DNA from: an uncultured Alphaproteobacteria bacterium
GTDB taxonomy: Bacteria; Pseudomonadota; Alphaproteobacteria; Rhodobacterales; Rhodobacteraceae
Length of the DNA stretch: 64,000 nt
Direction of reading: 5' to 3'
NCBI GenBank assembly: GCA_902537215.1
Contig: CACBAM010000001.1
Coordinates: forward strand, 121,100-185,099
Part shown: piece by piece, positions 1 through 64,000 of the stretch
Layout of the letters: each line of letters starts with the position of its first letter
Numbering within the stretch: position 1 is the first letter of the stretch
Position numbers and translations under genes: made by a program
The notes under the pieces: generated by a model
What the model saw: the letters and a program-made list of their open reading frames with translations, nothing else
The model's database searches: none
What the model was told of the DNA's origin: nothing

Positions 1-15
1 TTGGGAGATATTTAG

Positions 16-357
16 ATGTTTGCAGTGATTTATCAATTTAAGTTTCCTGGTGTTAGTGAGGCAAAAGTAGCGGCTGGATTTTGTTCAGAGTCCTTGGGCG
101 GAAAAATAGCGGAATATGATTTTCTAGGACTTAATATACTAATAAGTAAAGATGGTGATTTAAATATTCACGTGAAATTTGAGGATGCTAAAGCCTTGAA
201 AAAGTTCGAAGATGATTCAGAAAAACTGCTAGGTGATTTGAGGAATAGCTTCGTTTTTAAGGAAAATAAGGTTTCTGGCGTTTTTGCCTTTACCTACGAA
301 AAAGAAGCAGTGGCTACAGATATTAAAATTGAAGGCGCCTCTGTTGTAAGGAATTAG
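16..357 (+). CDS. hypothetical small protein (113 aa)
   Basis: Intact ORF with ATG start. No motif I can recognise. Confidence 0.4.
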   Translation: MFAVIYQFKFPGVSEAKVAAGFCSESLGGKIAEYDFLGLNILISKDGDLNIHVKFEDAKALKKFEDDSEKLLGDLRNSFVFKENKVSGVFAFTYEKEAVATDIKIEGASVVRN

Positions 358-412
358 TAGCCAAAATTTTTATCTGTTCTGGTTTTTAGATTTAGATGAA
401 AATCCCGGCAAA

Positions 413-440
413 TTGAAAAAATTTGAAAACGTGGTATAAT
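413..440 (+). promoter_or_regulatory. candidate sigma70-type promoter
   Basis: TTGAAA (413-418), 16-nt spacer, then TGgTATAAT (extended -10; TATAAT at 435-440). It lies ~85 nt upstream of the 523 ORF. Confidence 0.35.
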
Positions 441-522
441 TATTACTTTTAATCAGTATACCAATTTTTTTTATTATGTTCTAAGCAATTGAGAGAAGTA
501 ACTGAGATTAATAGCACAAATA

Positions 523-903
523 ATGATCTTTCTACTTGGAGTTTGGGCTCTCTTTGCAGGTACAGTTGCTCTGTTGGGCTACTCTTTTTCTTTCCCTTTT
601 GAATTTAATCAATCAATAGAAGAAATTCCCTTTCATCGATGGCAAATCGTAAGGGTGAGTGTTTTTCTTACCTTTGGTTATCTCGCTATACGACACTTTT
701 TGTTTGGTAAGGAAAGAATGTTCCCGATCCAATTTCTTGATATATATTTAAAGTCCATAGGAGGCTCGGGCCTTATTATTTATTATCAGCAAGGAATAAC
801 TGATTATCGTGAGTATGCGACGCTCGGTTTCTTTCTATTAGCAGCGCTACTCTCTCATTTTTCAGCAAGACCAGAATATAAAAAGATTTTTTTCAAAAGA
901 TAA
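523..903 (+). CDS. hypothetical integral membrane protein (126 aa)
   Basis: Several hydrophobic helices. No family recognised. Confidence 0.45.
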   Translation: MIFLLGVWALFAGTVALLGYSFSFPFEFNQSIEEIPFHRWQIVRVSVFLTFGYLAIRHFLFGKERMFPIQFLDIYLKSIGGSGLIIYYQQGITDYREYATLGFFLLAALLSHFSARPEYKKIFFKR

Positions 904-1060
904 AAATCCCATTGAAGATTGTTTGAAAAATAATACTATTGGATTCTAAACGATTACCTAGAAATGTTATTTGCGGGAAGAATGGATCTAACAAAAGGAG
1001 CTCTAACGCTTCAGGTTGTTCGTTTCTATAAGTTCAAAAGGAAAAAACGAAGGGTTAAAA

Positions 1061-2824
1061 ATGGCTAGTGTAAACAGAAGATTAACATCTATTTTGGCAA
1101 CTGATTGTGTGGGATTTAGCAGTCTAATGGAAAAAGATGAAGAGAAAACACTAGATAATTTAAAGGCCTGTCGTTCTATTATAGATCCCTATATTGAAGA
1201 ATTTGGTGGAAAAATTTTCTATACCGCCGGAGACTCTGTTATTGCTGAATTTGCGAGTCCCGTTTCCTGTGTCAACGCTGCGATAAACTTTCAGAAAGCT
1301 ATTGATGAAAGAAATAAAGTCACCGAAGAAAGCTCAATCATGACATGGCGAGTGGGAGTGCATATGGATGATGTGATTGTTGAAAAGGATAACATTTATG
1401 GTAGTGGTGTTAACATAGCTGCACGGTTGGAGGCTGCTTGCACTCCTGGCCAAATACTAATTTCATCAACAGTGAAGGATCAAGTTGATAACAAAATAGA
1501 ATTCAAAGTTGAAGATGCGGGTACTAAGGCATTAAAGAATATTTCCGATAGTTATCAGACGTTTGGCATTTCTCCAACAGGTGGGAAAGTAGAGAAGACT
1601 GATGGTAGGAGCTACGCAAAAAAGGAGTCTGAGAAAAATTATAAGCCAAAGCTAGCTGTCATGCCGTTCTCGAATGCTAGTAATGACGAAGATAGTGGGT
1701 ATTTAGTAGATGGAATCGTAGAGGACTTAATAACTGAATTTTCAATGATAAGAGAATTAGAGCTAGTCTCTCGACAATCATGTTTCGATTTTAGAGACAA
1801 CGAGATGGATCTGAAAGCATTCTGTGAAAAGTTTGGCGTTGATTATGTTGTTGTTGGTAGCATTCGTTCATCTGGTAAAAGGGTGAGAATCTCAGTCGAA
1901 TTGTCTGATGCAAAAGATGATAGCCAGATATGGAGCCAAAAGTTTGATAAAATCATCGAAGATATCTTTGATGTACAAGATGAAATAGTTAGACAAATTT
2001 CTGGAAAACTTCTGGGAGAGATTGAATTATCGAGCTTAGAAAGAGCTCAAAGAAAACCCACTGAAAATTTGTCTTCTTACGAATTACTTTTGAAGGGCAA
2101 AGTTTTACACCACAAAATACAAAAGGATGCGTTACAAAACGCCTTAACCACCTTCGATGAAGCTATAAAAGCTGACGAAACTAACGGCCAAGCGTATGCT
2201 TGGAAAGCCTGTGCTCTTGGCCAGGGTTTGAGTAGAGGCTTTATTGAGGGTGATATGGCTGAAATATGGAGTGAAGCGGAAGGATGCCTTAAAAAGGCAC
2301 ATGAACTTAATGACAATGATTTTGAGGTTCATCGATTGATGGCCGAGGTTAATTTATCGGGTAGAAATTTTAGAGTAGCAGAAAGACATGCCTCCAAGGC
2401 TTACAAAATGGTTCCCAATGACCCAAGAGTTTTATCAGTTTATGGCGAAGTATCACTGCGATTAGGAAAAATCGATCAAGGCTTAGATGCGCTGAAGCTA
2501 GCATTAGAGATCGACCCAATTGCTCAAGGAAAAACAAACTCTGACTCGAGAACAGCTCCAGTAATATTTGGAGAGTTTTTGGCTAGAAATAAAGATAAAT
2601 GTCTCGAGTTAGTAGAAAAATTAGAAGATATAGACTCTAAATCATGGCTTTTAACTGCAAAGCTCTGTAGTGATGAGGAACATGATATAACAGAAGAAGA
2701 TTGGTATAAACGCGGAAAGGAAGAGTTTAATGATAAAGATTGGGCAGCTGAAGTTGATAGCTTTCGGCTTAATAATGAAGGAGCAAAAGAGTCGCTAATC
2801 GAGTTTGCTGAAAGTCTTTTTTAA
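1061..2824 (+). CDS. class III adenylate/guanylate cyclase with C-terminal TolB-N-like and TPR-like region
   Basis: N-terminal cyclase motifs are present (ILATDCVGFSSLM, FYTAGDSVIAEF, WRVGVHMDDV, GSGVNIAARLE). The long helical-repeat C-terminus matches an architecture common in alphaproteobacteria. ATG at 1061 is preferred over TTG at 1016. Confidence 0.8.
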   Translation: MASVNRRLTSILATDCVGFSSLMEKDEEKTLDNLKACRSIIDPYIEEFGGKIFYTAGDSVIAEFASPVSCVNAAINFQKAIDERNKVTEESSIMTWRVGVHMDDVIVEKDNIYGSGVNIAARLEAACTPGQILISSTVKDQVDNKIEFKVEDAGTKALKNISDSYQTFGISPTGGKVEKTDGRSYAKKESEKNYKPKLAVMPFSNASNDEDSGYLVDGIVEDLITEFSMIRELELVSRQSCFDFRDNEMDLKAFCEKFGVDYVVVGSIRSSGKRVRISVELSDAKDDSQIWSQKFDKIIEDIFDVQDEIVRQISGKLLGEIELSSLERAQRKPTENLSSYELLLKGKVLHHKIQKDALQNALTTFDEAIKADETNGQAYAWKACALGQGLSRGFIEGDMAEIWSEAEGCLKKAHELNDNDFEVHRLMAEVNLSGRNFRVAERHASKAYKMVPNDPRVLSVYGEVSLRLGKIDQGLDALKLALEIDPIAQGKTNSDSRTAPVIFGEFLARNKDKCLELVEKLEDIDSKSWLLTAKLCSDEEHDITEEDWYKRGKEEFNDKDWAAEVDSFRLNNEGAKESLIEFAESLF

Positions 2825-2853
2825 AGGCTTAAATAAACAAGTCTAAAAAAATT

Positions 2854-3801
2854 TTAACGAGTTAGTATATGTTCCGCTAACTTGATTCCACTCGAGGCGG
2901 CATCTATAATTGTTCCACCTAAACACCAGTCGCCGCAAATGCCGACATTTTCTTCGTTATAAAATAGAAAAGATTTTCCCAAAGATCGTTTGGTGAATCC
3001 ATAAAGCCAACGGTGGCCAGCTTCGTAAGTTGGTTTAGGTAAGGAAAAGGGGACGGCATCTACTATCTCTTTGAGCAACAGCTCTTTAATTGTATCTTTG
3101 TCGTTTTTAACAACTTTCTGGGCAAAAGGTTCTTTAGTGTGAACGGTTAAGCAGAATAACTGCTGCTCACATTTGAATCGATTATTTTCTACATGAATAA
3201 GAACTTTTTCGTTCGAGAAGTGTTTTTCTTTTACAGGTTCTGGATCTATGTCAAAGGAAAAGAGAGCTGCTGCAGAGCTCCTCATTTGGACTTTCTCTAT
3301 TAGACTGTCAAACTTATTAATTTGTTTATTAATTAGAGTTTTAGCTTGATTTGGAGGTATTGAAAGGACCAAGTGATCATAAGGCATTTTTTCATGAACT
3401 CCACCTCTACATTTCACAACAATTGTCTTATTGTGTAAATTTAACGAGATAGCCTCACAGCTCTTCCGTGTATTTAAATTTATCCCGCAATAATTTACAA
3501 GGTCGGCAACTGAATTAATGGGCTCAAATAGATTTCCTTTACGCTGGATTATTTTTTCTTTCTCTGCTCTTTTGAATATTTCTAACCCAAATTCTGGCAA
3601 CTCTTTATGACTGTAAAAGTCAGGTAAGGAACTTGCACCATGATGGAATACAGCTCCATCTGTTCGTCGTGTACTTAGCCTTCCACCTGTGTTCCGGCCT
3701 TTATCAAGTATAAGAACTGAATGACCAGCTTCGGCTAATCTTTTGCCACATAATAATCCAGAGATTCCAGCACCAATTACTACAATTTTCTTCTCATTCA
3801 T
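2854..3801 (-). CDS. renalase-like NAD(P)/FAD-dependent oxidoreductase
   Basis: N-terminal Rossmann motif VVIGAGISGLLCGKRLAEAGHSVLILDKGRNTGGR and C-terminal GDWCLGG motif, as in bacterial renalase-like proteins. Confidence 0.65.
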   Translation of the reverse strand: MNEKKIVVIGAGISGLLCGKRLAEAGHSVLILDKGRNTGGRLSTRRTDGAVFHHGASSLPDFYSHKELPEFGLEIFKRAEKEKIIQRKGNLFEPINSVADLVNYCGINLNTRKSCEAISLNLHNKTIVVKCRGGVHEKMPYDHLVLSIPPNQAKTLINKQINKFDSLIEKVQMRSSAAALFSFDIDPEPVKEKHFSNEKVLIHVENNRFKCEQQLFCLTVHTKEPFAQKVVKNDKDTIKELLLKEIVDAVPFSLPKPTYEAGHRWLYGFTKRSLGKSFLFYNEENVGICGDWCLGGTIIDAASSGIKLAEHILTR

Positions 3802-3814
3802 AAATAAATCATAA

Positions 3815-4081
3815 TTAAGTTTGTGGTTTTTTTTTGTTATATTTATCCAAAATGAGAGAGAAATTATTCAATTTTGATAAATAGGCAACAAGGGGGCCAC
3901 CTTTTTTTTCAGAGCACTCTTTATGCATAAAAAAACAATTTATACATAGGGTTAATGTTCTTTTTTTTCCAATATCTATTCTGGTTATTGGAATTGTTTC
4001 ATCATAATCAGGATGAGGATTTTCTGTAGCCTTACAAAAATCACATTTTGCTTCAGGTTGGTTATAAATAAAGTTTTGCAT
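3815..4081 (-). CDS. small Cys-rich (zinc-ribbon-like) hypothetical protein
   Basis: CDFC ... CINC ... C pattern. ATG at 4081 is preferred (MQNFIY). Tandem with a similar upstream gene. Confidence 0.4.
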   Translation of the reverse strand: MQNFIYNQPEAKCDFCKATENPHPDYDETIPITRIDIGKKRTLTLCINCFFMHKECSEKKGGPLVAYLSKLNNFSLILDKYNKKKPQT

Positions 4082-4083
4082 TT

Positions 4084-4329
4084 TTAGCTCTTCTCTAAGC
4101 ATCTGAAGTCAGCCGGAGGTCTATTTCCTCCAAAATCAATATGACAGATATTTTTCTCATGACGTTGGCACCAAACTTGAATGCCAATTCGAGTAAACCC
4201 GACATCTACCTTAACATAATCTCTAAGAGCTATGTCTGGGTTATCTAAATCTTTATACTCTTTGAAACAGGTTTCGCAGACAATCGGTTCTCTGACATTA
4301 TACAATAGTTTTTCATGATTATTGGTCAA
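4084..4329 (-). CDS. small Cys-rich (zinc-ribbon-like) hypothetical protein
   Basis: CETC ... CQRH ... CH pattern, 81 aa. Its stop lies 2 nt before the next gene's start. Confidence 0.4.
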   Translation of the reverse strand: MTNNHEKLLYNVREPIVCETCFKEYKDLDNPDIALRDYVKVDVGFTRIGIQVWCQRHEKNICHIDFGGNRPPADFRCLEKS

Positions 4330-4423
4330 AACATCTCCTTACGTATTTAAATAGATTTTAATAAGAATTTTCAAATCAATACATAATCTTAGTTTTAAAA
4401 ACTTAAAAATTAGTATTGGGAAA

Positions 4424-6037
4424 TTATAATCCTTTGTGTGCCCTCTCTCTAAGAGGAGCCTTGGTAATTTTACCATTAACATTCCGTGGAAGAGGTTTGT
4501 TGGTAATTGTAATTTTATCGGGAACCTTGTAATCGGCGACTTTTTCCAACAGTTGGAGCCGGATTTCATTAGGCTCGAGCGAGGCTGAAGAAGTAAAAAT
4601 GAAAGCATGTGATCTTTCGCCAAGTATAGGGCAAGGGTAGGGAACCAAAGCGGCCTCTTGGACTTCATCCATTAACATCATTAGGTTTTCTATTTCGGCA
4701 CTAAAAATTTTATATCCTCCACGATTTATCATATCTTTCTTTCTATCATGAATACGTATAAAGCCGTTTTTATCTTGACTGGCGATATCACCAGACTTCC
4801 AGTAACCATCTTCGAAAGAGCTTTTGGTAGCCTTTTCGTTTTTCCAATATCCTGGTATAACCATAGGACCTTTAATCCAAAGTTCGCCAGTCTCACCTTG
4901 ATTAATTTCTTCGTTATTTTCGTTAACAATCTTAATTTCACCACAAGCTACGACAAGACCTACGCTATCACCTTGGTCATTGCAATTAATTGGAATGATA
5001 GTTGTAGGGGATGTGGTTTCAGTTGCCCCATAAGCATTATTTAAACTTAAAAACGGTAACTTTGAAGCTAATTCCTTCCTAACAGCATCAGGCATTGGAG
5101 CGCCTCCAAACGCACCTATTCGCCATGATTTTAAATCCTCAGCAATTAACGCATTACGATGAAGCAGCAATGCATACATTGCTGGAACGAGTATCGAATA
5201 TGTTAATCCATGCTTTTTTGCAAGAATTGCAAACTCTTTTACTTCAAAATGCTCCATTATGACAATTTTCCCCGCACACCCTATTATAGTCAGGATTTGG
5301 GCTACTAGTCCGGTAACATGGCTTGCAGGTACAGCAAGAATAGTGCATTCACCATCTTTAAGTGCCAGCTCCATTTGGAAATGAAGAAAAGAATGAACAA
5401 GCCCAAGATGGGTCAGTATAGCGCCCTTTGGACGGCCGGTAGTACCTGAGGTATATAATAGTATAGCTGGTTCTTCTTCTTCGATTTTTTTTAAAGTGAT
5501 TTTTTCCTCAACGCCTTTTTCAAGTAATTCGTTAAATTTTAGACAATCAGTTTGAGGCTCAGCTTGCGTAGTTATGAAAAGAATTGAATTACTATCTTTG
5601 CTAAGTGGTTGTTCTTTTTCAGTTTCTTTATCAAAGATAACCGCATGCACCCCTGCATCATTATAAAGGGAAATTAGCTCCTGTTTTTTGTGTCTATGGC
5701 CAACAGGCATAGCAATTAGACCAATTTTAAAAGAAGCAAAAAGCGCTACTACAAATTCAATGCTATTAGCGAGATTGATAACAAGGATATTTTTCTCTAT
5801 TAGCCCAGATTTCAACAACCCTCCAGCAAAGCTATCGGACAGCTCATCTAGTTTTTTATAGGAAATATATTGTTCTTGAAAACATAGAGCGACCCTATCT
5901 GGATGCTTTTTAACTATATCTTTTAAAATTTCGAGAAAGTCGTTCGGCCTATTCTCAAAACATAATAGGTCTCGGCTATCATAATGAGGTTCAATATTTT
6001 TTTTAAAATCCATTACATTATTTTTTGTCATTAGCAC
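4424..6037 (-). CDS. AMP-dependent synthetase/ligase (acyl-CoA synthetase family)
   Basis: AMP-binding signature LLYTSGTTGRPKGAILTH, YGATE and a C-terminal GKI.K motif. 537 aa. Confidence 0.85.
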   Translation of the reverse strand: MLMTKNNVMDFKKNIEPHYDSRDLLCFENRPNDFLEILKDIVKKHPDRVALCFQEQYISYKKLDELSDSFAGGLLKSGLIEKNILVINLANSIEFVVALFASFKIGLIAMPVGHRHKKQELISLYNDAGVHAVIFDKETEKEQPLSKDSNSILFITTQAEPQTDCLKFNELLEKGVEEKITLKKIEEEEPAILLYTSGTTGRPKGAILTHLGLVHSFLHFQMELALKDGECTILAVPASHVTGLVAQILTIIGCAGKIVIMEHFEVKEFAILAKKHGLTYSILVPAMYALLLHRNALIAEDLKSWRIGAFGGAPMPDAVRKELASKLPFLSLNNAYGATETTSPTTIIPINCNDQGDSVGLVVACGEIKIVNENNEEINQGETGELWIKGPMVIPGYWKNEKATKSSFEDGYWKSGDIASQDKNGFIRIHDRKKDMINRGGYKIFSAEIENLMMLMDEVQEAALVPYPCPILGERSHAFIFTSSASLEPNEIRLQLLEKVADYKVPDKITITNKPLPRNVNGKITKAPLRERAHKGL

Positions 6038-6110
6038 CTTCCAAAAACGGCTTTCTTTTATTAAACTTATTTTTAGATTATTTTAAAGCTTTAACTAAAA
6101 AGGTATGTAG

Positions 6111-7352
6111 TTGGACAAACAGCATAACATTAAATTAGACAAGGACCTTTCGCTTAGAAAAAGAGCAAAGAATTTTATTCCTGGTGGAATGTGGGGTCAT
6201 ATGAGTGTTAAAAAGCTACCCTATGGTTACCCACAGTTTTTTTCTAAAGCAAAGGACGCAAGAATTTGGGATTTAGATGGAAACTGTTATATCGACTTTA
6301 TGTGTGGTTATGGACCGAATCTCCTTGGTTACAATAATGCAGAAGTCGATCACGCAGTTAATGAGCAACGAAAAAAAATAGACCTAGGGAATGGCCCATC
6401 TGCGTTAGTAGTGGATTTGGCAGAAAAAATGACAACGCTTGTCGATAATGCAGATTGGGCTTTATTTGCAAAGAATGGTACTGATGCCACAACAACCTGT
6501 TTAACCATATCGAGAGCGGCAACTGGTAAAAAAAAGATATTGGTTGCAAGAGGGTCTTATCATGGATCTGCGCCATGGTGTACCCCCGTAGCAACCGGTG
6601 TTGTGGAAGAAGACACTTCCAACTTAATTTTCTTTGAATATAATGATAACGCGAGTCTTGAGGCTGCCGTTCAGGACGCCGGTAGTGACTTAGCAGGAAT
6701 AATATTGACTGCTTTCCGCCATGATGTTCGAAGAGACCAGGATTTACCAAAAAAGGCTTTTTTGAAGAAAGCACGAGAGATTTGTGATAATAAAAATGCT
6801 GTTCTTATTCTAGATGATGTAAGAGCGGGCTTCAGACTGAACAAAAGTGGGAGCTGGTTTGATTATGGTGTAAAGCCTGACTTAACTGCGTTTTCAAAAG
6901 CTATTGGAAATGGATACCCTCTTTCTGCAGTTGTAGGCGCTGATAAACTAAGACAAGCAGCAAGTGAAATTTATGTGACAGGCTCTTTCTGGTGTAATGC
7001 TACCTCTATGGCTGCGAGCTTAAAGACATTATCAATAATCGAGGAAATAGACGTGGTAGGCCATATTTCCTTCTTGGGTAATAAGCTCAGAGCTGGAGTA
7101 GACCAAATAGCAAATAATTTAGGAGTTGAGATATCTCAATCAGGTCCCCCTCAGATGCCCTTGATTTTGTTCAAAGACGATAAGGATTTCTCAAAAGGTA
7201 AAAAATTTGTCCAATATCTACTAGGAAGGGGAATTTATTTTCATCCTTGGCATAATATGTTTCTGTCTTTGGCTCATACTGGCAAGGATGTGGATATAAC
7301 ACTTGATGCGGTCGAATTTGCAATGAAAAAATTATCTCTTGAGTTCAAATAA
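6111..7352 (+). CDS. class III PLP-dependent aminotransferase (glutamate-1-semialdehyde aminomutase-like)
   Basis: GYGPNLLGY, NGTDATTTCLTISRA, ILDDVRAGFR and FSKAIGNGYPLSAVVG (PLP lysine). TTG start. Confidence 0.8.
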   Translation: MDKQHNIKLDKDLSLRKRAKNFIPGGMWGHMSVKKLPYGYPQFFSKAKDARIWDLDGNCYIDFMCGYGPNLLGYNNAEVDHAVNEQRKKIDLGNGPSALVVDLAEKMTTLVDNADWALFAKNGTDATTTCLTISRAATGKKKILVARGSYHGSAPWCTPVATGVVEEDTSNLIFFEYNDNASLEAAVQDAGSDLAGIILTAFRHDVRRDQDLPKKAFLKKAREICDNKNAVLILDDVRAGFRLNKSGSWFDYGVKPDLTAFSKAIGNGYPLSAVVGADKLRQAASEIYVTGSFWCNATSMAASLKTLSIIEEIDVVGHISFLGNKLRAGVDQIANNLGVEISQSGPPQMPLILFKDDKDFSKGKKFVQYLLGRGIYFHPWHNMFLSLAHTGKDVDITLDAVEFAMKKLSLEFK

Positions 7353-8577
7353 TAGCTTCTCAATCATGTTGTACACTAAATGCTTACATATGATTATGTG
7401 GGTTCCGATTTTTTTATTTCTAATTGCTACGCCCACGTGGATCTCTAGAGATTGGCATTTGATGATCATAAGTCAAGTTGGCATAACAATCATTTTCGCA
7501 ATAAGTTTTAACCAGCTTCTTGGACAAACGGGATTACTAAATTTAGGGCATTCAATCTTTATGGGGGTGGGAAGTTATTTTTCAGGTTTGATTTTATTAC
7601 AGATTAACGCCGGTGCATTATTTATCCCTCTACCAATTTTACCACTATTTGGAGGGCTCGCAGGCTTCCTTGTGGCAGGGATAACTGGATATTTCTCCGT
7701 AAAACGATCTGGAATGATTTTCGCTATGTTGACTTTAGCGATACTTGAATTTGTTAACTCATTTAGCACCTCATTCCCAAGCGTTTTAGGCGGGATCATA
7801 GTAGATCGGACTCTCAATACCGATTTTTTTAATTTTGATTATGGCGGCAACGACTCAGTATGCTTTATCGTAATGGCTTGGTTGTTCATAGCTGTATTTG
7901 TTTCTTACTGTTTTCTACAAACTCCACTTGGCAAAATGTGCAATGCAGTGAGAGAAAATGTATCTAGAGCAGAATATATAGGTTATTCGAGCTATATGGT
8001 TAGATATCTTTCTTTTTGCTATTCCGGATTTATAGCAGGAATTGCTGGAACATTATTTGTAATCAACTATGAGTTATTCTCACCGGAGGTATTCAGCCTT
8101 CGAGAGGCCTTCAACATTTTATCAGCAACTTTCATTGGGGGTATTGGCTTCTTTTTTGGGCCAATTATTGGTGCTTCTATTTTTTCATTATGTAGTATCT
8201 TATTAAGTAAAAGTACAGAAATTTGGCCCTTATATCAGGGGGTTATACTAATGATTTTTGTTCTTTACTTTCCCAGAGGTTTGGCTGGCTTTTTTATTGA
8301 TCAAAGAGACTTTGTTAAATCGAGAAGTAAGCTAGAAGTTATATACTATTATCTTAAAATTATAGTGCCTGTGATGGTTACGGTATTATCAGTTACATGG
8401 TTAGTTGAGTGCTTTAATACGATTTTGCATCACCAAGAAAAAACTGATTTTATATTCCTTTGGATTTTATTTTCAATTTCAAATCCATTGAATTGGTTTA
8501 TAGCAATCTCAATAGCAGTTCTCGGTATCTGCTTACTAGCGACTAACTTGAATAAAAGAAAAATTGATGCTGTATAG
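7339..8577 (+). CDS. branched-chain amino acid ABC transporter permease-like protein (LivM family)
   Basis: LLGQTGLLNLGHSIFMGVGSYFSG motif and ~10 predicted TM segments. Overlaps the aminotransferase stop by 14 nt. No partner ABC genes are adjacent. Confidence 0.6.
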   Translation: MSSNNSFSIMLYTKCLHMIMWVPIFLFLIATPTWISRDWHLMIISQVGITIIFAISFNQLLGQTGLLNLGHSIFMGVGSYFSGLILLQINAGALFIPLPILPLFGGLAGFLVAGITGYFSVKRSGMIFAMLTLAILEFVNSFSTSFPSVLGGIIVDRTLNTDFFNFDYGGNDSVCFIVMAWLFIAVFVSYCFLQTPLGKMCNAVRENVSRAEYIGYSSYMVRYLSFCYSGFIAGIAGTLFVINYELFSPEVFSLREAFNILSATFIGGIGFFFGPIIGASIFSLCSILLSKSTEIWPLYQGVILMIFVLYFPRGLAGFFIDQRDFVKSRSKLEVIYYYLKIIVPVMVTVLSVTWLVECFNTILHHQEKTDFIFLWILFSISNPLNWFIAISIAVLGICLLATNLNKRKIDAV

Positions 8578-8601
8578 CTTACCTAGAATACTGGAATGGC
8601 T

Positions 8602-9594
8602 TTAAAAAGGCCTGCTTTTTATCCATTCAACAGTTTCATGCATAATAGTGGGGAAATCCCTTATCTTAATTCCAAGACTATCTCTTCGTTTAAAATCAAA
8701 TTGTGTTGGTGCTACAGGATCTTCTGACATCGGTTCAGGCATTTGCATGTCCGGTATTAACTTCTGACATTCCCTATAAATGTCATTCCAATGGAAACTT
8801 TCCAAGACCCCAAAGTATCGACCGGAGGCTGAAGGGTTTTCATATGCTGCCAAAAATAGCTTCGCTAAGTCTTGGAGGTGTATTAACGAAGCTGAGTCAT
8901 TCGGCACTTTTTGATGTCTAGGATTTCCACCTTCTAAGACGCGTTTAATCCATAAAAATGGATTATGTTTTAAATGCTCGGGTAATATAGCGGGCCCGTA
9001 CAATCCAGTAGGTAGAAATATGGAAAGCCGCAAATTATTTTCATTACAAAATTTGAATGCGGCTCTCTCCATATATGTTTTAGCGGCTGATGTATACTTT
9101 TTTGAATTGCATTGCTCTTTCTCATCAGACCAATGATCCAGCTCGTTTTTTACTGGAACTGGAGGCATTGGGTTTGTACTAGAAGTAGAGGAACAAATTA
9201 AGATATTCTTAACGTTATTAACTTTTGCTATCTTAAGAATATTGAGGCACCCATCCACTGTGGGCTTGATGATTTCATTATAGCCTCTTTCATCATCAAG
9301 CTCTTTTGCAGGTGTCCCGTCAAAGCCTTTATATGTGGGTATAAGACAACAGATGATAGCTGCATCGGAATTAATGAGAGGATTATCTAATGAGGAAATA
9401 TCCGCCATATCTGCCGAAAAAAACTTTGCATTATTTCCAGAAGGAAGGCTTTTTAATCTGGAAATTCTATCTTGATTCTCGATATCTCTAAGTGTGCCAT
9501 TGACATGATACCCTCTATCTAGTGCCTCTCTTAAAATACTTGAACCAACCAAACCGCTAGCTCCAAAAATAGTTAATAACTTGTTCTCCATCAA
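8602..9594 (-). CDS. NAD-dependent epimerase/dehydratase family (extended SDR) oxidoreductase
   Basis: N-terminal IFGASGLVGSSILREALDRGYHV Rossmann motif. 330 aa. Confidence 0.7.
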   Translation of the reverse strand: MMENKLLTIFGASGLVGSSILREALDRGYHVNGTLRDIENQDRISRLKSLPSGNNAKFFSADMADISSLDNPLINSDAAIICCLIPTYKGFDGTPAKELDDERGYNEIIKPTVDGCLNILKIAKVNNVKNILICSSTSSTNPMPPVPVKNELDHWSDEKEQCNSKKYTSAAKTYMERAAFKFCNENNLRLSIFLPTGLYGPAILPEHLKHNPFLWIKRVLEGGNPRHQKVPNDSASLIHLQDLAKLFLAAYENPSASGRYFGVLESFHWNDIYRECQKLIPDMQMPEPMSEDPVAPTQFDFKRRDSLGIKIRDFPTIMHETVEWIKSRPF

Positions 9595-9643
9595 TTCACC
9601 TCTTAAAATTAAATTTTGGTGTTCCTTAGTTTCTTAAATCAGT

Positions 9644-11179
9644 TTAGTCCTTTAGAAAAATTTCAGTTACGCCAATACCTGTTGCTTGATAAGCATCATA
9701 TATTTCATCAGCTCCGGAAATTTTTAGCGTCTCGGGATTGCCTTGGGATCGTGTTGGCACAATTATTTTTCCTTTGAAACCGTAGCGCCTTGCTTGCTGT
9801 GTAGACCAATTTTGGGCATGAAATTCTGGTAAGGCTAAGATAATGGCTTTTAATTTGCCAAATCTTAGCTTTGACCAAAACCCTGGATCTTCTGCATCAG
9901 CAAACGTAACCCTTTTCCCAAATTTTAACTGTTCCTTAACAAGATTAGTATCAGCATCAAAACCCACGACTTTCACATTTTTCGCTGACAAATTATCAAA
10001 AATCGCACTACCTACTCTTCCCATACCTAACACCATAACATCGGCTTCACCACATGTATGAGGTTGCTCATCTGGATGGTGTTGAGGTCTTTCAAAGTTA
10101 ACTAAATACTTCTCAATGGCCACAAAAATCTCATGCACTGAGTTATTCAAAATAGCACCTAGAGCAAAGCTAAAGCATATAGTGCATATTAGAATGGAAA
10201 ATGTTTCAGAATTTAAAAGGCCACTTTGTTCCCAAGAAGATATAAGTATCAATGAGAATTCTGAGTAAGTTGCTAACGAAATGACTATTAAAAAAGCTGT
10301 ATATGCTCTTAGCTTAAATACCAACAAAAGGCCAAATAAAATAATTGATTTAATAAAAATAAGGATTGTTATCAACAATGCACTTTGAATAATTTGTAAA
10401 TTTAGATCTAAGCTCATACCCAGCGAGAAGAAAAATGCTACTAATAAGATCTCTCTTATTGTCCATATTCTTTCCCCCAGCTGTTTTGCAGACTTATAGC
10501 TAGCCATTAACATACCTAGAGTAAGGGCGCCTATTTCTCCTGACAATCCAGCATATTTAAAAAGAGCAGAGCCTAATAGCAAAGCAAGTAAGATTGTAGC
10601 AATAAGCTCTAATTCCTCGCTAGGATTAAATTTCTCTAATAATATTTTTAGTATTGGAATTGATAAGGGTAACGCAAGAAGGTAAAGAGTTGAAGGTGTC
10701 CATGATGTGTCATTTGTAAGTAACAGCACTATAAGCGCTAAGATATCTTGAAAAATTAACAATGATATAGCCAGTCTGCCATGAAAAGTTGTTAGTTCAT
10801 TTCGATTTTCAAGAGCCTTTGAAGCTATAATTGTACTAGAAAAGGTAAAGGCCACACAGATGAGCAATTTAGTTTCTAGGCTTAAACCAAGATTGAGGAG
10901 TAGAAGAAAAATTAAAAAAACAGCAGAAGAGTGCATTAAGAATACCAAAAATAATGAGGTATTAAGAAGTGATGATGGTTTGATTTTCAGACCTATTGAG
11001 AATAGAAGAAGCTCTACACCAATCTCAGATGGTAAGTCTAATAATGTTTGTCCGCTTCCATCATAAAGTGAGAATAAGTAACCCGATAAAATAAATCCTA
11101 CTATTGTGGGGATATATATTAACCTACACAAATACCCAGCAAAAAGTGCACCCGCCATCCATAACAGTATCGTTTCCAA
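9644..11179 (-). CDS. CPA2 cation:proton antiporter with C-terminal RCK/TrkA-N domain (Kef-type K+ efflux)
   Basis: Polytopic N-terminal domain plus VMVLGMGRVGSAIFDNL NAD-binding-like fold. Confidence 0.8.
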   Translation of the reverse strand: METILLWMAGALFAGYLCRLIYIPTIVGFILSGYLFSLYDGSGQTLLDLPSEIGVELLLFSIGLKIKPSSLLNTSLFLVFLMHSSAVFLIFLLLLNLGLSLETKLLICVAFTFSSTIIASKALENRNELTTFHGRLAISLLIFQDILALIVLLLTNDTSWTPSTLYLLALPLSIPILKILLEKFNPSEELELIATILLALLLGSALFKYAGLSGEIGALTLGMLMASYKSAKQLGERIWTIREILLVAFFFSLGMSLDLNLQIIQSALLITILIFIKSIILFGLLLVFKLRAYTAFLIVISLATYSEFSLILISSWEQSGLLNSETFSILICTICFSFALGAILNNSVHEIFVAIEKYLVNFERPQHHPDEQPHTCGEADVMVLGMGRVGSAIFDNLSAKNVKVVGFDADTNLVKEQLKFGKRVTFADAEDPGFWSKLRFGKLKAIILALPEFHAQNWSTQQARRYGFKGKIIVPTRSQGNPETLKISGADEIYDAYQATGIGVTEIFLKD

Positions 11180-11267
11180 GTCTCATCCCTCTATTATTAT
11201 CTTAAGAGTAGTTTTAAAAGATATTCAGTCAAATTTGGTTCCTTGTATCATTTTGGTAATGTTCTTT

Positions 11268-12182
11268 TCACAATGATTTTTCGTTTTTGTGGCTCTTTAG
11301 CTTCAGGATGCCAGATGCCAAAAATACACCGATGGCTACCAGGAAAATGCCTACCATCTTAATTACTGGCACGGTCTCATTTAAAAACATAATTCCTCCC
11401 AGCATTGCAAGTATTGGCGTTAACGCACCAAAGGCTCCCATCTCCGATGCTCCTATTAATCGAACCCCGTAATTGAAAAGAATGGTAGCTAAAATACCAA
11501 TTATTAAACTTTGTATGACTATGGTCATGCCTATATCCAATGCAGATACATTGTTGAAGTTTACTCTTCCTGTGAGAAGTAGTATGGGAATTATAAATAG
11601 AGTGCCCCAAAACAAACCTATCAAAAGACCGTGAAGAGGGGTAAGCCCACTTTGCCGAAAAATAACTGAATAGACAGCAAATAACCCAGATCCAATAAGA
11701 AAAAGAATATGGCCCCTCCAAACTCCTTCGTCAGAATCAAATAAAATTTGCCATAAACCAACTAATAGCGCCCCAATAAGTATAACAAACAAGCCAGCTC
11801 GACGTATTTGGTCTAATTTTTCACCTAAAATCAAAAAGGCAGCTAATGCAGTCCAGAAAGGTAGCATGCCGGGAGCAAGCACACCACCGTCGGACGCTGG
11901 TGCAAACGATAGTCCACTTGAAACAATGTATGGGAAAATAGCACTAGAACCAATCATCAACATTCCAGCTTTTATCCAAGACAGACCTCTGGGGATCAAA
12001 TCATATTTGATCATAAAAGGCGCCATGATCAAGGTACTCGGTACTAGTCTTAAAAATAGAACCTCCTCGACAGTAAAGTTAGTGCTTACAGAAAATCTAG
12101 TAGCAACTATGAAAACAGCCCAAATAGAAACTGTCAATAAAGCAACGATAAACCCTAAATGTCGACGATCTAAATTAAGCAT
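11268..12182 (-). CDS. EamA/DMT family transporter
   Basis: 10-TM profile with duplicated EamA-like halves. 304 aa. Confidence 0.7.
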   Translation of the reverse strand: MLNLDRRHLGFIVALLTVSIWAVFIVATRFSVSTNFTVEEVLFLRLVPSTLIMAPFMIKYDLIPRGLSWIKAGMLMIGSSAIFPYIVSSGLSFAPASDGGVLAPGMLPFWTALAAFLILGEKLDQIRRAGLFVILIGALLVGLWQILFDSDEGVWRGHILFLIGSGLFAVYSVIFRQSGLTPLHGLLIGLFWGTLFIIPILLLTGRVNFNNVSALDIGMTIVIQSLIIGILATILFNYGVRLIGASEMGAFGALTPILAMLGGIMFLNETVPVIKMVGIFLVAIGVFLASGILKLKSHKNEKSL

Positions 12183-12297
12183 GAGTTATTTCTATATATA
12201 TTCAATGAACTTTCTAGGTTTATTTCAAAAATTAGTTGTACTCTGATGGTTAAAGGCTACATACTCGGAGGTATTTTTAGGTTTAGAAAGGTGCTAA

Positions 12298-12714
12298 ATG
12301 AATATAAATGGGACATGTCTATGTGGACAAATTCAGTTTGAGGCGAATGTTGACCCCGAAACAACAACAATCTGTCATTGTACGGATTGTCAAATAAATT
12401 CTGGCACTGCATTTGGTTATGTCGTTGGTGCTGTTAATGATAGCTTCAATCTCTTAAAAGGAGAATTGAGCTTTTATATTAAATTAGCAGATAGTGGTGC
12501 AAAACGTGAGTTGGCATTTTGTGGAAAGTGTGGAACAAGAATTTATGCTAAACCTGAAAATGGAAAGTCAGGTTTTTTTGGGTTGAGAGTTGGGACGATT
12601 AGACAAAGGAAGAGCCTTCATCCTAAGAGGCAAGCGTGGAAAAAATCTTGCTTGGACTGGGTACAAGGAATCAAAACGGATCAGACATTTGAGACACAGC
12701 CAAAACTAAACTAA
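12298..12714 (+). CDS. GFA (glutathione-dependent formaldehyde-activating / CENP-V) family protein
   Basis: Cys motifs GTCLCGQ, CHCTDCQ and CGKCGT. Confidence 0.75.
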   Translation: MNINGTCLCGQIQFEANVDPETTTICHCTDCQINSGTAFGYVVGAVNDSFNLLKGELSFYIKLADSGAKRELAFCGKCGTRIYAKPENGKSGFFGLRVGTIRQRKSLHPKRQAWKKSCLDWVQGIKTDQTFETQPKLN

Positions 12715-12747
12715 AATAAATTTTATTGAGAGTATTGAGGTTGAATA

Positions 12748-13038
12748 ATGAAAAAAGGCTATCTTATTGGACAAATAACAATTACAGATCCAAAAAAATA
12801 TCAACAATACGCTTCCGAAACAGAAAACATAATAAAAAGTTTTGGGGGTAGGTACCTAATAAGAGGTGGCGATCAAATTATTGCTGAAGGAACTCCACAG
12901 GGTAATCGTGATGTAGTAGTTGAATTTGATACTTTAGAAAAAGCAAGGCAATTCTATGAGTCAGAAGAGTACACAAAAATAATTGATATTCGCAAAGAAA
13001 ACTCAAAAGGATATATTCTTATGGTAGAGGGTTATTAA
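12748..13038 (+). CDS. DUF1330 domain protein
   Basis: 96 aa. KGYLIGQITITDPKKYQQY ... GGRYLIRGG ... VVEFDTLEKARQFYESEEY matches the typical DUF1330 pattern. Confidence 0.7.
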   Translation: MKKGYLIGQITITDPKKYQQYASETENIIKSFGGRYLIRGGDQIIAEGTPQGNRDVVVEFDTLEKARQFYESEEYTKIIDIRKENSKGYILMVEGY

Positions 13039-13110
13039 TTTTAAATATGTTGCTAAATATTTTTTAATAGTCCATCAGTTGGACTTATTTTCCGTTTTAT
13101 AGCAACAATT

Positions 13111-13962
13111 ATGACCACTTCATCAAAAAAAGGAATTATCACTCTGATTATAGCAACATTCTTTCTAGCATTGATGGATGGTATGTCACGGTATATGGCC
13201 GAGCTTTATGATGTATTGAACATCAATATGTTCCGATTTTGGGTAATTGGAAGTTTTGTGATTTTAGTCAGCTTAAGAGGCCGGGGTGTTTTACGCTCAA
13301 TTTTAAAGACAAAGCAACCAGTTGCCCAGATTTTTAGGGGCCTTTTATTTATTTCGTCTTTATTGATGGCTATCTATTCATATACTCAAGTTGGATTAAT
13401 TGTTACACACGCACTAATGGCAGTTTTTCCTCTCCTAACGGTGCTGTTGTCTGGGCTGTTTTTAGAAGAGAAAATTACAAGAATAAAAATAGTAGCAGTC
13501 GGGGTTGGATTTTTAGGTGTAACTATTATTATTAATCCAATAAATCTTGAATTCTCGTTAGTATCTGCCTTACCCTTGATTTCTGCAGTTACCTTTGCAA
13601 TTTATGCAGTACTTACAAGAAAGGTAGCTTCTACAGATAATACTGAAACCAGTTTTTTTTGGGTGTCTCTAGTTTCCGCAATTGCGATCACAATACCCAG
13701 CCCTCTATTTTATAGGCCGATACAATTATCTGATCTACACTTTCTAATTTTGTTGTGTACGTTTAGCCTAGTAGGCCACTTTTTGCTTACCAACGCCTAT
13801 CGCCATGCAGAGGCTAGTGTATTGCAACCATTTTCATATTTTCATCTTTTCTTTGCATCTATAGTAGGAATTATATTTTTTCATGACCCTTTGTCGATTT
13901 CAACCGTTGCTGGGGGTAGCCTAATTGTTTTTGGTGGAATTTTGATTTCCAGAAAAAGTTAA
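13111..13962 (+). CDS. EamA/DMT family transporter
   Basis: 10-TM profile. 283 aa. Confidence 0.7.
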   Translation: MTTSSKKGIITLIIATFFLALMDGMSRYMAELYDVLNINMFRFWVIGSFVILVSLRGRGVLRSILKTKQPVAQIFRGLLFISSLLMAIYSYTQVGLIVTHALMAVFPLLTVLLSGLFLEEKITRIKIVAVGVGFLGVTIIINPINLEFSLVSALPLISAVTFAIYAVLTRKVASTDNTETSFFWVSLVSAIAITIPSPLFYRPIQLSDLHFLILLCTFSLVGHFLLTNAYRHAEASVLQPFSYFHLFFASIVGIIFFHDPLSISTVAGGSLIVFGGILISRKS

Positions 13963-14074
13963 ATTTGAATTGGGAAATATCTTCAAGGATTTTTAGTTTG
14001 TTTTAAATTAATGTATCTTGAGAAAATGGAATGTAATTTAAGCCTGGAAAAATAATTAAAAAAAAATTAAAGAT

Positions 14075-15028
14075 ATGAAGATTGTTATGTGGGACTACAA
14101 AGATACAGAACTACCCTTCAATACAACCGATCGTTCATCTCATATGAAAGAGATGGGTGGTGAGGGCTGGGAGTTAGTTTCCGTTTCCCAAAATCCTGAA
14201 AGGAGATGCCACGTATTCTTTTGGAAGCGCTCTCAAAATCGTGATATTAAAAATGGAAAAGATTTGTTGCAACCTGCCGATAATAAATCAGAGGATCAAA
14301 ATGTCCTATTAGGGGCAGGAAAGGGTCATAACAGCGACCCTATTTCTCCCGTTACCTATAAATCTAATCGAGAGATATCTGAGCATGAATATAAAAAATT
14401 TCCGGATCCACAAGTAGTTATGATTGTTAAGTATCGACCAAAGGACGGATGTTTTGATCAGTTCAGAAATGAACTTTACAGTAGGGAATACCCAAATGTT
14501 ATTACGCGGCACATGGGCTTCAATAAAAAAAACGAATTTGTTTGTGTAAGTTTTATGGAGAGTATTGATGCTGCTCTCGATTTAGAAGGCGTCGGCACCA
14601 GCTGGCTGGACTCTGTAGATCACCTTCTAATTAAATACCCAAATGGAAGTCGTACCGAATCTTTTTCGGGACCTGTTTGGGGATGGTTCCCAAACTATGA
14701 AAACTTGAAACGTTTTGGTGCCAAGGCAAAAGCGTTTACAATATTAGTGGTAAAGATGAAAGATAGTTTTATTCAAGAAGTGAAAGATATTGTCCTTCAA
14801 CCGTCAATATTACCAAGAAACCTTTTTTCCTGTGTTGCACAGTATAAAGATACCGATAACACATATATTTATATAGGGATGGATACTGAAGAAAACAAAC
14901 AAGACGCCAACACATACTATTCGAGCGGTTGCAGTAGACCCATTACTTCTTTAATTGTCCCTGAAATGTCTTTGGAATTTTTTAGTGACGCTGAGGATTT
15001 TGTTTGGGTAAATTCTAAGTATTTTTAA
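14075..15028 (+). CDS. hypothetical protein (N-terminal DUF4177-like segment)
   Basis: 317 aa. The GGEGWELVSV segment resembles DUF4177. The rest is unrecognised. Confidence 0.4.
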   Translation: MKIVMWDYKDTELPFNTTDRSSHMKEMGGEGWELVSVSQNPERRCHVFFWKRSQNRDIKNGKDLLQPADNKSEDQNVLLGAGKGHNSDPISPVTYKSNREISEHEYKKFPDPQVVMIVKYRPKDGCFDQFRNELYSREYPNVITRHMGFNKKNEFVCVSFMESIDAALDLEGVGTSWLDSVDHLLIKYPNGSRTESFSGPVWGWFPNYENLKRFGAKAKAFTILVVKMKDSFIQEVKDIVLQPSILPRNLFSCVAQYKDTDNTYIYIGMDTEENKQDANTYYSSGCSRPITSLIVPEMSLEFFSDAEDFVWVNSKYF

Positions 15029-15438
15029 CTGAAAAAGTTCTCTTTTAAATTCTAACTCATATTGATTATTTCCATTATCTATTAAAAATGAGTTTTTAAT
15101 TATTTAGACTTAATTAATTAATTTACGCAGAAGAATTTTTTTATTTCTTTTTTTTAAAAATTTTGTATACAAGCGTTTACGCACGAGTCTCTAACCCCTG
15201 ATAAAATTCAGATAATGGTTATGCAACGGCGTAAATGTTTTTAATTCGGGGCGGGCTTTGTTCGATGTTTGCTGCATAAAGTCCCATCCGCCTAGATTTG
15301 AGAGGGTTTGCGTTATTAAATAACGTTGTATGCCATAGCTGCTAATATTGCTATTGGAGCATTTGACGTTTTAGCCTTTTATCGCAAGCTTTTTCTTTTT
15401 ATTACGTTGGCTCATGCCAATCATTAAAGGAGAAAGAA

Positions 15439-15891
15439 ATGACGACACAAAATGAAACTAATTCGGCGCAAGTACCATGGGGTCAGCATTTAGTATTAGA
15501 CTTCAAAGATTGTCCCAAAGAGTTACTAGCAGATAAAGAAAATATACTAGATTGGAGTAAAGAGCTAGTACAGGCTATTGACATGATAGCTTACGGCGAA
15601 CCAATAATCGAGCATTTTGCCACGCATTCCCATGAGGCTGCAGGCTACACTTTACTTCAGATGATTGAAACTTCCAATATTGCCGCACATTTTGCTGAAA
15701 ATATCGGACAGGTGTATATTGATGTTTTCTCTTGTAAAGCATTTGACGTCGAAGTAGCGCTTGGAATTTGTAAAAAATATTTTAAGCCTACTCTAGCCAA
15801 TATGCATAAGTTGGACAGGGGGTTTCACAAGGCAAATCACGATACTGTAAGAAACTTTATGGAGGAGGAGCGAAATGAGCACGCGGCGTAA
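15439..15891 (+). CDS. divergent pyruvoyl S-adenosylmethionine-decarboxylase-fold paralogue (possible amino-acid decarboxylase)
   Basis: Aligns with the downstream SpeH: GQHLVLDF vs GRHILADF, IETSNIAAHFAEN vs LSESHISIHTWPE, DVFSCK vs DIFMCG. Good RBS (AAAGGAG) upstream. Confidence 0.6.
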   Translation: MTTQNETNSAQVPWGQHLVLDFKDCPKELLADKENILDWSKELVQAIDMIAYGEPIIEHFATHSHEAAGYTLLQMIETSNIAAHFAENIGQVYIDVFSCKAFDVEVALGICKKYFKPTLANMHKLDRGFHKANHDTVRNFMEEERNEHAA

Positions 15892-16786
15892 TTTCATAGA
15901 AGATGTTGAAAGCATTTATAACCTTAAAGGGAGTAAGGCGTTTCAGGGTTTTGAAATCAATAGAACCTTATTTGAAGGAAAGAGCGAATATCAAGATATT
16001 GCAATTTATGAGAACGATACACTTGGTCGTGTGCTAGCCATTGATGGTATTATTCAGATCACAGAGTGTGATGAATTTGTTTATCAAGAGATGATGACGC
16101 ATGTACCCCTTTTTTCGCATGAAAAACCAGAGCATGTTCTTATTATTGGCGGTGGTGATGGTGGGATTTTACGCGAAGTTCTTCGCCATAAAGGGATAAA
16201 GAGAGTTGTCATGGCAGAAATTGATCAGATGGTGATTGATGCCTGTGTTGAGTATATACCTAGCGTTAACAATGGAGGTAAAGTTTACCAAGATACCAGA
16301 GTGCAACTGATTGTTGGTGATGCTTTTGTGTATGTGAAAGAAACAGATTTAAAGTTCGATGCGGTTATAATTGACTCAACTGATCCTATAGGTCCTGGGG
16401 AGAAATTATTCAGCCATGAATTTTATAAAAACTTAGTTAAAATTCTTAAGGAAAATGCTGTGGTTTCGACCCAAGGAGGTATCCCTCAATTCCAGCCAGG
16501 TGAGGTTGGAGGCACTTTATCTTGCCTAAAGGAGGCAGGATTATGCGCTAGTTGTTATATTGCAGCGATCCCAACGTATTATGGCGGATACATGACACTA
16601 GGTTTTGGAGTTCTCAATTCTACTTGGTCACTACCCCTTTTAGAAACACTAAACAAACGTTTTAAAAGAGCATGTTTTAAAACTAGACATTACAGTCCAG
16701 AAATGCACTTGGCATCTTTTGTTCTTCCTCCATGGATCCGAGATGACATTAATAAAAGACCCAAGAAAGAAGAAGAGGCAGCATAA
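15875..16786 (+). CDS. speE: spermidine synthase (aminopropyltransferase)
   Basis: LIIGGGDGGILREVLRH, AEIDQMVID, DAVIIDSTDPIGPGEKLF. Confidence 0.9.
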   Translation: MSTRRNFIEDVESIYNLKGSKAFQGFEINRTLFEGKSEYQDIAIYENDTLGRVLAIDGIIQITECDEFVYQEMMTHVPLFSHEKPEHVLIIGGGDGGILREVLRHKGIKRVVMAEIDQMVIDACVEYIPSVNNGGKVYQDTRVQLIVGDAFVYVKETDLKFDAVIIDSTDPIGPGEKLFSHEFYKNLVKILKENAVVSTQGGIPQFQPGEVGGTLSCLKEAGLCASCYIAAIPTYYGGYMTLGFGVLNSTWSLPLLETLNKRFKRACFKTRHYSPEMHLASFVLPPWIRDDINKRPKKEEEAA

Positions 16787-16787
16787 A

Positions 16788-17201
16788 ATGAACCATCTCG
16801 ATAGCGATTATTTCGTAACATGTTCAAAAACCGGTGATCAATTTGCAGGAAGGCACATACTTGCTGATTTTTGGGATGTGGAACGAATGGGTGACTTAGA
16901 TTTTATAAAAGAAACAATAGAAGAAAGTGCTCGCAAGGCTGGCGCGATAATTCTGCATTCTTACTATCATCCTTTTGGTGAAGGTATGGGCGTAAGCGGT
17001 GTAACAGTTTTATCTGAAAGTCACATAAGTATACATACTTGGCCTGAACGTAATTTTGCTTCACTTGATATTTTCATGTGTGGGAATTGTGATCCGCGGA
17101 ATGCATTGGACTATTTACAAGAGATATTGAACCCATCTTCAGTCGATCAAAGCCTGAACCACAGAGGAGTGATTCCTGCAGTTGCGCGAATGTACAAGTG
17201 A
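16788..17201 (+). CDS. speH: S-adenosylmethionine decarboxylase proenzyme, class 1 (SpeH type)
   Basis: Canonical self-processing motif VLSESHISIHTWPE and DIFMCG. ATG at 16788 lies 2 nt after the speE stop and is preferred over the in-speE start at 16719. Confidence 0.85.
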   Translation: MNHLDSDYFVTCSKTGDQFAGRHILADFWDVERMGDLDFIKETIEESARKAGAIILHSYYHPFGEGMGVSGVTVLSESHISIHTWPERNFASLDIFMCGNCDPRNALDYLQEILNPSSVDQSLNHRGVIPAVARMYK

Positions 17202-17267
17202 AATTTTAAAAACGGAATAGTCCAAGGTAATTATATTCTAGAGCATCACCAAGCAATTGGGGACAAA

Positions 17268-17424
17268 TGGCTGGGACGGCAGGTTTCGAACCTACGGTGC
17301 ATTTGATCAAAACGCGTGGATAATGTTATGAGGAGTTATAAGGTTTCTAATAACCCTTTAAAATCATCCTTTTACTGTGATGCCTACTCTGAGTTAATAG
17401 GAGAGTTATGAAAAATGTTGTCAA
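17268..17424 (-). repeat. unit U1: strongly diverged tRNA-Gln 3'-half copy plus arm (outermost)
   Basis: TGGCTGGGACGGCAGGTTTCGAACCTACGGTGCATTTGATCAAAACGCG, followed by an arm with GTTATGAGGAGTTATAAGG ... CCCTTTAAAAT ... TGTTGTCAA. Confidence 0.75.
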
Positions 17425-17474
17425 AAAATTAACTAAAAAGAAATAAGTGTATTCATTTTTGCTTTATTACTTTA

Positions 17475-18860
17475 TTACTTTGTAATTATTGATGTTTCCA
17501 ATGCGTCGATGTAGTGAGTCCTCCAAATATTAATATTAAAAGAATGTAATTGATCAAAAGCATTGAGCCATCTCCTCAAGCGTTCCTTTTTAGGCATTTT
17601 TAGAGCATAATTCAATGCATTTGCTACTCCCTCCGGATCATGAGGGTTCACAATTAATGCGTCTGGTAATTCTTCTGCTGCGCCTGCAAATCTTGATAAA
17701 ATTAGCACTCCTGGATCACTCGCGCTCTGAGCTGCTATATATTCCTTTGCCACCAAATTCATTCCATCTCTTAGTGGTGTTACAAGTCCAATTCTGCTAT
17801 TTCTAAAAAATCCCATAAGACTTTTTTGCTGGAATCCTTTGTTGAGATACCTTATTGGCGTCCAATCAAAGTCACCATACGCACTATTTATTTTTCCAGC
17901 ACTAAGCTCTAATTTTTTTCTTATTTCTTTATATTGAAAAACAGAACCTCTTGAGGTAGGGGCTATTTGAAGCAAAGTTGTTGATCTGATGTGTTCACTA
18001 TGATTTTTTAGAAGATGGTTATACGCTGCGAATCTAAGCTCAAGTCCCTTCGAATAGTCTAGCCTATCGACGCCAATAATTAGTTTGTCCGTTTTAATAC
18101 TTTTTAGCAGTCTTTTCACCTGAGGAGAGTTATCAGTCTCTTCTGATATTCTTGTAACTTTGTTCGTATCTATAGATATTGGAAAATGTTTTACCTTAGA
18201 CTTTTTACCTAAAGCAAATATTGATCCATCTGGTTCAACTGATCCTCCTAACTCACTGATGATATAATCTAAAAAGGTAAGTACATGTTTCTTAGTTTGA
18301 AAGCCTATCAAGTCAAACTCTAAGAGTGCATCAACAAGTTCTCGATGATCAGGTAATGCAGTCAAAATTTCTTTTGATGGCCATGGTATATGTAAAAAGA
18401 AGCCTATTTTTTGTGTACATTTTAGCTTTCTCAACTCTCTAGCCATCAATAAAAAATGATAATCATGAACCCATATTAAATCTTCATTATTGAGAAGTTT
18501 TTTGATCTTTAAGGAAAATGACTCGTTAACGCTCTTATAACTCTCAAACTTTAATTTGGAATAATCTACTAAGTCCAATCTGTAGTGAAAAATAGGCCAC
18601 AGTACTTCGTTACAATATCCATTATAGTAATTTTCGTAATCTTTTTTGGTTAAATCAACAATGGCATAAGTTATTCCTTCATCCTTTTTTACATTTAGTT
18701 TGACGTCTTCATTTGTAGTAACTCTTCCACTCCAACCAAACCAAAGACCGCTTGTCTCCTGCAACGTATCATATAATGCAACTGCAAGTCCGCCAGCTGC
18801 CTCAGGTTTCTTTTCGTTGGGAAGCATGACCCTATTAGAAATAACGACTACTCTACTCAT
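17475..18860 (-). CDS. otsA: alpha,alpha-trehalose-phosphate synthase (GT20)
   Basis: VVISNRV, GGLAVAL, LWFGWSG, VHDYHFLL. 461 aa. Confidence 0.9.
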   Translation of the reverse strand: MSRVVVISNRVMLPNEKKPEAAGGLAVALYDTLQETSGLWFGWSGRVTTNEDVKLNVKKDEGITYAIVDLTKKDYENYYNGYCNEVLWPIFHYRLDLVDYSKLKFESYKSVNESFSLKIKKLLNNEDLIWVHDYHFLLMARELRKLKCTQKIGFFLHIPWPSKEILTALPDHRELVDALLEFDLIGFQTKKHVLTFLDYIISELGGSVEPDGSIFALGKKSKVKHFPISIDTNKVTRISEETDNSPQVKRLLKSIKTDKLIIGVDRLDYSKGLELRFAAYNHLLKNHSEHIRSTTLLQIAPTSRGSVFQYKEIRKKLELSAGKINSAYGDFDWTPIRYLNKGFQQKSLMGFFRNSRIGLVTPLRDGMNLVAKEYIAAQSASDPGVLILSRFAGAAEELPDALIVNPHDPEGVANALNYALKMPKKERLRRWLNAFDQLHSFNINIWRTHYIDALETSIITK

Positions 18861-18875
18861 AACTCTGCATTTTAT

Positions 18876-19703
18876 TTACCTAGATTTTAGAAGTTGCTTC
18901 ATTACTTCGTGAACGGATTTAACATTAGGTAAAAAGAAGTTGGCCTTACTTCTTTTATGATTTCCAACACGAACTGACCAGCCACCTTTCTTGTTGACAG
19001 TTTCAAAACCATCCTCATCGGTTTCATCATCACCGATAAAAATAGGTCTCCGTTTTATAAAAGGTTTAGTTCTCATAAAATATGAAATTGCTGTTCCTTT
19101 ATTGTGGCTTAGGGGTTTAACTTCCAAAACTTCCTTTCCTTTTAGTAAAGTTAAACTACGGTCACGTTTCGTGAGCTCCATTATAATTCTATCGATTTCT
19201 TTCCTGTCGATTGTTGAATTCCGAAAATGAATAGTTAAACTTGAACCCTTATTTTCAATCTCAATATTTTTTTTTCCATTAAGTAATTCTTCAATTTTAT
19301 GGGCAATTCTCTTTATGTTTCCAGTATTGGCCTGGTACTCCTTAATTCGGAGTGCATCTCTCAATTGTGCTCCGTGGTTCCCAGCAAAAGAAATTTTATT
19401 TTTGTCGAAAAGCCTATCTAGGTCATCTAAAGTTCTGCCACTTATAAGGCCTAACGCACCTTGAAGTCTATTACGGATGGTGTGCAGTTTTTTCTGCAAT
19501 CTAAAACAAGGTTTTATCAAGCTTGGACTATTCTCAATCTCATAGAGAGTGCCATCAACGTCTAGGAATAGAGCAACTTGTTGACAATCTTTCGGAAGTA
19601 AATTTACAGAGAATGGTGACGACACGTTTAAGGGTTCGTTTATTTGTTTAAAAAGGTGTAATCTATAAGCCTTATGGATACACGCAGTTGATCTAGCACT
19701 CAA
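18876..19703 (-). CDS. otsB: trehalose-6-phosphate phosphatase (HAD)
   Basis: LFLDVDGTL (HAD motif I), ISGRTLDDL, GDDETDEDGF. Lies immediately upstream of otsA. The start is uncertain (TTG). Confidence 0.8.
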   Translation of the reverse strand: MSARSTACIHKAYRLHLFKQINEPLNVSSPFSVNLLPKDCQQVALFLDVDGTLYEIENSPSLIKPCFRLQKKLHTIRNRLQGALGLISGRTLDDLDRLFDKNKISFAGNHGAQLRDALRIKEYQANTGNIKRIAHKIEELLNGKKNIEIENKGSSLTIHFRNSTIDRKEIDRIIMELTKRDRSLTLLKGKEVLEVKPLSHNKGTAISYFMRTKPFIKRRPIFIGDDETDEDGFETVNKKGGWSVRVGNHKRSKANFFLPNVKSVHEVMKQLLKSR

Positions 19704-19829
19704 AAAGCAAAGAAATGTAAAATAAGCAAGTCATATTTAGAGTATTTACAAAATTTATTTCTTGCAATAATTACGTTACGTAAACCTTATATTTTATCCA
19801 TTGGTGTATATCAATGGAAGTGATTTAAC

Positions 19830-19974
19830 GGTTAGCTTCTCAATTTTCAGCAATGGTACATTAGATAAAACCTGTATATTTTGTTATCAGGTCTTTTATA
19901 ACCCTTTAAAATAGTTCTTATCCTTCTCATATTTCTTATGTGTTATCGAGAAAATCACAAAAGCTATTGTCAAA
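19830..19974 (-). repeat. unit U2: nearly erased tRNA part plus well-preserved arm
   Basis: GGTACATTAGATAAAACCTG resembles GGTACACGGGATCAAAACCCG. The arm shares a 62-nt identical block with U3. Confidence 0.7.
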
Positions 19975-20060
19975 TCGACTTTTTAGTCTATCTCGATTTC
20001 TGTAACTAGAGGGTTTTGAGACATCGCCTCAGAAATAAGATTAAAAATTTCCTCTAAATA

Positions 20061-21569
20061 ATGATAAAAAAGATGGATTTAAAAATACTGTTTAAAAACG
20101 TCGCCGCATATATTGTCTTGGTGAAGAAATGTAAATTTATCGCAGCTATTTTTGCTGTTTATTTAAGTGTAGCTGAAAACAATCTTGCAGCTAATGCGCA
20201 GTTTTTTCAAAACATTACCGATAAAATAGAAAATAACGTACCGAGATTATCTTATGGCGTGGCCGTAACAGATTTTAACGATGATGGAAAAATGGAGTTT
20301 ATAGTTACAGGGTTTCGGTATCCTAATCTCGCACTGAGCTATGAGAATGGTTCATATACAAATATTAATTCTAGTAGACTATTTGCTGATGAAAAAAGGG
20401 CATCGATTGGAGTTGTTGCTTGTGATGTAGATCAGGATGGATATGAAGAAATTTATTTCTTGAATACCGACACTTATAGTGGAACGAAAAAATATTCAGA
20501 TCGTCTAATAGATGCGGACGAAACGATTTACGATATTTTCAGTTTTAAAAAAAATCAGGCAAACTTGAATCTTACGGCCGGTAGGTCGGTGGCTTGCGTT
20601 GATAGACATGGCAACGGTAACTATGGAATTTATGTCTCCAACTATGGGGGTCCAACAAGATTTTACGAGCTGAAAAGCGATATTATCCAAGATATCGCAC
20701 CTTCGCTTGGAATAAATGCTACGACCGGTGGTCGTGCTGTAGTAGCAGGGCATATTCTATCAGGAAAAGTCGATATTTTTGCTGCGAATGAACGGGGACC
20801 TAACTTTTTACTGATGAACAAGGGCGGCACATACACTGACAAAGCTTTGGAGTACGGTATCGATGATACTCTCCAAAATGGGAGAGGAACGGCTCTATCA
20901 GATATTGGTTATAATGGGAGCTTAGACCTTATTACAGGAAATTGGAATGGTTTTCATAGAATATACACTCATGCAAACAACACCTTCGTCGATACAGCGT
21001 CTTTAAATTTTAGACAACCTTCTAAAATAAGAACGGTTATATCCGCTGATTTTGATAACGATGGTTTTGATGAGATATTTTTGAACAATATCGGTCAACC
21101 AAATAAATTATTTAGAGTTCTAGATAACAATAAACTCGAACAGTTGGAATTGACGAATGCTCTAGAAAAGAAAGGTCTGGGCACTGGTGGAGCAGTAGCC
21201 GATTTAAACGGTGACGGAATTTTGGAGCTACTGATCGCTCATGGTGAAAGTGCTCCTGAACCATTAAGCCTTTTTTCAGCTAACGTTAAGGACGATTTTC
21301 AATATTTAAGAATAGAACCTAGAAACTCTTACGATGCACCAGCAAGAGGTGCTACCGTAACACTTAAGACAAATTTCAGAACCCATGCTAAAACTATAGA
21401 TGCAGGCTCTGGCTATTTATGCCAGATGGAACCAGTAGCTCATTTTGGAATCCGTAAAAATGAAGAGATTGAGTACATTCAGATAAATTGGACTGACGGT
21501 CAAAAATCAAAATACAAAATTGAAAAGCTGAACCATCAATATGTTTTCAACCAAGGTAAAACAAATTGA
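20061..21569 (+). CDS. secreted FG-GAP/VCBS repeat protein with ASPIC/UnbV-like C-terminus (CRTAC1 family)
   Basis: Repeated D.D.DG motifs (TDFNDDGKME, CDVDQDGYEE, ADFDNDGFDE, ADLNGDGILE). C-terminal GATVTLKT...DAGSGYLCQMEPVAHFGI. N-terminal signal or anchor. Confidence 0.75.
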   Translation: MIKKMDLKILFKNVAAYIVLVKKCKFIAAIFAVYLSVAENNLAANAQFFQNITDKIENNVPRLSYGVAVTDFNDDGKMEFIVTGFRYPNLALSYENGSYTNINSSRLFADEKRASIGVVACDVDQDGYEEIYFLNTDTYSGTKKYSDRLIDADETIYDIFSFKKNQANLNLTAGRSVACVDRHGNGNYGIYVSNYGGPTRFYELKSDIIQDIAPSLGINATTGGRAVVAGHILSGKVDIFAANERGPNFLLMNKGGTYTDKALEYGIDDTLQNGRGTALSDIGYNGSLDLITGNWNGFHRIYTHANNTFVDTASLNFRQPSKIRTVISADFDNDGFDEIFLNNIGQPNKLFRVLDNNKLEQLELTNALEKKGLGTGGAVADLNGDGILELLIAHGESAPEPLSLFSANVKDDFQYLRIEPRNSYDAPARGATVTLKTNFRTHAKTIDAGSGYLCQMEPVAHFGIRKNEEIEYIQINWTDGQKSKYKIEKLNHQYVFNQGKTN

Positions 21570-21570
21570 T

Positions 21571-22278
21571 ATGACCAGGTATATTTCCACACTTTTTGTC
21601 ATGTGCTTAATAATCCCCCCAATAAGCTTAGGAGAGTCTCGAAGTTCTGATAGTTTAAAATTGACACGTTATTATGAAGAGTTACGAGCAGATTGGGGGA
21701 AAATATTTCCGAACAAAAACAGAAATGCTGGCGGTGCTCTATTTTTTAAATATATTTTAGATAATTCAAATTCTAGAGATGAGTTTTTTGAGAAGAATAA
21801 GATGTATTGTAGTGTCTCTGGGTCACTTGTACGGCCAGGTTCTCAACCTGAATTTGTTTCTGTCAGAGGCCACGATGAAGAATTAATTTGCGGCTCGCTT
21901 TACAGATGTTGTTGGCCCTGCTCTTGTGATGTGATGAAATTTGTTCAGGTGCAGGCCCTCGAAAAAACATTTGATGATAAGACGGAATTAATCAACGTAT
22001 TAACAATCAAAAACCCATGTGAAAAACCAGATTTTCCTGAAGAGGTCGATAGAGAGTCCATTTGTGTGGGCACCTCACTAAATAAAAAACGAGTGACTGA
22101 AATAAATGGAAGGCTTGTAGTTGGAGTGCTATTCGAAAGCAAAATCTGTTCACCTAAGGACATTGAAAAGATAAATAGAGAAGTTATAACAGGAAGCTAC
22201 TGTCCACTTAGAAATAATACACCACTCAAAGAGGTCAGGGGAGGTATGGGGGACATTTTCATAAAAATGGCTAATTAG
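21571..22278 (+). CDS. secreted Cys-rich hypothetical protein (weak YHS-like segment)
   Basis: Signal peptide MTRYISTLFVMCLIIPPISLG. YCSVSGSLV...CGSLYRCCWPCSCDV. ATG lies 1 nt after the upstream stop. Confidence 0.45.
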   Translation: MTRYISTLFVMCLIIPPISLGESRSSDSLKLTRYYEELRADWGKIFPNKNRNAGGALFFKYILDNSNSRDEFFEKNKMYCSVSGSLVRPGSQPEFVSVRGHDEELICGSLYRCCWPCSCDVMKFVQVQALEKTFDDKTELINVLTIKNPCEKPDFPEEVDRESICVGTSLNKKRVTEINGRLVVGVLFESKICSPKDIEKINREVITGSYCPLRNNTPLKEVRGGMGDIFIKMAN

Positions 22279-22336
22279 ATTTTTATTTGATTTTGCTTTG
22301 AAAATTGATCACTTACCGTGCATGTTTAGCAATAAT

Positions 22337-22494
22337 TGGCTGGACTGATAGGATAGCAACCTACGGTACACGGGATCAAAACCCGTAGATATTGTTATCA
22401 GAAGTTATCAGGTTTCCTATGACCCTTTAAAATAGTTCTTATCCTTCTCATATTTCTTATGTGTTATCGAGAAAATCACAAAAACTGTTGTCAA
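22337..22494 (-). repeat. unit U3: tRNA-Gln 3'-half copy (6 mismatches) plus arm
   Basis: TGGCTGGACTGATAGGATAGCAACCTACGGTACACGGGATCAAAACCCG followed by the arm. Confidence 0.85.
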
Positions 22495-22577
22495 TAATCT
22501 TTAATTAATGGGATTATTCCTAAGGAAAGGTATAGAGATCACCTTGTTGAAACTTTTTTGAAGAAGATAGGTCAAAT

Positions 22578-23003
22578 ATGAAACATGAGAAAATTACATC
22601 AGAAAATGTAACGGAAAAATACGAGTATATTTTTGCAGATTGGGTAAAAGAATTAAACATTGAGTTTTGTGAGGTTCGAGAGCGTTATGTGAAAGCAAAG
22701 TTTAAAAATAAAGCTAAGTTTAGATTTTTTTCCGGAGCAGTTTGCGGTCAAGTTTTAATGGCTGTAGTAGATACGGTAATGTCAGTGACGATGGGAACAA
22801 CCGAAACTGCTGTTAGAGGTACATTATCTCAAAATAATAATTTTGTTAAACCTGCTACAGCAGATTTTTTTTATGTGGAGTGCTCTCTACAAAAAACTGG
22901 AAAATCTATAGCAATTGGAGAAACAAAAATATTTTCAGGCGACAACAAAGACTTGATCTGTCACTCTACCTCAATTTATCCAGTTAATAGTTTAAAAACA
23001 TAA
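22578..23003 (+). CDS. hotdog-fold (PaaI-like) thioesterase family protein
   Basis: 141 aa. The pattern G.V.GQVLMAVVDTVMS fits PaaI/DUF4442-type hotdog proteins. Confidence 0.5.
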   Translation: MKHEKITSENVTEKYEYIFADWVKELNIEFCEVRERYVKAKFKNKAKFRFFSGAVCGQVLMAVVDTVMSVTMGTTETAVRGTLSQNNNFVKPATADFFYVECSLQKTGKSIAIGETKIFSGDNKDLICHSTSIYPVNSLKT

Positions 23004-23034
23004 TGAATTTCTTTAAAAGCACCTAGTAGATAAT

Positions 23035-23185
23035 GTCGCAGGTTTCAAACCTACGGCACACGGAATCAAAAACCCCAAAATAATATTAAGAGGAGTTATT
23101 AGTTTTCTCACGATCTTCTAACATTGTTCTCATCCTTTTCATGCTCCTATTTAGTTATCAGGAAAATCATGAAAACTGTTATCAA
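23035..23185 (-). repeat. unit U4: diverged tRNA-Gln 3'-half copy plus arm
   Basis: GTCGCAGGTTTCAAACCTACGGCACACGGAATCAAAAACCCC, then an arm ending GTTATCAGGAAAATCATGAAAACTGTTATCAA. It overlaps the stop codon of the 23182 gene. Confidence 0.75.
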
Positions 23186-24000
23186 ATTTTCTCAGCGGTA
23201 ACTATTCGGTAAGGAAAAGGCATATTAACAATTCCGTCAATCTCGAACTCTTTAAATCTCTCAATAAGCTTTGACTCAATGCTAGGTATCTTTTTGGGAT
23301 CTTGAGAGTCTAACAAGCCTTTAGATCTTACCGCAACTTCTCTGTACATTTGTGGAATTGAATTTGCAGGCACTCCCAAATTAAAGACATTATTTACAGC
23401 TTCGAAATTTGTCATTACAAGACCTTGAGAAGAAAGCCGTTCTGATGCTCGGTGCTGATCACTAAAATCATCGATGGGAGGTGCTGTTGGCAATCCTACA
23501 TCATAGCTTCCTAACTCACCTATTGTTTCAGCAAGCGTTCCAAAAAACGGAGATTCTTGGACTGGGGCCCAAACAGTGAATACAAAACGTCCATTTTGTT
23601 TCAATACGCGTCTCACTTCTTTTATCGCTCTGTCGGGGTGAGCAAAATGTAACATTCCAAAAGTGCATAAAATTTTTGTAAAGCTACTGTCTCCATACTG
23701 AAGGTTTTCAGCATCAGCTTGTTCAAAATTGAGATTTGGATTTTGCTTTCGTGCCTCAAGCACCATAGCTTCAGCAAAATCAGTACCCACTACATTTTGT
23801 GTTATTTTTGCTATTTCATTTGTTCCATAACCTGGTCCAGATGCAAGCTCCAATACAATATCATCTCTTGAAAGGGTCAAAGCATTTACTGCTTTCGGTA
23901 TGATATTCTTGGCATTTGCACTAGCCCATTTATCATAGGTAGATGCCCTCTCTTCCCAACCATTCTTTTCAAAGTTTTTGAAATCTTCAAATTCAGTCAT
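23182..24000 (-). CDS. class I SAM-dependent methyltransferase
   Basis: VLELASGPGYGTNEIA (motif I) with the Methyltransf_11-like layout. 272 aa. Confidence 0.8.
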   Translation of the reverse strand: MTEFEDFKNFEKNGWEERASTYDKWASANAKNIIPKAVNALTLSRDDIVLELASGPGYGTNEIAKITQNVVGTDFAEAMVLEARKQNPNLNFEQADAENLQYGDSSFTKILCTFGMLHFAHPDRAIKEVRRVLKQNGRFVFTVWAPVQESPFFGTLAETIGELGSYDVGLPTAPPIDDFSDQHRASERLSSQGLVMTNFEAVNNVFNLGVPANSIPQMYREVAVRSKGLLDSQDPKKIPSIESKLIERFKEFEIDGIVNMPFPYRIVTAEKI

Positions 24001-24180
24001 TTTTATTCAACGGCTTTTTAATGCTTTTACGTTTTTTGATTAGCGAAGCAGACTATGTCAAAATAACACTTCAAAAGGCAGAGTCAAAAAAAAATGTTTA
24101 TCTAGTATGCCTAAAAGATTCTTGTCAAAAGGTCCAAAGATATCAACCATAAAATTATTGGGTTTGAGCAATTTAGAAAA

Positions 24181-24350
24181 TGGCTGGGGTGGTAGGATTC
24201 GAACCTACGGTACACGGGATCAAAACCCGTGGATATTGTTATCAGGAGTTATCAAAATTCGCATAACCCTTTAAAATAGTTCTTATCCTTCTCATGCTTC
24301 TTATGCGTTATCAGGAAAATCACGAAAACTGTTGTCAAAAGTGTTGTCAA
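24181..24350 (-). repeat. unit U5: perfect 49-nt tRNA-Gln 3' copy plus 121-nt arm
   Basis: 24181..24229 is identical to 30945..30993. The arm carries GTTATCAGG, GTTATCAAA, GTTATCAGG, GTTGTCAA and GTTGTCAA. Confidence 0.9.
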
Positions 24351-24494
24351 CAACTAGCATTTCCGTAATAGTTTCTAAAGTGAACTAAATCAAGGAACAG
24401 TCGATGGCGTTCTTAAATTTATTTTCTATAGATATAAACTACCTGATCTTGTTTCGCTGGTCAGGCATGCTCTCGATTATACAGATTGTCGCCC

Positions 24495-25856
24495 ATGAGT
24501 AAGTCAAGTGACATTGCTGACCTATTTGACCATCTGGAATTAAACGATGCTTTCCTTGCCGCGCAATACCCTGCTGATATCGAGGATTTTTGTAAAGTTT
24601 ATCCAGAAAAAGTTATTGGGTTAGCCCTAGTTGGCCCAAATGAAACAAATAGCTCAGCTTTTGAAATTATTGCTGAAAGAATATTGATGATAAATAGTGA
24701 GCATGGACCTACCAAGACGGCAGCAAATGATTTTAAAAAGGATTTAAAAAAGGCAAGTACCTATGAAATAAAAAACTATGAAATACTTCCGTGGTCAGAT
24801 ATTTCCATAGATCACCCCAAACAATTATTCGAAAGTCTTTCGAACTTTTTTGGATCTATGGGTCAAAAAAAAAATGCATTTGCAAAATCCAAAGTGGGCG
24901 GAAAATTCAAAGACACTTACTTTTCAATTGAAGGATGTGGACCTCCTCTAATTCTTTTCCCATTCACTCTGTCGGCAGCACAATGGAAACCTATAATACC
25001 ATTACTGGCAGAAAAATTTACAGTAATCACTTTAAGTGGGCCTAATTTAGGTTTTATTCCAGTTTTGGAAAGTCGTGCAGCGCTACCAACTTATCAAACT
25101 ATGATTTCATCATTGGTATCAATAATGAATATTACACCAAATGGAAAAATTTTAGAATTGGGTTGTGGGACTGGTGCTCTATGTCGTCAAGTTTTAAACT
25201 TAAGACCAGACCTTTCTGTGACCGGGGTTGATATAAATACCTACTTGTTGAATGGAGCTATCCAAATCGCTGAAAATGAAGATTTGTATGTTAATAATTA
25301 TATTGATGAGAAAGAATTTACAGTGAAGAATTTTTCTGAAGCTGGTGAATTAAACTTCGCTTACAGTGACGCCATCGATATACCCTTTCCTGATAACTTT
25401 TTTGATGCTGTTTATTCTGTAACTGTCTTGGAGGAATGTGATGCAGATAAAGCAATAAAAGAAATAGTGAGGGTAGTCAAACCAGGAGGACCTATAGGAA
25501 TAATTGTAAGAGCTATTGATATGCCCCAGTGGTTTAACTTCGATATAACTGGCGAATTAGAGCATAAGTTAAATATTCCCCTTCAATTAAAAAGTACTTA
25601 TGGCATTGCTGATAAATCACTTTATGACCAGATGCGCAAAAACGGACTTCATGAATCGATTAACTTTCCAAGCATGGTAGCTGTGCCCAGAGGCAAAAAC
25701 AAAAATTTATTTGAGTGGTTTCTGAGACGTACGCGACAAACTTTGAATGAAGATGAGAAAATTGAACTGGATGATGAGCTGAAAAAAATTTCTGATAAAT
25801 CTAACCTGATATACTCTATGCCATTTCACTGCTCAGTAGGTTGGAAGCAATATTAA
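24495..25856 (+). CDS. two-domain protein: degenerate alpha/beta-hydrolase-like N-domain plus class I SAM methyltransferase domain
   Basis: ILELGCGTGALCRQVL and VVKPGGPIG methyltransferase motifs. The N-terminal half has GCGPPLILFPF...FTVITLSGPNLG. The start is either ATG 24495 or TTG 24486. Confidence 0.65.
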   Translation: MSKSSDIADLFDHLELNDAFLAAQYPADIEDFCKVYPEKVIGLALVGPNETNSSAFEIIAERILMINSEHGPTKTAANDFKKDLKKASTYEIKNYEILPWSDISIDHPKQLFESLSNFFGSMGQKKNAFAKSKVGGKFKDTYFSIEGCGPPLILFPFTLSAAQWKPIIPLLAEKFTVITLSGPNLGFIPVLESRAALPTYQTMISSLVSIMNITPNGKILELGCGTGALCRQVLNLRPDLSVTGVDINTYLLNGAIQIAENEDLYVNNYIDEKEFTVKNFSEAGELNFAYSDAIDIPFPDNFFDAVYSVTVLEECDADKAIKEIVRVVKPGGPIGIIVRAIDMPQWFNFDITGELEHKLNIPLQLKSTYGIADKSLYDQMRKNGLHESINFPSMVAVPRGKNKNLFEWFLRRTRQTLNEDEKIELDDELKKISDKSNLIYSMPFHCSVGWKQY

Positions 25857-25909
25857 TGATACGCTTATAAAGACAAAAGCTACAAAACCACAAGGCTAAT
25901 TTTAGTAAT

Positions 25910-25940
25910 TGGCTGGGGTGGTGGGACTAGAACCTAAGGC
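25910..25940 (-). repeat. unit U6: truncated tRNA-Gln 3'-end remnant (no arm)
   Basis: TGGCTGGGGTGGTGGGACTAGAACCTAAGG matches the acceptor and T-arm part only. Confidence 0.7.
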
Positions 25941-25962
25941 TCTATAATGATAACTCTTGAAA

Positions 25963-27699
25963 TTATTTTTCAAAGAATGGTTTATATTCCCAATGAGTTT
26001 CAAAGAGATCTGGATCAGAGTAACCCTCAAAATTTTGAAATGAATAACCTGTTGGGCCTGTATAGTAAATAGTCCACTCTTTAAGCCATGCGTTCAACGG
26101 AGAAATCTTTTTAAACTGAAGTCCTCCCATGTTTAGAAAAATCCAGCCACCATGTTTATCCTGCGTAGGAGTATCGCAGTACATATCCATCAAACCATCG
26201 TTATTAACATCAATTAACTTGGTGCTACCGCAATATGAATTCCATCTATTACTTTCAGACTTAATATCTTTCTTCCAGGCTTTTACAGAAGTCCAGCTCT
26301 TTTTTCCTGAAATCATTGGAATTTGATCTGCGATGGTAAATTTACCCTCCCCATTATTAGACCAAATAGTGTGAGTTCCTCCAGCGTAAAGTGGGCCTAC
26401 GGTGGTTCCCGCTATATCTAGATCCCCATCTCCATCAAAGTCCCATGATACTAGATCTACGATGTGTGATAGTAAATATCCCGATCCATAAATGTCATAC
26501 GCTGGTGGAATTTTTTTCCAACCTGTTTTAAAACTTCCTTTACCATCCCCAAACAGAACTACGGTATTATTGTGTTTCTTACTACTATTATGTGAATACA
26601 ATTTTTTTTCAAACCAACCTCCACTAGCTATTAAATCAACTATTCCATCACCGTTGTAATCACCGCTCGTCACGGCAAAAGCAAATTGGTCAGCACACTG
26701 TTTTACAGTAAAGTTCCCAGCACCATCATTAAAATGGCAATATATCTTGCCCCCGCCTTTTGTATTTTCCCATTTAATATGGGGAGTTACCACATCTAAG
26801 TCCCCATCATGATCAATATCATTCACCGTAACGCCATGTGAAAAACCTTGGTATAGCCCTGTTTTTTCATCTACGAAAGCTCCCTTTTCCTTCACATGCT
26901 TCCAACCTTTGTCATTAGAAATGAAAACTATATCTGCTCCCCCATGATAAAACTTTCCTTTGTAAGTGTGGCCAAAAGCACTTGGGCAAAATACGTCATC
27001 TATTCCGTCATTGTTAAAATCGGCTAGTACCGGTCTCTGACAATTTCTACCCATAGAGGTATTATGCTCAAAAGCATTGATAACGGTTTCGTCTCGTTCA
27101 TTAATACTTACTGAAAATGCAGTAAAATTTAAGTAACGGTCATTACCACTTTTTAGTTCGCACAACGGGACACCTATAGATGTGAGGGTATAGCCATTAG
27201 GACAAACTTCCATCTCATAAGACATGAGTAAATCTTGGCGACCGTCATTATTCAAATTTCCGAATGCCATATGATTTATGTAGAATACCTCTCTATTTTC
27301 AGATGCATTTTTTCTTTGAAATAGATCAGAGGGTAAAAAATATGGTGAGTTTGAGTCCGGTATTATTTTCGATTGATTTGAAATAAAGTTTCCAAAAAAG
27401 TGTACCTTTAATTTATTTTTCGTTTCCTCAATTTTTGGAATTCCTAAACTTATCACTGAAGTTTTTAACTCTATCAATTCATTATCGTCAATGGTTCCAT
27501 CGAACACTTTGTTATTGTCGGCATAATATTTATTTAATGCCTTTATTGTATTTTTTCCTTTTATCCCGTCTTCTGTTCCGGCTGCATAACCTAATTGATT
27601 GAGCATATATTGGCTACCTCGAACGTATGAATTAGAGTTCGCTGCCATGCTTTGAAAAAATATAAATAAGGCTATTACTAAAGTCTTGATAATTTTCAT
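25963..27699 (-). CDS. secreted peptidoglycan-binding-domain plus FG-GAP/VCBS repeat protein
   Basis: Signal peptide. PG_binding_1-like LNQLGYAAGTEDGIKGKNTIKAL. Repeats ADFNNDGIDD, NDIDHDGDLD, GDYNGDGIVD, WDFDGDGDLD, IDVNNDGLMD. Confidence 0.7.
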   Translation of the reverse strand: MKIIKTLVIALFIFFQSMAANSNSYVRGSQYMLNQLGYAAGTEDGIKGKNTIKALNKYYADNNKVFDGTIDDNELIELKTSVISLGIPKIEETKNKLKVHFFGNFISNQSKIIPDSNSPYFLPSDLFQRKNASENREVFYINHMAFGNLNNDGRQDLLMSYEMEVCPNGYTLTSIGVPLCELKSGNDRYLNFTAFSVSINERDETVINAFEHNTSMGRNCQRPVLADFNNDGIDDVFCPSAFGHTYKGKFYHGGADIVFISNDKGWKHVKEKGAFVDEKTGLYQGFSHGVTVNDIDHDGDLDVVTPHIKWENTKGGGKIYCHFNDGAGNFTVKQCADQFAFAVTSGDYNGDGIVDLIASGGWFEKKLYSHNSSKKHNNTVVLFGDGKGSFKTGWKKIPPAYDIYGSGYLLSHIVDLVSWDFDGDGDLDIAGTTVGPLYAGGTHTIWSNNGEGKFTIADQIPMISGKKSWTSVKAWKKDIKSESNRWNSYCGSTKLIDVNNDGLMDMYCDTPTQDKHGGWIFLNMGGLQFKKISPLNAWLKEWTIYYTGPTGYSFQNFEGYSDPDLFETHWEYKPFFEK

Positions 27700-27803
27700 C
27701 AGACGATTGCTCCTGGCGAAAAAAGTAGCTTAGAAATTTCTCTATGTAAATAGCAAGGCAGATATTGAAATATCAATCTTACCCTCACAGAAAAAAGTAT
27801 AAG

Positions 27804-27974
27804 TGGCTGGGGTGGTAGGATTCGAACCTACGGTACACGGGATCAAAACCCGTGGATATTGTTATCAGGAGTTATCAGGATTCTCATAAGACCTTTAAAA
27901 TAGTTCTTATGCTTCTCGTGCTTCTGATGCGTTATCAGGAAAATCACGAAAAGTGTTGTCAAAATTGTTGTCAA
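27804..27974 (-). repeat. unit U7: perfect 49-nt tRNA-Gln 3' copy plus 122-nt arm
   Basis: 27804..27852 is identical to 30945..30993. GTTATCA occurs at 27861, 27871 and 27931; GTTGTCA at 27955 and 27967. Confidence 0.9.
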
Positions 27975-27979
27975 TATTC

Positions 27980-29374
27980 CTATTTTTTTCTGACGTTACG
28001 CCTGGAATTTTGTTTGCTTCTTTTCTTTTTTTTTCGATCATTTTTCATTTGAACAAGTTGTTCTTCGCCAAGACTTTCTACCTCCTCTATAGGAGGTAGT
28101 TTTCCTTTGAAATTTTCAATTAGCGCTAAGGCCAAATTTTCATTAGAGAACCGAGTTAATAGCTCATTAGCAAACTTAAGTTCACTAGAACTATTTTTTT
28201 TGTTTCTTGAAAGGTAGTTTATGATCTTTTCATTATCTTTATGTTCTATTTCTTCTTGTGAAAGAAATTTATTAATAACCGGTCTTACCTTTGCAGAATT
28301 GATCAATTTTTCATATTTTCTTTTCTCGCCAGGTGAACAAAAAAGAATACTTCGACCCTTGTTCCCAGCTCTCCCGGTTCGCCCACTTCTGTGTATTAAG
28401 GTTTCTGGATTATAAGGGAGTTCAGCATGTATAACTATATCCAGGTTAACCAGGTCAATACCTCTTGCTGCTACGTCTGTCGCAACACATATCTTACACC
28501 TACCATTTTTTATGGATTGTAATGCCTTGAACCTCTCTGATTGATTTAATGCACCAGATAAGGAGACAACAGAAAAACCTCTATTTAATATTCTAGAAGA
28601 GATATGCGTTACAGCATTCCTAGTAGAGCAAAAAATAATAATAGTCTTATCATCATGAAATCGGAGAAAGTTGAATATTGCATTTTCAATATCATGTTTT
28701 TTTACTAAATATGTTTCATAAGAAATATCAGTGTGGGCTTTGCCAAGACTAGTAGCTTCAATTCTGACTGCGTTTTTTTGGTACTTTGATGCTAATGACA
28801 ATATTTTTTTTGGGAGAGTTGCCGAAAACATAAGTACCCTCTTATTTGCGGGACTTTGATTTACAATCATATCTAAGTCTTGTTTAAAGCCTAAATCAAG
28901 CATTTCATCAGCTTCATCAAGGACAAGCGATCTTAAATAATTTAAGTGGAAAGTTTTCCGACGTATATGGTCATTAATCCTTCCTGGTGTTCCTATTAAA
29001 AGATTAACTCCTTTAGAAATATTTTTTCTTTCTTTTTTTATATCCATCCCACCGATCGCTGTTGAGATTCTGATTTCAGTTTTAGAAAACAGCCATTCTA
29101 ACTCATTAAAAACCTGTAAAGCTAATTCTCGTGTGGGGGTAACGACTAGGGTTTTAAGTTTGTTATCTGAATCCAGAATTTCTTTAAGTCCAGCAACCGA
29201 TATTGACAACCCATAAGCAAGTGTTTTGCCAGAGCCTGTTTGGGAGCTCACCAGAAGATCTTTATCATTGTTACCAGGATCAAGCACTAAGCTTTGAACT
29301 GTTGTTAGTTTGTCATACCCTTTTTCTTTTATTGAGAATTGTAATTCTTCAGGAATAGATTTTGTTTCAAGCAT
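27980..29374 (-). CDS. DEAD-box ATP-dependent RNA helicase
   Basis: SQTGSGKT (motif I), DEAD, SAT, HRSGRTGRAG. Lys/Arg-rich C-terminal tail. Confidence 0.9.
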   Translation of the reverse strand: MLETKSIPEELQFSIKEKGYDKLTTVQSLVLDPGNNDKDLLVSSQTGSGKTLAYGLSISVAGLKEILDSDNKLKTLVVTPTRELALQVFNELEWLFSKTEIRISTAIGGMDIKKERKNISKGVNLLIGTPGRINDHIRRKTFHLNYLRSLVLDEADEMLDLGFKQDLDMIVNQSPANKRVLMFSATLPKKILSLASKYQKNAVRIEATSLGKAHTDISYETYLVKKHDIENAIFNFLRFHDDKTIIIFCSTRNAVTHISSRILNRGFSVVSLSGALNQSERFKALQSIKNGRCKICVATDVAARGIDLVNLDIVIHAELPYNPETLIHRSGRTGRAGNKGRSILFCSPGEKRKYEKLINSAKVRPVINKFLSQEEIEHKDNEKIINYLSRNKKNSSSELKFANELLTRFSNENLALALIENFKGKLPPIEEVESLGEEQLVQMKNDRKKKKRSKQNSRRNVRKK

Positions 29375-29432
29375 TCGCTCAATCTATAGAATAATAAAAA
29401 TAAAGATATAGTTAAGATTTTTAAATTTCGTC

Positions 29433-30185
29433 TCATCTAATCTTTTGATCAAAAGAAAGATTGCCACCTGCCCAAATTGGTAAATTCTCTTTATCATTGA
29501 GCCATTTTTCTTCATCAGGGGTATTAGCTCTTCCAAACTCTGAATTTCTTTGCGGGTAACGCCCAAATTTTTCCAAAACCTGCTTATGTTGGTCTACCGC
29601 CTTCTTATTTCTCCCTTCAAATAGAGTGAAATTAGGATAAGCACCAATTGCCATGTCAATTATTTCGCATGCACGAACAAGGTCGACTATTTCTTCTGAA
29701 TGAGCCAAAGCCCAGGGAAGTAAATATAGTAGTGCTGGAGGCAATTTTAAAGTTTGTTGGACTTTCTCTTTACTAACTAGGTCTCGAACGAGCTCGCGTC
29801 CTATGTAGTCATACGAAAAAGCTTCAGCCGTCCCTCGAAAACATGAGCGAGATAGTTGGTCTGCTAGCAATACTCTAGCAACCTGGCCTTCAAGGGTAAA
29901 CCATTCATCTTCAATTAGGGTTTGTGGATCAGCTTTCAATTCGCGAATAACAGATGAAAATGGCTTGCAAATATCGTCTAAAGCGGTTCCACTCCTAAAC
30001 CATATGCCTAATAGTGGTTCCACTGTTTCATCGTAAAAAAGGCTTTTTCTATCATTAGCATTATTAATATCGCAGCCACACATATAATTCAAAACACTAC
30101 TTGGAGAACGAGGATTAGTAAGAGCTTTCAGGACTGCGGGTTTTCTACTAAATTGCTCAGGGGTAAGATCGTCTGGTAACATCAT
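29433..30185 (-). CDS. DUF924 family protein
   Basis: LADQLSRSCFRG and FGRYPQRNSEFGRANTPDEEKWL are typical of DUF924. Confidence 0.7.
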   Translation of the reverse strand: MMLPDDLTPEQFSRKPAVLKALTNPRSPSSVLNYMCGCDINNANDRKSLFYDETVEPLLGIWFRSGTALDDICKPFSSVIRELKADPQTLIEDEWFTLEGQVARVLLADQLSRSCFRGTAEAFSYDYIGRELVRDLVSKEKVQQTLKLPPALLYLLPWALAHSEEIVDLVRACEIIDMAIGAYPNFTLFEGRNKKAVDQHKQVLEKFGRYPQRNSEFGRANTPDEEKWLNDKENLPIWAGGNLSFDQKIR

Positions 30186-30374
30186 TTAAAAAAGAAGCAA
30201 AGAATGATTTGGTTGGGGAAAGTTTCAATGATCGTAAAATATTAGAGAAAACAATTGAAGAGATATGTAGGAAAAAGGGGTGGAGTTTTAGGTCGTAAAA
30301 ATGTTCAAATTTTTTTCAACCACAGAGTTGAAAGCGTTGTAAAAATCTATGGAGTGGCATTTGCAAAAATTGGT

Positions 30375-30719
30375 TTACGATTTAAAATAGGTTTTATCGA
30401 TCTCTTCATCTTCAGGAAGTAGAGCCGAAGTGAAACGTTCTGTCTCCATCACCATTGAATTAAAAAAACGGTCCATACCCCAAGCATCTAGCTGTTTATA
30501 AACATGGTCTTCGCTAACAGCTTGGAAATGAGTGCAATAAAAGTTGCTTTTACTACCTTGCCATACTTGAATTACAGTCGCAAATTCGCCAACAGTAGTT
30601 TTAGCCCATTCTCCGTGGGTTGCTACATCTGCATATGTTTCCCTAAAATACGATTTATACGCTTTTGCCGCTTCATCATTGTGAGCGTCATGAATAGCCA
30701 TAAAATTTTTAATCATCAA
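30375..30719 (-). CDS. hypothetical protein (114 aa)
   Basis: Intact ORF (TTG-ATG start). No recognisable family. Confidence 0.4.
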   Translation of the reverse strand: MMIKNFMAIHDAHNDEAAKAYKSYFRETYADVATHGEWAKTTVGEFATVIQVWQGSKSNFYCTHFQAVSEDHVYKQLDAWGMDRFFNSMVMETERFTSALLPEDEEIDKTYFKS

Positions 30720-30829
30720 ATGGATCCTTGTTAAATATTAGCTTCTTATACGATATATTAAATGAAACCATTCATAACTTTAAGTTTACTTTCCTAAATT
30801 GGAAGCCAAAATCTCCCACTGAAAGTAAA

Positions 30830-30849
30830 TGTTGTCAAAGTGTTGTCAA
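30830..30849 (-). repeat. orphan arm terminus (TGTTGTCAAAGTGTTGTCAA) without a tRNA part
   Basis: Matches the distal end of the U5 and U7 arms. Lies 95 nt from the 3' end of the intact tRNA-Gln. Confidence 0.6.
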
Positions 30850-30944
30850 AAACGGATTATTCTTCAAACTATAGATTTTGATCCGGTAGATAGCTAATCA
30901 GTAATATCCAAGAAAACATAGTATACTTTAGCTAATTTTAGGAG

Positions 30945-31019
30945 TGGCTGGGGTGGTAGGATTCGAACCTACGGTACACGGGATCAAAACCCGCTGCCTT
31001 ACCGCTTGGCTACACCCCA
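30945..31019 (-). tRNA. tRNA-Gln (anticodon UUG)
   Basis: The 75-nt reverse complement folds as a cloverleaf. Acceptor TGGGGTG/CACCCCA has U1:A72, typical of bacterial tRNA-Gln. Other elements: D-arm GCC/GGC, anticodon arm GCGGG-TTTTGAT-CCCGT, T-arm GTAGG-TTCGAAT-CCTAC, discriminator G and encoded CCA. Confidence 0.9.
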
Positions 31020-31072
31020 ACAGTATTGTTGTAATATCTTAGCGCATAGGATTCAAGGAAATTAGTTGTAGC

Positions 31073-31918
31073 TCAGTCAAAAGATTTTACGACATCATCA
31101 ATTGCTTTAATTTTACTTAATAGCCCTGATAACTGGTCAAGAGGAAGCATAGAAGCACCATCTGACGGCGCTGTCTCAGGCTTCTCGTGGGTTTCAATGA
31201 ACACACCAGCGATACCAACTGCTGTGCCCGCTTTTGCTAAAGTTTCAATGAACTCTCTTGAGCCACCACTCTCTGAGCCTTTTCCTCCTGGTTGTTGAAT
31301 AGAATGAGTAATATCTAAAACGGCTGGGAACCCACTTTGTCTAAGAATTTCTATGGAACGCATGTCGCAAACCAAATCATTATAGCCAAAAGTAGTGCCT
31401 CGTTCACAAAGGAGTAAATTTTTGTTACCTGTAGATATAAACTTTTCAGCCACCTGCTGCATTTCAGAGGGTGATAAAAATTGCCCCTTCTTTATATTTA
31501 CGGGTTTATTTGTTTTACTAGCTGCGATGATTAAATCTGTCTGACGGCATAGAAAGGCAGGTATTTGAAGAATATCAACCTCTTTTGCTACAAGCTCGCA
31601 TTGTTCGGGTGTGTGTATGTCTGTCAATGTGGATATATTTAGACTTCTCTTTAATTTTTGAAAGATTTTAAGACCTTCGTCAATTCCAAGACCACGCTTT
31701 GATAAATGTGAAGTTCGATTGGCCTTGTCAAATGACGATTTAAAGACAAAGTTAATGGCATTATGGTCACAGATTTCTATTAATTTTTCGGCGATCATCA
31801 TTGCATGTTCGAGGCTTTCAAGCTGGCATGGACCAGAAATAAGTGTCACGGGGTACTTATTTGAGATTTTGAGACCATTTAGTTCAATTGTATGATCAGC
31901 GAGTTCAGTATTATTCAT
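31073..31918 (-). CDS. kdsA: 3-deoxy-8-phosphooctulonate (KDO8P) synthase
   Basis: LISGPCQLES, FKSSFDKANRTS, DITHSIQQPGG. 281 aa. Confidence 0.9.
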   Translation of the reverse strand: MNNTELADHTIELNGLKISNKYPVTLISGPCQLESLEHAMMIAEKLIEICDHNAINFVFKSSFDKANRTSHLSKRGLGIDEGLKIFQKLKRSLNISTLTDIHTPEQCELVAKEVDILQIPAFLCRQTDLIIAASKTNKPVNIKKGQFLSPSEMQQVAEKFISTGNKNLLLCERGTTFGYNDLVCDMRSIEILRQSGFPAVLDITHSIQQPGGKGSESGGSREFIETLAKAGTAVGIAGVFIETHEKPETAPSDGASMLPLDQLSGLLSKIKAIDDVVKSFD

Positions 31919-32010
31919 ATAAATCTCTTGTTTTAATTTACTTATTTACTATTAATAATTTAATTATATGTTTACGGCATTTCTTTGTTTTTGAATAGGT
32001 TAAAATTATT

Positions 32011-32490
32011 TTGAAATTCTTTGTGTTAGCAATCTTATATGGTCTGATTTGGATTTCCTTTTCGGGGCATTTTGATTTTCTGTTGTTATCTTTCGGTGTT
32101 ATATCAGTTTTGATCGTCTTATATATACTTCGACGGATGCGCGTAATTGATGAAACCCCAATTAAGTTCCAAATCAACTTATTAAGCTTTGTGAGTTATT
32201 GTTTTTGGATACTAAAGGAAATATTGAAATCTAACATTGCAGTGACTACGACAATATTAAGTCCGAAGATAAAGATTAAACAAAATATGTTTGATGTACC
32301 TCTATCTCCTAAAAGTGAAGCGGCTCAGGTAATATTTGCAAACTCTATTACACTTACTCCAGGGACTATAACGGTTGAAACTGAGAAAAATAGTCTTTTG
32401 GTACATTCCCTAAATTTCTCCAGTAGCACTAAAGATGAAATAGACGATATGGGTAAGAGAGTAAGTAGATGCGAGAGAAAGGGGGCATGA
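32011..32490 (+). CDS. mrpE: Mrp/Mnh cation:proton antiporter subunit E
   Basis: MnhE-like N-terminus (LIWISFSGHFDFLLLSFG), size, and position at the head of the Mrp cluster. TTG start. Confidence 0.7.
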   Translation: MKFFVLAILYGLIWISFSGHFDFLLLSFGVISVLIVLYILRRMRVIDETPIKFQINLLSFVSYCFWILKEILKSNIAVTTTILSPKIKIKQNMFDVPLSPKSEAAQVIFANSITLTPGTITVETEKNSLLVHSLNFSSSTKDEIDDMGKRVSRCERKGA

Positions 32491-32494
32491 ATTT

Positions 32495-32779
32495 ATGTTT
32501 TACGTTGCAACCATCTCAATCATGATTTCATTTATATTGGTGCTTGTAAGATTATTTCTGGGCCCAACATTATATGATAGAGTCCTCGCGTTAAATGCAT
32601 TTGGCACACTAGCTGTTCTAATGATAAGCGTCGTTGGTTTTTTATTTGGCAGACCCGATTTTCTCGATATCGCCTTATTATATGCATTGCTTAATTTTAT
32701 TGGCACAATCGCAATTCTCAAATTCTTTAGATATAAAGAAATTGGCGACAAAAAAGCTATGAGTAGAAAGAAAGCATAA
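32495..32779 (+). CDS. mrpF: Mrp antiporter subunit F
   Basis: LGPTLYDRVLALNAFGT motif. 94 aa, 3 TM. Confidence 0.7.
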   Translation: MFYVATISIMISFILVLVRLFLGPTLYDRVLALNAFGTLAVLMISVVGFLFGRPDFLDIALLYALLNFIGTIAILKFFRYKEIGDKKAMSRKKA

Positions 32780-33093
32780 TGAGTTTGTTTGTAGAAATAT
32801 GTGGTTGGTTTTTTATCCTCTTGGGATCATTTTTGCTTTTGACTGGAAGCTTGGGCTTAATAAGGTTACCTGATTTTTGGTCCAGACTACACGGTGCATC
32901 TATTAGTGATACAGGAGGTGTGCTGTTTCTAATTTTGGGAATGATGTTGCATGTCACGACCATATGGGTCTTTTTTAAACTTTTAGCTATAGCTATCTTT
33001 ATTTTTATTTCCTCACCCACGGCTTCGCATGCCATTGCTAATGCAGCATTTGTTACTCTAGGATACAAAAAAAAGAAGGAAGAAAGAAAATAG
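32779..33093 (+). CDS. mrpG: Mrp antiporter subunit G
   Basis: GSLGLIRLPDFWSRLHGASISDTGG motif. Confidence 0.75.
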   Translation: MSLFVEICGWFFILLGSFLLLTGSLGLIRLPDFWSRLHGASISDTGGVLFLILGMMLHVTTIWVFFKLLAIAIFIFISSPTASHAIANAAFVTLGYKKKKEERK

Positions 33094-33119
33094 AGTTATT
33101 TATTATAATATGTTTCTTC

Positions 33120-33629
33120 ATGGTTTTAGTTACCATCGCAATAATGGCATTGACGTTAAAGCATCTGTTTGCAGTGATAATGTTGTCAGGTGCATTTAGC
33201 TTGGTATCGGCAATGCTTTTTGTGGTGATGGATGCTGTCGATGTTGCCTTTACAGAGGCTGCTGTCGGGGCAGGGGTGTCTACTGTTTTGATGCTTGCAA
33301 CAATGGCGCTCACGGTTCGGGTTCAGAAAGAGACAAAGAGACCTATTATATTTCCGCTTGCAGTTGTTTGCCTTGTTGGTGTTTTGCTAATTTATGGAAC
33401 TCTTGATATGCCGAACTTTGGAACTTTTGATTCACCAGCTCAATTACATCTTGGCTCAACGTATCTAAGTATCACTTATAAAGATATGGGAATACCAAAT
33501 GTCGTAACGGGTATATTGGCGAGTTATCGAGGATATGATACGCTAGGCGAAACAGTGGTTGTGTTAACAGCCGGCCTCGGAGTTATCCTATTATTGAGTG
33601 GTCTCAAAGGAAGAAAAGATAAAGAGTGA
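33120..33629 (+). CDS. DUF4040 / MrpA C-terminal-domain-like (MnhB-related) membrane subunit
   Basis: MDAVDVAFTEAAVGAGVSTV motif, typical of DUF4040. Confidence 0.6.
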   Translation: MVLVTIAIMALTLKHLFAVIMLSGAFSLVSAMLFVVMDAVDVAFTEAAVGAGVSTVLMLATMALTVRVQKETKRPIIFPLAVVCLVGVLLIYGTLDMPNFGTFDSPAQLHLGSTYLSITYKDMGIPNVVTGILASYRGYDTLGETVVVLTAGLGVILLLSGLKGRKDKE

Positions 33630-33633
33630 GGCC

Positions 33634-34074
33634 ATGAAACATCATTTAATTTTAAAAGTTATTACAAAATTTATGGTCGGAGTTATCGTTTTGTTCGGAC
33701 TATATGTACAGTTTCATGGAGATTACTCTCCTGGAGGAGGTTTTCAAGCCGGTGTTATCATCGCGGCTGCATTTATCCTTTATGGTATAGTCATGGGCCT
33801 GGAGAATGTACAAAAAGTAATGCCCATTTGGTTTGCACAGAAGTCAGCAGCGGTGGGTGTATTATTATACGCACTAACGGGTGTTTTCTCAATTTTCTTT
33901 GGATTTGAATTTTTAAACTATTACGCAATTAGCCCCGAACATCCAAAACATGGGCAACATTATGGTATTATATTGGTCGAGCTGGGTGTTGGGATAACAG
34001 TGACTTTTGTAATGATTGCTATCTATTATAGCTTTGCTGGTCGCACTCCGCGTTTAGACGATAAAGAGTGGTAA
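33634..34074 (+). CDS. mrpB: Mrp antiporter subunit B
   Basis: HGDYSPGGGFQAG motif. ATG at 33634 is preferred over the overlapping start at 33598. Confidence 0.7.
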   Translation: MKHHLILKVITKFMVGVIVLFGLYVQFHGDYSPGGGFQAGVIIAAAFILYGIVMGLENVQKVMPIWFAQKSAAVGVLLYALTGVFSIFFGFEFLNYYAISPEHPKHGQHYGIILVELGVGITVTFVMIAIYYSFAGRTPRLDDKEW

Positions 34075-34077
34075 GCT

Positions 34078-34503
34078 GTGGATATTAATTTAAACTTTAT
34101 ATATGGGCACTTGCCTTACTGGTTATTTATTATATTGATGCTCTCAGGCCTCTTTATAGTTGTTTCACGGGGAAATCTGATCAAGAAAATTGTTGGATTA
34201 AATATTTTCCAAACATCAGTTTTTATGTTTTACATATCAATAGGGAAAATGAAGGGTGGCACGGCACCAATTTTACTTGAAAAGTCCGCTAACAGTTCTG
34301 CAGTTATATACTCTAACCCGCTTCCACATGTTCTTATTCTTACCGCAATTGTTGTCGGTATCGCCACTACTGCTTTAGGTTTAGCTTTAATAATAAAAAT
34401 TCGAGAAGAGTATGACACGGTTGAAGAAGATGATATCCAAAAAATGGATCAAAAAGACCTTAAGAAATACAATAAAAAGAATGTTTTGGAGACCAATAGT
34501 TAA
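34078..34503 (+). CDS. mrpC: Mrp antiporter subunit C (NuoK-like)
   Basis: NuoK-like 3-TM core (GLNIFQTSVFMFYI, LTAIVVGIATTALGLAL). GTG start. Confidence 0.75.
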   Translation: MDINLNFIYGHLPYWLFIILMLSGLFIVVSRGNLIKKIVGLNIFQTSVFMFYISIGKMKGGTAPILLEKSANSSAVIYSNPLPHVLILTAIVVGIATTALGLALIIKIREEYDTVEEDDIQKMDQKDLKKYNKKNVLETNS

Positions 34504-36002
34504 TGGCTTCAGAAATTAAACAGGGCACTTTAGAGTTGGTTAATCATTTGCCAATTTTGCAAGTGATTACCCCGATGTTGTTAGCACCCTTATTGGTTGT
34601 GCTTAACAATAAGACATTGTCTTGGTTGCTAAGCTTTCTAGGTACTTTAGCCTGTCTATTTATATCATTTTTACTGATACAAGCTGTTAGTGACGGCAGC
34701 ATTATCACGTATTACCTAGGCGGATGGGTGCCACCAATAGGAATTGAATACAGAATAGACGCCGCCAACGCTATATTATTATTTCTGATATCAATTATAA
34801 GTGTCATTGTTCTGATCTTTTCGTATACTTCACTTCACGCAGAAATTCCCGAAGAAAAACATACTTTGTTTTACTCCTGCTTTCTTTTATGCCTTACCGG
34901 TTTGTTAGGTGTAGTAGCAACAGCTGATATTTTTAACGTTTTTGTCTTTTTAGAGATTTCAAGTTTATCTACCTATGTTTTGGTAGCACAAGGGGCCTAT
35001 CTTGATAGAAGAGCACTTTCTGCGTCCTTTAATTATCTAATAATGGGCACTATTGGTGCAACTTTTTTTGTGATTGGTATTGGATATATATACATGGCGA
35101 CTGGATCTCTAAATATGATAGACATCGCGGAAAGAGTTAGCCAATTAGGTGATAACAAAACTATTCAAGCGGGATTTGCCTTTATTGTTGTAGGGATGGG
35201 GCTTAAGCTTGCCATGGTTCCTCTTCATGTTTGGTTGCCTAATGCTTATACTTTTGCACCTACTGTAGTTACCTGCTTTTTGGCTGCAACAGCGACCAAA
35301 GTTGCGCTTTATGTTTTGATCAGATTTGTATTTTCTGTGTTTAACTATGAAGACAGTTTTGTTAATGAGCTCTTTTTTCTCCTTTTGATGCCTCTTGCAG
35401 TAATCGCAATGATAGCAGCATCAGTCATCGCCATTTTCAAACAGAACTTAAAGAAGCTACTTGCTTATTCTAGCCTCGCACAAATAGGGTATATGCTCCT
35501 TGGATTATCGTTAATGAGTCAAAAAGGTCTTGCATCTTCATTAGTGCACATGGTTAATCATGGCTTCACTAAAGCAGCACTATTTATGTCCCTAGGTGCT
35601 TTTGTGCTTAATACAAAAAATGTATATATAAAGAGTTTAAGAGGTCTGGGAAAATCGATGCCATTTACTTCAGCTGCATTCGTAATTGGGGGTTTAAGCT
35701 TGATTGGTGTGCCTGGTACGGCTGGTTTTATTAGCAAATGGCTACTTCTAGAAGCAGCACTTGAAACCGGGTATTGGTTAGTAGCAATTTTCATTATCGC
35801 GTCGTCGCTCTTCGCAGTTATCTATATTTGGAAGATAATTGAAGTTTTATATTTTTCAGAAAGTTCAGACTCTTACAATGAAGTAAGCGTTCTAACGTTA
35901 TTACCTATTTCGATACTCGCTTTATTTTGTATTTTTCTAGGTATTAATACTAGTTTTACAGTGGATGTAGCTAACATGGCCACAGAAATTCTTTTTAAGT
36001 AG
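34503..36002 (+). CDS. mrpD: Mrp subunit D / NuoN-NuoM-like antiporter subunit (copy 1)
   Basis: Proton_antipo_M-type core (PLHVWLPNAY, LLAYSSLAQIGYML). 499 aa. Confidence 0.8.
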   Translation: MASEIKQGTLELVNHLPILQVITPMLLAPLLVVLNNKTLSWLLSFLGTLACLFISFLLIQAVSDGSIITYYLGGWVPPIGIEYRIDAANAILLFLISIISVIVLIFSYTSLHAEIPEEKHTLFYSCFLLCLTGLLGVVATADIFNVFVFLEISSLSTYVLVAQGAYLDRRALSASFNYLIMGTIGATFFVIGIGYIYMATGSLNMIDIAERVSQLGDNKTIQAGFAFIVVGMGLKLAMVPLHVWLPNAYTFAPTVVTCFLAATATKVALYVLIRFVFSVFNYEDSFVNELFFLLLMPLAVIAMIAASVIAIFKQNLKKLLAYSSLAQIGYMLLGLSLMSQKGLASSLVHMVNHGFTKAALFMSLGAFVLNTKNVYIKSLRGLGKSMPFTSAAFVIGGLSLIGVPGTAGFISKWLLLEAALETGYWLVAIFIIASSLFAVIYIWKIIEVLYFSESSDSYNEVSVLTLLPISILALFCIFLGINTSFTVDVANMATEILFK

Positions 36003-36003
36003 G

Positions 36004-37476
36004 GTGTATTTTATGCCAATAGAGTTTTTGATATTTTTAACAATTTTTACCCCGGCATTAGTAGGGGGGTTAAATTTAATTTTTATTAAAAAACCAAATG
36101 TCAGGGATACCGTTACTCTACTAGGCGCACTGATAACATTTTATTTTAGTTTAATTATTTTTCTTGGCTTTGAGGGACAGGCAACACAATATAAACTAAC
36201 AACAATAATGCCAGGGATTGATATTTCCTTTCATATCGAGCCTCTGGGTATTATATTCTCATTGTTAGCCTCAGGGCTTTGGATACTTACTCATATTTAT
36301 GCGATTGGATATATGAGAGGAGCAAAAGAGAAAAACCATTCGAGGTTCTTTTTCTTTTTTTCTTTGTCAATAGCCAGTGTTATGGGGATCTCATTCTCAG
36401 GTAATCTTTTCACCTTATTTCTATTTTATGAACTACTAACTCTCATTACTTTTCCATTAGTTTCTCATAAGGGTTCGACTGAAGCGTTGAGAGGAGCAAG
36501 AGTTTACCTATCAATATTATTAGGAACATCAATTGGACTACAGTTGCTCGGAATAATTTGGATTTATTTTTCCGTTGGTACGTTGGATTTTGTAAAAGGT
36601 GGAATATTAAATGGCTCCTTTGGATCATTAGAGTTAATACTCCTCGTTGGTTTGTTTGCTTTTGGGATCGGAAAAGCAGCTCTATTCCCGTTCCATAGGT
36701 GGTTACCCGCTGCAATGGTCGCTCCCACACCTGTCAGTGCTTTGCTGCATGCTGTTGCTGTGGTTAAAGCGGGCGTTTTTACAGTTCTTAAAGTTGGTGT
36801 TTACATATTTGGGGTAGAGAGTTTGTCAGTATCGGAGGCAACAGATTGGCTAACCTGGTTAGCTTGTTTTTCAATTTTATTCGCTTCTCTGATCGCAATG
36901 ACTAAAGATAATTTAAAAGCTAGACTCGCTTATTCTACTATTAGTCAATTGGCTTATGTCGTGCTTGCTTTCTCTCTTGCGAATAGTCTAGGCGTTCTAG
37001 GCGGAACTCTACAAATAGTCACCCATGCATTTGGAAAAATCACCTTATTTATGTGTGCTGGTTCTATTTATGTAGCAACCAAGAAAACAAATATAAGTGA
37101 TATGCAGGGATTGGGAAGGGTGATGCCAATTACGTTTTTAAGTTTTCTTGTAGGTGCCATATCGATAATTGGACTTCCTCCGATGGGTGGATCTTGGGCA
37201 AAATGGTTTTTAATATTGTCATCTCTTGAAGCAGACAAACAATTCGTTGTATTAGTCCTATTAATAAGTTCTCTCTTGAATATTGCTTATCTTTTGCCGT
37301 TAGTGGCAAAGGGCTTTTATCTTGACCCTATAGATCAAACAGAAATCAGAAGTTTTAAAGAACCGAGCGCACTTGTTTGGCTACCGCCTGCAATTACAGC
37401 TAGCATCTCATTCCTTTTGTTTTTTAACGTAAGCTATATAAGAGATTTTATGATTAATTTTGGTTTAGTGGGCTAA
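36004..37476 (+). CDS. mrpD: Mrp subunit D / NuoM-like antiporter subunit (copy 2)
   Basis: FPFHRWLPAAMVAPTPVSALLHA, RLAYSTISQLAYVV. 490 aa. Confidence 0.8.
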   Translation: MYFMPIEFLIFLTIFTPALVGGLNLIFIKKPNVRDTVTLLGALITFYFSLIIFLGFEGQATQYKLTTIMPGIDISFHIEPLGIIFSLLASGLWILTHIYAIGYMRGAKEKNHSRFFFFFSLSIASVMGISFSGNLFTLFLFYELLTLITFPLVSHKGSTEALRGARVYLSILLGTSIGLQLLGIIWIYFSVGTLDFVKGGILNGSFGSLELILLVGLFAFGIGKAALFPFHRWLPAAMVAPTPVSALLHAVAVVKAGVFTVLKVGVYIFGVESLSVSEATDWLTWLACFSILFASLIAMTKDNLKARLAYSTISQLAYVVLAFSLANSLGVLGGTLQIVTHAFGKITLFMCAGSIYVATKKTNISDMQGLGRVMPITFLSFLVGAISIIGLPPMGGSWAKWFLILSSLEADKQFVVLVLLISSLLNIAYLLPLVAKGFYLDPIDQTEIRSFKEPSALVWLPPAITASISFLLFFNVSYIRDFMINFGLVG

Positions 37477-37485
37477 GGTAAGTAA

Positions 37486-37776
37486 ATGAGATTTAATCCC
37501 TTCATATTTTTTGAGAAAGCTAGCCGACTTCGAGTTCTACTGTTTACATTTTTAATTCTGTGCTTTTGCTTATTCGTGACAGACTTTTTTGTTAAGAGAT
37601 ATATCTATTTTGAGATTGAGAGTACTTATAATTTTTATAGCATTTATGGTTTTATAATGTTTTCAATTATAATATTTGGATCACGATTACTAAGGTTGCT
37701 TTTGGGCAGGCCAGAAAATTTCTATGCCAAAAAAGCAGTGGACAATGAAGATTACCCAGGCAAGGAGGAAAAGTAA
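37486..37776 (+). CDS. small hypothetical membrane protein within the Mrp cluster
   Basis: 96 aa, two hydrophobic helices, tightly packed between antiporter subunits. No family recognised. Confidence 0.4.
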   Translation: MRFNPFIFFEKASRLRVLLFTFLILCFCLFVTDFFVKRYIYFEIESTYNFYSIYGFIMFSIIIFGSRLLRLLLGRPENFYAKKAVDNEDYPGKEEK

Positions 37777-39471
37777 ATGTTAGCAACACTTCCTCTCCCA
37801 TTTTACTTTTTGGTAGGAGGATTTATATCAATCTTTTTACCTAAAGGAACTGTAAAGTCTTCTTTTGTCTGCTTAGTTCCTGTTATAGCGCTGTTAGTGT
37901 TACTTAATGGGGGCTGGGAAGAGGGTTTTAAGATACAATTTTTGGGTCTTGAGCTGAATTTTATGAGGGTAGATAAGCTTTCCACCGTATTTGGAATTAT
38001 TTTTTGTATAGCTGCTTTTTTGGGTAATTTATTTGCATTCCATCTTCGAGAAAGTACACAGCCCTTTGTTGCTCTTATTTATTCAGGAGCAGCTATAGGA
38101 GCTGTTTTTGCGGGGGATCTTGTCACGCTTTTTGTTTATTGGGAGCTTACAGCTATTTCATCAGTATTTCTAATTTGGGCTCGGAAAACCGAAGGCGCTT
38201 ATCATTCCGGTATGCGGTACCTTATTATTCAAGTTTTGTCCGGAGTTGTGTTGCTTTTCGGAGTTGCTCTTTTTTACTATGAGACTGGATCAATATCGTT
38301 TGTAAAAATGGAGCTAAATAGTCTAGCTACAGCTTTAATTTTTATTGCTTTCGGCATAAAGTGTGCTTTTCCATTTCTGCATAATTGGCTTCAAGACAGC
38401 TATCCGTCGGCTACCATAACGGGGACCGTAATACTTTCTGCTTTTACTACAAAACTTGCGGTCTATGCTTTGGCGCGAGGATTCCCAGGAACAGAACTTC
38501 TTATTTATATTGGCGCTGCTATGACAGTATTTCCTATTTTCTATGCAGAGGTAGAGAATGATTTGAGAAAGGTATTAGCATATAGCCTGAATAATCAACT
38601 TGGTTTTATGGTTGTTGGTGTGGGTGTGGGAACGGAGTTAGCGCTTAATGGCACTGCGGCACATGCTTTCTCTCATATTTTGTATAAAGCTTTGCTCTTT
38701 ATGAGTGTTGGCGCTGTTCTTTTTAGAACGGGTACTTCTAGAGCATCGGAGTTAGGAGGGTTGTACAGAACTATGCCACTAACAGCAACCTTTTGCCTTA
38801 TTGGAGCGGCATCAATATCCGCGTTCCCTTTGTTTTCTGGATTTGTTAGCAAATCACTAATTATGAGTGGAGCAGGGAAAGAACACTATCAGATAATTTG
38901 GCTAATTCTTGTCTTTGCTTCTGCTGGAGTTTTGTCGCATTCTGGAATAAAAGTTCCCTACTTTACTTTTTTTCATCATGACTCAGGTAAAAGACCAGAA
39001 GAAGCGCCTATGCATATGCTGCTTGCAATGGGCTTAACCTCAATTCTTTGCATTTATATAGGTATTTTCCCAAATAACTTGTATGCGATAATGCCTTTTC
39101 AGGTGAAATATGACCCTTATACTTTTGAACACATTTTAACACAGTTGCAACTATTATGCTTTGCCATTCTAGCTTTCTTCATCTTAAGTAAAATGAAGCA
39201 ACTTCCATCTGAAACACGTGCGATAAACCTAGACTTCGATTGGACCTATCGAGTATTTCTACCATCTATAACAAGCAAGATATTATTATTTCTTGAAACA
39301 GTTGAACAAAAAGGATTGAGTGTCTTACACAAATCTTTGCTTTTGTTTCTTAATAAGGTTTATCACGTTTCTGGGCCAGAAGGTGTTATGACAAGAATAT
39401 TGACCTCGGGTACAATGGTTCTATTTATTGCCATTGTACTACTGATTGTTTTGGGAATTATTCTGTTTTAA
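37777..39471 (+). CDS. NuoL/MrpA-N-terminal-like antiporter subunit (copy 3)
   Basis: FPFLHNWLQDSY, VLAYSLNNQLGFMVVGVG. 564 aa with a C-terminal extension. Confidence 0.75.
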   Translation: MLATLPLPFYFLVGGFISIFLPKGTVKSSFVCLVPVIALLVLLNGGWEEGFKIQFLGLELNFMRVDKLSTVFGIIFCIAAFLGNLFAFHLRESTQPFVALIYSGAAIGAVFAGDLVTLFVYWELTAISSVFLIWARKTEGAYHSGMRYLIIQVLSGVVLLFGVALFYYETGSISFVKMELNSLATALIFIAFGIKCAFPFLHNWLQDSYPSATITGTVILSAFTTKLAVYALARGFPGTELLIYIGAAMTVFPIFYAEVENDLRKVLAYSLNNQLGFMVVGVGVGTELALNGTAAHAFSHILYKALLFMSVGAVLFRTGTSRASELGGLYRTMPLTATFCLIGAASISAFPLFSGFVSKSLIMSGAGKEHYQIIWLILVFASAGVLSHSGIKVPYFTFFHHDSGKRPEEAPMHMLLAMGLTSILCIYIGIFPNNLYAIMPFQVKYDPYTFEHILTQLQLLCFAILAFFILSKMKQLPSETRAINLDFDWTYRVFLPSITSKILLFLETVEQKGLSVLHKSLLLFLNKVYHVSGPEGVMTRILTSGTMVLFIAIVLLIVLGIILF

Positions 39472-40433
39472 TAAAATCTCTTTTTTTCTACCAAACCTAA
39501 GGGCTGCAGACCTTTTTTTATTCTCTCGATATTCATCAGAATAGATTTAATGGAACTTCTCAATCGTGTCGGAGCAGATATATGAGGAGTAACAGTCACT
39601 TTATCATGAGACCAAAAGGGGTGTTCTGGTGGCAAAGGCTCTTCGTTAAAGACGTCTAATGTACACCCAGAAAGCTTCCCACTATCAAGTGCTTTTAGAA
39701 GGTCATTGTCTTCGATTAATCCTCCTCTTCCCGCATTAATCAAAATTGCTCCAGGCTTAACTATCTTAAGCGAATCTGAGTTGATAATGGTTTTTGTTTT
39801 CTTTGTGAGTGGTAGTAGTAGTATTAAGTAATCGGAAGTGGAAAGTATTCTTGTCAAACCTTCTGGTCCTATCAATGATCGTACTCCCGTAATTTTTTTT
39901 TCTGTTGCAGACCAACCTGTTACCTTAAAATCAAGTTTCTGAAGTTTTTCAGCGGTGGCTGATCCCAGAGTCCCAAGGCCTAAGATCCCTATATCAATTT
40001 GATTTGCAAGTAACCTTTCTGTGTTGTGAGCTTTCCATTCTTTTTTTGCTGGCTTAATAAATTCATCAAGGTCAAGATGATACCTCAACACATGAGCTGT
40101 GCACCATTCGGCCATGCATTCTGTCATTTCTAAATCAATTAATTTTACCAACGGTTGCCGGATTGTTTTGTTTAAAAGCGTTTTTTCAACACCTGCAAAT
40201 ATAGAGAATATTACGGTATCAATTGGGAAAATGGAAAAATCGGCAATGTCACTATCATCAGAATATATTATTGCATTAATCTCAATACTTCTGGATATGT
40301 CTTCTACTATGTTATAGTTCAAAGACTGGGCTTCGATTTCTTCTGCAAGAGCCTTCTTGTATTCTGCTGTGTTAGATCCAGTTGAAATGAAAATATTCAA
40401 ATCAGAAGCCAATATTCTTATGTACGTGTGCAC
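39468..40433 (-). CDS. D-isomer-specific 2-hydroxyacid dehydrogenase (GhrA-like glyoxylate/hydroxypyruvate reductase)
   Basis: GILGLGTLGSATAEKL NAD motif, INAGRGGLI, TVTPHISA. The start is uncertain because it overlaps the rodA end. Confidence 0.75.
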   Translation of the reverse strand: MHTYIRILASDLNIFISTGSNTAEYKKALAEEIEAQSLNYNIVEDISRSIEINAIIYSDDSDIADFSIFPIDTVIFSIFAGVEKTLLNKTIRQPLVKLIDLEMTECMAEWCTAHVLRYHLDLDEFIKPAKKEWKAHNTERLLANQIDIGILGLGTLGSATAEKLQKLDFKVTGWSATEKKITGVRSLIGPEGLTRILSTSDYLILLLPLTKKTKTIINSDSLKIVKPGAILINAGRGGLIEDNDLLKALDSGKLSGCTLDVFNEEPLPPEHPFWSHDKVTVTPHISAPTRLRSSIKSILMNIERIKKGLQPLGLVEKKRFY

Positions 40434-41514
40434 TTTGAATTAGTCCAAAGCTCAACATAATTACAATCATTGAAGATCCTCCATAGGAAACTAGAGGTAA
40501 AGGGATACCCACAACTGGCAACAGGCCCATAACCATTGCTATATTTATAGAGAAATAAGTAAAAAAAGTCATGCAAAGACCTGTTATCAATAATCGAGAA
40601 TATTTGTCCGTAGTTGCTAATGCTGAAAAAATACAAAAAGCAACAATAAGGCTATATATGATAAGAAGACCAATTGTACCAAAAAACCCAAACTCCTCTG
40701 CCAGAGTAGTAAATATAAAATCGGTATGTTTCTCTGGTAAGAAATTAAGCTGACTTTGTGAGCCTTGCATGTAGCCGCGTCCAAAAAGGCCCCCCGAACC
40801 TAAGGCAATTTTTGATTGTGTAATGTGATAACCTGCTCCTAAAGGGTCTGCTGATGGGTCTAGAAACGTATCTATTCTTCTAAAGTGATAATCTTTAAGT
40901 AGCTGCCAATCTTTACCTCTACTCTGAAATAGGATAAAAAGTAGCGTAAAGAAGCTTAATCCTCCAAATAAAAAATATCCAAAATGTACCCCAGCAATGA
41001 ACATAACAAAAATACCTATCATAATGATGACCAATGCTGTGCCGAGGTCTGGCTGTCGAAAAACTATTAATGCTGGAATTATTATTAGTAAAAGTGGAAT
41101 TAAAACGTAAAACGGATGTGATACCTTACTGGCAGGAAGCTTATGATAATAATAAGCAAGGGCCATGACCATTGATATTTTGAAAGCTTCCGATGGCTGT
41201 AATTTTATTATTCTTAAATCCAACCACCTTTTTGCACCCATTCCCGTATCACCATAAAAATAGACAGCTATAAGTAATGCTAAACCTAGCAGATAGCAAA
41301 AAGGAGATATCTTCTGCCAAAAGGAAATACTAATTGCTGACATTACAAAGATTAATATGAAGCTTACAAAGAACCTATTTATTTGAGGTTTAGTCCAAGG
41401 CTCCCAACTCCCACCACTTACAGAATACAGCATCAAAAAACCAAATAAGGCCGTTGCGAGAATTAGGATCTGTAGTGGCCAATTAATGTAAATTATCTTT
41501 ATGAATGGGTTCAT
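40402..41514 (-). CDS. rodA: rod shape-determining protein RodA (SEDS family)
   Basis: FtsW/RodA/SpoVE motifs (QPSEAFK, LQPDLGTAL-like QPDLGTALV, PEKHTDFIF, GGSS). Downstream of mrdA. Confidence 0.9.
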   Translation of the reverse strand: MNPFIKIIYINWPLQILILATALFGFLMLYSVSGGSWEPWTKPQINRFFVSFILIFVMSAISISFWQKISPFCYLLGLALLIAVYFYGDTGMGAKRWLDLRIIKLQPSEAFKISMVMALAYYYHKLPASKVSHPFYVLIPLLLIIIPALIVFRQPDLGTALVIIMIGIFVMFIAGVHFGYFLFGGLSFFTLLFILFQSRGKDWQLLKDYHFRRIDTFLDPSADPLGAGYHITQSKIALGSGGLFGRGYMQGSQSQLNFLPEKHTDFIFTTLAEEFGFFGTIGLLIIYSLIVAFCIFSALATTDKYSRLLITGLCMTFFTYFSINIAMVMGLLPVVGIPLPLVSYGGSSMIVIMLSFGLIQSAHVHKNIGF

Positions 41515-41515
41515 C

Positions 41516-43453
41516 TCAAATATTTGGATTTATGTTAGATCTAGAATTTATTTTTTTTTCAATATCCATAAGCCTATTACGTGCCTCTAATTGTTGTTTT
41601 TCTGGATAAGCAGTGACAGGAGGAATACCGCCATAAAGTTGAAAAAGCATTATATCCCGCGCAATTGGAGCAGCTACCTTGGAACCACTTCCTCCATGCT
41701 CAACTACTACGCTTAGAGCATATTTAGGATTTTTAAATGGAGCAAAACATGTGAACAAAGCATGATCTCTCATTTTCCATGGCAAATCTTCATTTTTTAT
41801 CACGCCTTCCTCTCGCTCCTCTCGCGTTATTCTCCTTACTTGAGATGTACCTGTTTTACCTGCAATTAAGAAATTCTGATCAGTAGTTCTAAAATTAAAT
41901 GCTGTACCGTCTTTTTCATTTAAAACGTCAAACATCCCCTTTCTAATAGCAACTAGAGTACTTTCTTTTATTAATAGAGCTTTGGGGTTATCTGTGTTTT
42001 TATTAGAATTTTTAATAATGTTTGGGGTTACCTCTTTCCCAGATGCTAGTCTGGCCGTCATAACAGCTAACTGTAAAGGCGTTGCTAAGCTAAATCCTTG
42101 TCCGATGCCCACATTGAGAGTGTCTCCTACAAGCCAGCTGGTGCCAAATCTTTCCTTTTTCCACTTTTTTGTGGGTACAAAACCTCTACTTAAACCGGTC
42201 AATGGTAGATTGTATGCTTGACCAAGACCTAGCTGTCTTGCCATGTCCCCGATCCTTTTCACTCCGACTTTACGAGCAAGTTCATAAAAATAGACGTCGC
42301 ATGACTTTTGAATAGCTTCTTGGAGGGTAAGTTTACCGTGCCCACCCTTAAGCCAGCAGTGAAATTTTCTGCTTCCTAACTCATAGAATCCCGCACAAAA
42401 TATTTTATCATTTAATCCAATAAGCCCTAGTTCGAGAGCAGCTGCAGCTACTACCATTTTAAATGTTGAGCCTGGAGGATAGGCTCCAGAAGTAGCTTTG
42501 TTCAGTAGAGGTTTTCGCTCGTCATTCAGTAAAGCGTTCCAATCAGACTGCGATATTCCTAATACAAAGTTATTTGGATTATAGCTTGGGGTTGATACTA
42601 GTGATAATATATCTCCACTTATTATATCAATAAGAACCGATGAAGCGCTCATCCCCTTCAATCTTTCTGATGCAAACTTCTGAAGATTGGTTGCTATAGT
42701 CAGGTGTATGTTTTCTCCTGATTTACCTTGAGTTCTGTTTAGTTCTCTCATTACTCGTCCTGAGGCGTTAACCTCAACTTTACTGACACCTGCTCTTCCT
42801 CGTAAATGGGCCTCTAATTTTTTCTCGACCCCTACTTTCCCTATTTGAAATTTTGGGATTTGAAGAACTGGGTCAACTGGTTTCTCAGTATCGAGGTCTT
42901 TATCAGATATCGGTCCAACATAACCTACAATATGAGCGTAAGACTCGTATTCTTGGTAGTGGCGTGTTAACCCTACCTCTGGAATTATGCCTGGGAGACT
43001 TGGTAAATTTACTGATATGTGCGCAAAATCTTTCCATGTAAGGTTTTCGGCGACGGTTATCGGTATAAAAGAGCTTCTTTTTTTCATATCTTGCAATATT
43101 TTCTCTTGACGCTTTTGGTCTAACTCTATGATGCTTGCAAGTCTCTTCAATACTTTTCTAGGATCACCAGCTTGTTCTCTAATCAAAACTACCTTGTAAT
43201 TTTGTTCATTTAAGGCAATCGGCGTACCCAATCTATCAAAAATAAGCCCTCTTGAAGGAGGAATAAGTCTTAGGTTCACTCTATTGGCATCTGCTAGTAA
43301 CTTGTAATCCTCTGAGTCTTCAATTTGTAGTTTTCTGATATTCCATCCCAAAAGTGCTACCGTACTCGCTTTTAATAATCCAGCAAGCACTATCCGTCTA
43401 TGTACTCGCCTGACTAGCTTTGATTTTAAGGTTGTGTCTTTAAATTTTGACAT
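41516..43453 (-). CDS. mrdA: penicillin-binding protein 2 (elongasome transpeptidase)
   Basis: PBP dimerisation plus transpeptidase domains with STFK, KTGT. 645 aa. Lies in the mreBCD-mrdA-rodA cluster. Confidence 0.9.
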   Translation of the reverse strand: MSKFKDTTLKSKLVRRVHRRIVLAGLLKASTVALLGWNIRKLQIEDSEDYKLLADANRVNLRLIPPSRGLIFDRLGTPIALNEQNYKVVLIREQAGDPRKVLKRLASIIELDQKRQEKILQDMKKRSSFIPITVAENLTWKDFAHISVNLPSLPGIIPEVGLTRHYQEYESYAHIVGYVGPISDKDLDTEKPVDPVLQIPKFQIGKVGVEKKLEAHLRGRAGVSKVEVNASGRVMRELNRTQGKSGENIHLTIATNLQKFASERLKGMSASSVLIDIISGDILSLVSTPSYNPNNFVLGISQSDWNALLNDERKPLLNKATSGAYPPGSTFKMVVAAAALELGLIGLNDKIFCAGFYELGSRKFHCWLKGGHGKLTLQEAIQKSCDVYFYELARKVGVKRIGDMARQLGLGQAYNLPLTGLSRGFVPTKKWKKERFGTSWLVGDTLNVGIGQGFSLATPLQLAVMTARLASGKEVTPNIIKNSNKNTDNPKALLIKESTLVAIRKGMFDVLNEKDGTAFNFRTTDQNFLIAGKTGTSQVRRITREEREEGVIKNEDLPWKMRDHALFTCFAPFKNPKYALSVVVEHGGSGSKVAAPIARDIMLFQLYGGIPPVTAYPEKQQLEARNRLMDIEKKINSRSNINPNI

Positions 43454-43953
43454 TATCTTTTATTCGCTCTTACCAATTTATAAGGTATATCAAATAAGGG
43501 ATAACAAATTAAAGTAAAAATTGTCTGATTGACGATTGTAAGCAAGCTAAGTTTTGGTAAAAATAGTAAGTAGTGTAGGAAAAGATTGAGTGTTTGAACA
43601 AAAGAGAGCAAGATTAAAAATATCAAATAATGAATATAGAATGGTGACTGCTCTATTTGTCGTTTATAGCGTCTTATAATTACAACGCTCATAAACATCA
43701 GAATTGTGAATAGTCCGATAGGCTTCATATGTAAAACATCAGAAAAGATCAATAGTGTCAAAATTGCGTACAAGTTTATTACCTTTGGTCTATTTAGAGC
43801 AGAAGCAAAGATTAAACATAAAAAAAGATCTGGGTAAAATGAGTTTGTGTTGCTCAAACTCGTACTCGTTAATGCGGTAGGGAAAATAATTAATAAAAGT
43901 CCTAAAGCAAAAACAAGAGTATTAGTTAAAAGGTTCGATTGATAAAATTTCAT
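43453..43953 (-). CDS. mreD: rod shape-determining protein MreD
   Basis: 166-aa polytopic protein between mreC and mrdA. The call is mainly positional. Confidence 0.7.
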   Translation of the reverse strand: MKFYQSNLLTNTLVFALGLLLIIFPTALTSTSLSNTNSFYPDLFLCLIFASALNRPKVINLYAILTLLIFSDVLHMKPIGLFTILMFMSVVIIRRYKRQIEQSPFYIHYLIFLILLSFVQTLNLFLHYLLFLPKLSLLTIVNQTIFTLICYPLFDIPYKLVRANKR

Positions 43954-43962
43954 TTGCTAATA

Positions 43963-44823
43963 CTAAAAATTCTCCATTCCTACCAAGTCGGTCTCTTTCC
44001 AGTCCACAACTATTTTTTTTGTATTCAAAATTCGCAGAAATTCCAAAGACTCAAAATTAGCAACTGGCTTTACTCTCAACTTTTTTTTATTATCAATCAA
44101 GATAGTTCCTATAAGAATATCGGATGGGAAAACATTGCCGTCACCGGACGTGAATACCCTATCGCCAATATTAATAAGACCTTTTTCTTTAACAAACTCT
44201 AACAAAGGCCATGGACTATTATCTCCGATCATAAGACCTTTTTGGTTGCTTCGCTTTATCTTTATAGGTATTGCAGAGGAAATGTCTGTTAAAAATAATA
44301 CTCTAGCGACCTTCTGTCCAACCCCAGAAATTCTACCAACAAGCCCAAGCCCGTCTACCGCAGCAGAGCCATTTTTTATCCCATCCTTCGATCCAATATT
44401 TATTACCCCCGATTGATAAAAGGGACTACCACTGTCAGCCATTATTTCTCCTGTTACCCATATGAGATCTTCACTCAGCTTTACATTATTTAATGCTCTG
44501 AGCTGTGCATTTTTTTGTTCCAGCTGTAAGGCTTTTTCTTTCCAACCAGTCATATTCTGCAGATCTCTCTTAAGCTCTTTATTCTCTTCTAAAATTGATG
44601 AGTAAACTTCAAAATACCTGACAAAGTCCCCAACCACTTTAATAGGGTAGTTTAGAGGTATCGTTAGGGGGGAAACAAAATCAATGATTTTTGTTCTTAT
44701 TAACTCTGTCCTAGTATTATCTACTCGCCACAAAATAAAAATAAGAGTGAGGCATACAAATATAAAGGTGGTAATTGGTATGCTCCATGACTTATATCTA
44801 TGGGGTTTAGACTTATTAGCCAT
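43963..44823 (-). CDS. mreC: rod shape-determining protein MreC
   Basis: N-terminal TM, coiled-coil (LENKELKRDL), beta-barrel domains with VVTSG-like FTSGDGNVFP. Confidence 0.85.
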   Translation of the reverse strand: MANKSKPHRYKSWSIPITTFIFVCLTLIFILWRVDNTRTELIRTKIIDFVSPLTIPLNYPIKVVGDFVRYFEVYSSILEENKELKRDLQNMTGWKEKALQLEQKNAQLRALNNVKLSEDLIWVTGEIMADSGSPFYQSGVINIGSKDGIKNGSAAVDGLGLVGRISGVGQKVARVLFLTDISSAIPIKIKRSNQKGLMIGDNSPWPLLEFVKEKGLINIGDRVFTSGDGNVFPSDILIGTILIDNKKKLRVKPVANFESLEFLRILNTKKIVVDWKETDLVGMENF

Positions 44824-44843
44824 TTTCCTAAATAAATAAGCTT

Positions 44844-45893
<1,050 letters not shown>

Positions 45894-45960
45894 CTATAAT
45901 TTTTTATCACTTATATTAATTTATCAAAATTTATCAACTTTCAAATTTAACATTTGAAAA

Positions 45961-47403
45961 TTAGTCTCTACCAATTGAACTGTTTGTATCCGTCTGTATC
46001 TCTTTACCATCTTTCCAAATAGCATCAATTATATTTCCATCTTGGAACTTCATGACACCTTTTCCTTCTCTCTTACCATTAAGAAAGTAGCCCTCATATC
46101 TATCTCCGTTAGCATAGATGGCAATGCCTTTTCCACTCATCTCCCCAGATACCCAGTCTCCACTATATGAGAAGCCATCTTCCATTTCCATGCTTCCTTT
46201 TCCATGTCTTTGATTATTTTTAAATGTGCCTTTATAAACGGTACCGTTTGGAAATATTTCTTCTCCCTCTCCTTCTTGAATTCCGTTTTTCCACGTCCCT
46301 TTGTATACGTAACCATCCGAGTAAGTCATCGTTCCAAAACCGTTGTTTTTTCCACGGGAAAATTCACCCTCATACACTAATCCATTAGCATATTTCGCTA
46401 TACCTTTACCTTCAATAACTCCATTAACCCAAGAGCCCTCATACGAACCTCCATCACTGAAGAAAATTTTACCTATTCCATTTGGCTGATTATCTTTAAA
46501 ATTTCCCTCGTACTCAGACCCTGAAGAATATGTAATTTTACCAGATCCATTCATTTTCCCTAACAACCAATTCCCTTCATATCTGAATCCGTCTGGACCT
46601 GTAAGAATACCTTGTCCATGTCTTAGATCATCTTTGAAATTTCCATCATACTTTTCCCCAGTGGTGTAGATCGATACTCCTTTACCATTTCTCTTCCAGT
46701 TTACTATCCTACCTTCATATCTATCTCCATTTGACTGGATAAGTTTTCCAATTCCATTAATTTTTCCGTTTTTCCATTCTCCCTCGAGAACTACTCCATC
46801 TTTTGTAGTCAGTTTGCCAAACCCTTGCTGCAGACCTTTTTCCCAATTTCCTTCATAAGTAGATTTATCTGCATAAATTAATGTTCCGTTACCCTGTTTT
46901 TCGTTATTTTTCCAATTACCTTTAAAAATGGAACCATCTGAATAATTCATCTCTCCATAACCGTCTCGATTATTATTAGAGAATTTGCCTTTAAATATCG
47001 ATCCATCTGTCATAGAAAGCACACCATCTCCTTCCATTTTACCGTCTAGCCAGCTTCCTTCATATTTTGTTCCGTCCGAAAAAGTCATCGTTCCTTCTCC
47101 ATCGGGTACACCTTGCTCGAAAAAGCCTTCAAAAATTTGACCAGTTGGATACCTGGCAACTCCCTTTCCTTGGATCTGATCGTCTTTCCATTCTCCTTCA
47201 TATGTAAAACCATCCGGCATCGTATACTTTCCTAAACCATTTCTTAGACCGTTTTTAAACGATCCTTCATAAACGCTACCTTCATCATATTGTTTGACTT
47301 GATCTTGAGCTAAGGTTGCTGCTGGATTTTGCAATATAAATATCAAAACTACGATTGACCACAACTTCCCAGTATAAATTTTCAATAGAACCTCCGAGTA
47401 CAT
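45961..47403 (-). CDS. secreted MORN-repeat protein (~18-19 repeats)
   Basis: Signal-like N-terminus followed by iterated Y(E/K)G.(W/F)..G...G.G 23-aa units across the whole protein. Confidence 0.8.
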   Translation of the reverse strand: MYSEVLLKIYTGKLWSIVVLIFILQNPAATLAQDQVKQYDEGSVYEGSFKNGLRNGLGKYTMPDGFTYEGEWKDDQIQGKGVARYPTGQIFEGFFEQGVPDGEGTMTFSDGTKYEGSWLDGKMEGDGVLSMTDGSIFKGKFSNNNRDGYGEMNYSDGSIFKGNWKNNEKQGNGTLIYADKSTYEGNWEKGLQQGFGKLTTKDGVVLEGEWKNGKINGIGKLIQSNGDRYEGRIVNWKRNGKGVSIYTTGEKYDGNFKDDLRHGQGILTGPDGFRYEGNWLLGKMNGSGKITYSSGSEYEGNFKDNQPNGIGKIFFSDGGSYEGSWVNGVIEGKGIAKYANGLVYEGEFSRGKNNGFGTMTYSDGYVYKGTWKNGIQEGEGEEIFPNGTVYKGTFKNNQRHGKGSMEMEDGFSYSGDWVSGEMSGKGIAIYANGDRYEGYFLNGKREGKGVMKFQDGNIIDAIWKDGKEIQTDTNSSIGRD

Positions 47404-47539
47404 TTTTGCTTCTGAAGTTTCGATTTCAAACTGAAGGAAAACCCTTCAATACTTCTGCACATCATCAAAACTAGATAGACTTCGAGTGCCATTTTAACTA
47501 AAATTAGGAAAACAGCAAATTTATTTTGGATCGTTGGTG

Positions 47540-49195
47540 ATGAGTGTTTATCGGCTTAAAATTTCTTTAGTCCAGTCTAATCCTACCGTTGGAGGAATAG
47601 ATCTCAATGCGGAATGTGTTTTGACCAAAGCTAATGAGGCAGAAAAAAAAGGATCAGATTTAATAGTTTTTCCTGAAATGTTTCTAAGTGGATACCAGCC
47701 TCTAGATCTCGTTAATAAACGTTCTTTTTTGGAAAATATCTCTATTCAAGTGGAACAAATTGCTCAGAAAACAAAGGGTCTTGGTGTTAGAATTTTAATT
47801 GGAGGTCCATGGCTTTTTGATGGAAAGATTTATAATGCATTTATCTCTATTCACAAAGGATTTATAAAAATAGTAAGCAAGAAATCGCACTTGCCTAACT
47901 ATGATGTTTTTGACGAGAAAAGGTTTTTCGTCGCTGGAGATGAATTAGAACTCTTAGATCTAGGAACACTAAAGATTGGGTTTCCTATATGTGAAGATGC
48001 GTGGCATCCAGATATCATTTCCAAACTGAAAGAGATGGGAGCCGACATAATAATTATTCCTAACGGTTCGCCATATGAATCCAACAAGCTATCTGAAAGA
48101 CAGCGGATAATTAAAAGTCGATGTGAAGAGTCTAACCTACCTATCATCTACTTAAATTTGGTTGGTGGCCAAGATGATTTAGTATTTGATGGTGGCTCAT
48201 TTGTATATGACAATAGAGGTACTATTGTCTGTCAATTTCCACAGTTTTTAGAAAAAACTGAGCAAGTTATTTTTGAACATAGAAAAAACGGTTGGGTTCC
48301 ATTACCTGAATTAGCAGCGGAAATTGGTTCTCGTGAAAGCCAAGACTATAAGGCCGTTGTGCTTGGGCTAAGAGATTATGTTTTGAAGTCAAATTTTCAC
48401 AAAGTTGTTATTGGCTTGTCAGGAGGAATTGATAGTGCCCTTGTGGCGGTTATGGCAGTGGATGCATTGGGTGCCGACAACGTAGTCTGTTTGGCATTGC
48501 CTTCAAAGTTTAATTCGAGTGCCTCATTAGATGATGCAAAACAGTTGTCTGAAAATCTTGGCATTACGCTTGAGACAATAGGTATACAAGAGATTATAGA
48601 CAAAGTGGATCAACGTTTAGCACCGTTGTTCCAAGGTAAGAAAAGAGATGTCACAGAAGAGAATATCCAATCCAGATTAAGAGCTGTTTTGTTGATGGCG
48701 TTTTCAAATAAAGAAAAGCACCTGCTTTTGTCTACTGGTAATAAGTCTGAAATTGCGGTGGGTTACTCAACTATTTATGGAGATATGGCAGGCGCTTACA
48801 ATCCTCTTAAAGATATATATAAGACAAAAGTTTACAAACTTAGTAAATGGAGAAATCTTATTGCTAAAAACGATGAGTTTAGAGTGGAAAAACCCATTCC
48901 TGAAAATATTTTACTTAAAGAGCCTTCTGCTGAGTTAGCCTTTGATCAAAAAGATACTGACTCTCTACCAAGTTATGATGAACTTGATACCATTTTGGAG
49001 TATCTTATCGAGGATGATCTAGCGGTTCAGGAAGTTGTTAAAAAAGGCTTTTTAGAAAAGACCGTTATAAACGTTAAAAATCTTCTTTACTTGAGTGAAT
49101 ACAAAAGATACCAAGCCTGTCCTGGACCCAAAATATCTAGGAGACCCTTTTCGCTTGGTAGACGTATACCAATAGTAAATCATTGGAGAGATTAG
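47540..49195 (+). CDS. nadE: glutamine-dependent NAD+ synthetase
   Basis: N-terminal CN-hydrolase domain (FPEMFLSGY, CEDAWHP) plus C-terminal NAD synthase SGGIDS motif. Confidence 0.9.
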   Translation: MSVYRLKISLVQSNPTVGGIDLNAECVLTKANEAEKKGSDLIVFPEMFLSGYQPLDLVNKRSFLENISIQVEQIAQKTKGLGVRILIGGPWLFDGKIYNAFISIHKGFIKIVSKKSHLPNYDVFDEKRFFVAGDELELLDLGTLKIGFPICEDAWHPDIISKLKEMGADIIIIPNGSPYESNKLSERQRIIKSRCEESNLPIIYLNLVGGQDDLVFDGGSFVYDNRGTIVCQFPQFLEKTEQVIFEHRKNGWVPLPELAAEIGSRESQDYKAVVLGLRDYVLKSNFHKVVIGLSGGIDSALVAVMAVDALGADNVVCLALPSKFNSSASLDDAKQLSENLGITLETIGIQEIIDKVDQRLAPLFQGKKRDVTEENIQSRLRAVLLMAFSNKEKHLLLSTGNKSEIAVGYSTIYGDMAGAYNPLKDIYKTKVYKLSKWRNLIAKNDEFRVEKPIPENILLKEPSAELAFDQKDTDSLPSYDELDTILEYLIEDDLAVQEVVKKGFLEKTVINVKNLLYLSEYKRYQACPGPKISRRPFSLGRRIPIVNHWRD

Positions 49196-50535
49196 ATTTG
49201 ACAAAAAGAGTTTTGAGATTTGCTCCGTCTCCCACAGGTTATTTGCATGTTGGAAATATCAGAACAGCTTTGTTCAATTACTTGCAAGCAAAAAAAGTTG
49301 GTGCTGAGTTTATTCTGAGATTGGATGATACGGATAAGGAACGCTCTTCTCAGCATTTTATAGATCAAATAAAGAGAGATCTGGAGTGGTTAGGCATAAA
49401 TTGGGATAGAGTTGAACAGCAGTCTCTTAGAATAGAAAGATATAGAGAGGTGTTGAATAAATTTAAAGAGCAAAAAGTAGTTTATGAGTGTTTTGAAACT
49501 TCTTTAGAGTTGGAGCTTAAAAGGAAAAAACAGCATAATCAGGGCAAGCCTCCAGTATATGATAGAGCAGCCTTAAAATTGGATGTTGTAGAGAAAAATG
49601 CTTTCAGAGATAAAACTGTTAGTTATTGGCGATTTTTGTTGAGCGGTGAAACTGTAACTTGGAGAGATGAGATTGCAGGAGAAATAAATGTCCGAACATC
49701 AGTTGTGTCAGACCCTATATTGGTTAAGGGAAATGGCCAGTTTCTCTACACTTTAGCTTCCGTGATTGATGACTCAGATTTTGGTGTTACTGACGTGGTG
49801 AGAGGTATTGATCATTTGACTAATACCGCGGTTCAAATAGAAATTTTTAGGAATTTATCTGCAGGTCTGCCAGTTTTTGGACACCACTCTTTGATTGTAG
49901 ATAACTCTGGAGAGAATTTTTCCAAGAGAAGCGGTAGTTTATCTATTAAAAGCTTAAAAGAAGCAGGAATAGAAGCGGGAGCTATTGTTTCAAAATTAGT
50001 TTCTCTGGGAACCGGAGAGGGCCTCGACTTAAAAAATAATATTAATGAGTTAACCCCTAAATTTGAATTAAATAAATTTAGTACAGCTCCAGTAAAATTC
50101 GAAAAGGAAGTTTTAAAAACCATTTCTCGTAAACTTATAGCCAATTTGTCTGTTAGCGAAATTTCCCCCTTTCTTGATCTGATTGGTATCCCAGACAATA
50201 TAAAAGAAAATTTTTGGATGATGGCAAAAGACAATATAAACTCTAAGCACGACTTAGTTGAGATATGGAATCTGTGTAAAGAGGGCACTAATAACCCGAT
50301 AATAGCCCCTGAAGATAAACAATTCATAGAAGTAGCAATCAGCTTAATTGGTGAATATCCACGCGACAACGACAGTTGGAAAACATTGACGGATAAGTTA
50401 AACAATTTAACTGGAAGATCAGGTAAAAATTTGTTTATGCCTCTTCGTTATTTCCTTACAGGGAAGAGCGATGGACCTGATATGAAGAAGCTTTTTCCTT
50501 TAATGCAAAAAATTCAAAAATGTGGGCTAAGTTGA
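49183..50535 (+). CDS. gltX: glutamate--tRNA ligase
   Basis: RFAPSPTGYLHVGNIRTAL (HIGH) and NFSKRSG (KMSKS). Non-ATG start (TTG at 49183 or 49198). Confidence 0.85.
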   Translation: MERLDLTKRVLRFAPSPTGYLHVGNIRTALFNYLQAKKVGAEFILRLDDTDKERSSQHFIDQIKRDLEWLGINWDRVEQQSLRIERYREVLNKFKEQKVVYECFETSLELELKRKKQHNQGKPPVYDRAALKLDVVEKNAFRDKTVSYWRFLLSGETVTWRDEIAGEINVRTSVVSDPILVKGNGQFLYTLASVIDDSDFGVTDVVRGIDHLTNTAVQIEIFRNLSAGLPVFGHHSLIVDNSGENFSKRSGSLSIKSLKEAGIEAGAIVSKLVSLGTGEGLDLKNNINELTPKFELNKFSTAPVKFEKEVLKTISRKLIANLSVSEISPFLDLIGIPDNIKENFWMMAKDNINSKHDLVEIWNLCKEGTNNPIIAPEDKQFIEVAISLIGEYPRDNDSWKTLTDKLNNLTGRSGKNLFMPLRYFLTGKSDGPDMKKLFPLMQKIQKCGLS

Positions 50536-52194
50536 GAATTTCCTGTATTTCACTCTTTGTGGAATAACCGCTGCATCTCCCAACCTTCTTTTTTTATCGT
50601 CTTCGTAATCATTAAAGTTACCTTCAAAGAATATCATATTGCTCTCTCCCTCAAAGCCTAGGATATGTGTGCACAGTCTATCCATGAAAAATCTGTCATG
50701 TGATACGACTATCACGCAGCCTGCAAAATCTAGTATAGCTTCTTCAAGTACACGAAGTGTTTCAATGTCGAGATCGTTAGTCGGTTCATCTAGTAATAAT
50801 ACATTTCCGCCTGATTTTAGTAATTTTGCAAGATGAACTCTGTTTCGTTCTCCACCTGACAATTGACCTACTCGTTTCTGTTGGTTAGGGCCTTTAAAAT
50901 TGAATGCACCAACATACGCTCTGGAATTTACCTCCAAATCACCCAATTTAATTATATCTAATCCACCTGAAATTTCTTCCCATACATTTTTGCCGTCGTC
51001 GAGCTTATCTCTATTTTGATTGACATAACTTAACTCAACAGTCTCTCCAAAACTAATGTGACCACTAGTGAGAGACTCTTCACCTGTTAAAATTTTTAAA
51101 AGAGTCGATTTTCCAGCACCGTTAGCTCCTACTACTCCTATAATAGCTCCTGGGGGAATAGAAAAACTAAAGTCCTCAAATAGCATTTTATTTTCAAAAG
51201 TCTTTGTTATCTTTTCCGCATCTATTACTTTTGAGCCTAAACGTGGACCATTGGGAATTATAATTTGGGAAGTTGATATTTTTTCTTTTTTATCTTCATT
51301 CAGCAAATCTTGATAAGCACTAATCCGAGCCTTCTGTTTAGCCTGTCTAGCTTTAGCTCCTTGTCTAATCCAATCAAGTTCATTTTTCAAAATGTTATTC
51401 TTAGCTTTTTCAGTTTTTTCTTCTAATTCTAGTCTCGTACTTTTATTTTCTAACCAGCCAGAATAATTTCCTTCGAACGGAAAACCTTTTCCTCTATCGA
51501 GTTCCAGGATCCACCCAGTAATTTGATCTAGGAAATATCTGTCATGAGTTACAATCAAGATTGTACCTTTATAGGCTATCAAATGTTGTTGAAGCCAACT
51601 TACGGTTTCTGCATCTAGATGGTTGGTAGGTTCGTCTAATAAAAGCAAATCAGGCTCCTCAAGCAGTAATTTGCATAAGGCAACTCTTCTAATTTCTCCT
51701 CCAGATAATGCAGAAACAATCGAGGAATCATCAGGACATCTTAACGCCTCCATGGCCATACCAACTTTTGAGTCAATATCCCAAATTTGGAGTGAGTCAA
51801 TCTTATCTTGAAGCTGTGTCATTTCTGCCATTTTTTCATCAGAGTAATCATTTGCTAGTGATGCGGCTAAGTTATTAAACTGGTCTAGAAGTGATTTTTT
51901 GTCGGATACAGACGCTAAAACATTTTCCCTTACCGTTTTGCTATCGTCGAGCTTTGGTTCTTGAGGAAGGTAGCCTACTTTTATGCCTTGAGCCGGATAA
52001 GCTTCACCATTAAATTCTCTTTCCATTCCTGCCATTATTTTTAATAGAGTGGATTTCCCAGCGCCATTCACTCCCACCAAACCAATTTTAACGCCGGGCA
52101 AAAATGATAATGTTATATTTTCAAAGCACTTTTTCCCATTTGGAAAGGTTTTTGTTAATTCTTTTAGCGTATATATATATTGATATGAACTCAT
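50527..52194 (-). CDS. ettA: ABC-F translational throttle ATPase EttA
   Basis: 555 aa with two ABC domains (GVNGAGKST, GANGAGKST, LSGGE). The N-terminus resembles E. coli EttA. Confidence 0.9.
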   Translation of the reverse strand: MSSYQYIYTLKELTKTFPNGKKCFENITLSFLPGVKIGLVGVNGAGKSTLLKIMAGMEREFNGEAYPAQGIKVGYLPQEPKLDDSKTVRENVLASVSDKKSLLDQFNNLAASLANDYSDEKMAEMTQLQDKIDSLQIWDIDSKVGMAMEALRCPDDSSIVSALSGGEIRRVALCKLLLEEPDLLLLDEPTNHLDAETVSWLQQHLIAYKGTILIVTHDRYFLDQITGWILELDRGKGFPFEGNYSGWLENKSTRLELEEKTEKAKNNILKNELDWIRQGAKARQAKQKARISAYQDLLNEDKKEKISTSQIIIPNGPRLGSKVIDAEKITKTFENKMLFEDFSFSIPPGAIIGVVGANGAGKSTLLKILTGEESLTSGHISFGETVELSYVNQNRDKLDDGKNVWEEISGGLDIIKLGDLEVNSRAYVGAFNFKGPNQQKRVGQLSGGERNRVHLAKLLKSGGNVLLLDEPTNDLDIETLRVLEEAILDFAGCVIVVSHDRFFMDRLCTHILGFEGESNMIFFEGNFNDYEDDKKRRLGDAAVIPQRVKYRKFST

Positions 52195-52258
52195 GTTCTA
52201 ATTGCTATAATAGTATTACTGTTTTGTCATATGTTTTTTATTGAAGGATTAAAAAGAC

Positions 52259-52864
52259 TTGCAACTAGAGCCGGAGAAAACGCTTGGTAGGGTTGGCTAC
52301 AGAAGGCCTATAGGGATATTAGGAGGGTCATTCAACCCTCCTCACTTAGGCCATGTCCATATTAGCAAAGTATCCTTAAGGATGTTTGAGCTAGGACAGA
52401 TATATTGGGTCTACACAAAAAAAAATCCTCTTAAAAAAGTCGGTCCATCCAGTTTTGGTGATAGGGTCGAGAAAACCAAAAAATTGGTAAAATTACCCAA
52501 TATTAAACTTTCACCAATTGAGATAAGGCAAAATTTTCACTACAGTTTCCAACTTTTGAATTTTATACAAAAAAGACATAGACATATAAAATTTATTTGG
52601 GTGATGGGTGAAGACAATATTATTCAATTTCATCTTTGGAAAAACTGGCAATGGATAGCGAATAATGTCAGAATTGCTGTGGTAGCCAGAGGGAGAAGTA
52701 GATCAATAGTGAATTCGTCAACTTTTGCTTTTAAGTACAGGAGTTTTAGACTTATGAGTGGGCAATCTGCACAACTACAGCATTGTAAACCTCCAATTTG
52801 GTGCATAGTGGACTCAAAAAGACTAAATCTTTCTTCAAGTGATCTTAGATCAAATGTTAAGTAA
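52259..52864 (+). CDS. nadD: nicotinate-nucleotide adenylyltransferase
   Basis: GILGGSFNPPHLGHVHI motif. TTG start. Confidence 0.8.
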   Translation: MQLEPEKTLGRVGYRRPIGILGGSFNPPHLGHVHISKVSLRMFELGQIYWVYTKKNPLKKVGPSSFGDRVEKTKKLVKLPNIKLSPIEIRQNFHYSFQLLNFIQKRHRHIKFIWVMGEDNIIQFHLWKNWQWIANNVRIAVVARGRSRSIVNSSTFAFKYRSFRLMSGQSAQLQHCKPPIWCIVDSKRLNLSSSDLRSNVK

Positions 52865-54299
52865 AAGAAAATTTATTAAGTTGAGTGCTTTGTCGGTATT
52901 TACAGGAATTATTCCCTTGAATGCTTTAGCAAAAACAACAAATATTTTTACCAATTTAATAAAAAAATCTGGTTTTGAAAATAACACAAGTTTTATGGCA
53001 GTAGACCTTAGATCGAATAAGCTCATCGGTCGGCATAATGAAAAACTTAGGTTACCTATTGCTTCTGTTACTAAAATGGTGACTGCATGTTATTATCTTT
53101 GCAATAATTACAAACTTGACAGATTTAAAACAGAATTGTTCATCGACGGAGTTATCAAAGACTCTGTACTGCATGGTGACCTATACCTCAAAGGTTACGG
53201 AGACCCTACGCTTAAGACCGATGACCTTTCCCTTTTTATTGACTCCGTAAAAAATTTGGGTGTTAATGAAGTAATTGGAAGCCTTTTCTACGATAACAGC
53301 TATCTGCCTGACATAAATTATATAAATAGAAATCAACTTCCTCAGTATGCATATAATCCAGGTATCGGAGCGATTAACCTTAATGAGAACCGTATTCTAT
53401 TTGAGTGGAAAAGGTTGGAAAAGGCGAAATATAAGACTTCATTAACTGCTCCAGGCTTAAAAAATATTGCAAAAGTAACAAATATCACCCTGGATTTAGA
53501 AAACAATAAAGGCCCTGTGTATAGTTATGAGCTTGATGAAACGAAATTCAAAGAGAGATGGTCGGTAAATAGGCGGATATTAGGAAAAAAAGGTAGTCGA
53601 TGGCTACCAGTTCGAGAGAGTTCTTATTATGCTACCGAGACTTTGAAACAGCTTCTGGTTGATAGAGGTATTGAAATTACGAATATGGGCAGAAAAAAAG
53701 TACCCAAGAAGAGTAGACTGCTTTGTACGCACTATTCTACTGATAACAAAATAATATTGAAAAGTGCATTAAAATACTCAAAAAATATGGTTACCGAGTC
53801 ACTCGGACTTGTTACAAGTAGACTCATTTCAGCAAATCTTTATGACCTTGACCAGTCTGCCATAATTATGACCAGATGGTTTCGTGACATTATTGGCAAG
53901 CAAAACTCTCTATTCTTAAATCACAGCGGGTTATCCGCAGGTAGTTTTTCCACCTCTGAAGATTTTAGAAGGTTTTTAATGCAAGACGATGTTCAAAAGA
54001 GTCTTTTGCCAGTCTTAAAACGTATTCCAATTTACACATCAAAAGGGAAAGTTAACTCGATTGGCAATATAACGGTTAAAGGTAAATCGGGAACCATGCA
54101 TTATATAAGAGGATTAGCAGGATACGTTTGTAAAGAGGATATTCCGGTAATGGCCTTTTCCATATTTTCAGCTGATTTAAACAAAAGAAAAGAAAACTCT
54201 AGCAGTAACTTTGAAAGGCCAAAGGGATCGTCGTCTTGGCTTTCCAGAGCTGTAATCCAAGAAAGACAAATAGTTCGAAAAATAATAGATAGTATTTAG
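52854..54299 (+). CDS. dacB: D-alanyl-D-alanine carboxypeptidase/endopeptidase (PBP4, peptidase S13)
   Basis: Signal MLSKRKFIKLSALSVFTG..ALA, SVTK (SxxK), KGKSGTM (KTG-like). Confidence 0.75.
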   Translation: MLSKRKFIKLSALSVFTGIIPLNALAKTTNIFTNLIKKSGFENNTSFMAVDLRSNKLIGRHNEKLRLPIASVTKMVTACYYLCNNYKLDRFKTELFIDGVIKDSVLHGDLYLKGYGDPTLKTDDLSLFIDSVKNLGVNEVIGSLFYDNSYLPDINYINRNQLPQYAYNPGIGAINLNENRILFEWKRLEKAKYKTSLTAPGLKNIAKVTNITLDLENNKGPVYSYELDETKFKERWSVNRRILGKKGSRWLPVRESSYYATETLKQLLVDRGIEITNMGRKKVPKKSRLLCTHYSTDNKIILKSALKYSKNMVTESLGLVTSRLISANLYDLDQSAIIMTRWFRDIIGKQNSLFLNHSGLSAGSFSTSEDFRRFLMQDDVQKSLLPVLKRIPIYTSKGKVNSIGNITVKGKSGTMHYIRGLAGYVCKEDIPVMAFSIFSADLNKRKENSSSNFERPKGSSSWLSRAVIQERQIVRKIIDSI

Positions 54300-54308
54300 A
54301 TATCGATT

Positions 54309-54737
54309 TTAGATTGTAAGATGTCTTGCTCTAGCACCTCGTTCTATGGCGGCTCCATGGAGACGATCTATGTTAAGTTCGTATCTAATTTCTCTTAATA
54401 ATTGGAGCTCGATTTCTTTAAGGCGCCCGTCTGCGGCAGCTACATCGCAAGCTAAAGCGTACGCTGTTTCATAGAGATGCTCAGGTAAAGAGACCCTTAT
54501 CAAACCAAAAAGCGCATCAAGTCCATCTTCTTCTTCAAATATATCAAACACAGTCTCGGCTATAGTTTTTACACGGGCCACATCATAATCTTTAAATATT
54601 GGTAGATGTTCAACGATTTTGATTATCGAGGCGAATTCAATTTTCGTAACACCTCGGTGAGACGTTCCTTCCGCTATCATAATAGCTACCAACGCATCTT
54701 GAGGGCTCAATATTGTTGTACTTGAGTTTATATCCAT
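54309..54737 (-). CDS. TerB-like (tellurite-resistance TerB family) protein
   Basis: Two helical halves with ...IMIAEGT... and ...DVAAADGRLKEIELQLLREI... typical of the TerB fold. Confidence 0.55.
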   Translation of the reverse strand: MDINSSTTILSPQDALVAIMIAEGTSHRGVTKIEFASIIKIVEHLPIFKDYDVARVKTIAETVFDIFEEEDGLDALFGLIRVSLPEHLYETAYALACDVAAADGRLKEIELQLLREIRYELNIDRLHGAAIERGARARHLTI

Positions 54738-54836
54738 TTAAATGCTAGCAATTCTCTTACTTTTATATTATACGGATCTCACTTTATTTGAACAACATTT
54801 ATGTTTTTTTTCTTTTAATGTGGATTGGTGAACCTG

Positions 54837-56393
54837 ATGGAAAATATACCCAATAATATTAAAGTTTGGCCTGCACAAGAGGCAGTTGGCCTCAATAAAT
54901 ATTTGCAAAATATCAATGAAAATAAAGATAAGGTTACTTTTCAGACTGGGTATGGTCCATCTGGATTACCGCATATTGGAACATTTGGTGAGGTTATGAG
55001 AACCTCGATGGTTATGCACTCCTATGAAAAACTATATGGAATTGAAACCAATCTCTTGTGTTTTTCAGATGATTTGGATGGTCTTAGAAAAGTTCCTGAC
55101 AATATTCCAAATAAAGAGTTAGTAGAACGAGATTTAGATTTACCCCTTTCGAAGGTAACCGATCCCTTTGGAACCCACAAAAGCTTTGCTGATCACAACA
55201 ATAGTAAATTATGTGAGTTTCTCGATAGTTTTAGTTTTGACTATAACTTTATTTCGTCTACCGAATGTTACACTACTGGTGTTTTCAACGAAGCATTAGT
55301 ACAAGTACTAGCTAAATATAATGATATTATGGAAATAATTTTACCTTCTCTCGGGCCCGAAAGGAAATCAACCTATTCGCCTTTTTTGCCAATAAGTAGA
55401 GAGTCCGGTAAAGTTTTACAAGTTCCAACACTCGAAATTGATACTACAACACATTCAATAGTTTATAAAGATGTTGACGGGGAAAAAGTTAAAACTTCAG
55501 TCACAGATGGGAATGTAAAACTACAATGGAAAGCCGATTGGGCAATGAGATGGTTCGCATTGTCTGTAGATTATGAAATGTATGGCAAAGACTTAATTCC
55601 ATCTGCGAATTTAGCATCAAAAATATGCAGAGTGCTTGGGAGAAATGCGCCGTACCAGTTTTTTTATGAGTTATTCCTTGATGACCAAGGACAAAAAATC
55701 TCAAAATCAAAAGGTAACGGCCTGTCAATTGAAGAGTGGCTAAGATATGGATCAAAGGAATCTCTAAGCCTCTTTATGTTTCAAAAGCCAAAGACAGCAA
55801 AAAGACTTTATTTTGATTCCATTCCAAGAGCTGTTGATGATTACCATAAGTTTTTAGAAGTGTATCATCAACAGAGCGGGGAGGATAAATATCAAAACCC
55901 TGTTTGGCACCTTCATCGAGCCAATCCTCCTAAGTCAGAATTACTCGTTTCTTTTTCTATGCTAATGAACTTAGCGGGGGCAACTGGGTCAACAAGTATA
56001 GAAACACTTCTTTCATTTGTAAGAAAGTATGTTGACGAGAAAGGTGATCCTATGAACGCCACAATGCGTGGGGCTCTGCAAAATGCCATAAATTATTTTC
56101 ATGATTTTCTTGAATCCAAGCTTGTTTTTAAGGAACCCTCAGCTAATGAGCGTATCCCTTTAGTTGAGCTGACAAAAAAACTAGAGGGGTTACAAAAAGG
56201 CTGGGATGCGAGTGAAATTCAGCAAATTATTTTAGATGTAGGTAAAAAAAATGGATTTGAAAACAATAGAGATTGGTTCAAATTGATATATGAAGTTCTA
56301 TTAGGAAGTCAAAGTGGTCCTAGGCTAGGCAGTTTTTTTGCCCTGCTAGGTAAAGAAAAAACAGTCGAAAAGTTGAATGAGGTGTTACAATGA
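54837..56393 (+). CDS. lysK: lysine--tRNA ligase, class I
   Basis: GYGPSGLPHIGTFGEV (HIGH-type) and KISKSKGNG (KMSKS). The class I form is typical of alphaproteobacteria. Confidence 0.85.
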   Translation: MENIPNNIKVWPAQEAVGLNKYLQNINENKDKVTFQTGYGPSGLPHIGTFGEVMRTSMVMHSYEKLYGIETNLLCFSDDLDGLRKVPDNIPNKELVERDLDLPLSKVTDPFGTHKSFADHNNSKLCEFLDSFSFDYNFISSTECYTTGVFNEALVQVLAKYNDIMEIILPSLGPERKSTYSPFLPISRESGKVLQVPTLEIDTTTHSIVYKDVDGEKVKTSVTDGNVKLQWKADWAMRWFALSVDYEMYGKDLIPSANLASKICRVLGRNAPYQFFYELFLDDQGQKISKSKGNGLSIEEWLRYGSKESLSLFMFQKPKTAKRLYFDSIPRAVDDYHKFLEVYHQQSGEDKYQNPVWHLHRANPPKSELLVSFSMLMNLAGATGSTSIETLLSFVRKYVDEKGDPMNATMRGALQNAINYFHDFLESKLVFKEPSANERIPLVELTKKLEGLQKGWDASEIQQIILDVGKKNGFENNRDWFKLIYEVLLGSQSGPRLGSFFALLGKEKTVEKLNEVLQ

Positions 56394-56803
56394 GGCTTAT
56401 TATTAAAAAAGTGTGGATCATCGCATTATTTATTTCTCTATTGAGCACTTTAGTCTTTGCTGATGAAAGTGAAATGGCACGTAATACCATAAGTTCACAG
56501 ATTGAGGCTTTTAAGGAAAATAATATCGAGAAAGCATATACATTTGCGGCGCCCAACATTCAAGCACAGTTCTCAAACCCGGAAGTTTTTGGTTTGATGG
56601 TCAAGAACGGCTACCCTATTATATGGAGGCCAAAGAGCTTTAAATTCACAAAATTTCAAGACCTTGGCAATAAAGCTATTCAGAGAGTTTTATTCCAATC
56701 CTATGAAGGCCGTCTGGAGACATATGACTATATCCTTGAAAAATATGATGATCTGTGGAAAATTGCAGGCGTTTTAACCATAAATTTAGCAGGTGAAACC
56801 TAG
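56390..56803 (+). CDS. DUF4864 domain protein (secreted)
   Basis: Signal peptide. IEAFKENNIEKAYTFAAPNIQAQF pattern. Confidence 0.6.
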   Translation: MRLIIKKVWIIALFISLLSTLVFADESEMARNTISSQIEAFKENNIEKAYTFAAPNIQAQFSNPEVFGLMVKNGYPIIWRPKSFKFTKFQDLGNKAIQRVLFQSYEGRLETYDYILEKYDDLWKIAGVLTINLAGET

Positions 56804-56806
56804 TAG

Positions 56807-58849
56807 TTATCTCGCAAATGGATCTTTTTTTATTTCCAATTCTGTTTTTTCAAGCTTTTGTATTTGGTCTCTCAATTTAGCCGCTACTTCAAACTCAAGA
56901 TTTTCTGCGGCCTTAAGCATTTGCGATTTTAAATCCTCCAGATGACTGGATAGATTATGACCAATCCCAGGTGTTTTCTCCAAATCAGCCGTTACTCTAG
57001 CTTGGTCAGTGTCCCCTTTATAGAGACCCTCCAATATATCGTTAACATTTTTCTCGATCGTTTTCGGTGTTATGCTGTTCTCAACGTTGTACTTTTTTTG
57101 TTTATCACGGCGTCTATCAGTTTCGTCTATTGCTTTCTTCATGCTATTCGTGACTGTGTCGGCATACATTAGGACCTTTCCGTCAATATTTCTGGCAGCC
57201 CTTCCAATCGTTTGTATCAATGAGGTTTCAGAACGCAAAAATCCTTCTTTATCGGCATCTAATATTGCAACTAATCCACATTCTGGAATATCTAAACCCT
57301 CTCTTAAAAGATTGATACCCACCAAAACATCAAAAGTGCCTATTCGTAAATCACGAAGAATTTCTAATCTTTCTAAAGTATCTATATCAGAGTGCATGTA
57401 TCTAACTCTAATGCCCTTCTCATGAAGATATTCGGTGAGATCTTCAGCCATTTTTTTTGTCAGTACAGTGCAAAGAGTTCTAAGATTTCTCTCTGTTACT
57501 TTGCTAACTTCTACTATCAAATCATCTATTTGAGAATCAGTAGGTCGAACCTCAATTTCGGGATCAATCAGACCGGTAGGTCTGATAATTTGCTCAGTGA
57601 AAACTCCCTGTGTTTGGTCCAATTCCCAAGCCCCAGGAGTAGCAGATACATAAATTGTGTGGGGCCTCATAGCATCCCACTCTTCAAATTTTAATGGTCT
57701 ATTATCGGTACATGAAGGAAGTCTAAAACCATATTCCGAAAGAGTACTTTTCCTTCTGAAATCTCCTTTAAACATACCACCGAGCTGCGGTATACTTACA
57801 TGGCTTTCATCCGCAAAAACAATTGCATTATCGGGAATATACTCGAAAAGTGTAGGTGGTGGTTCTCCAGGGTTCCTACCTGTGAGATACCTTGAGTAAT
57901 TCTCGATACCATTACACATACCTGTTGCCTCGATCATCTCTAAGTCGAAGTTAGTTCTTTGTTCTAATCTTTGTGCCTCAAGAAGTTTATTTTCATTATT
58001 AAGCTGTTTAAGTCTGATCACTAGCTCTGCTTTTATATTTTTTATTGCCTGCTGTAGAGTCGGTCTAGGTGTCACATAATGCGAATTTGCATAGATTTTT
58101 GCTTGGGATAGTTCCGCAAGCTTTTTTCCGGTTAACGGATCAAATTCAACAATTTTTTCAAGCTCGTCGCCAAAGAACAAAAATCTCCACGCCCGATCTT
58201 CTAAATGAGCAGGCCATACATCTAGCGTGTCACCACGAACTCGAAAGTTCCCTCTTTGAAAATTTTTGTCATTTCTCCGATACTGTTGCTCAACCAAATT
58301 TTTAACTACTTGCCTTTGATTAAAAGTACCTCCTTTATTTAAACTTTGTGTCATAGAGCTATAGGTTTCAACGGAACCTATACCGTAAATACAAGACACG
58401 GATGCGACAATAACTACGTCTTTTCGTTCCAACAGGGATCTTGTCGCTGAGTGTCGCATTCTGTCAATTTGTTCATTTATTTGAGCTTCTTTTTCGATGT
58501 AGGTGTCAGATCTTGGAACATAAGCCTCCGGCTGATAGTAGTCATAATATGAGACAAAATATTCTACAGCATTGTCTGGAAAAAATTTTTGAAATTCACC
58601 AAAAAGTTGACCTGCCAAAGTTTTGTTAGGAGCAAGAATGAGTGCAGGGCGTTGTGTAGCCTCGATAATTTTGGCCATCGTGAAAGTTTTTCCTGTACCT
58701 GTGGCCCCCAGTAAAACTTGGTTCTTCTCGCCTTTCTTTAAACCCTCGACCAACTCGAGGATCGCAGTAGGCTGGTCACCCGCTGGTTTAAAATCCGATA
58801 CAACACTCAAATCATTTTTTTCAATAGTCAACTCATTCATATCGCCCAA
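56807..58849 (-). CDS. uvrB: excinuclease ABC subunit B
   Basis: GATGTGKTFT, DESH, C-terminal UVR domain (AAENLEFEVAAKLRDQI). 680 aa. Confidence 0.95.
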   Translation of the reverse strand: MGDMNELTIEKNDLSVVSDFKPAGDQPTAILELVEGLKKGEKNQVLLGATGTGKTFTMAKIIEATQRPALILAPNKTLAGQLFGEFQKFFPDNAVEYFVSYYDYYQPEAYVPRSDTYIEKEAQINEQIDRMRHSATRSLLERKDVVIVASVSCIYGIGSVETYSSMTQSLNKGGTFNQRQVVKNLVEQQYRRNDKNFQRGNFRVRGDTLDVWPAHLEDRAWRFLFFGDELEKIVEFDPLTGKKLAELSQAKIYANSHYVTPRPTLQQAIKNIKAELVIRLKQLNNENKLLEAQRLEQRTNFDLEMIEATGMCNGIENYSRYLTGRNPGEPPPTLFEYIPDNAIVFADESHVSIPQLGGMFKGDFRRKSTLSEYGFRLPSCTDNRPLKFEEWDAMRPHTIYVSATPGAWELDQTQGVFTEQIIRPTGLIDPEIEVRPTDSQIDDLIVEVSKVTERNLRTLCTVLTKKMAEDLTEYLHEKGIRVRYMHSDIDTLERLEILRDLRIGTFDVLVGINLLREGLDIPECGLVAILDADKEGFLRSETSLIQTIGRAARNIDGKVLMYADTVTNSMKKAIDETDRRRDKQKKYNVENSITPKTIEKNVNDILEGLYKGDTDQARVTADLEKTPGIGHNLSSHLEDLKSQMLKAAENLEFEVAAKLRDQIQKLEKTELEIKKDPFAR

Positions 58850-58955
58850 ACTTTATATAAAATTTTTTATAATTGCTGTGTGATTTTTCTGTTTAAATCT
58901 GCTATTATTAAATATAGTAATATTTTTAAAATTTAAACTGTCTTTTAGGAATTTT

Positions 58956-59267
58956 ATGGTAGCACGAATTTTTAAATCATCTAAGACTGCGATGCAGTCG
59001 GGAACCGGAAATGCAGGCCAGTGGTTTCTAGAGTTTGAGCAAAACGATCATAAATCAATAGATCCAGTTATGAGTTGGATTGGATCAAGCGATACCACCA
59101 GTCAAATAAAATTAAAATTTGAAACGAAGGAAGAGGCAAGACAATATGCGATGAAAAACAAGCTTTTATTTTTCATCGATGAGGGCTCTGAAAAAAAGAT
59201 GAACATCAGAAAAAATGGTTATGGTGACAATTTTGATTACAATAGAAAAAGACCATGGACCCATTAG
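58956..59267 (+). CDS. ETC complex I subunit conserved region protein (NDUFS4-like)
   Basis: ARIFKSSKTAMQSGTGN..WFLEFE..DPVMSWIGSSDT pattern. Confidence 0.8.
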   Translation: MVARIFKSSKTAMQSGTGNAGQWFLEFEQNDHKSIDPVMSWIGSSDTTSQIKLKFETKEEARQYAMKNKLLFFIDEGSEKKMNIRKNGYGDNFDYNRKRPWTH

Positions 59268-59370
59268 TGGCGTCTTGTAAATTGGTAGCCCCTGCAGCCA
59301 GCTTCCCAAACAAATTTGATCAAATTTAAATTTACTACGAACCTTTCATATGATACCTATTGCACGATGT

Positions 59371-59447
59371 GGCCCCGTAGCTCAGCTGGATAGAGCAACT
59401 GACTTCTAATCAGTAGGTCGTACGTTCGAATCGTACCGGGGTCACCA
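59371..59447 (+). tRNA. tRNA-Arg (anticodon UCU)
   Basis: 77-nt cloverleaf. Acceptor GGCCCCG/CGGGGTC, D-arm TAGCTCAGCTGGATAGAGCA, anticodon arm ACTGA-CTTCTAA-TCAGT, T-arm GTACG-TTCGAAT-CGTAC, encoded CCA. Confidence 0.9.
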
Positions 59448-59455
59448 TTTTTGTT

Positions 59456-60403
59456 TTGACTAAAGAAAGTCGCTTAGTGGGTTACCCAGTATATTCTTTT
59501 ATTTTTAAAAATGGTATTATCTTGCTTTGTTTAGCAATGCTAGGTTGGGCCGGCAACACGGTCGCAGGAAGGATGTCAACTGGTGAAATTTCGCCCATGG
59601 TTGTTGTGTTTTTGCGATGGTTTATTATTTCAATTTTTTTAATCTTATTTTTAAATAAGAAATTAATTTTGTCTTTTAATTTAATTAGTGGGAAACTCGT
59701 TTGGCTTTGCTTGATGGGCTCACTTGGGCTTACCGGATTTAATGCATTGTTTTATATAGCTGCTCAGAATACAACAGCAATAAATTTAGGCATTATTCAA
59801 GGCATCATGCCCGCAATAATATTGGTTGGGTCGGTAATTATGTTCAAGGAGGCGGTTAACATAACAAAGGTTACTGGGCTGATAATAGCATTTTTTGGCG
59901 TTCTAGTAGTGGTAAGCCAAGGCGACTATAAGAGAGTGATTTTATTGTCTTTTAATTATGGAGATTTAGTGATGCTATGTGCCTGTTTTTTCTATTCTGG
60001 CTTTACCCTCGGATTGAAAAACAAACCGGTAATTGATCCCATTGTACTCATGACTTATTTCTCATTGAGTGCCTTGATATTTTCTATTCCACTACTGATT
60101 ATAGAATACCATATAGGGCTCATTCAGGTTCCCGCTACAAGTACTGCTTGGCTTACTATACTTTACATCGCTTTTGTCCCCTCATTTTTAGCTCAGATTT
60201 TTTTTATAAGAGGGGTTGAGCTAGTTGGAGCATCTAAAGCAGGGTTATTTATTAATTTTCTACCTATCTTCGCAGCGATCCTCGGAGTGCTTTTGCTAGG
60301 GGAGAGGTTATTCGTGTATCATCTAATCTCATTATTCATTGTTTTGTTAGGTGTTTACCTTTTTATGGTAATTGGGGACAAAGAAAAAAATAAATCGTAT
60401 TAA
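59456..60403 (+). CDS. EamA/DMT family transporter
   Basis: 10-TM profile with GNTVAGR near the N-terminus. TTG start, uncertain. Confidence 0.7.
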   Translation: MTKESRLVGYPVYSFIFKNGIILLCLAMLGWAGNTVAGRMSTGEISPMVVVFLRWFIISIFLILFLNKKLILSFNLISGKLVWLCLMGSLGLTGFNALFYIAAQNTTAINLGIIQGIMPAIILVGSVIMFKEAVNITKVTGLIIAFFGVLVVVSQGDYKRVILLSFNYGDLVMLCACFFYSGFTLGLKNKPVIDPIVLMTYFSLSALIFSIPLLIIEYHIGLIQVPATSTAWLTILYIAFVPSFLAQIFFIRGVELVGASKAGLFINFLPIFAAILGVLLLGERLFVYHLISLFIVLLGVYLFMVIGDKEKNKSY

Positions 60404-60475
60404 AAAAATTGGACTTAATAACTTTGTTGTGGCATCAGATATTATTCGGAACGAAGCTCAAACTATTGTGAAAAA

Positions 60476-61975
60476 ATGCAACTGAATGAAAACAAATACT
60501 TTAGGGATATTTTAGAAAAAGAAAAAAAGTCGGAGTTTGTTATCGCCAACGAACTCCAAAATCCAGAAAGACAGAAGGTATTCACTTTTTCTTTTGAGGA
60601 TATATCACTTGATATAACTAGGCAGCTTATTTCCTCTGAGCAATTTGCTAAACTTAAAATGCTTGGAAAGGCTATAGACATTAAAGATAAAAAAAAGAAG
60701 CTCTTTGAGGGTTCTTTTTTGAATGTTACTGAAAATAGGTTTGTAACCCATTTTCTTGAACGAAATTCAAACTCAGTAGTAGATAAAACCGACAGGTATA
60801 AGTCCTTCATATCTCTTCTAAAACAAAAGAAAATAAAGAATTTGATTAACATAGGAATAGGGGGATCGGACCTTGGCGTAAAAATGGTTTATCATGCACT
60901 AAAGCACGAAAGTAAGGGGCCTTCCCTAATTAACATATCGAATTTAGATTTCACACATCTTGAAAACACTTTAAAAATGAAAGATATCAAAGAAACATTC
61001 TTTATCTTCAATTCCAAGTCATTTTCTACAGAAGAAACATTAGTTAACTTAAGGTTTGTCAAAACTTTGCTCAATAATGAGGGCTTGGATCTCAATGATC
61101 ATATGGTGGCAGTCACATCATTTCCAGAAAAAGCATTGGAAGCCGGTCTTAAGGAGCATGCAATTTTTCACGTGCCGAATGGAGTAGGCGGAAGATTTTC
61201 AATGTGGTCCCATTTTGGTTTAGGCTTAGTTGCGTCTCTTGGTATAGATGTTTACAAACGGCTTCTAGCAGGAGCCTATAAAATGGACAAGCATTTCTTG
61301 GAAGAAAAACTTGAATTAAATTTACCGTACATTCTCGGCATAACAAGAATCTGGAACAGAAACGTTTTGAAGCTACAAAACCTCGCAATTGTTCCTTATG
61401 AGAATGGTCTAAAATTTTTTCCAACTTGGTTTCAGCAAGTGGAAATGGAGAGCAATGGGAAAAGCCTAGATACTCTGGGTAACGAGCTAGAGTTACCTGC
61501 AGCACCTTCAGTTTTCGGGGAAATTGGAACGGAGTCGCAACACAGTTTTTTTCAGTTACTTCATCAAGGCATAGAAAAAATTCCAGTGGAGTTCTTAGTT
61601 CCATTTGAGGGAAGGAATGTAGTTGGTAAAAATAAAAAAGATTTAGGCCCCCATTCAAGGCTAGTTGTAAACGCTATTGCACAAGCAGAAGCGCTCATCA
61701 CGGGAAAACAGACACATAAAGAAAAGTATAGAAATATGACAGGCAATAGGCCGTCTACCTTTATAAGCTGGGATAGAACCAACGCCGAGTCTTTAGGTAA
61801 ACTAGTTTCTCTGTATGAAAATGCAACTATTGTATGTGGCTTGCTATGGGGAATTAATAGTTTTGATCAATGGGGTGTCGAACTAGGAAAAGAGATATCA
61901 AGAAATATTTATACCAGTCAAAATTTGGAAGACTTATCTTACAGCGCGAGGAAAATGTTAAAGGGTATCATTTAA
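60476..61975 (+). CDS. pgi: glucose-6-phosphate isomerase
   Basis: IGIGGSDLG, FNSKSFSTEET, MESNGK, QWGVELGK. Confidence 0.85.
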   Translation: MQLNENKYFRDILEKEKKSEFVIANELQNPERQKVFTFSFEDISLDITRQLISSEQFAKLKMLGKAIDIKDKKKKLFEGSFLNVTENRFVTHFLERNSNSVVDKTDRYKSFISLLKQKKIKNLINIGIGGSDLGVKMVYHALKHESKGPSLINISNLDFTHLENTLKMKDIKETFFIFNSKSFSTEETLVNLRFVKTLLNNEGLDLNDHMVAVTSFPEKALEAGLKEHAIFHVPNGVGGRFSMWSHFGLGLVASLGIDVYKRLLAGAYKMDKHFLEEKLELNLPYILGITRIWNRNVLKLQNLAIVPYENGLKFFPTWFQQVEMESNGKSLDTLGNELELPAAPSVFGEIGTESQHSFFQLLHQGIEKIPVEFLVPFEGRNVVGKNKKDLGPHSRLVVNAIAQAEALITGKQTHKEKYRNMTGNRPSTFISWDRTNAESLGKLVSLYENATIVCGLLWGINSFDQWGVELGKEISRNIYTSQNLEDLSYSARKMLKGII

Positions 61976-62179
61976 ATCTCAATATATTACTTTTTCAAGA
62001 GAGTTTTAAATGCAGTTTCAAATCGTGCTTTATCAATTTGTCTCGACAACCGCAAGTTCATTACTTTATCCTGAATCGAAACGTTTTTTTTAGACAGTGT
62101 GTCATTCATGAGACGTTTTTTGTCTAATCTTTTCTTATCTTCGTCATTTTTCAATTATCTATGTCTTTTAAAAAGTGTC

Positions 62180-62590
62180 TTATGATTTTATAGAGATCTT
62201 CTGGGGAGTTTCTTTTTTTGGCTCTTCCCTGTAAAGATGAATAGATAATAGCCCATCCTTAAACTCAGCTCCGTTGACTCTTACATTTTCAGCTAATCTA
62301 AAGGTTTTAGTAAACGCTCGTTTAGCTATTCCCTTATGAATATATTCATGTTGTGTATCTTTATCAACATTGCCACAAACCACCAATTCACTTGATGTTG
62401 CCTCTATAATTAGATCGTCGGCAGTGAAGCCAGCGAGTGCCAAAACAATTATAAAACTGTTATTTGAAAGCTTTCTAATATCGTATGCAGGATAGGTAGA
62501 CTGTTTTACAGAGGACATGCGTTCAATTTCATCAAAAAGACTGTCGAAGCCTACAAAAGAACTCATATATGGTGATGACAAAAAACTCAT
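62180..62590 (-). CDS. Hsp20/IbpA-type small heat-shock protein
   Basis: Alpha-crystallin domain (YPAYDI...LAGF..DDL.IE......V.G......GIAKRAF...F.L...V..A.F.DGLL.I.L). Confidence 0.85.
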   Translation of the reverse strand: MSFLSSPYMSSFVGFDSLFDEIERMSSVKQSTYPAYDIRKLSNNSFIIVLALAGFTADDLIIEATSSELVVCGNVDKDTQHEYIHKGIAKRAFTKTFRLAENVRVNGAEFKDGLLSIHLYREEPKKETPQKISIKS

Positions 62591-62720
62591 GATTTCGGTA
62601 TTCTCCCTTTTTTAGTTTAATAGTCTGATCAAAATAAGAAATCAATATAGAAATGGAAAACTAATCACTTTTACGGTTTAAACAAGGAGGTTAATAACAG
62701 TTTTTTATCCTCAGCTGAAA

Positions 62721-63464
62721 CTATGCTTTCAAGTACTTAGATAGAGAAATCTGTAATAAGTAGCTTATTAAGCCGAATAAAGTAATCGATAAAATTCCGA
62801 GTGTAAAAAGGCTAGCAAACATTAGGTCAGTTTTTACCCGACCATTTGCTAAAATCATAAGATATCCCAAGCCTTGTGATGACCCAACCCATTCTCCTAT
62901 AACTGCTCCGATCGGTGCATAGACGCAAGCTAGCTTTATTCCGGAACATAAAGAAGGAATGCTATGTGGAATTTTTAAATATAATAGATTTCTTCGGTTT
63001 GTTCCTCTCATTGTCTTTGCGAGGTCAAGATATCGTTTTGGGGTTTGAGAAAGACCATCATGAAATGCTGAAGTAACAGGAAAATAGATAATCAAGATTG
63101 CCATAACGACTTTTGACAAAATACCATAACCAAGCCATAAAGTAAGTAATGGGGCAATTGCAAATACCGGAATAGATTGGCTAAATATCAACAGTGGTCT
63201 AAGTATCAAGCGTGCAGTCACGAATATTTCAAGTGTTAACGCAGTAATCATGCCTAATATTATCCCTATGGTGAGCCCAATTAAGACTTCTACAATTGTC
63301 ACAATTGAATGTTCATAAATAAGCAGTGAGTTTTCTTTAAATGCGGCTAATACAGAGTAAGGTGTTGGAAGTATATAAGGTGGAGGGTTCGCTAACCTTA
63401 CCGCTAATTCCCAAAAAAAGAAAATTGATAAAAAAGTACAGACTATATAAATTATAGCTTTCAT
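62721..63464 (-). CDS. ABC transporter permease (NitT/TauT family)
   Basis: 6-TM BPD_transp_1-type protein with the EAA-like region DLAKTMRGTNRRNLLYLKIP. Confidence 0.8.
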   Translation of the reverse strand: MKAIIYIVCTFLSIFFFWELAVRLANPPPYILPTPYSVLAAFKENSLLIYEHSIVTIVEVLIGLTIGIILGMITALTLEIFVTARLILRPLLIFSQSIPVFAIAPLLTLWLGYGILSKVVMAILIIYFPVTSAFHDGLSQTPKRYLDLAKTMRGTNRRNLLYLKIPHSIPSLCSGIKLACVYAPIGAVIGEWVGSSQGLGYLMILANGRVKTDLMFASLFTLGILSITLFGLISYLLQISLSKYLKA

Positions 63465-63466
63465 GA

Positions 63467-64000
63467 TCAGTTGCTTTTTATTTTTTCTAGTAACGAATAT
63501 TGCAGATCGAAAACCAATTTGTCGGAATATGGTTTAGGAAATGGTGGTTTGAGACTTTTATTGCTTGTTGTCTTTTGCCGGCGAAGAATGTAGATACTTT
63601 CACACAGTCTTGCAGCTTCATGGGGATCATGAGTTACAAACAAAACGGTTTTTCCTTTAAGACTTTCAAATGTCAGATCGATCATCTCTTCTCTGGTCTT
63701 TGAGTCTAATGAACCAAATGGCTCATCTAATAGAACTATAGGTGTATTTTCCATTAACGTTCTTGCGAGAGCAGCTCGTTGACGCTGTCCTCCAGAAAGC
63801 TGAAAGGGATATTTTTTTTTATGATCCATCAAACCAACTTTTTCAATAATTTTCAGTTTTTTTTCTGGTGAGAACTTTTCTCCCCGTAATTTATTACCCA
63901 AAGAAACATTGGCGCTTACTGTCGCCCATGGAATTAATAAATCATTCTGGGCCATGTAGGAAACACGATTTGAAATAGGTAAGTGATCATTACTTTTTAT
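63467..64000 (-). CDS. ABC transporter ATP-binding protein (NitT/TauT family), 5'-truncated by the window edge
   Basis: LSGGQRQRAALARTL, LLDEPFGSLD, VTHD. The reading frame stays open to position 64000, and Walker A must lie beyond the window. Confidence 0.8.
   Translation of the reverse strand: MKSNDHLPISNRVSYMAQNDLLIPWATVSANVSLGNKLRGEKFSPEKKLKIIEKVGLMDHKKKYPFQLSGGQRQRAALARTLMENTPIVLLDEPFGSLDSKTREEMIDLTFESLKGKTVLFVTHDPHEAARLCESIYILRRQKTTSNKSLKPPFPKPYSDKLVFDLQYSLLEKIKSN

Follow-up and report, generated by a model that had tools for sequence, protein, structure and literature searches.

A variable array of small cassettes, punctuated by a conserved arm and partial tRNA copies, is anchored at a tRNA-Gln gene

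An intact tRNA-Gln(UUG) gene, on which ARAGORN and Rfam agreed (RF00005, 67.8 bits), lies at 30945-31019 on the minus strand of the window, the 64-kb stretch of DNA analyzed here, as the initial annotation had proposed. It was taken as the anchor and primary insertion site (attB/attI-like) of an island spanning 17.26-31.02 kb. The conserved proximal flank is kdsA (31073-31918, minus strand), followed by mrp/mnh antiporter genes, and the distal flank in the window (15439-17201, plus strand) comprises an AdoMet decarboxylase paralogue, speE, and a second AdoMet decarboxylase (speH). The host is a low-GC marine Rhodobacterales-type bacterium. The 49-nt 3' part of the tRNA recurs through the island in a single orientation, with exact copies at 24181-24229 and 27804-27852 (0 matches in 100 shuffles), a copy with 6 directly counted mismatches at 22337, diverged copies at 17268, ~19830, and 23035, and a truncated one at 25910-25940; every copy reported earlier was thus recovered. 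In nhmmer searches, each untruncated copy was joined to a common ~120-125-nt arm, again as first described (E = 1e-32 to 5e-68, six units). The repeat unit pairs a conserved arm of ~125 nt with the 3' part of the tRNA; six full units and two remnants are present in the island, and nhmmer found none in the rest of the 64-kb window.

Reading outward from the tRNA, cassette 1 (30331-30944, minus strand) encodes a 114-aa protein of unknown function (30375-30719) and has ~25 nt of its arm left (~30331-30352); a weak arm-start remnant, a TGTTGTCAA doublet, was also found at 30827-30865 on the minus strand, ~95 nt downstream of the tRNA (E = 0.089). The gene of cassette 1 has a homology block in genome AG-422-M03, where a full unit follows it. 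Cassette 2 (29431-30191, minus strand), with a DUF924 protein gene at 29433-30185, has lost its own unit in the window, and in other genomes its end keeps a 31-37-nt tRNA fragment. Cassette 3 (27980-29429, minus strand) carries a DEAD-box helicase gene (27980-29374), stands directly behind the tRNA in AG-422-M03, and is closed by unit 1 (27794-28002, minus strand; E = 9e-67), which is made up of an arm at 27853-~27984 and the exact tRNA 3' part at 27804-27852. Cassette 4 (25963-27699, minus strand) encodes a 578-aa FG-GAP repeat protein and is the first cassette behind the tRNA in the MAG SP3058. Its border with the 456-aa methyltransferase cassette is a truncated tRNA 3' fragment without an arm (25902-25940, minus strand; E = 0.022), and the two genes are found apart in other genomes.

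Cassette 5 (24486-25856, plus strand), which encodes this 456-aa methyltransferase-domain protein, is closed by unit 2 (24174-24374, minus strand; E = 5e-68), an arm with the exact tRNA 3' part at 24181-24229. Cassette 6 (23182-24000, minus strand; 272-aa methyltransferase) ends in unit 3 (23019-23192, minus strand; E = 2e-39), in which arm and tRNA part have both diverged, and cassette 7 (22578-23003, plus strand; 141-aa 4HBT thioesterase) ends in unit 4 (22328-22506, minus strand; E = 2e-55), which combines a near-consensus arm with the tRNA part bearing 6 mismatches. Cassette 8 (20061-22278, plus strand), holding genes for an FG-GAP/UnbV_ASPIC protein (502 aa) and a 245-aa protein of unknown function, is closed by the strongly decayed unit 5 (19818-19977, minus strand; E = 2e-32), where a 10-nt deletion removed one CTGATAAC repeat; orthologues of this unit occur in L001, AG-899-C03, and AG-905-N21. 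Cassette 9 (17475-19703, minus strand), with otsA (trehalose-6-P synthase) and otsB (phosphatase), is the oldest of the nine and has been fixed in several relatives; beyond it, the decayed unit 6 (17259-17459, minus strand; E = 9e-44), orthologous in 4 relatives, forms the distal end of the array and adjoins speH. Unit decay in the window grows with distance from tRNA-Gln. Comparison with relatives showed that the tRNA-proximal interval 27804-30944 comprises three cassettes whose separating units have eroded, and therefore about nine cassettes, not the seven counted initially, are present in the window. The intervals between units do hold 1-3 genes each, as had been stated; the units are spaced 0.7-3.6 kb apart (0.7-3.1 kb if the truncated fragment at 25910 is taken as a boundary). 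The locus is best explained as a genomic island of the additive kind that was seeded at tRNA-Gln(UUG) and is composed of about nine non-autonomous cassettes.

Beyond the window, 21 metagenome contigs, 17 species-representative genomes, and two further assemblies contain the unit. Wherever the contig of an assembly extends to the proximal end, the array follows kdsA-tRNA-Gln, and in those reaching the far end it is usually bounded by speE/speH, which form the distal flank in five of them. Such a hotspot common to many genomes is characteristic of a tRNA-associated additive flexible genomic island. The ancestral order speH-tRNA-Gln-kdsA, as first suggested, is plausible but not secure, since the units adjoin other genes in contigs L115, L118, and L125 and homologues of genes left of speE are found inside cassettes. 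In a whole-collection scan, no genome had unit matches on more than one or two contigs, and the copies always formed clusters with a shared orientation; of the 109 stretches with a match, the arm model recognized only those of the window's lineage. The unit is restricted to the tRNA-Gln locus type and to one lineage; in the genomes scanned it showed no dispersal independent of tRNA-Gln, which would have marked it as an ordinary repeat of the REP/MITE type.

Cassette maps covering 20 genomes and 21 metagenome contigs showed that cassette number, content, and order vary between genomes and are uncoupled from phylogeny, so that the variability predicted between conserved flanks was borne out in at least 19 other assemblies and the 21 contigs. 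Four window cassettes are missing from L001, and in AG-918-C19 the DUF924/helicase cassettes are farther from the tRNA than the block F4F7|otsBA, whereas in the window they are nearer to it. Identity can be 99% for a single cassette where its neighbours are at 84-94%. Between the window and AG-426-E23, identity is 99.5% for the helicase cassette (cassette 3), 84.5% for the thioesterase cassette, and 93.5% for the flank; between AG-430-P14 and AG-892-M03, identities of 99.1, 94.9, and 91.3% were obtained. By these identities, cassettes within one genome pair have independent histories. Cassettes vary and are permuted one by one, single cassettes are exchanged horizontally, and the arm is strongly conserved. 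The unit-to-unit distance has a median of 2.5 kb, cassettes measure 0.7-7 kb, and the cargo amounts to 1-2 genes in the window and 1-7 elsewhere.

In tRNA orientation, each cassette consists of cargo, then the ~125-nt arm, then a core that matches the tRNA exactly over positions 27-75, a span running from the anticodon stem through CCA. An alignment of 52 units showed a sharp arm start at the TTGACAAC doublet, and the arm holds five same-orientation TGAYAAC repeats, namely, two TTGACAAC and three CTGATAAC, and adjoins CACGGG-TTTTGAT-CCCGTG, an inverted repeat of 6 bp with the anticodon loop at its centre. Cassette-specific sequence starts at the first base past ...GCCA, and this holds for 11 different first cassettes. 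Relatives diverge from the first base beyond the ...GCCA end of tRNA-Gln, and of the 15 relatives compared, 14 have an unchanged tRNA gene and the other differs by a single substitution in the D-loop. Arm columns are mostly 85-100% conserved in 41 young units, and the arms of AG-435-J13 are 88-95% identical to those of the window while its kdsA-side flank is only 71% identical. Arm identity tracks the cargo on the tRNA-proximal side (median 0.895 versus 0.833, p = 0.0014). The identity of the tRNA part tracks the cargo on the distal side (p = 0.003) and, to a lesser degree, that on the proximal side (p = 0.013); these co-travel effects are modest, and the sequences compared are very similar. 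A crossover within the core would be expected to produce the arm trend with proximal cargo and the tRNA-part trend with distal cargo.

A lambda-type attP core has inverted repeats around a 6-8-bp overlap and is accompanied by arm-type repeats. Both features, core inverted repeats around an overlap and arm-type TGAYAAC repeats, are present in the unit. Classical lambda-type attP sites have, to our knowledge, arm sites on both sides (P and P'), whereas the unit lacks a P' arm: the 300 nt past the tRNA part contained no conserved motif and no TGAYAAC enrichment in 95 units. The unit anatomy is that of a putative one-sided attP, with arm-type sites and a core with a 7-nt overlap. An attP/attB identity block that covers the tRNA from its anticodon stem to its 3' end is described as the usual pattern for tyrosine integrases with a crossover in the anticodon loop (Williams 2002, as cited in 10.1101/2020.12.28.424599).

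Among the matches listed for ~100 cargo families from at least 25 arrays, there was no integrase, recombinase, transposase, phage, or replication domain, and Phage_integrase, Resolvase, and Recombinase likewise had no listed match in the gene tables or these families; the alignment Pfam screens cover the best 25 families, beyond which a recombinase match weaker than E ~3e-5 is possible. Primase, helicase-primase, PICI-like, and other replication or packaging hallmark genes were also absent from the matches listed in the cargo screens, where the only helicase was a DEAD-box RNA-helicase-type cargo gene. The cassettes are 90% coding, and their non-coding DNA (median 194 nt, maximum 795 nt per cassette) leaves no room for decayed integrase genes. 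The earlier view that the cassettes are not autonomous is upheld by cargo free of integrases among the matches listed and by only ~10% non-coding DNA. A box-II motif screen, which is a weak test, detected no integrase and no HxLRH-type ORF in the 64-kb window; no integrase was listed for any array, and none was linked to the unit in metagenome contigs. The unit was not found in IMG/VR viral contigs, and no helper element was seen in the loci, viral contigs, or phage or plasmid collections. The search suggested earlier for copies, linked integrases, and circles yielded unit copies in related genomes, but neither linked integrases in metagenome contigs nor a circular cassette junction in assembled contigs.

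On balance, we lean with moderate confidence toward non-autonomous cassettes, each consisting of cargo, a one-sided attP-like arm, and a core, that would be moved by a tyrosine recombinase encoded elsewhere, with the crossover in the anticodon stem-loop. The recombinase, the crossover point, and circular intermediates are here inferred, integrase action being read from site anatomy. A heterobivalent recombinase from outside the array, supplied by the core genome or a transient element, would act inside the anticodon loop, recombining the arm-core of a circular cassette with either the tRNA gene or an internal core. The tRNA 3' part of the incoming cassette would rebuild the tRNA, and the old 3' part would be displaced inward, now behind the incoming cassette's arm; repeated insertion steps would build the array. 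Excision between any two cores could free a cassette, or several at once, which might then be lost, reshuffled, or transferred, and idle internal units would decay. The repeat observation itself is confirmed, and the interpretation first attached to it is partly supported: the anatomy fits integrase-driven insertion, yet the integrase itself is found neither in the window nor in the arrays nor linked to units. As a clean version of such an island without a recombinase gene, the array could serve as a defined DNA element to test gene trading in such bacteria.

The crossover point is not mappable because the tRNA parts are nearly identical, and RecA-mediated exchange within the 50-170-nt shared units would yield identical cassette boundaries, all of which indeed fall at units. 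It is conceivable, though rather doubtful, that the units are historical scars made by an old integrase and that the cassettes now move only by RecA-dependent recombination between ~170-nt units, serving as portable homology arms kept similar by gene conversion, after DNA uptake via vesicles, gene transfer agents, or transformation. The shared 50-170 nt at 85-100% identity would suffice for RecA, one-sided sites pose no problem for homologous recombination, and neither integrase nor circles were found in the window, arrays, and assembled contigs. The median distance of 2.5 kb would also fit small packaged fragments, the capacity of Rhodobacterales gene transfer agent heads being ~4 kb. Such scars leave unexplained, however, the five phased TGAYAAC repeats, the sharp 5' edge of the arm, and a non-coding arm better conserved than core coding DNA in species that are 71% identical. 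Insertion at a single resident unit or behind the tRNA, with its 11 different first cassettes, would be awkward for ends-out homologous recombination, and old internal units decay instead of being homogenized.

Serial integration followed by decay, the standard model for Prochlorococcus islands (10.1101/2020.12.28.424599), would make the cassettes remnants of autonomous integrase-bearing elements (tycheposon-, phage-, or island-like) at tRNA-Gln whose mobility genes have since been deleted. Partial tRNAs and proximal-to-distal ageing fit this history, but we judge it improbable: no intact or recognizable integrase or replication gene occurs among the matches listed for the ~100 cargo families of at least 25 arrays, the 90% coding cassettes have at most 795 nt of non-coding DNA, small cassettes recur intact across positions and species, and all young cassettes keep a full arm with a common edge, which random deletions would not produce. 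It is most improbable of all that the unit is no recombination site, but an ordinary repeat of the dispersed REP/MITE kind, a gene for a small RNA, a small ORF, or a promoter or terminator module with a chance tRNA fragment. The arm does contain TTGACA-like hexamers as weak promoter-like matches, and the tRNA match is partial and below the Rfam threshold; nevertheless, the unit is confined to the tRNA-Gln arrays in the genomes scanned and to the island in the window, Rfam returned no family besides the partial tRNA, neither strand folds significantly (z = -1.4 and -1.1), codon periodicity is absent (p = 0.31), the stop codon is not conserved, and the genes next to units favour neither orientation (20:15 and 21:15).

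In integrons, intI stands with an adjacent attI and a Pc promoter, and the cassettes are mostly single promoterless ORFs in one orientation; the attC site is an imperfect palindrome recombined as a folded single strand. The array with recombinase-driven cassettes favored here resembles integrons in its non-autonomous cassettes, each with cargo and one recombination site and the enzyme outside the cassette, in one primary insertion point from which older cassettes are pushed away, and in shuffling and sharing across species. It differs from them in that the flanks are kdsA/mrp and speE/speH with no intI beside the array, and the primary site is an essential tRNA gene rebuilt per insertion. The single-stranded DNA fold of the unit is no better than shuffles (z = -1.44 and -1.07), with pairing only in tRNA stem-loops; unlike attC, the unit resembles a double-stranded arm-plus-core attP. 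Genes lie on both strands (20:15 and 21:15) in cassettes of up to 7 genes, and such multi-gene operons on both strands imply no Pc-driven expression logic.

The initial annotation overstated how unusual the locus is. Additive islands that are seeded at a tRNA, consist of small cassettes marked by direct tRNA 3' repeats, and carry ordinary metabolic cargo have been described in Alteromonas (PMC4898812), in Ca. Actinomarinales (PMC7771536), in Ca. Methylopumilus, where fGI-2 has 20-bp tRNA-Lys repeats (PMC10872708), and in Prochlorococcus (10.1101/2020.12.28.424599). With those additive flexible islands, as there described, the array shares a fixed tRNA hotspot, small cassettes, ordinary metabolic or transport cargo, a cassette number and order independent of phylogeny, and near-identical cassettes in divergent genomes (PMC4898812, PMC7771536, PMC10872708), and its 49-nt tRNA 3' part likewise forms same-orientation repeats. 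The passages considered from those reports mention the tRNA-fragment repeat alone, whereas here every cassette has a ~125-nt arm with five phased repeats, no recombinase appears among the matches listed across at least 25 arrays, and cassette edges are mapped to the base. The island class, additive, tRNA-seeded, and tycheposon-type, is already described; the conserved arm and the integrase-free modularity make the array a new form of it.

Like the tycheposon islands of Prochlorococcus, the array belongs to a streamlined marine host, grows from a tRNA with partial tRNAs marking successive insertions, and has niche-adaptive cargo and the highest heterogeneity beside the tRNA (10.1101/2020.12.28.424599). 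A tycheposon brings along a tRNA-specific tyrosine (or large serine) recombinase of its own and a replication module and measures 4-200 kb (Hackl et al., 10.1101/2020.12.28.424599), whereas the cassettes here are 0.7-7 kb, have no mobility, replication, or packaging gene among the matches listed, and have a conserved arm at regular points between them; tRNA-Gln is also not one of the seven Prochlorococcus target tRNAs (10.1101/2020.12.28.424599). CIMEs, the cis-mobilizable elements of ICE/IME families, whose integration and transfer genes were lost or never present and whose att sites are kept for a related element's integrase, accrete in tandem at one attB (PMC6323972), and the present cassettes resemble them in being bounded by tRNA cores without mobility genes among the matches listed. 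CIMEs, however, are defined by a known mobilising ICE and are usually single decayed elements, whereas dozens of small cassettes here share one arm family.

ARAGORN and Rfam identified minus-strand positions 30945-31019 as an intact tRNA-Gln(UUG), and its 49-nt 3' part (tRNA positions 27-75, anticodon stem through the encoded CCA) recurred across the island at 17.26-31.02 kb. Exact copies were found at 24181 and 27804, with a match in 0 of 100 shuffles; diverged ones lay at 22337 (6 mismatches), 17268, ~19830 and 23035, and the copy at 25910 was truncated (profile match, E = 0.022). A profile built from the copies detected six full units of ~170-200 nt (E = 1e-32 to 5e-68), tRNA-Gln itself and a weak arm-start remnant at 30827-30865 (E = 0.089); beyond these and the truncated fragment, no further profile match occurred anywhere in the 64 kb. 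All copies had a single orientation, and in each the tRNA 5' half was replaced by the same ~125-nt arm, which together with the tRNA part (core) forms the unit that ends each cassette. The shuffles, the profile search and the ARAGORN and Rfam calls showed that the initial annotation had described this tRNA-Gln repeat array correctly. The G+C content of the window was 33-42%, and the composition of the island was not distinct.

In tRNA orientation, the consensus reads TTTTGACAAC-ACTTTTGACAACAGTTTTCGTGATTTTCCTGATAACGCATAAGAAGCATGAGAAGGATAAGAACTATTTTAAAGGGTTATGAGAATCCTGATAACTCCTGATAACAATATCCAC and then GGGTTTTGATCCCGTG...CCAGCCA. The consensus arm carries five TGAYAAC repeats in the same orientation, two as TTGACAAC and three as CTGATAAC; TGTTGTCAA occurred eight times in the window versus 0.7 expected, and all eight were inside the island. 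Where arm and core join, the 7-nt anticodon loop is framed by a perfect 6-bp inverted repeat (CACGGG/CCCGTG). The 5' edge of the arm was sharp, with upstream sequence specific to the preceding cargo, and cassette-specific sequence began at the first base 3' of ...GCCA. Among 15 relatives, the tRNA differed in only one, by a single D-loop substitution, and was immediately followed by 11 different sequences. No second (P') arm was found at cassette starts. Identity from the anticodon stem to the tRNA 3' end is ascribed to tyrosine integrases crossing in the anticodon loop (Williams 2002, as cited in 10.1101/2020.12.28.424599), and the identity block, the inverted repeat at the anticodon loop and the repeat-rich arm amount, by analogy, to the attP anatomy of such an enzyme.

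An integrase of this kind would cross over in the anticodon loop and rebuild the tRNA, a geometry predicting that the arm belongs with the tRNA-proximal cargo and the tRNA 3' part with the distal cargo. Arm identity was higher in unit pairs sharing proximal cargo (median 0.895 versus 0.833, p = 0.0014), and identity of the tRNA part was higher in pairs sharing distal cargo (p = 0.003) and, more weakly, also in those sharing proximal cargo (p = 0.013). Variants shared between tRNA parts were of no use for mapping the crossover, as each internal copy decays on its own. Arm columns were mostly 85-100% conserved among 41 young units, and arms were 88-95% identical between genomes with a coding flank only 71% identical, while decay was seen in units deep in the window's array; this pattern would fit selection acting only during cassette mobility.

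That the unit has some non-recombinational role seems to us highly improbable. An apparent small ORF of 25-29 codons in the arm, closed at the same position by a different stop codon in each of three copies of the window, was ruled out by the unconserved stop, frameshifts in a 52-unit alignment and a lack of codon periodicity (p = 0.31). An attC-like folded site or structured RNA was rejected as well, as folding was no better than in shuffles on either strand (z = -1.4 and -1.1) and the unit matched nothing in Rfam except a sub-threshold partial tRNA. Nor was a promoter or terminator role retained, given neighboring genes without orientation bias and only generic promoter-like hexamers. A 10-nt deletion removing one of two tandem CTGATAAC repeats was shared by units of different cassettes (window 19818-19977; 14150-14324 of L001, a related single-cell genome) and probably arose by slippage on separate occasions. 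At window 30364-30404, the end of the 114-aa ORF (its 3' end, …DKTYFKS*) resembles central arm DNA (73% over 41 nt), a likeness judged coincidental in the light of the related genome AG-422-M03, in which the arm starts ~35 nt after the stop codon.

A degenerate arm pattern scanned over 185,579 species-representative genomes returned 109 stretches, among which the arm model fitted those of only one lineage: GORG single-cell genomes labeled "uncultured Alphaproteobacteria," a "Rhodobacteraceae MED-G56" MAG, a Rhodobacterales MAG and a MAG labeled Rickettsiales. A kdsA homologue search added L001 and a "Paracoccaceae" MAG (L138). The unit is common to at least 17 species, and a metagenome scan added 21 contigs that carry the unit and bring in many new cargos. 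Unit-to-unit distances were 0.7-7.3 kb (median, 2.5 kb).

The order mrp genes, kdsA, tRNA-Gln, array was found in every assembly reaching the proximal end, and the distal end was speE/speH in five assemblies. Cassette maps and all-against-all blastn determined that L001 lacks four cassettes of the window and has an extra alcohol-dehydrogenase gene. In AG-918-C19, a two-cassette block of FG-GAP/UnbV and otsBA lay on the tRNA side of the ADH-DUF924-helicase cassettes, but in the window it is distal to them, and the position directly after the tRNA was occupied in one genome or another by the helicase cassette, the FG-GAP-578 cassette or others. Between the window and AG-426-E23, the helicase cassette was 99.5%, the thioesterase cassette 84.5% and the flank 93.5% identical; three cassettes of AG-430-P14 and AG-892-M03 were 99.1, 94.9 and 91.3% identical. 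Judged from these identities, the cassettes of one genome pair have independent histories. The variation in cassettes predicted by the initial annotation was borne out by the maps and blastn. Furthermore, comparison with relatives resolved the tRNA-proximal interval of the window into three cassettes (114-aa protein, DUF924 and helicase) with eroded separating units, which brings the cassette count of the window to about nine. In other genomes (L099:1726-1782; L015:6675-6711), a 31- to 37-nt tRNA 3' fragment that lacks an arm and directly abuts the stop codon closes the DUF924 cassette, and at the window junction near 29430 this fragment is also gone.

Genes of the window were scanned with Pfam, as were about 60 more cassette families taken from genomes and 33 new metagenome ORFs. 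The cargo comprised transporters (TRAP, ABC, EamA), dehydrogenases, methyltransferases, hydrolases, FG-GAP proteins, otsAB, a thiamine operon, flagellin, BLUF and an ATP-grasp/transglutaminase/proteasome set. Outside the window, locus L134 carried the thiamine cargo, a 7-gene salvage/biosynthesis operon; L120/L123 carried the flagellin-domain proteins, which are very long (845-1034 aa); and L122/L138 carried a 4-gene ATP-grasp/Alpha-E/transglutaminase/proteasome set. Neither the Pfam families listed for the cargo nor the gene tables included an integrase, a resolvase, a transposase or a phage or replication domain, and a motif regex, a weak test, did not find tyrosine-recombinase box II in the window. 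Cassettes were about 90% coding; the non-coding DNA in each had a median length of 194 nt and did not exceed 795 nt, leaving no room for decayed integrase genes. IMG/VR gave no match in four of five scans with arm, junction and tRNA-half patterns; the scan with the TTGACAAC doublet hit nine contigs, four of which fitted the arm model across the doublet only (E = 2e-4 to 7e-3), and the unit as such was absent from this collection. Phage and plasmid collections matched the tRNA part only, not the arm, and no circular cassette junction was found in metagenome contigs.

Because the cassettes lack a recombinase and are too compact for decayed autonomous elements, we lean toward non-autonomous cassettes served in trans by a putative recombinase. 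The same two features speak against serial decay of autonomous elements, which we consider improbable. Homologous recombination between units as the sole means of shuffling today predicts the same cassette boundaries, and the cores are identical; we rate this explanation as unlikely, albeit a serious contender. Of the tRNA-anchored serial integration initially proposed, the variable cassettes were confirmed, whereas the integrase remains hypothetical. An extension of the in-trans reading, which we put forward tentatively, is a chromosomal platform for gene capture, similar to an integron in function but made of different parts, for the cassettes pooled across a clade of 17 or more species. The essential tRNA gene would be its primary site and the ~170-nt double-stranded arm-core module its cassette site; the whole pool would be acted on by a tyrosine recombinase whose gene lies elsewhere and which may be a domesticated core-genome enzyme.

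The unusualness initially claimed for the island was overstated, since its class is already described: tRNA-associated additive islands are reported in Alteromonas (PMC4898812), Ca. Actinomarinales (PMC7771536) and Ca. Methylopumilus (PMC10872708), and Prochlorococcus islands and tycheposons belong to the same class (10.1101/2020.12.28.424599). The array shows all three defining features of additive tRNA islands. Unlike tycheposons, it has neither its own recombinase nor a replication module; it has neither the intI nor the folded attC sites of integrons, and it lacks the defining feature of dispersed repeats. The formal description of CIMEs (PMC6323972) fits, except that no helper element is known. 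What appears new is the conserved, one-sided, repeat-bearing arm coupled to each tRNA repeat, the absence of mobility genes across many arrays and the base-exact cassette boundaries; in the searchable literature, whose coverage is incomplete, no description of the array, the arm or the SAG names was found.

These data bear on how genome-streamlined ocean bacteria with few mobile elements gain and shuffle niche genes. Additive tRNA islands are widely seen, but what moves in them, and by what machinery, has been poorly defined; here the mobile unit is resolved to single-base precision as cargo, 125-nt arm and tRNA core, without a recombinase. The arm-core unit could serve as bait for the enzyme, as a recombination-assay substrate and, in metagenomes, as a marker with which to count cassettes, circles and copies carried by vesicles or particles. 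Should one recombinase acting in trans serve the array, the system would be an independently arisen functional analogue of integrons, and the gene-capture platform, if real, would offer streamlined marine bacteria lacking conventional mobile elements a general route for exchanging single genes or operons.

Two AdoMet-decarboxylase (speH-type) paralogues (15439-15891 and 16719-17201) flank speE (15875-16786) in the window, the second overlapping the speE end. To the left, 12298-15028 encodes GFA, DUF1330, EamA and an unknown 317-aa protein, homologues of which lie inside unit-bounded cassettes of three metagenome contigs (L115, L118, L125). The island may once have extended further left; no unit remnant is now detectable at 12298-15028. 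Elsewhere in the window, the arm/unit model of tRNA-Gln had no match near a tRNA-Arg(TCT) at 59371-59447, reportedly a tycheposon target in Prochlorococcus. In MAG SP3058 (contig PBGQ01000036.1), one 6-gene cassette (periplasmic-binding/FecCD/ABC transporter and EamA) occurs twice, at about 7.4-13.3 and 16.9-22.8 kb, 99.5-99.7% identical to a third copy in locus L050; this is either a true duplication or an assembly artifact, and the contig has Ns. Many metagenome contigs begin or end within a unit, and two 75-kb Tara scaffolds (L137, L141) end inside tRNA-Gln at position ~10927-10975, as expected for a heterogeneous population. In natural populations, assemblies break at the array.

Follow-up and report, generated by a model that had tools for sequence, protein, structure and literature searches.

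A 62-nt identity between neighboring att-type scars of a tRNA-Gln(UUG) island probably reflects gene conversion

Two neighboring noncoding repeats, U2 and U3, in a genomic island from an uncultured lineage of marine Alphaproteobacteria share a perfectly identical block of 62 nt. Our analysis indicates that both repeats are attR-type scars of an additive tRNA-Gln(UUG) island and that the identity probably arose separately and later, by non-crossover gene conversion. The tract would be short, would connect scars 2.5 kb apart, and would be restricted to the lineage of this genome. The block is best explained as something other than a trace left when cassette B, the segment that the two scars enclose, was inserted or excised.

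Results

The island lies within a window of 64,000 nt, the whole stretch of DNA analyzed here, where seven scars (U1–U7) downstream of a tRNA-Gln(UUG) gene divide cassettes that hold cargo only (Table 1). A full scar joins the final 49 nt of the tRNA to an arm of ≈125 nt that contains three copies of GTTATCAGG and one or two of TGTTGTCAA. The tRNA part runs to and includes the anticodon stem-loop, which forms the core inverted repeat (CACGGG-ATCAAAA-CCCGTG) and has its loop at unit positions 39–45, and the last bases of the tRNA part are the 5' strand of the anticodon stem. The edges of the module are sharp and adjoin more than 35 different cargos; the left edge coincides with the 3' end of the tRNA, and the right edge directly follows the second TGTTGTCAA. 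Direct tRNA 3' copies, 49 nt long or decayed, start at 17268, 22337, 23027, 24181, and 27804; further copies inside the island are one of ≈27 to 31 nt at 25910 and an eroded one in U2. As the earlier note had seen, the tRNA-derived part of U2 is nearly erased (57% identity to the 49-nt tRNA segment), and its arm has one GTTATCAGG copy deleted and a single TGTTGTCAA-like copy left. Among related loci (numbered with the prefix L), L041 carries a full unit at the U6 position, and the DEAD-box cassette is preceded by U7-like units in L004, L009, L014, L019, and L020. The array ends at the tRNA and at kdsA, and its cargo genes sit on either strand.

Table 1. Scars, cassettes, and tRNA anchor of the island, by position in the window
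Feature	Position	Strand	Remarks
U1, decayed scar	17268..17432	-	tRNA fragment 82%, arm 74% to consensus; leftmost, adjoins speD, before otsA/otsB cassette
Cassette A cargo	17475..19703	-	otsA 17475-18860, otsB 18876-19703; Pfam Glyco_transf_20, Trehalose_PPase
U2, scar before cassette B	19830..19974	-	tRNA part and core inverted repeat eroded
62-nt block, copy 1	19901..19962	.	within U2 arm
Cassette B cargo	20061..22278	+	two genes
Cassette B gene 1, FG-GAP/UnbV_ASPIC protein, 502 aa	20061-21569	+	Pfam
Cassette B gene 2, Cys-rich 245-aa protein	21541-22278	+	Pfam: no match
U3, scar between cassette B and thioesterase cassette	22337..22494	-	tRNA fragment 88%, core intact, arm 87% to consensus
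62-nt block, copy 2	22422..22483	.	within U3 arm
Cassette C cargo, 4HBT thioesterase	22578..23003	+	Pfam
U4, decayed scar	23027..23186	-	before 272-aa methyltransferase cassette
272-aa methyltransferase gene	23182-24000	-	cassette after U4
U5, near-consensus scar	24181..24352	-	tRNA fragment 49/49, arm 97%; before 456-aa methyltransferase cassette
456-aa methyltransferase cassette	24486-25856		cassette after U5
U6, ≈27-31-nt tRNA 3' fragment without arm	25910..25940	-	before FG-GAP 578-aa gene
FG-GAP 578-aa gene	25963-27699	-	cassette after U6
U7, near-consensus scar	27804..27975	-	tRNA fragment 49/49, arm 94%; before DEAD-box helicase cassette
DEAD-box helicase cassette	27980-29374	-	after U7
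DUF924 mini-cassette	29431..30191	-	identical end points in six other loci
Orphan TGTTGTCAAAGTGTTGTCAA, arm-end remnant	30832..30852	.	92 nt from tRNA 3' end
Intact tRNA-Gln(UUG)	30945..31019	-	island anchor, attB/attL side; ARAGORN; Rfam tRNA 67.8 bits

For comparison, we assembled 76 units from 46 related loci in marine single-cell genomes, metagenome-assembled genomes (MAGs), and metagenome contigs, sampling more than 35 cargo types and about 15 uncultured genomes. Matches to a 19-mer of the block numbered 53 in metagenomes, 28 of them chance matches without a unit, and loci of the same contig were left unjoined where their sequences did not overlap. All 76 units radiate, star-like, from a single master sequence as one family, with graded decay: more than half reach 90% identity or more to the consensus, the more diverged arms tend to go with the more decayed tRNA fragments (rho = 0.68, p = 1e-11), and the motifs TTGTTA.CAG, GAAAAT, and TTGTCAA are invariant even among decayed units. 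Within the window, decay increases with distance from the tRNA: U5 and U7, both intact, are close to it, and the decayed U1, U2, and U4 are remote. A division into at least two arm subfamilies, as previously suggested, is too simple for a family with one consensus and a continuum of decay. The reported likeness of U5 and U7 needs adjusting in its figures: they are identical over 74 nt from TGGCTGG, not over their first 76 nt, and overall at 162 of 173 positions (94%; 91% in the arm), against the ≈90% given before.

The block itself is real. It occurs exactly twice, both times on the + strand, and is absent from all sequence shuffles. Outside it, U2 and U3 agree in 52 of 108 columns of a global alignment, and in the family alignment their arms are identical at 93 of 121 positions (0.77). 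When mismatch positions were randomized in 200,000 trials, no run of at least 62 appeared (P < 5e-6), and among 56 within-genome unit pairs this is the longest identical arm run, the runner-up measuring 44. The private variants GTTATCGAG and CATATTTCTTATGTG that had been ascribed to U2 and U3 are present in both; their counterparts are CATGCTTCTTATGCG plus GTTATCAGG in U5 and CGTGCTTCTGATGCG plus GTTATCAGG in U7. The block with its private variants is found in no other unit among the 76, those beside cassette B included (both sides in L004, L008, L017, and L035; the right side only in L053 and L014), and the units before and after cassette B in L004, L008, L035, and L017 share no tract with each other.

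Orthology of the flanking sequence identifies the kind of event. The orthologs of U2 are the units preceding cassette B (pre-B units) in L004, L008, L035, and L017. To the left of the block, U2 matches its pre-B counterparts elsewhere at 86% identity, and to the right it has the same TTTTAGTCT cargo junction as they do; the flanks of U3 outside the block stay orthologous to the units that follow cassette B elsewhere (post-B units). Because U2 is pre-B-like on both sides and U3 post-B-like, we read the block as a patch and not as the product of a crossover. The tract is longer than the divergence of the arms predicts, its flanks keep their own orthology, and it is lineage-specific, traits expected of gene conversion. 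Short-tract conversion between dispersed bacterial repeats is well known, for example in rRNA operons, tuf, and IS copies. Like those cases, the block is a perfect patch in diverged sequence, between repeats in the same orientation a few kb apart, with flanks not exchanged; set against them it shows nothing unusual, being a short 62-nt tract in noncoding integration scars. The data favor local gene conversion unrelated to cassette boundaries, the outcome that the earlier note had set against its own model.

The donor is ambiguous, as the informative sites conflict. Two block sites (A at CATA and G at ATCG) common to the pre-B arms of L004 and L008 favor U2, whereas the U2 block has about 3 lineage-specific changes versus about 12 in L004, favoring a consensus-like donor. 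The block is 79% identical to its L004 ortholog and the flanking intergenic DNA 80 to 86%, so that an excess of divergence is not clear.

Genes of cassette B are present in seven other genomes, both of them in L004, L008, L017, L035, and L053 and partially in L006 and L014, next to two different left and seven different right neighbors; other arrays lack the cassette. According to 13 comparisons of a locus with the window, together with cassette maps, gain, loss, and reordering of cassettes between genomes fall exactly on the borders set by the units, in agreement with the earlier proposal. The order otsAB-U2-B, with the same eroded U2, is kept in L004, L008, and L035 at 88 to 92% identity, and hence cassette B had settled long before the block identity arose. 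Since the core of U2, the anticodon stem-loop inverted repeat, is destroyed, cassette B cannot now excise there by core recombination. The units flanking a cassette are not systematically more alike, a point on which the earlier note had asked for a check: mean arm identity is 0.775 for adjacent pairs versus 0.804 for unrelated pairs. The arm is linked to the right-hand cargo to a modest degree (0.864 versus 0.817 versus 0.804), and when unit positions are taken singly, their association with the cargo on either side gives a weak signal, so that no single crossover point can be mapped. In units that share one flank, the breakpoint site is variable: about 172 in units after the QOR gene, between 79 and 118 for L004 versus L008, and at the left end for U7 of the window versus L020. 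With breakpoints at no fixed position, a good part of present-day exchange may be homologous and not core-specific.

No tyrosine recombinase was detected in the 64-kb window or in the 46 unit-bearing loci (phmmer and hmmsearch; Pfam on cassette ORFs), and the same search, as its positive control, picked up the integrase of the unit-free locus L039. A regex and by-eye search of the cargo ORFs for an integrase likewise returned none. Among IMG/VR phage contigs, the arm-end sequence TGTTGTCAAAANTGTTGTCAA turns up in 10 groups unrelated to one another, and in six of them it lies 0 to 238 nt from a Pfam-confirmed tyrosine integrase gene, which speaks for an integrase origin of the arm; in L081 (7819-9048) and L113 (7479-8585), for example, a phage integrase gene adjoins TGTTGTCAA repeats. 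Viral-contig scans with the block 19-mer, with the pattern of the tRNA/arm junction, and with a 32-nt piece from the 3' part of tRNA-Gln each gave 0 matches and yielded no phage or satellite with the attP of the units; TGTTATCAGGAGTTATCA had two isolated matches in viral contigs otherwise without similarity to units. A literature search for the TGTTGTCAA motif with an integrase returned nothing relevant. We also considered a dif/XerCD-like site in the arm, by eye, and rejected it, as a partial TTCGCATAA was seen in U5 only and is not conserved across units.

Discussion

The scars can be accounted for, partly by direct observation and partly by inference, as descendants of one master arm whose cargo was left behind. 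All arms would derive from a single master sequence, putatively the P arm belonging to a family of tyrosine-integrase elements specific for tRNA-Gln, a family that is absent from the locus and would act in trans or only transiently. Each event would leave cargo and one scar, and the scars would then decay; with one scar per event, internal cassettes come to be bracketed by similar arms. The site-specific step is one that we infer, since neither an integrase nor a circular intermediate was seen. Where inserts accumulate in tandem at a single tRNA, two attR-type scars, each with P arm and core, flank all of them other than the one nearest the tRNA. The premise that similar arms on both sides of an insert call for a special model was therefore mistaken, as tandem scars of the same family give that arrangement anyway.

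It is possible, though to our minds doubtful, that the units are live one-armed attP/attR sites (core and P arm alone) and that the cassettes, each a minimal integrative element comprising cargo and one unit of ≈175 nt, are moved by a tyrosine integrase whose gene is elsewhere or on a transient helper. If so, the integrase would excise, reshuffle, and reinsert cassettes at tRNA-Gln or at resident units. Streamlined marine Alphaproteobacteria of one lineage would in that case possess cassettes organized much as in integrons but based on a tRNA and a double-strand att site, and the tandem TGTTGTCAA repeat would be an arm-type recognition element in wide use within one clade of integrases, a clade also present in unrelated phages.

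A less likely account dispenses with any current site-specific system and treats the units as portable homology through which relatives trade cassettes, after DNA uptake, by RecA-dependent double crossovers in the units on either side, with homogenization by the same machinery producing the block. The variable breakpoints, the weak linkage of units to either flank, the lack of an integrase in all 46 unit-bearing loci, and the 80 to 99% identity of units across about 175 nt all suit it. However, it leaves unexplained the base-precise ends of the units (the 3' terminus of the tRNA on one side, TGTTGTCAA on the other) on more than 35 unrelated cargos, the match of fresh units to one master with an intact 49-nt tRNA segment, and the integrase-associated repeat in the arm. 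RecA-type exchange can be how the array is maintained, as distinct from how it originated, and as such is compatible with gene conversion as the source of the block.

The model put forward in the earlier note, a circle of cargo plus one unit, is plausible for the array as a whole, and because a unit comprises one core and one arm, such a circle is coherent as a mobile form; the 62-nt block does not serve as evidence for it. Applied to the block, the model would have a circle of cassette B and one unit recombine inside a resident arm, giving two hybrid units with the block as their shared region of exchange. This we consider improbable. Cassettes do shift relative to each other, their order is permuted among genomes, and mosaic breakpoints do fall within the arm, as in L008_4992, which is post-B-like over 1–79 and pre-f30-like from 118 to its end; the block occupies that same part of the arm. 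Yet a crossover should swap flanks, and U2 is pre-B-like on either side of the block, whereas U3 to its left is post-B-like, with a GTAGATATT variant common to the post-B units of L004 and L008. Cassette B, moreover, was long in place, with otsAB-U2-B kept in L004, L008, and L035; other pairs flanking it lack a shared tract, and adjacent units are no more alike than other pairs. The accompanying comparison with attC sites fails as well, as single-stranded DNA folds of the U3 and U5 arms do not outperform those of shuffled sequence (z +1.3 to −0.5). The minus strand of U7 alone folds at z −5, with a structure not common to the other arms.

An artifact of assembly or polishing, in which repeats were collapsed or corrected toward a consensus, is very improbable. 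The relatives of the window are single-cell and metagenome assemblies, the assembly is probably from an uncultured organism, and the repeat length is near k-mer size. Nevertheless, unit-specific sequence bounds the block on both sides, the private variants differ from the family consensus, the contig spans seven such repeats in an order orthologous in L004, L008, and L035, and collapsed repeats usually break contigs and seldom make patches. Selection for a protein-binding site is hardly credible: the arms do hold conserved repeats, but the interior of the block (reference positions 97–132) is among their more variable parts, at about 0.80 pairwise identity, and the U2/U3 variants are in no other unit.

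Gene conversion between scars thus remains our preferred reading of the block, and the locus around it is an additive tRNA island of a known kind, tycheposon-like or CIME-like. It has an intact tRNA at one end and tRNA 3' repeats inside, and its content differs between relatives, with breaks at the repeats. Additive islands marked by tRNA repeats are known from Alteromonas (PMC4898812) and from 'Ca. Methylopumilus', in whose fGI-2 the last 20 bp of tRNA-Lys are repeated (PMC10872708). Common to them and to our locus are the tRNA hotspot, the cassettes marked by direct tRNA 3' repeats and variable in number and order among close relatives, and a cargo that is metabolic or of unknown function. 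Here, in contrast, the 49-nt tRNA repeat is joined to a conserved arm of ≈125 nt, an integrase was detected in none of 46 loci, and the host belongs to an uncultured lineage of marine Alphaproteobacteria.

For Prochlorococcus, the accessible part of a preprint by Hackl et al. (bioRxiv 10.1101/2020.12.28.424599) describes partial tRNAs between island segments and proposes that transient integrase elements left the cargo behind. As far as that part goes, the tycheposon islands resemble ours in the streamlined marine host, the abutting tRNA, the partial tRNAs between elements or remnants, and the large share of DNA without element genes; here, too, insertion at the 3' part of a tRNA left partial copies. 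In contrast to tycheposons as presented there, the cassette ORFs of our array contain no tyrosine recombinase, excisionase, or replication module by Pfam, an integrase HMM, and inspection. The same part does not show tRNA-Gln among the described targets and makes no mention of arms beside the partial tRNAs, a feature of our locus.

In the array itself, a core inverted repeat is combined with arm repeats and an integrase-associated arm-end repeat, and no recombinase was found, as in CIMEs. CIMEs and the site-specific accretion of ICESt1/ICESt3-type elements in streptococci were reportedly treated by Pavlovic in 2004 and by Bellanger in 2011. Like CIMEs, the cassettes are att-flanked tandem segments at one site without recombination genes of their own and could in principle be mobilized in trans; unlike CIMEs, which are few per site and ICE-derived, they are small, number up to 8 or more per array, and have no conjugation context. 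CIMEs and accretion of this type are reviewed in PMC5704250.

As a conversion patch, the 62-nt block would be ordinary and adds little. The island, by comparison, is a clean and well-sampled case in which a streamlined marine bacterium keeps its flexible genes as cassettes without integrases behind a single tRNA and reshuffles them; the long scar beside each cassette preserves the putative arm of the responsible integrase. With their core, GTTATCAGG repeats, and TGTTGTCAA repeats, the scars offer a sequence handle for finding the responsible element. They also permit tests of the Prochlorococcus model of transient elements leaving cargo behind, and allow one to gauge how much site-specific and how much homologous recombination contributes to turnover of the island.

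The arrays recall the sedentary chromosomal integrons with Vibrio VCRs in their long, promoter-less, cargo-only organization, their lineage-homogeneous repeats of ≈120 to 175 nt, and their strain-variable content. They differ from integrons in that the 64 kb contain no IntI or attI and the repeat is tRNA-derived and lacks an attC hairpin; an anticodon stem-loop of a tRNA serves as core, as is usual for the double-strand att sites of phage-type integrases. A role of the arms as promoters or terminators was rejected, the array scan being no different from shuffles and cargo genes lying on both strands; the sole recurrent "terminator" that the scan returned was the anticodon stem-loop core.

A tRNA-Gln island of exchangeable cassettes

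The units U1–U7 are repeat scars that divide cargo-only cassettes lying between speD and a tRNA-Gln(UUG) gene, which together with one distant tRNA-Arg makes up the whole tRNA complement of the window. Read on the plus strand, a unit opens with the 3'-terminal 49 nt of tRNA-Gln in reverse complement, and the tRNA fragments terminate precisely within the 5' strand of the anticodon stem. What is here called the core is the anticodon stem-loop, which in the units forms a perfect inverted repeat of 6-7-6 layout (CACGGG-ATCAAAA-CCCGTG). An arm of about 125 nt follows the tRNA fragment, with three copies of GTTATCAGG and then one or two of a terminal TGTTGTCAA. The shared module has limits that are sharp to the base: on its left the tRNA 3' end, on its right the second TGTTGTCAA. 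A unit has the layout of an attR-type junction of tRNA-targeting tyrosine integrases (anticodon-loop sublocation; Williams 2002), its parts being a P arm, the core and then former tRNA-downstream DNA.

Features of the tRNA-Gln island in the window
Feature	Position	Strand	Description
U1 tRNA fragment	17268-17316
Block, copy in U2	19901-19962		62 nt
Cassette B, second gene	21541-22278		245-aa Cys-rich protein
Block, copy in U3	22422-22483		62 nt
TTTAAGAAG-like motif	24171-24180; 30935-30944		examples, the 10 nt directly left of TGGCTGG
TGTTGTCAAAANTGTTGTCAA	24332-24352; 27956-27976; 30832-30852		tandem repeat, cargo-side arm end
U6	25910-25940		~27-31-nt tRNA fragment only
U7 arm	27853-27975	minus
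Orphan arm end TGTTGTCAAAGTGTTGTCAA	30832-30852
tRNA-Gln(UUG)	30945-31019	minus
Cassette			otsA/otsB
Cassette B			FG-GAP/UnbV protein + Cys-rich 245-aa protein
Cassette			thioesterase
Cassettes (two)			methyltransferase
Cassette			FG-GAP protein
Cassette			DEAD-box helicase
Cassette			DUF924
Cassette			114-aa ORF

A degenerate pattern over the tRNA/arm junction recovered 21 loci from species-representative genomes, all of them marine SAGs or MAGs labelled uncultured Alphaproteobacteria, Rickettsiales or Rhodobacterales. An arm 19-mer added 25 unit-bearing metagenome contigs (28 further matches were by chance), bringing the non-redundant full-length units to 76 in total. In BLAST comparisons against the window and in ORF maps, the presence, absence and reordering of cassettes coincide exactly with unit boundaries, which bears out the general claim of the earlier note that mobile cassettes are bounded by units. 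Cassette B is joined straight to the DEAD cassette in locus L004, otsAB and B are both missing from L020 and L016, the DEAD cassette adjoins the tRNA in L019, and the 761-bp DUF924 module has identical end points in six loci. The smallest cassettes measure 0.7 kb and the largest 7 kb or more. Cassette B itself is present in L004, L008, L017, L035 and L053 and partial in L006 and L014; its left neighbor is otsAB or f41-f42, and its right neighbors are seven different ones. Cassette order is also permuted: relative to the 272-aa methyltransferase, B is distal in the window and proximal in L017, and MBL stands before DEAD in L009 and L020 but after it in L014. Arrays like these cannot be the outcome of differential loss alone and require independent insertion or translocation.

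The locus belongs to an already known type, the additive tRNA island, and is tycheposon-like or CIME-like. Its counterparts are the additive tRNA islands described in Alteromonas (PMC4898812) and Methylopumilus (PMC10872708), and it also agrees with the picture that Hackl et al. proposed for Prochlorococcus islands (bioRxiv 10.1101/2020.12.28.424599), where partial tRNAs lie between segments and most island DNA is left by transient integrase elements.

The 62-nt block shared by U2 and U3

According to the earlier note, the arms of U2 and U3, which stand before and after cassette B, share 62 nt without mismatch as well as private variants, and the tRNA-derived part of U2 is nearly erased. These descriptions are accurate, the U2 tRNA part being eroded to 57% identity. 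The 62-mer has exactly two copies in the whole window, one within each unit, and no match in shuffled sequence. It is the longest identical arm run among the 56 within-genome unit pairs collected (runner-up, 44); a run of at least 62 arose in 0 of 200,000 permutations with randomly placed mismatches, and no other collected unit contains a variant of it (31-mer, at most three mismatches). Beyond the block U2 and U3 are poorly alike, with 52 of 108 columns identical in a pairwise global alignment; over the arms, identity is 93/121 (0.77). The high likeness reported for U5 and U7 also stands, with adjusted figures: 74 rather than 76 identical initial nucleotides, and 94% rather than about 90% overall.

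Like arms on both sides of B had been thought to call for a special model, a mobile circle of cargo plus one unit. In a tandem array, however, every internal insert lies between two same-family attR-type scars, so arm similarity is expected. Nor are units flanking one cassette more alike than others, their mean arm identity being 0.775 (n = 34) versus 0.804 for unrelated pairs; by shared cargo, the means are 0.864 (right-hand) and 0.817 (left-hand). No tract common to the units before and after B was found in L004, L008, L035 or L017. On either side of the block, U2 is orthologous to the pre-B units of other genomes, with which it has in common the eroded tRNA part, the lack of one GTTATCAGG copy and the TTTTAGTCT cargo junction. 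U3 retains post-B characters, including a GTAGATATT variant also present in L004 and L008. With flanks of these two kinds, the block is a patch and not a crossover. The otsAB-U2-B layout is conserved in L004, L008 and L035 at 88-92% identity, which places B there long before 62-nt stretches could stay or become identical; and because the core of U2 is destroyed, B cannot currently leave via core recombination at that unit.

Judging from these sequence comparisons, the block is best read as a short non-crossover gene conversion between neighboring scars in this lineage. Local gene conversion, which the earlier note had itself listed as the contrary explanation, is thus favored over the circle for which the block had been cited. 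Two block sites common to the L004 and L008 pre-B arms favor U2 as donor, and the number of lineage-specific changes in the block, about 3 in U2 versus about 12 in L004, favors a consensus-like donor. At 79% identity to its L004 ortholog, the block is not clearly more diverged than nearby intergenic DNA (80-86%). Present-day reshuffling of cassettes may be site-specific or homologous. Breakpoints between units with one common flank vary (~172, between 79 and 118, or the left end), and unit sequence is only weakly linked to either flank; from this it is clear that units do undergo homologous exchange and conversion with one another, and the block would be one instance.

One master arm and its decay

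The scars are of the tRNA-anticodon-loop type with one master arm, and the units are mosaic. More than half of the 76 units have at least 90% identity to one consensus and an intact 49-nt tRNA segment, and arm divergence from the consensus tracks tRNA-fragment decay (Spearman 0.68, p = 1e-11). Within the window, the decayed U1, U2 and U4 occupy the tRNA-distal part of the array, the intact U5 and U7 its tRNA-proximal part. On these grounds the proposed arm subfamilies are better named age classes of one family, as would be expected if most insertions took place at the tRNA and each left a fresh scar.

About 9 of the 49 positions in the U1 tRNA fragment depart from the resident tRNA-Gln, yet its T stem can still pair; the fragment may have come from another tRNA-Gln allele, that of a foreign donor, and not from decay alone. 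Some boundaries are armless and consist of a 27-31-nt tRNA 3' fragment (T arm and acceptor end): U6, L005:1647-1676, L006, L016:4982-5012 and L021. Such fragments stand before an FG-GAP 578-aa gene and the DUF924 module, and L041 carries a full unit at the U6 position. Either they make up a second class of integration, of T-loop type, or they are units that were truncated.

The arm motif and a putative integrase

A tRNA-Gln-specific tyrosine integrase, acting in trans or from transient elements, would make the cassettes. The TGTTGTCAAAANTGTTGTCAA repeat also occurs in 42 IMG/VR contigs (L077-L118) from 10 unrelated phage groups of 25-60% GC, and in six of the 10 groups a Pfam-confirmed tyrosine integrase gene lies 0-238 nt from it. 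This proximity speaks for the arm being that of an integrase, and TGTTGTCAAAANTGTTGTCAA has the look of an arm-type motif associated with integrases and widely shared; a literature search found no mention of it. None of the viral contigs scanned carries the attP of these units, and no recombinase was found in the array or the entire 64 kb. The search that detected an integrase in the unit-less L039 found none in the window or any unit-bearing locus. In one reading, a trans-driven cassette system with one-armed att sites, the array resembles an integron, which we consider rather unlikely; tried as attC-like sites, the arms were rejected because they fold unlike attC. A promoter/terminator scan of the array likewise rejected the arms as promoters or terminators. 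Folded alone as single-stranded DNA, the minus strand of the U7 arm is unusually stable (z = -5.0); because U5 and U3 lack this property, it is probably idiosyncratic.

Directly past the tRNA 3' end, many unrelated cassettes have a weak TTTAAGAAG-like motif as their right end (39 independent left flanks were compared across the loci), so attP/attB identity may reach into the tRNA trailer by about 10 nt. The orphan TGTTGTCAAAGTGTTGTCAA lies 92 nt from the intact tRNA 3' end with the rest of its unit missing, and the homologous 114-aa cassette in L019 terminates inside the same repeat; together these suggest that most of a unit was lost by deletion.

Cargo

The second protein of cassette B has a hydrophobic N-terminal segment and zero Pfam matches. 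Its gene is always inherited together with that of the FG-GAP/UnbV protein, and L035 and L053 show 94-95% amino-acid identity. Elsewhere, some cassettes carry very large flagellin-like or repeat proteins of 782-1030 aa (metagenome loci L038:778-3870 and L042:130-2478), and L052 and L030 have multi-gene transporter operons as cargo.

Follow-up and report, generated by a model that had tools for sequence, protein, structure and literature searches.

The window analyzed here is a 64,000-nt stretch of contig CACBAM010000001.1, from an uncultured alphaproteobacterium, with a G+C content of ~36% throughout. Its tRNA-Gln(ttg) gene is flanked on one side by kdsA and a Mrp/Mnh antiporter operon and on the other by a 14-kb array stretch. 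The last 49 nt of the tRNA gene form a repeated core: seven copies of the tRNA's last ~49 nt lie between 17257 and 30944, all in tRNA orientation, and six of the seven carry an adjoining arm (Table 1); the core beside arm U2 is almost erased. The cargo comes in blocks of one or two genes, namely OtsA/OtsB, a 245-aa protein with an FG-GAP/ASPIC protein, a thioesterase, a methyltransferase (272 aa), a second methyltransferase (456 aa), an FG-GAP protein (578 aa), and finally a DEAD helicase with DUF924 and a 114-aa ORF. Pfam searches of the island ORFs and of the ORFs nearest both tRNAs in the window found no integrase; the remaining window ORFs, at 1-8600 and 34000-56800, look like core genes by synteny with three related loci (L001 to L003). 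Arm U1 marks the island boundary, beside AdoMet decarboxylase and spermidine synthase genes. At this distal edge (window 15439-17201) the spermidine synthase gene sits between two AdoMet decarboxylase paralogues, and the island of L003 ends at the same genes.

Table 1. Coordinates of the tRNA-Gln(ttg) gene, core fragments, arms, P′ pair, and cargo in the window
Feature	Position	Strand	Evidence
Core of U1	17268-17316		
Arm U1, most distal and degenerate	17317..17431	+	80.5 bits
Cargo between arms	17432..30944		Pfam: seven blocks, no recombinase
Arm U2, lacking its first ~18 nt	19883..19977	+	79.4 bits
Core of U3	22337-22386		
Arm U3, lacking the second GTTGTCAA	22387..22498	+	104.1 bits
Core of U4, degenerate	~23027-23079		
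Arm U4, degenerate	23080..23188	+	84.4 bits
Core of U5, tRNA-Gln 3′ fragment	24181..24229	-	
Arm U5, intact	24230..24350	+	122.8 bits
tRNA-Gln fragment, truncated and armless, between FG-GAP and methyltransferase cassettes	25910..25942	-	
Core of U7, 49-nt tRNA-Gln 3′ fragment	27804..27852	-	Weak Rfam tRNA match
Arm U7, nearly intact, probable P arm of a fossil attR	27853..27974	+	117.9 bits
P′-arm pair GTTGTCAAAGTGTTGTCAA, starts 114 and 103 nt from tRNA 3′ end	30831..30849	+	
tRNA-Gln(ttg) gene, predicted integration target (attL side)	30945..31019	-	ARAGORN; Rfam tRNA, 67.8 bits

A sequence-only reading of this DNA had described, beside each untruncated tRNA fragment, a conserved noncoding arm of ~120 nt with five GTTRTCA heptamers in one orientation, and the description held up when it was recomputed. 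nhmmer places six ~121-nt noncoding arms on the plus strand, at the starts given in Table 1. The heptamer starts proposed for U7 are exact (GTTATCA at 27861, 27871, and 27931; GTTGTCA at 27955 and 27967), U5 likewise has five GTTRTCA heptamers in the same orientation (starts 24238, 24248, 24307, 24331, and 24343), and the layout is kept in U1 to U4 with point changes (GTTATGA and GTTATAA in U1, GTTATCG in U2 and U3). GTTRTCA occurs 41 times in the window versus 16.15 ± 3.7 times in shuffled sequence, a count that none of 100 shuffles reached; by arithmetic from the shuffle counts, ~0.015 heptamers are expected per 122 nt of one strand versus 5 observed. U1 to U5 have stop codons in all six frames, as expected of noncoding DNA, and U7 is the sole arm with open frames (two). 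The arm abuts the tRNA-Gln(ttg) 3′ copy exactly where identity to the tRNA stops, on the 5′ side of the anticodon stem. A complete arm contains three copies of GTTATCAGG, two of them 10 nt apart beside the core and the third farther out, and a pair of GTTGTCAA copies whose starts are 103 and 115 nt away from the core.

A second GTTGTCAA pair lies across the core, at -112/-101 in L020, L003, and L063 and at -114/-103 in the window (30831/30842), where it belongs to the only P′ arm present. Repeats are found on both core sides, with GTTGTCAA pairs in P and P′ and GTTATCAGG on the P side alone. The P′ pair adjoins 4 of 13 full tRNA genes versus 3 of 111 tRNA fragments; since 108 of the 111 fragments lack it, most units are not complete attL/attR pairs. 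When the P′ arms of L020, L029, and L098 are aligned with those of the window lineage, they share almost nothing except the GTTGTCAA pair, which keeps the same position. Judged from these alignments, the P′ pair is the sole real phylogenetic footprint that we found.

The arm extends well beyond the window, as a model search of other genomes bore out: it returned 136 matches, 95 of them full length, across 70 loci and 0.51 Mb, counts that are upper bounds since some loci overlap. These sequences come from marine metagenomes and from single-cell genomes and MAGs of relatives. Among species-representative genomes, a pattern scan picked out 62 loci; ~35 of them are true arms, and nearly all of these belong to uncultured Alphaproteobacteria and Rhodobacterales represented by GORG single-cell genomes or MAGs. 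A metagenome scan gave 36 loci, all 36 true arms and all marine. In all ~60 copies with a readable flank, the neighbor is a tRNA-Gln fragment. Marine assemblies from Tara, ENA, and NCBI, one of them named a Paracoccaceae MAG, encode proteins 85 to 90% identical to KdsA. L001 to L003 are syntenic loci with the same kdsA-tRNA-Gln junction, different cassette sets, and the same arm between cassettes. One contig with at least five arms, PBGQ01000036.1 (L005, L016, and L021), is titled "Rickettsiales bacterium SP3058," and its tRNA-Gln segment is 97% identical to the window's; either this MAG is misclassified or the contig is mis-binned, probably.

Across 61 distinct full-length arm sequences, per-column identity is 80 to 99% over the whole arm and drops sharply past the second GTTGTCAA, and the arm is therefore a discrete module. 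Conservation is tightest in GGAAAATCAC and in the first TGTTGTCAA. The heptamers themselves are not singled out, and in this part the sequence-only reading is not borne out: heptamer columns average 0.905 and other arm columns 0.895 (61 distinct copies, p = 0.95). Sites and spacers do not differ in the P arm, and between divergent lineages the P′ arms share only the pair. Some arms are shortened (L001:18556-18666, L080:1954-2064, L089:3933-4035, and L068:178-277): the stretch between GTTATCAGG repeats is deleted, so that the core is followed almost at once by GTTATCAGGAAAATCAC...GTTGTCAA x2, and such deletions appear to have arisen more than once. Elsewhere, right halves of arms (model positions ~44-121) stand without a core and with unrelated upstream sequence (L081:2572-2649, L083:105-175, L097:1247-1315, L101:588-657, and L054:1432-1505).

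A PHROG scan of 72 representative neighboring proteins flagged an integrase once, in L020 (single-cell genome AG-895-K23, contig CABZEG010000008.1), whose kdsA-tRNA segment is 92% identical to the window's. There an intact 6.4-kb element adjoins tRNA-Gln. Outward from the tRNA it comprises the GTTGTCAA pair, a 73-aa ORF, a 147-aa ORF, two HTH_36 genes, an HTH_17 gene for an excisionase-like protein (37.4 bits), a 209-aa gene, the integrase, a flagellin-like cargo gene, and an arm; the L020 sequence begins inside that arm, and the core beside it is outside the stretch covered. No primase or helicase gene accompanies the two HTH_36 genes in the element. The arm-type reading gains support from the arm-bearing element in L020, which encodes both a tyrosine integrase and an HTH_17 Xis-like protein. 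The flagellin-like cargo, 665 aa long, has flagellin domains at its N and C termini, separated by a long stretch of unrelated sequence (L020:133-2130, L075:766-3867, L081, and L088); integrase-less cassettes carry it as well as the integrase-bearing element.

The L020 tyrosine integrase (389 aa; PF00589, E = 3e-22) scores 21.8 bits against Arm-DNA-bind_4 and a 48%-identical relative scores 23.5 bits, around a cut-off of 22.3. An AlphaFold model of P0121, which is 95% identical to the L020 integrase, has a pLDDT of 89.8 and places three strands and a helix at residues 3-49, with the core-binding and catalytic domains after them. Foldseek with this model retrieved Tn1549 Int, and lambda Int over nearly its full length; by sequence, the nearest solved relatives are Tn1549 Int and an S. 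aureus integrase, with identities to solved relatives of only 14 to 20%. The predicted structure thus portrays a three-domain, lambda/Tn1549-like integrase with an N-terminal arm-binding fold. A phmmer comparison of lambda and P4 Int/Xis with 513 ORFs gave no match, the L020 integrase included, a negative that carries little weight because the PHROG and Pfam scans did find that integrase. In Tara metagenomes the same integrase type recurs at 94 to 95% identity, always with the 209-aa partner and with different downstream cargo.

The module of HTH_17 gene, 207- to 209-aa protein, and integrase is kept in relatives down to 48% identity. The gene for the 207- to 209-aa protein (L020:3370-3999 on the minus strand, L106:59-688, and L108:505-1128) overlaps the start of the integrase gene; the protein has no Pfam match and a Cys- and Lys-rich C terminus, and it may be an unrecognized recombinase partner. 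The 48%-identical integrase lies beside tRNA-Pro(tgg), where GTGTCAAATAG occurs twice in tandem, 12 nt apart, at -91/-79 from the tRNA end, with a second tandem repeat beyond the pair. On the opposite side of this tRNA is the C terminus of a different tyrosine integrase (L108:2913-3209, minus strand), and tRNA-Pro(tgg) therefore has recombinase genes on both sides. A 44%-identical integrase was found with HTH_36, AAA_25, and large helicase genes.

Our favored explanation, which we hold to be fairly probable, makes the arm the P arm in the attP of a small integrative element that targets tRNA-Gln(ttg) in marine Rhodobacteraceae of low GC content; that the arm derives from such an attP and has been kept at the distal edge of every insert is well supported. 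Element anatomy and comparison with relatives show an attP built from a P arm (121 nt), a 49-nt core that matches the tRNA exactly between the anticodon stem and CCA, and P′; integration would rebuild the tRNA and leave attR, made of the arm and the displaced tRNA fragment, at the insert's far end, and repeated events would stack cargo-arm-core units downstream of the tRNA. GTTGTCAA is likely an arm-type site of the integrase, whose N-terminal arm-binding domain would dock on the pairs ~100 to 115 nt out on both core sides. GTTATCAGG, present on the P side only with two copies beside the core, likely binds the HTH_17 excisionase-like protein or additional integrase protomers. In lambda, Xis sites occupy the position matching these P-side-only copies. 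The integrase link comes from one intact element in a relative and two short Tara contigs. The earlier suggestion that the heptamers are arm-type sites gains strong support from context (the tRNA core, the arm-binding integrase and Xis-like protein of L020, the P′ pair, and the similarly placed tandem pair beside tRNA-Pro), but the flat conservation gives no sign that the heptamers, and not other arm bases, are the contacts.

Repeats of this kind may also be iterons or operators for an element-encoded HTH protein (HTH_36, DnaD_N-like, or the 73-aa protein), the arm then acting in cis in replication or regulation of the excised circle and lying beside att by chance, as with crr of P4. Five repeats in one orientation within 120 nt would suit that role, as would a third GTTGTCA pair in L020 at 4750/4762, between the HTH_36 genes, a near-consensus promoter before a small ORF that the P′ pair overlaps, and the HTH_36, AAA_25, and helicase genes that accompany the 44%-identical integrase; in P4, the 120-bp repeat required in cis for replication has octamer iterons ~200 nt from the attP core. 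However, the GTTGTCAA pairs are nearly symmetrical about the core in the fashion of arm-type sites, arms persist in ~100 cassettes that have no rep-like gene, the HTH_36 assignment is weak and generic, and the DnaD_N match in L020 is weak; short of a formal search, no AT-rich unwinding element or DnaA box came to notice. We regard this explanation as improbable.

Still less can be said for the arm as a promoter module, which would fire from a minus-strand TTGACA into the tRNA fragment or from a plus-strand TTATCA-N17-TAAAAT into the cargo, and which we think very improbable. Four arms do contain the plus-strand TTATCA-N17/18-TAAAAT (9 of 12 positions), yet promoter-like sites are not enriched in the region (52 found versus 48.4 expected), and the cargo gene next to an arm points toward it in 22 gene families and away from it in 17. 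The minus-strand TTGACA promoter of the sequence-only reading survives in one place, the P′ copy of L020, where the pair forms TTGACA-N16-TATACT before the 73-aa ORF; the minus-strand promoter scan found none in any arm, and the P′ copy in the window has no good -10. With orientation unbiased and promoter sites not enriched, we rejected a cargo promoter as the main role. A known noncoding RNA was also rejected, Rfam giving only tRNA matches at gathering thresholds and at E ≤ 1. RNAalifold on 21 diverse arms paired no bases of the consensus on either strand, and single-sequence folding gave z-scores of -1.9 and -2.7, the latter with tRNA stems included. Nor did a phage or satellite origin stand: phage records matched the arm query through its tRNA-Gln part alone, and the sole IMG/VR match to the arm patterns and integrase, L004, is not an arm by nhmmer.

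Cassettes bounded by arms are 1 to 3 kb long and have no integrase. The distal ones (OtsBA; the 245-aa protein with FG-GAP) are common to several genomes and their arms and cores have decayed, a pattern consistent with insertions that enter at the tRNA end and decay neutrally thereafter; the U2 arm is orthologous to likewise degenerate copies in L002 and L003. Cassette order conflicts among genomes: a beta-lactamase-fold cassette is distal to FG-GAP in L002 and proximal in L055, and the DUF924-helicase cassette lies on one side of it in L027 and on the other in L049. Misassembly of single-cell genomes at the 170-nt repeats could account for some of these conflicts. Between species, cassettes are 93 to 97% identical and the flanking kdsA and Mnh genes 80 to 82%, and integrase-less cassettes have therefore crossed species boundaries recently. 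The 456-aa methyltransferase cassette (window 24351-25898) is 96.5 to 99% identical to its counterparts in L001, L014, and L094, despite an L001 kdsA only ~80% identical to the window's; read from these identities, it is a clear recent transfer of one cassette between species.

How integrase-free cassettes came about admits three possible routes: decay of whole elements, mobilization in trans by a driver, or RecA exchange via arm and core. Decay of whole elements is hard to square with the data because mobility-gene pseudogenes are absent: tblastn found no match to the L020 mobility proteins in the window and no remnants of them in the other arm loci (~0.5 Mb). A search for excised cassettes through circularly permuted contigs found none convincing. 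Most units of the array are free of mobility genes; they would be either fossil attR sites or cassettes that can still move, carried by a rare driver element with an integrase of its own or exchanged by RecA through the 170-nt repeats.

Taken further, exchange by homology would leave the arm no present sequence-specific role: arm plus core would be a 170-nt portable repeat that persists because the cassettes are young, and recombination on it would delete, shuffle, and import cassettes. Uniform conservation of arm and core with no heptamer footprint, their joint decay in old distal units, the conflicting cassette orders, the excess of cassette over kdsA/Mnh identity between species, and the deletions between GTTATCAGG repeats all agree with this. 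It leaves unexplained, though, why the arm exists and ends sharply after the second GTTGTCAA, why the GTTGTCAA pair is kept in otherwise divergent P′ arms, and why an arm-binding integrase is associated. As a complete account we find it unlikely; as a later stage of the same history it is compatible with an attP origin of the arm.

An attP arm of this kind has close parallels in the lambda/P4/Tn916 class. Shared features are a long noncoding arm beside a core that exactly matches the 3′ portion of a tRNA, tandem short direct repeats ~100 nt from the core on both sides, an integrase with arm-binding fold, core-binding, and catalytic domains, and a small HTH excisionase-like gene; the P4 record annotates tandem arm repeats that flank, on both sides, the core used by its tRNA-specific integrase. 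Here, by contrast, a tRNA-Gln gene of marine Rhodobacteraceae is the target, the repeats have new sequences, the sites are predicted, and most arm copies lie outside any functional element. The element belongs to a known class, and what is unusual is the cassette size, the attR-only units with a full arm, the lack of recombinase debris, and the shuffling and between-species transfer. We found no published description of the arm or of a tRNA-Gln element, within incomplete literature coverage.

Tandem accretion at one att site is known from CIMEs (PMC5704250), and the genomic-island arrays at ssrA of Dehalococcoides, which use a serine recombinase, have a 15-bp conserved motif beside each repeat (PMC3146451); array units without an integration module have been proposed to move with a neighbor (PMC5704250, PMC3146451). 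The array described here resembles both in its tandem units without integration genes, set at one RNA gene with repeats of its 3′ end between them and extra conserved bases beside each repeat, but its units are integron-sized, at 1 to 3 kb with one or two genes. As in CIMEs, integration and transfer genes are absent (Pfam on all island ORFs; no tblastn remnants). Unlike CIMEs, which retain both attL and attR, the units keep the full 121-nt arm and are attR-only, the P′ pair lying on the other side of just 3 of 111 fragments.

Integrons offer a further comparison, since they too have promoter-independent one- or two-gene cassettes with their own recombination site, an integrase located elsewhere, and variable order. 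Unlike integrons, the array has no IntI, attI, or Pc, its cassette genes occur in both orientations (22 versus 17 families), and its integrase has an arm-binding domain; unlike attC, its site is a tRNA fragment plus arm with no folded imperfect palindrome. A tRNA-anchored, integron-like system, in which half-site cassettes (121-nt P arm plus 49-nt core) are moved in trans by a driver, is a tentative proposal that we rate below an even chance. The driver would consist of the arm-binding integrase, the HTH_17 protein, and the 209-aa partner, and that it captures, excises, and re-inserts cassettes across species is equally conjectural. Were cassettes to move without an integrase of their own, the array would be a tRNA-based counterpart of the integron; otherwise, the arms would still serve as markers to delimit and date island insertions. 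Either outcome bears on how streamlined ocean bacteria without plasmids and conjugation gain and swap niche genes. The recombination site is now defined (49-nt tRNA-Gln core, 121-nt arm, and P′ pair), candidates for the integrase, Xis-like protein, and partner protein are named, and dozens of natural cassettes are at hand, carrying trehalose synthesis genes, FG-GAP surface proteins, methyltransferases, and a helicase.

In build, the islands resemble the tycheposon islands of Prochlorococcus, which also have streamlined marine hosts, grow downstream of a tRNA by repeated integration, scatter partial tRNAs through the island, and mostly hold cargo, with integrase carriers rare; integration at a tRNA 3′ end, partial tRNA repeats, and an island all occur here. 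The comparison concerns the build of the island. Tycheposons are further marked by a deep-branching clade of tyrosine recombinases and by a replication module (primase or helicase); the integrase here is three-domain, with Tn1549 and lambda Int as its nearest solved relatives. Elements similar to tycheposons have been reported in Alphaproteobacteria (bioRxiv 10.1101/2020.12.28.424599). Differences are that tRNA-Gln is absent from the seven Prochlorococcus sites, that the text of the preprint does not use the word "arm," and that fragmented integrases are reported there, with none found here (bioRxiv 10.1101/2020.12.28.424599). The window also contains a tRNA-Arg(tct) gene (59371-59447), whose neighboring ORFs include no integrase and which is directly followed by an EamA transporter gene; tRNA-Arg(tct) is a tycheposon integration site in Prochlorococcus.
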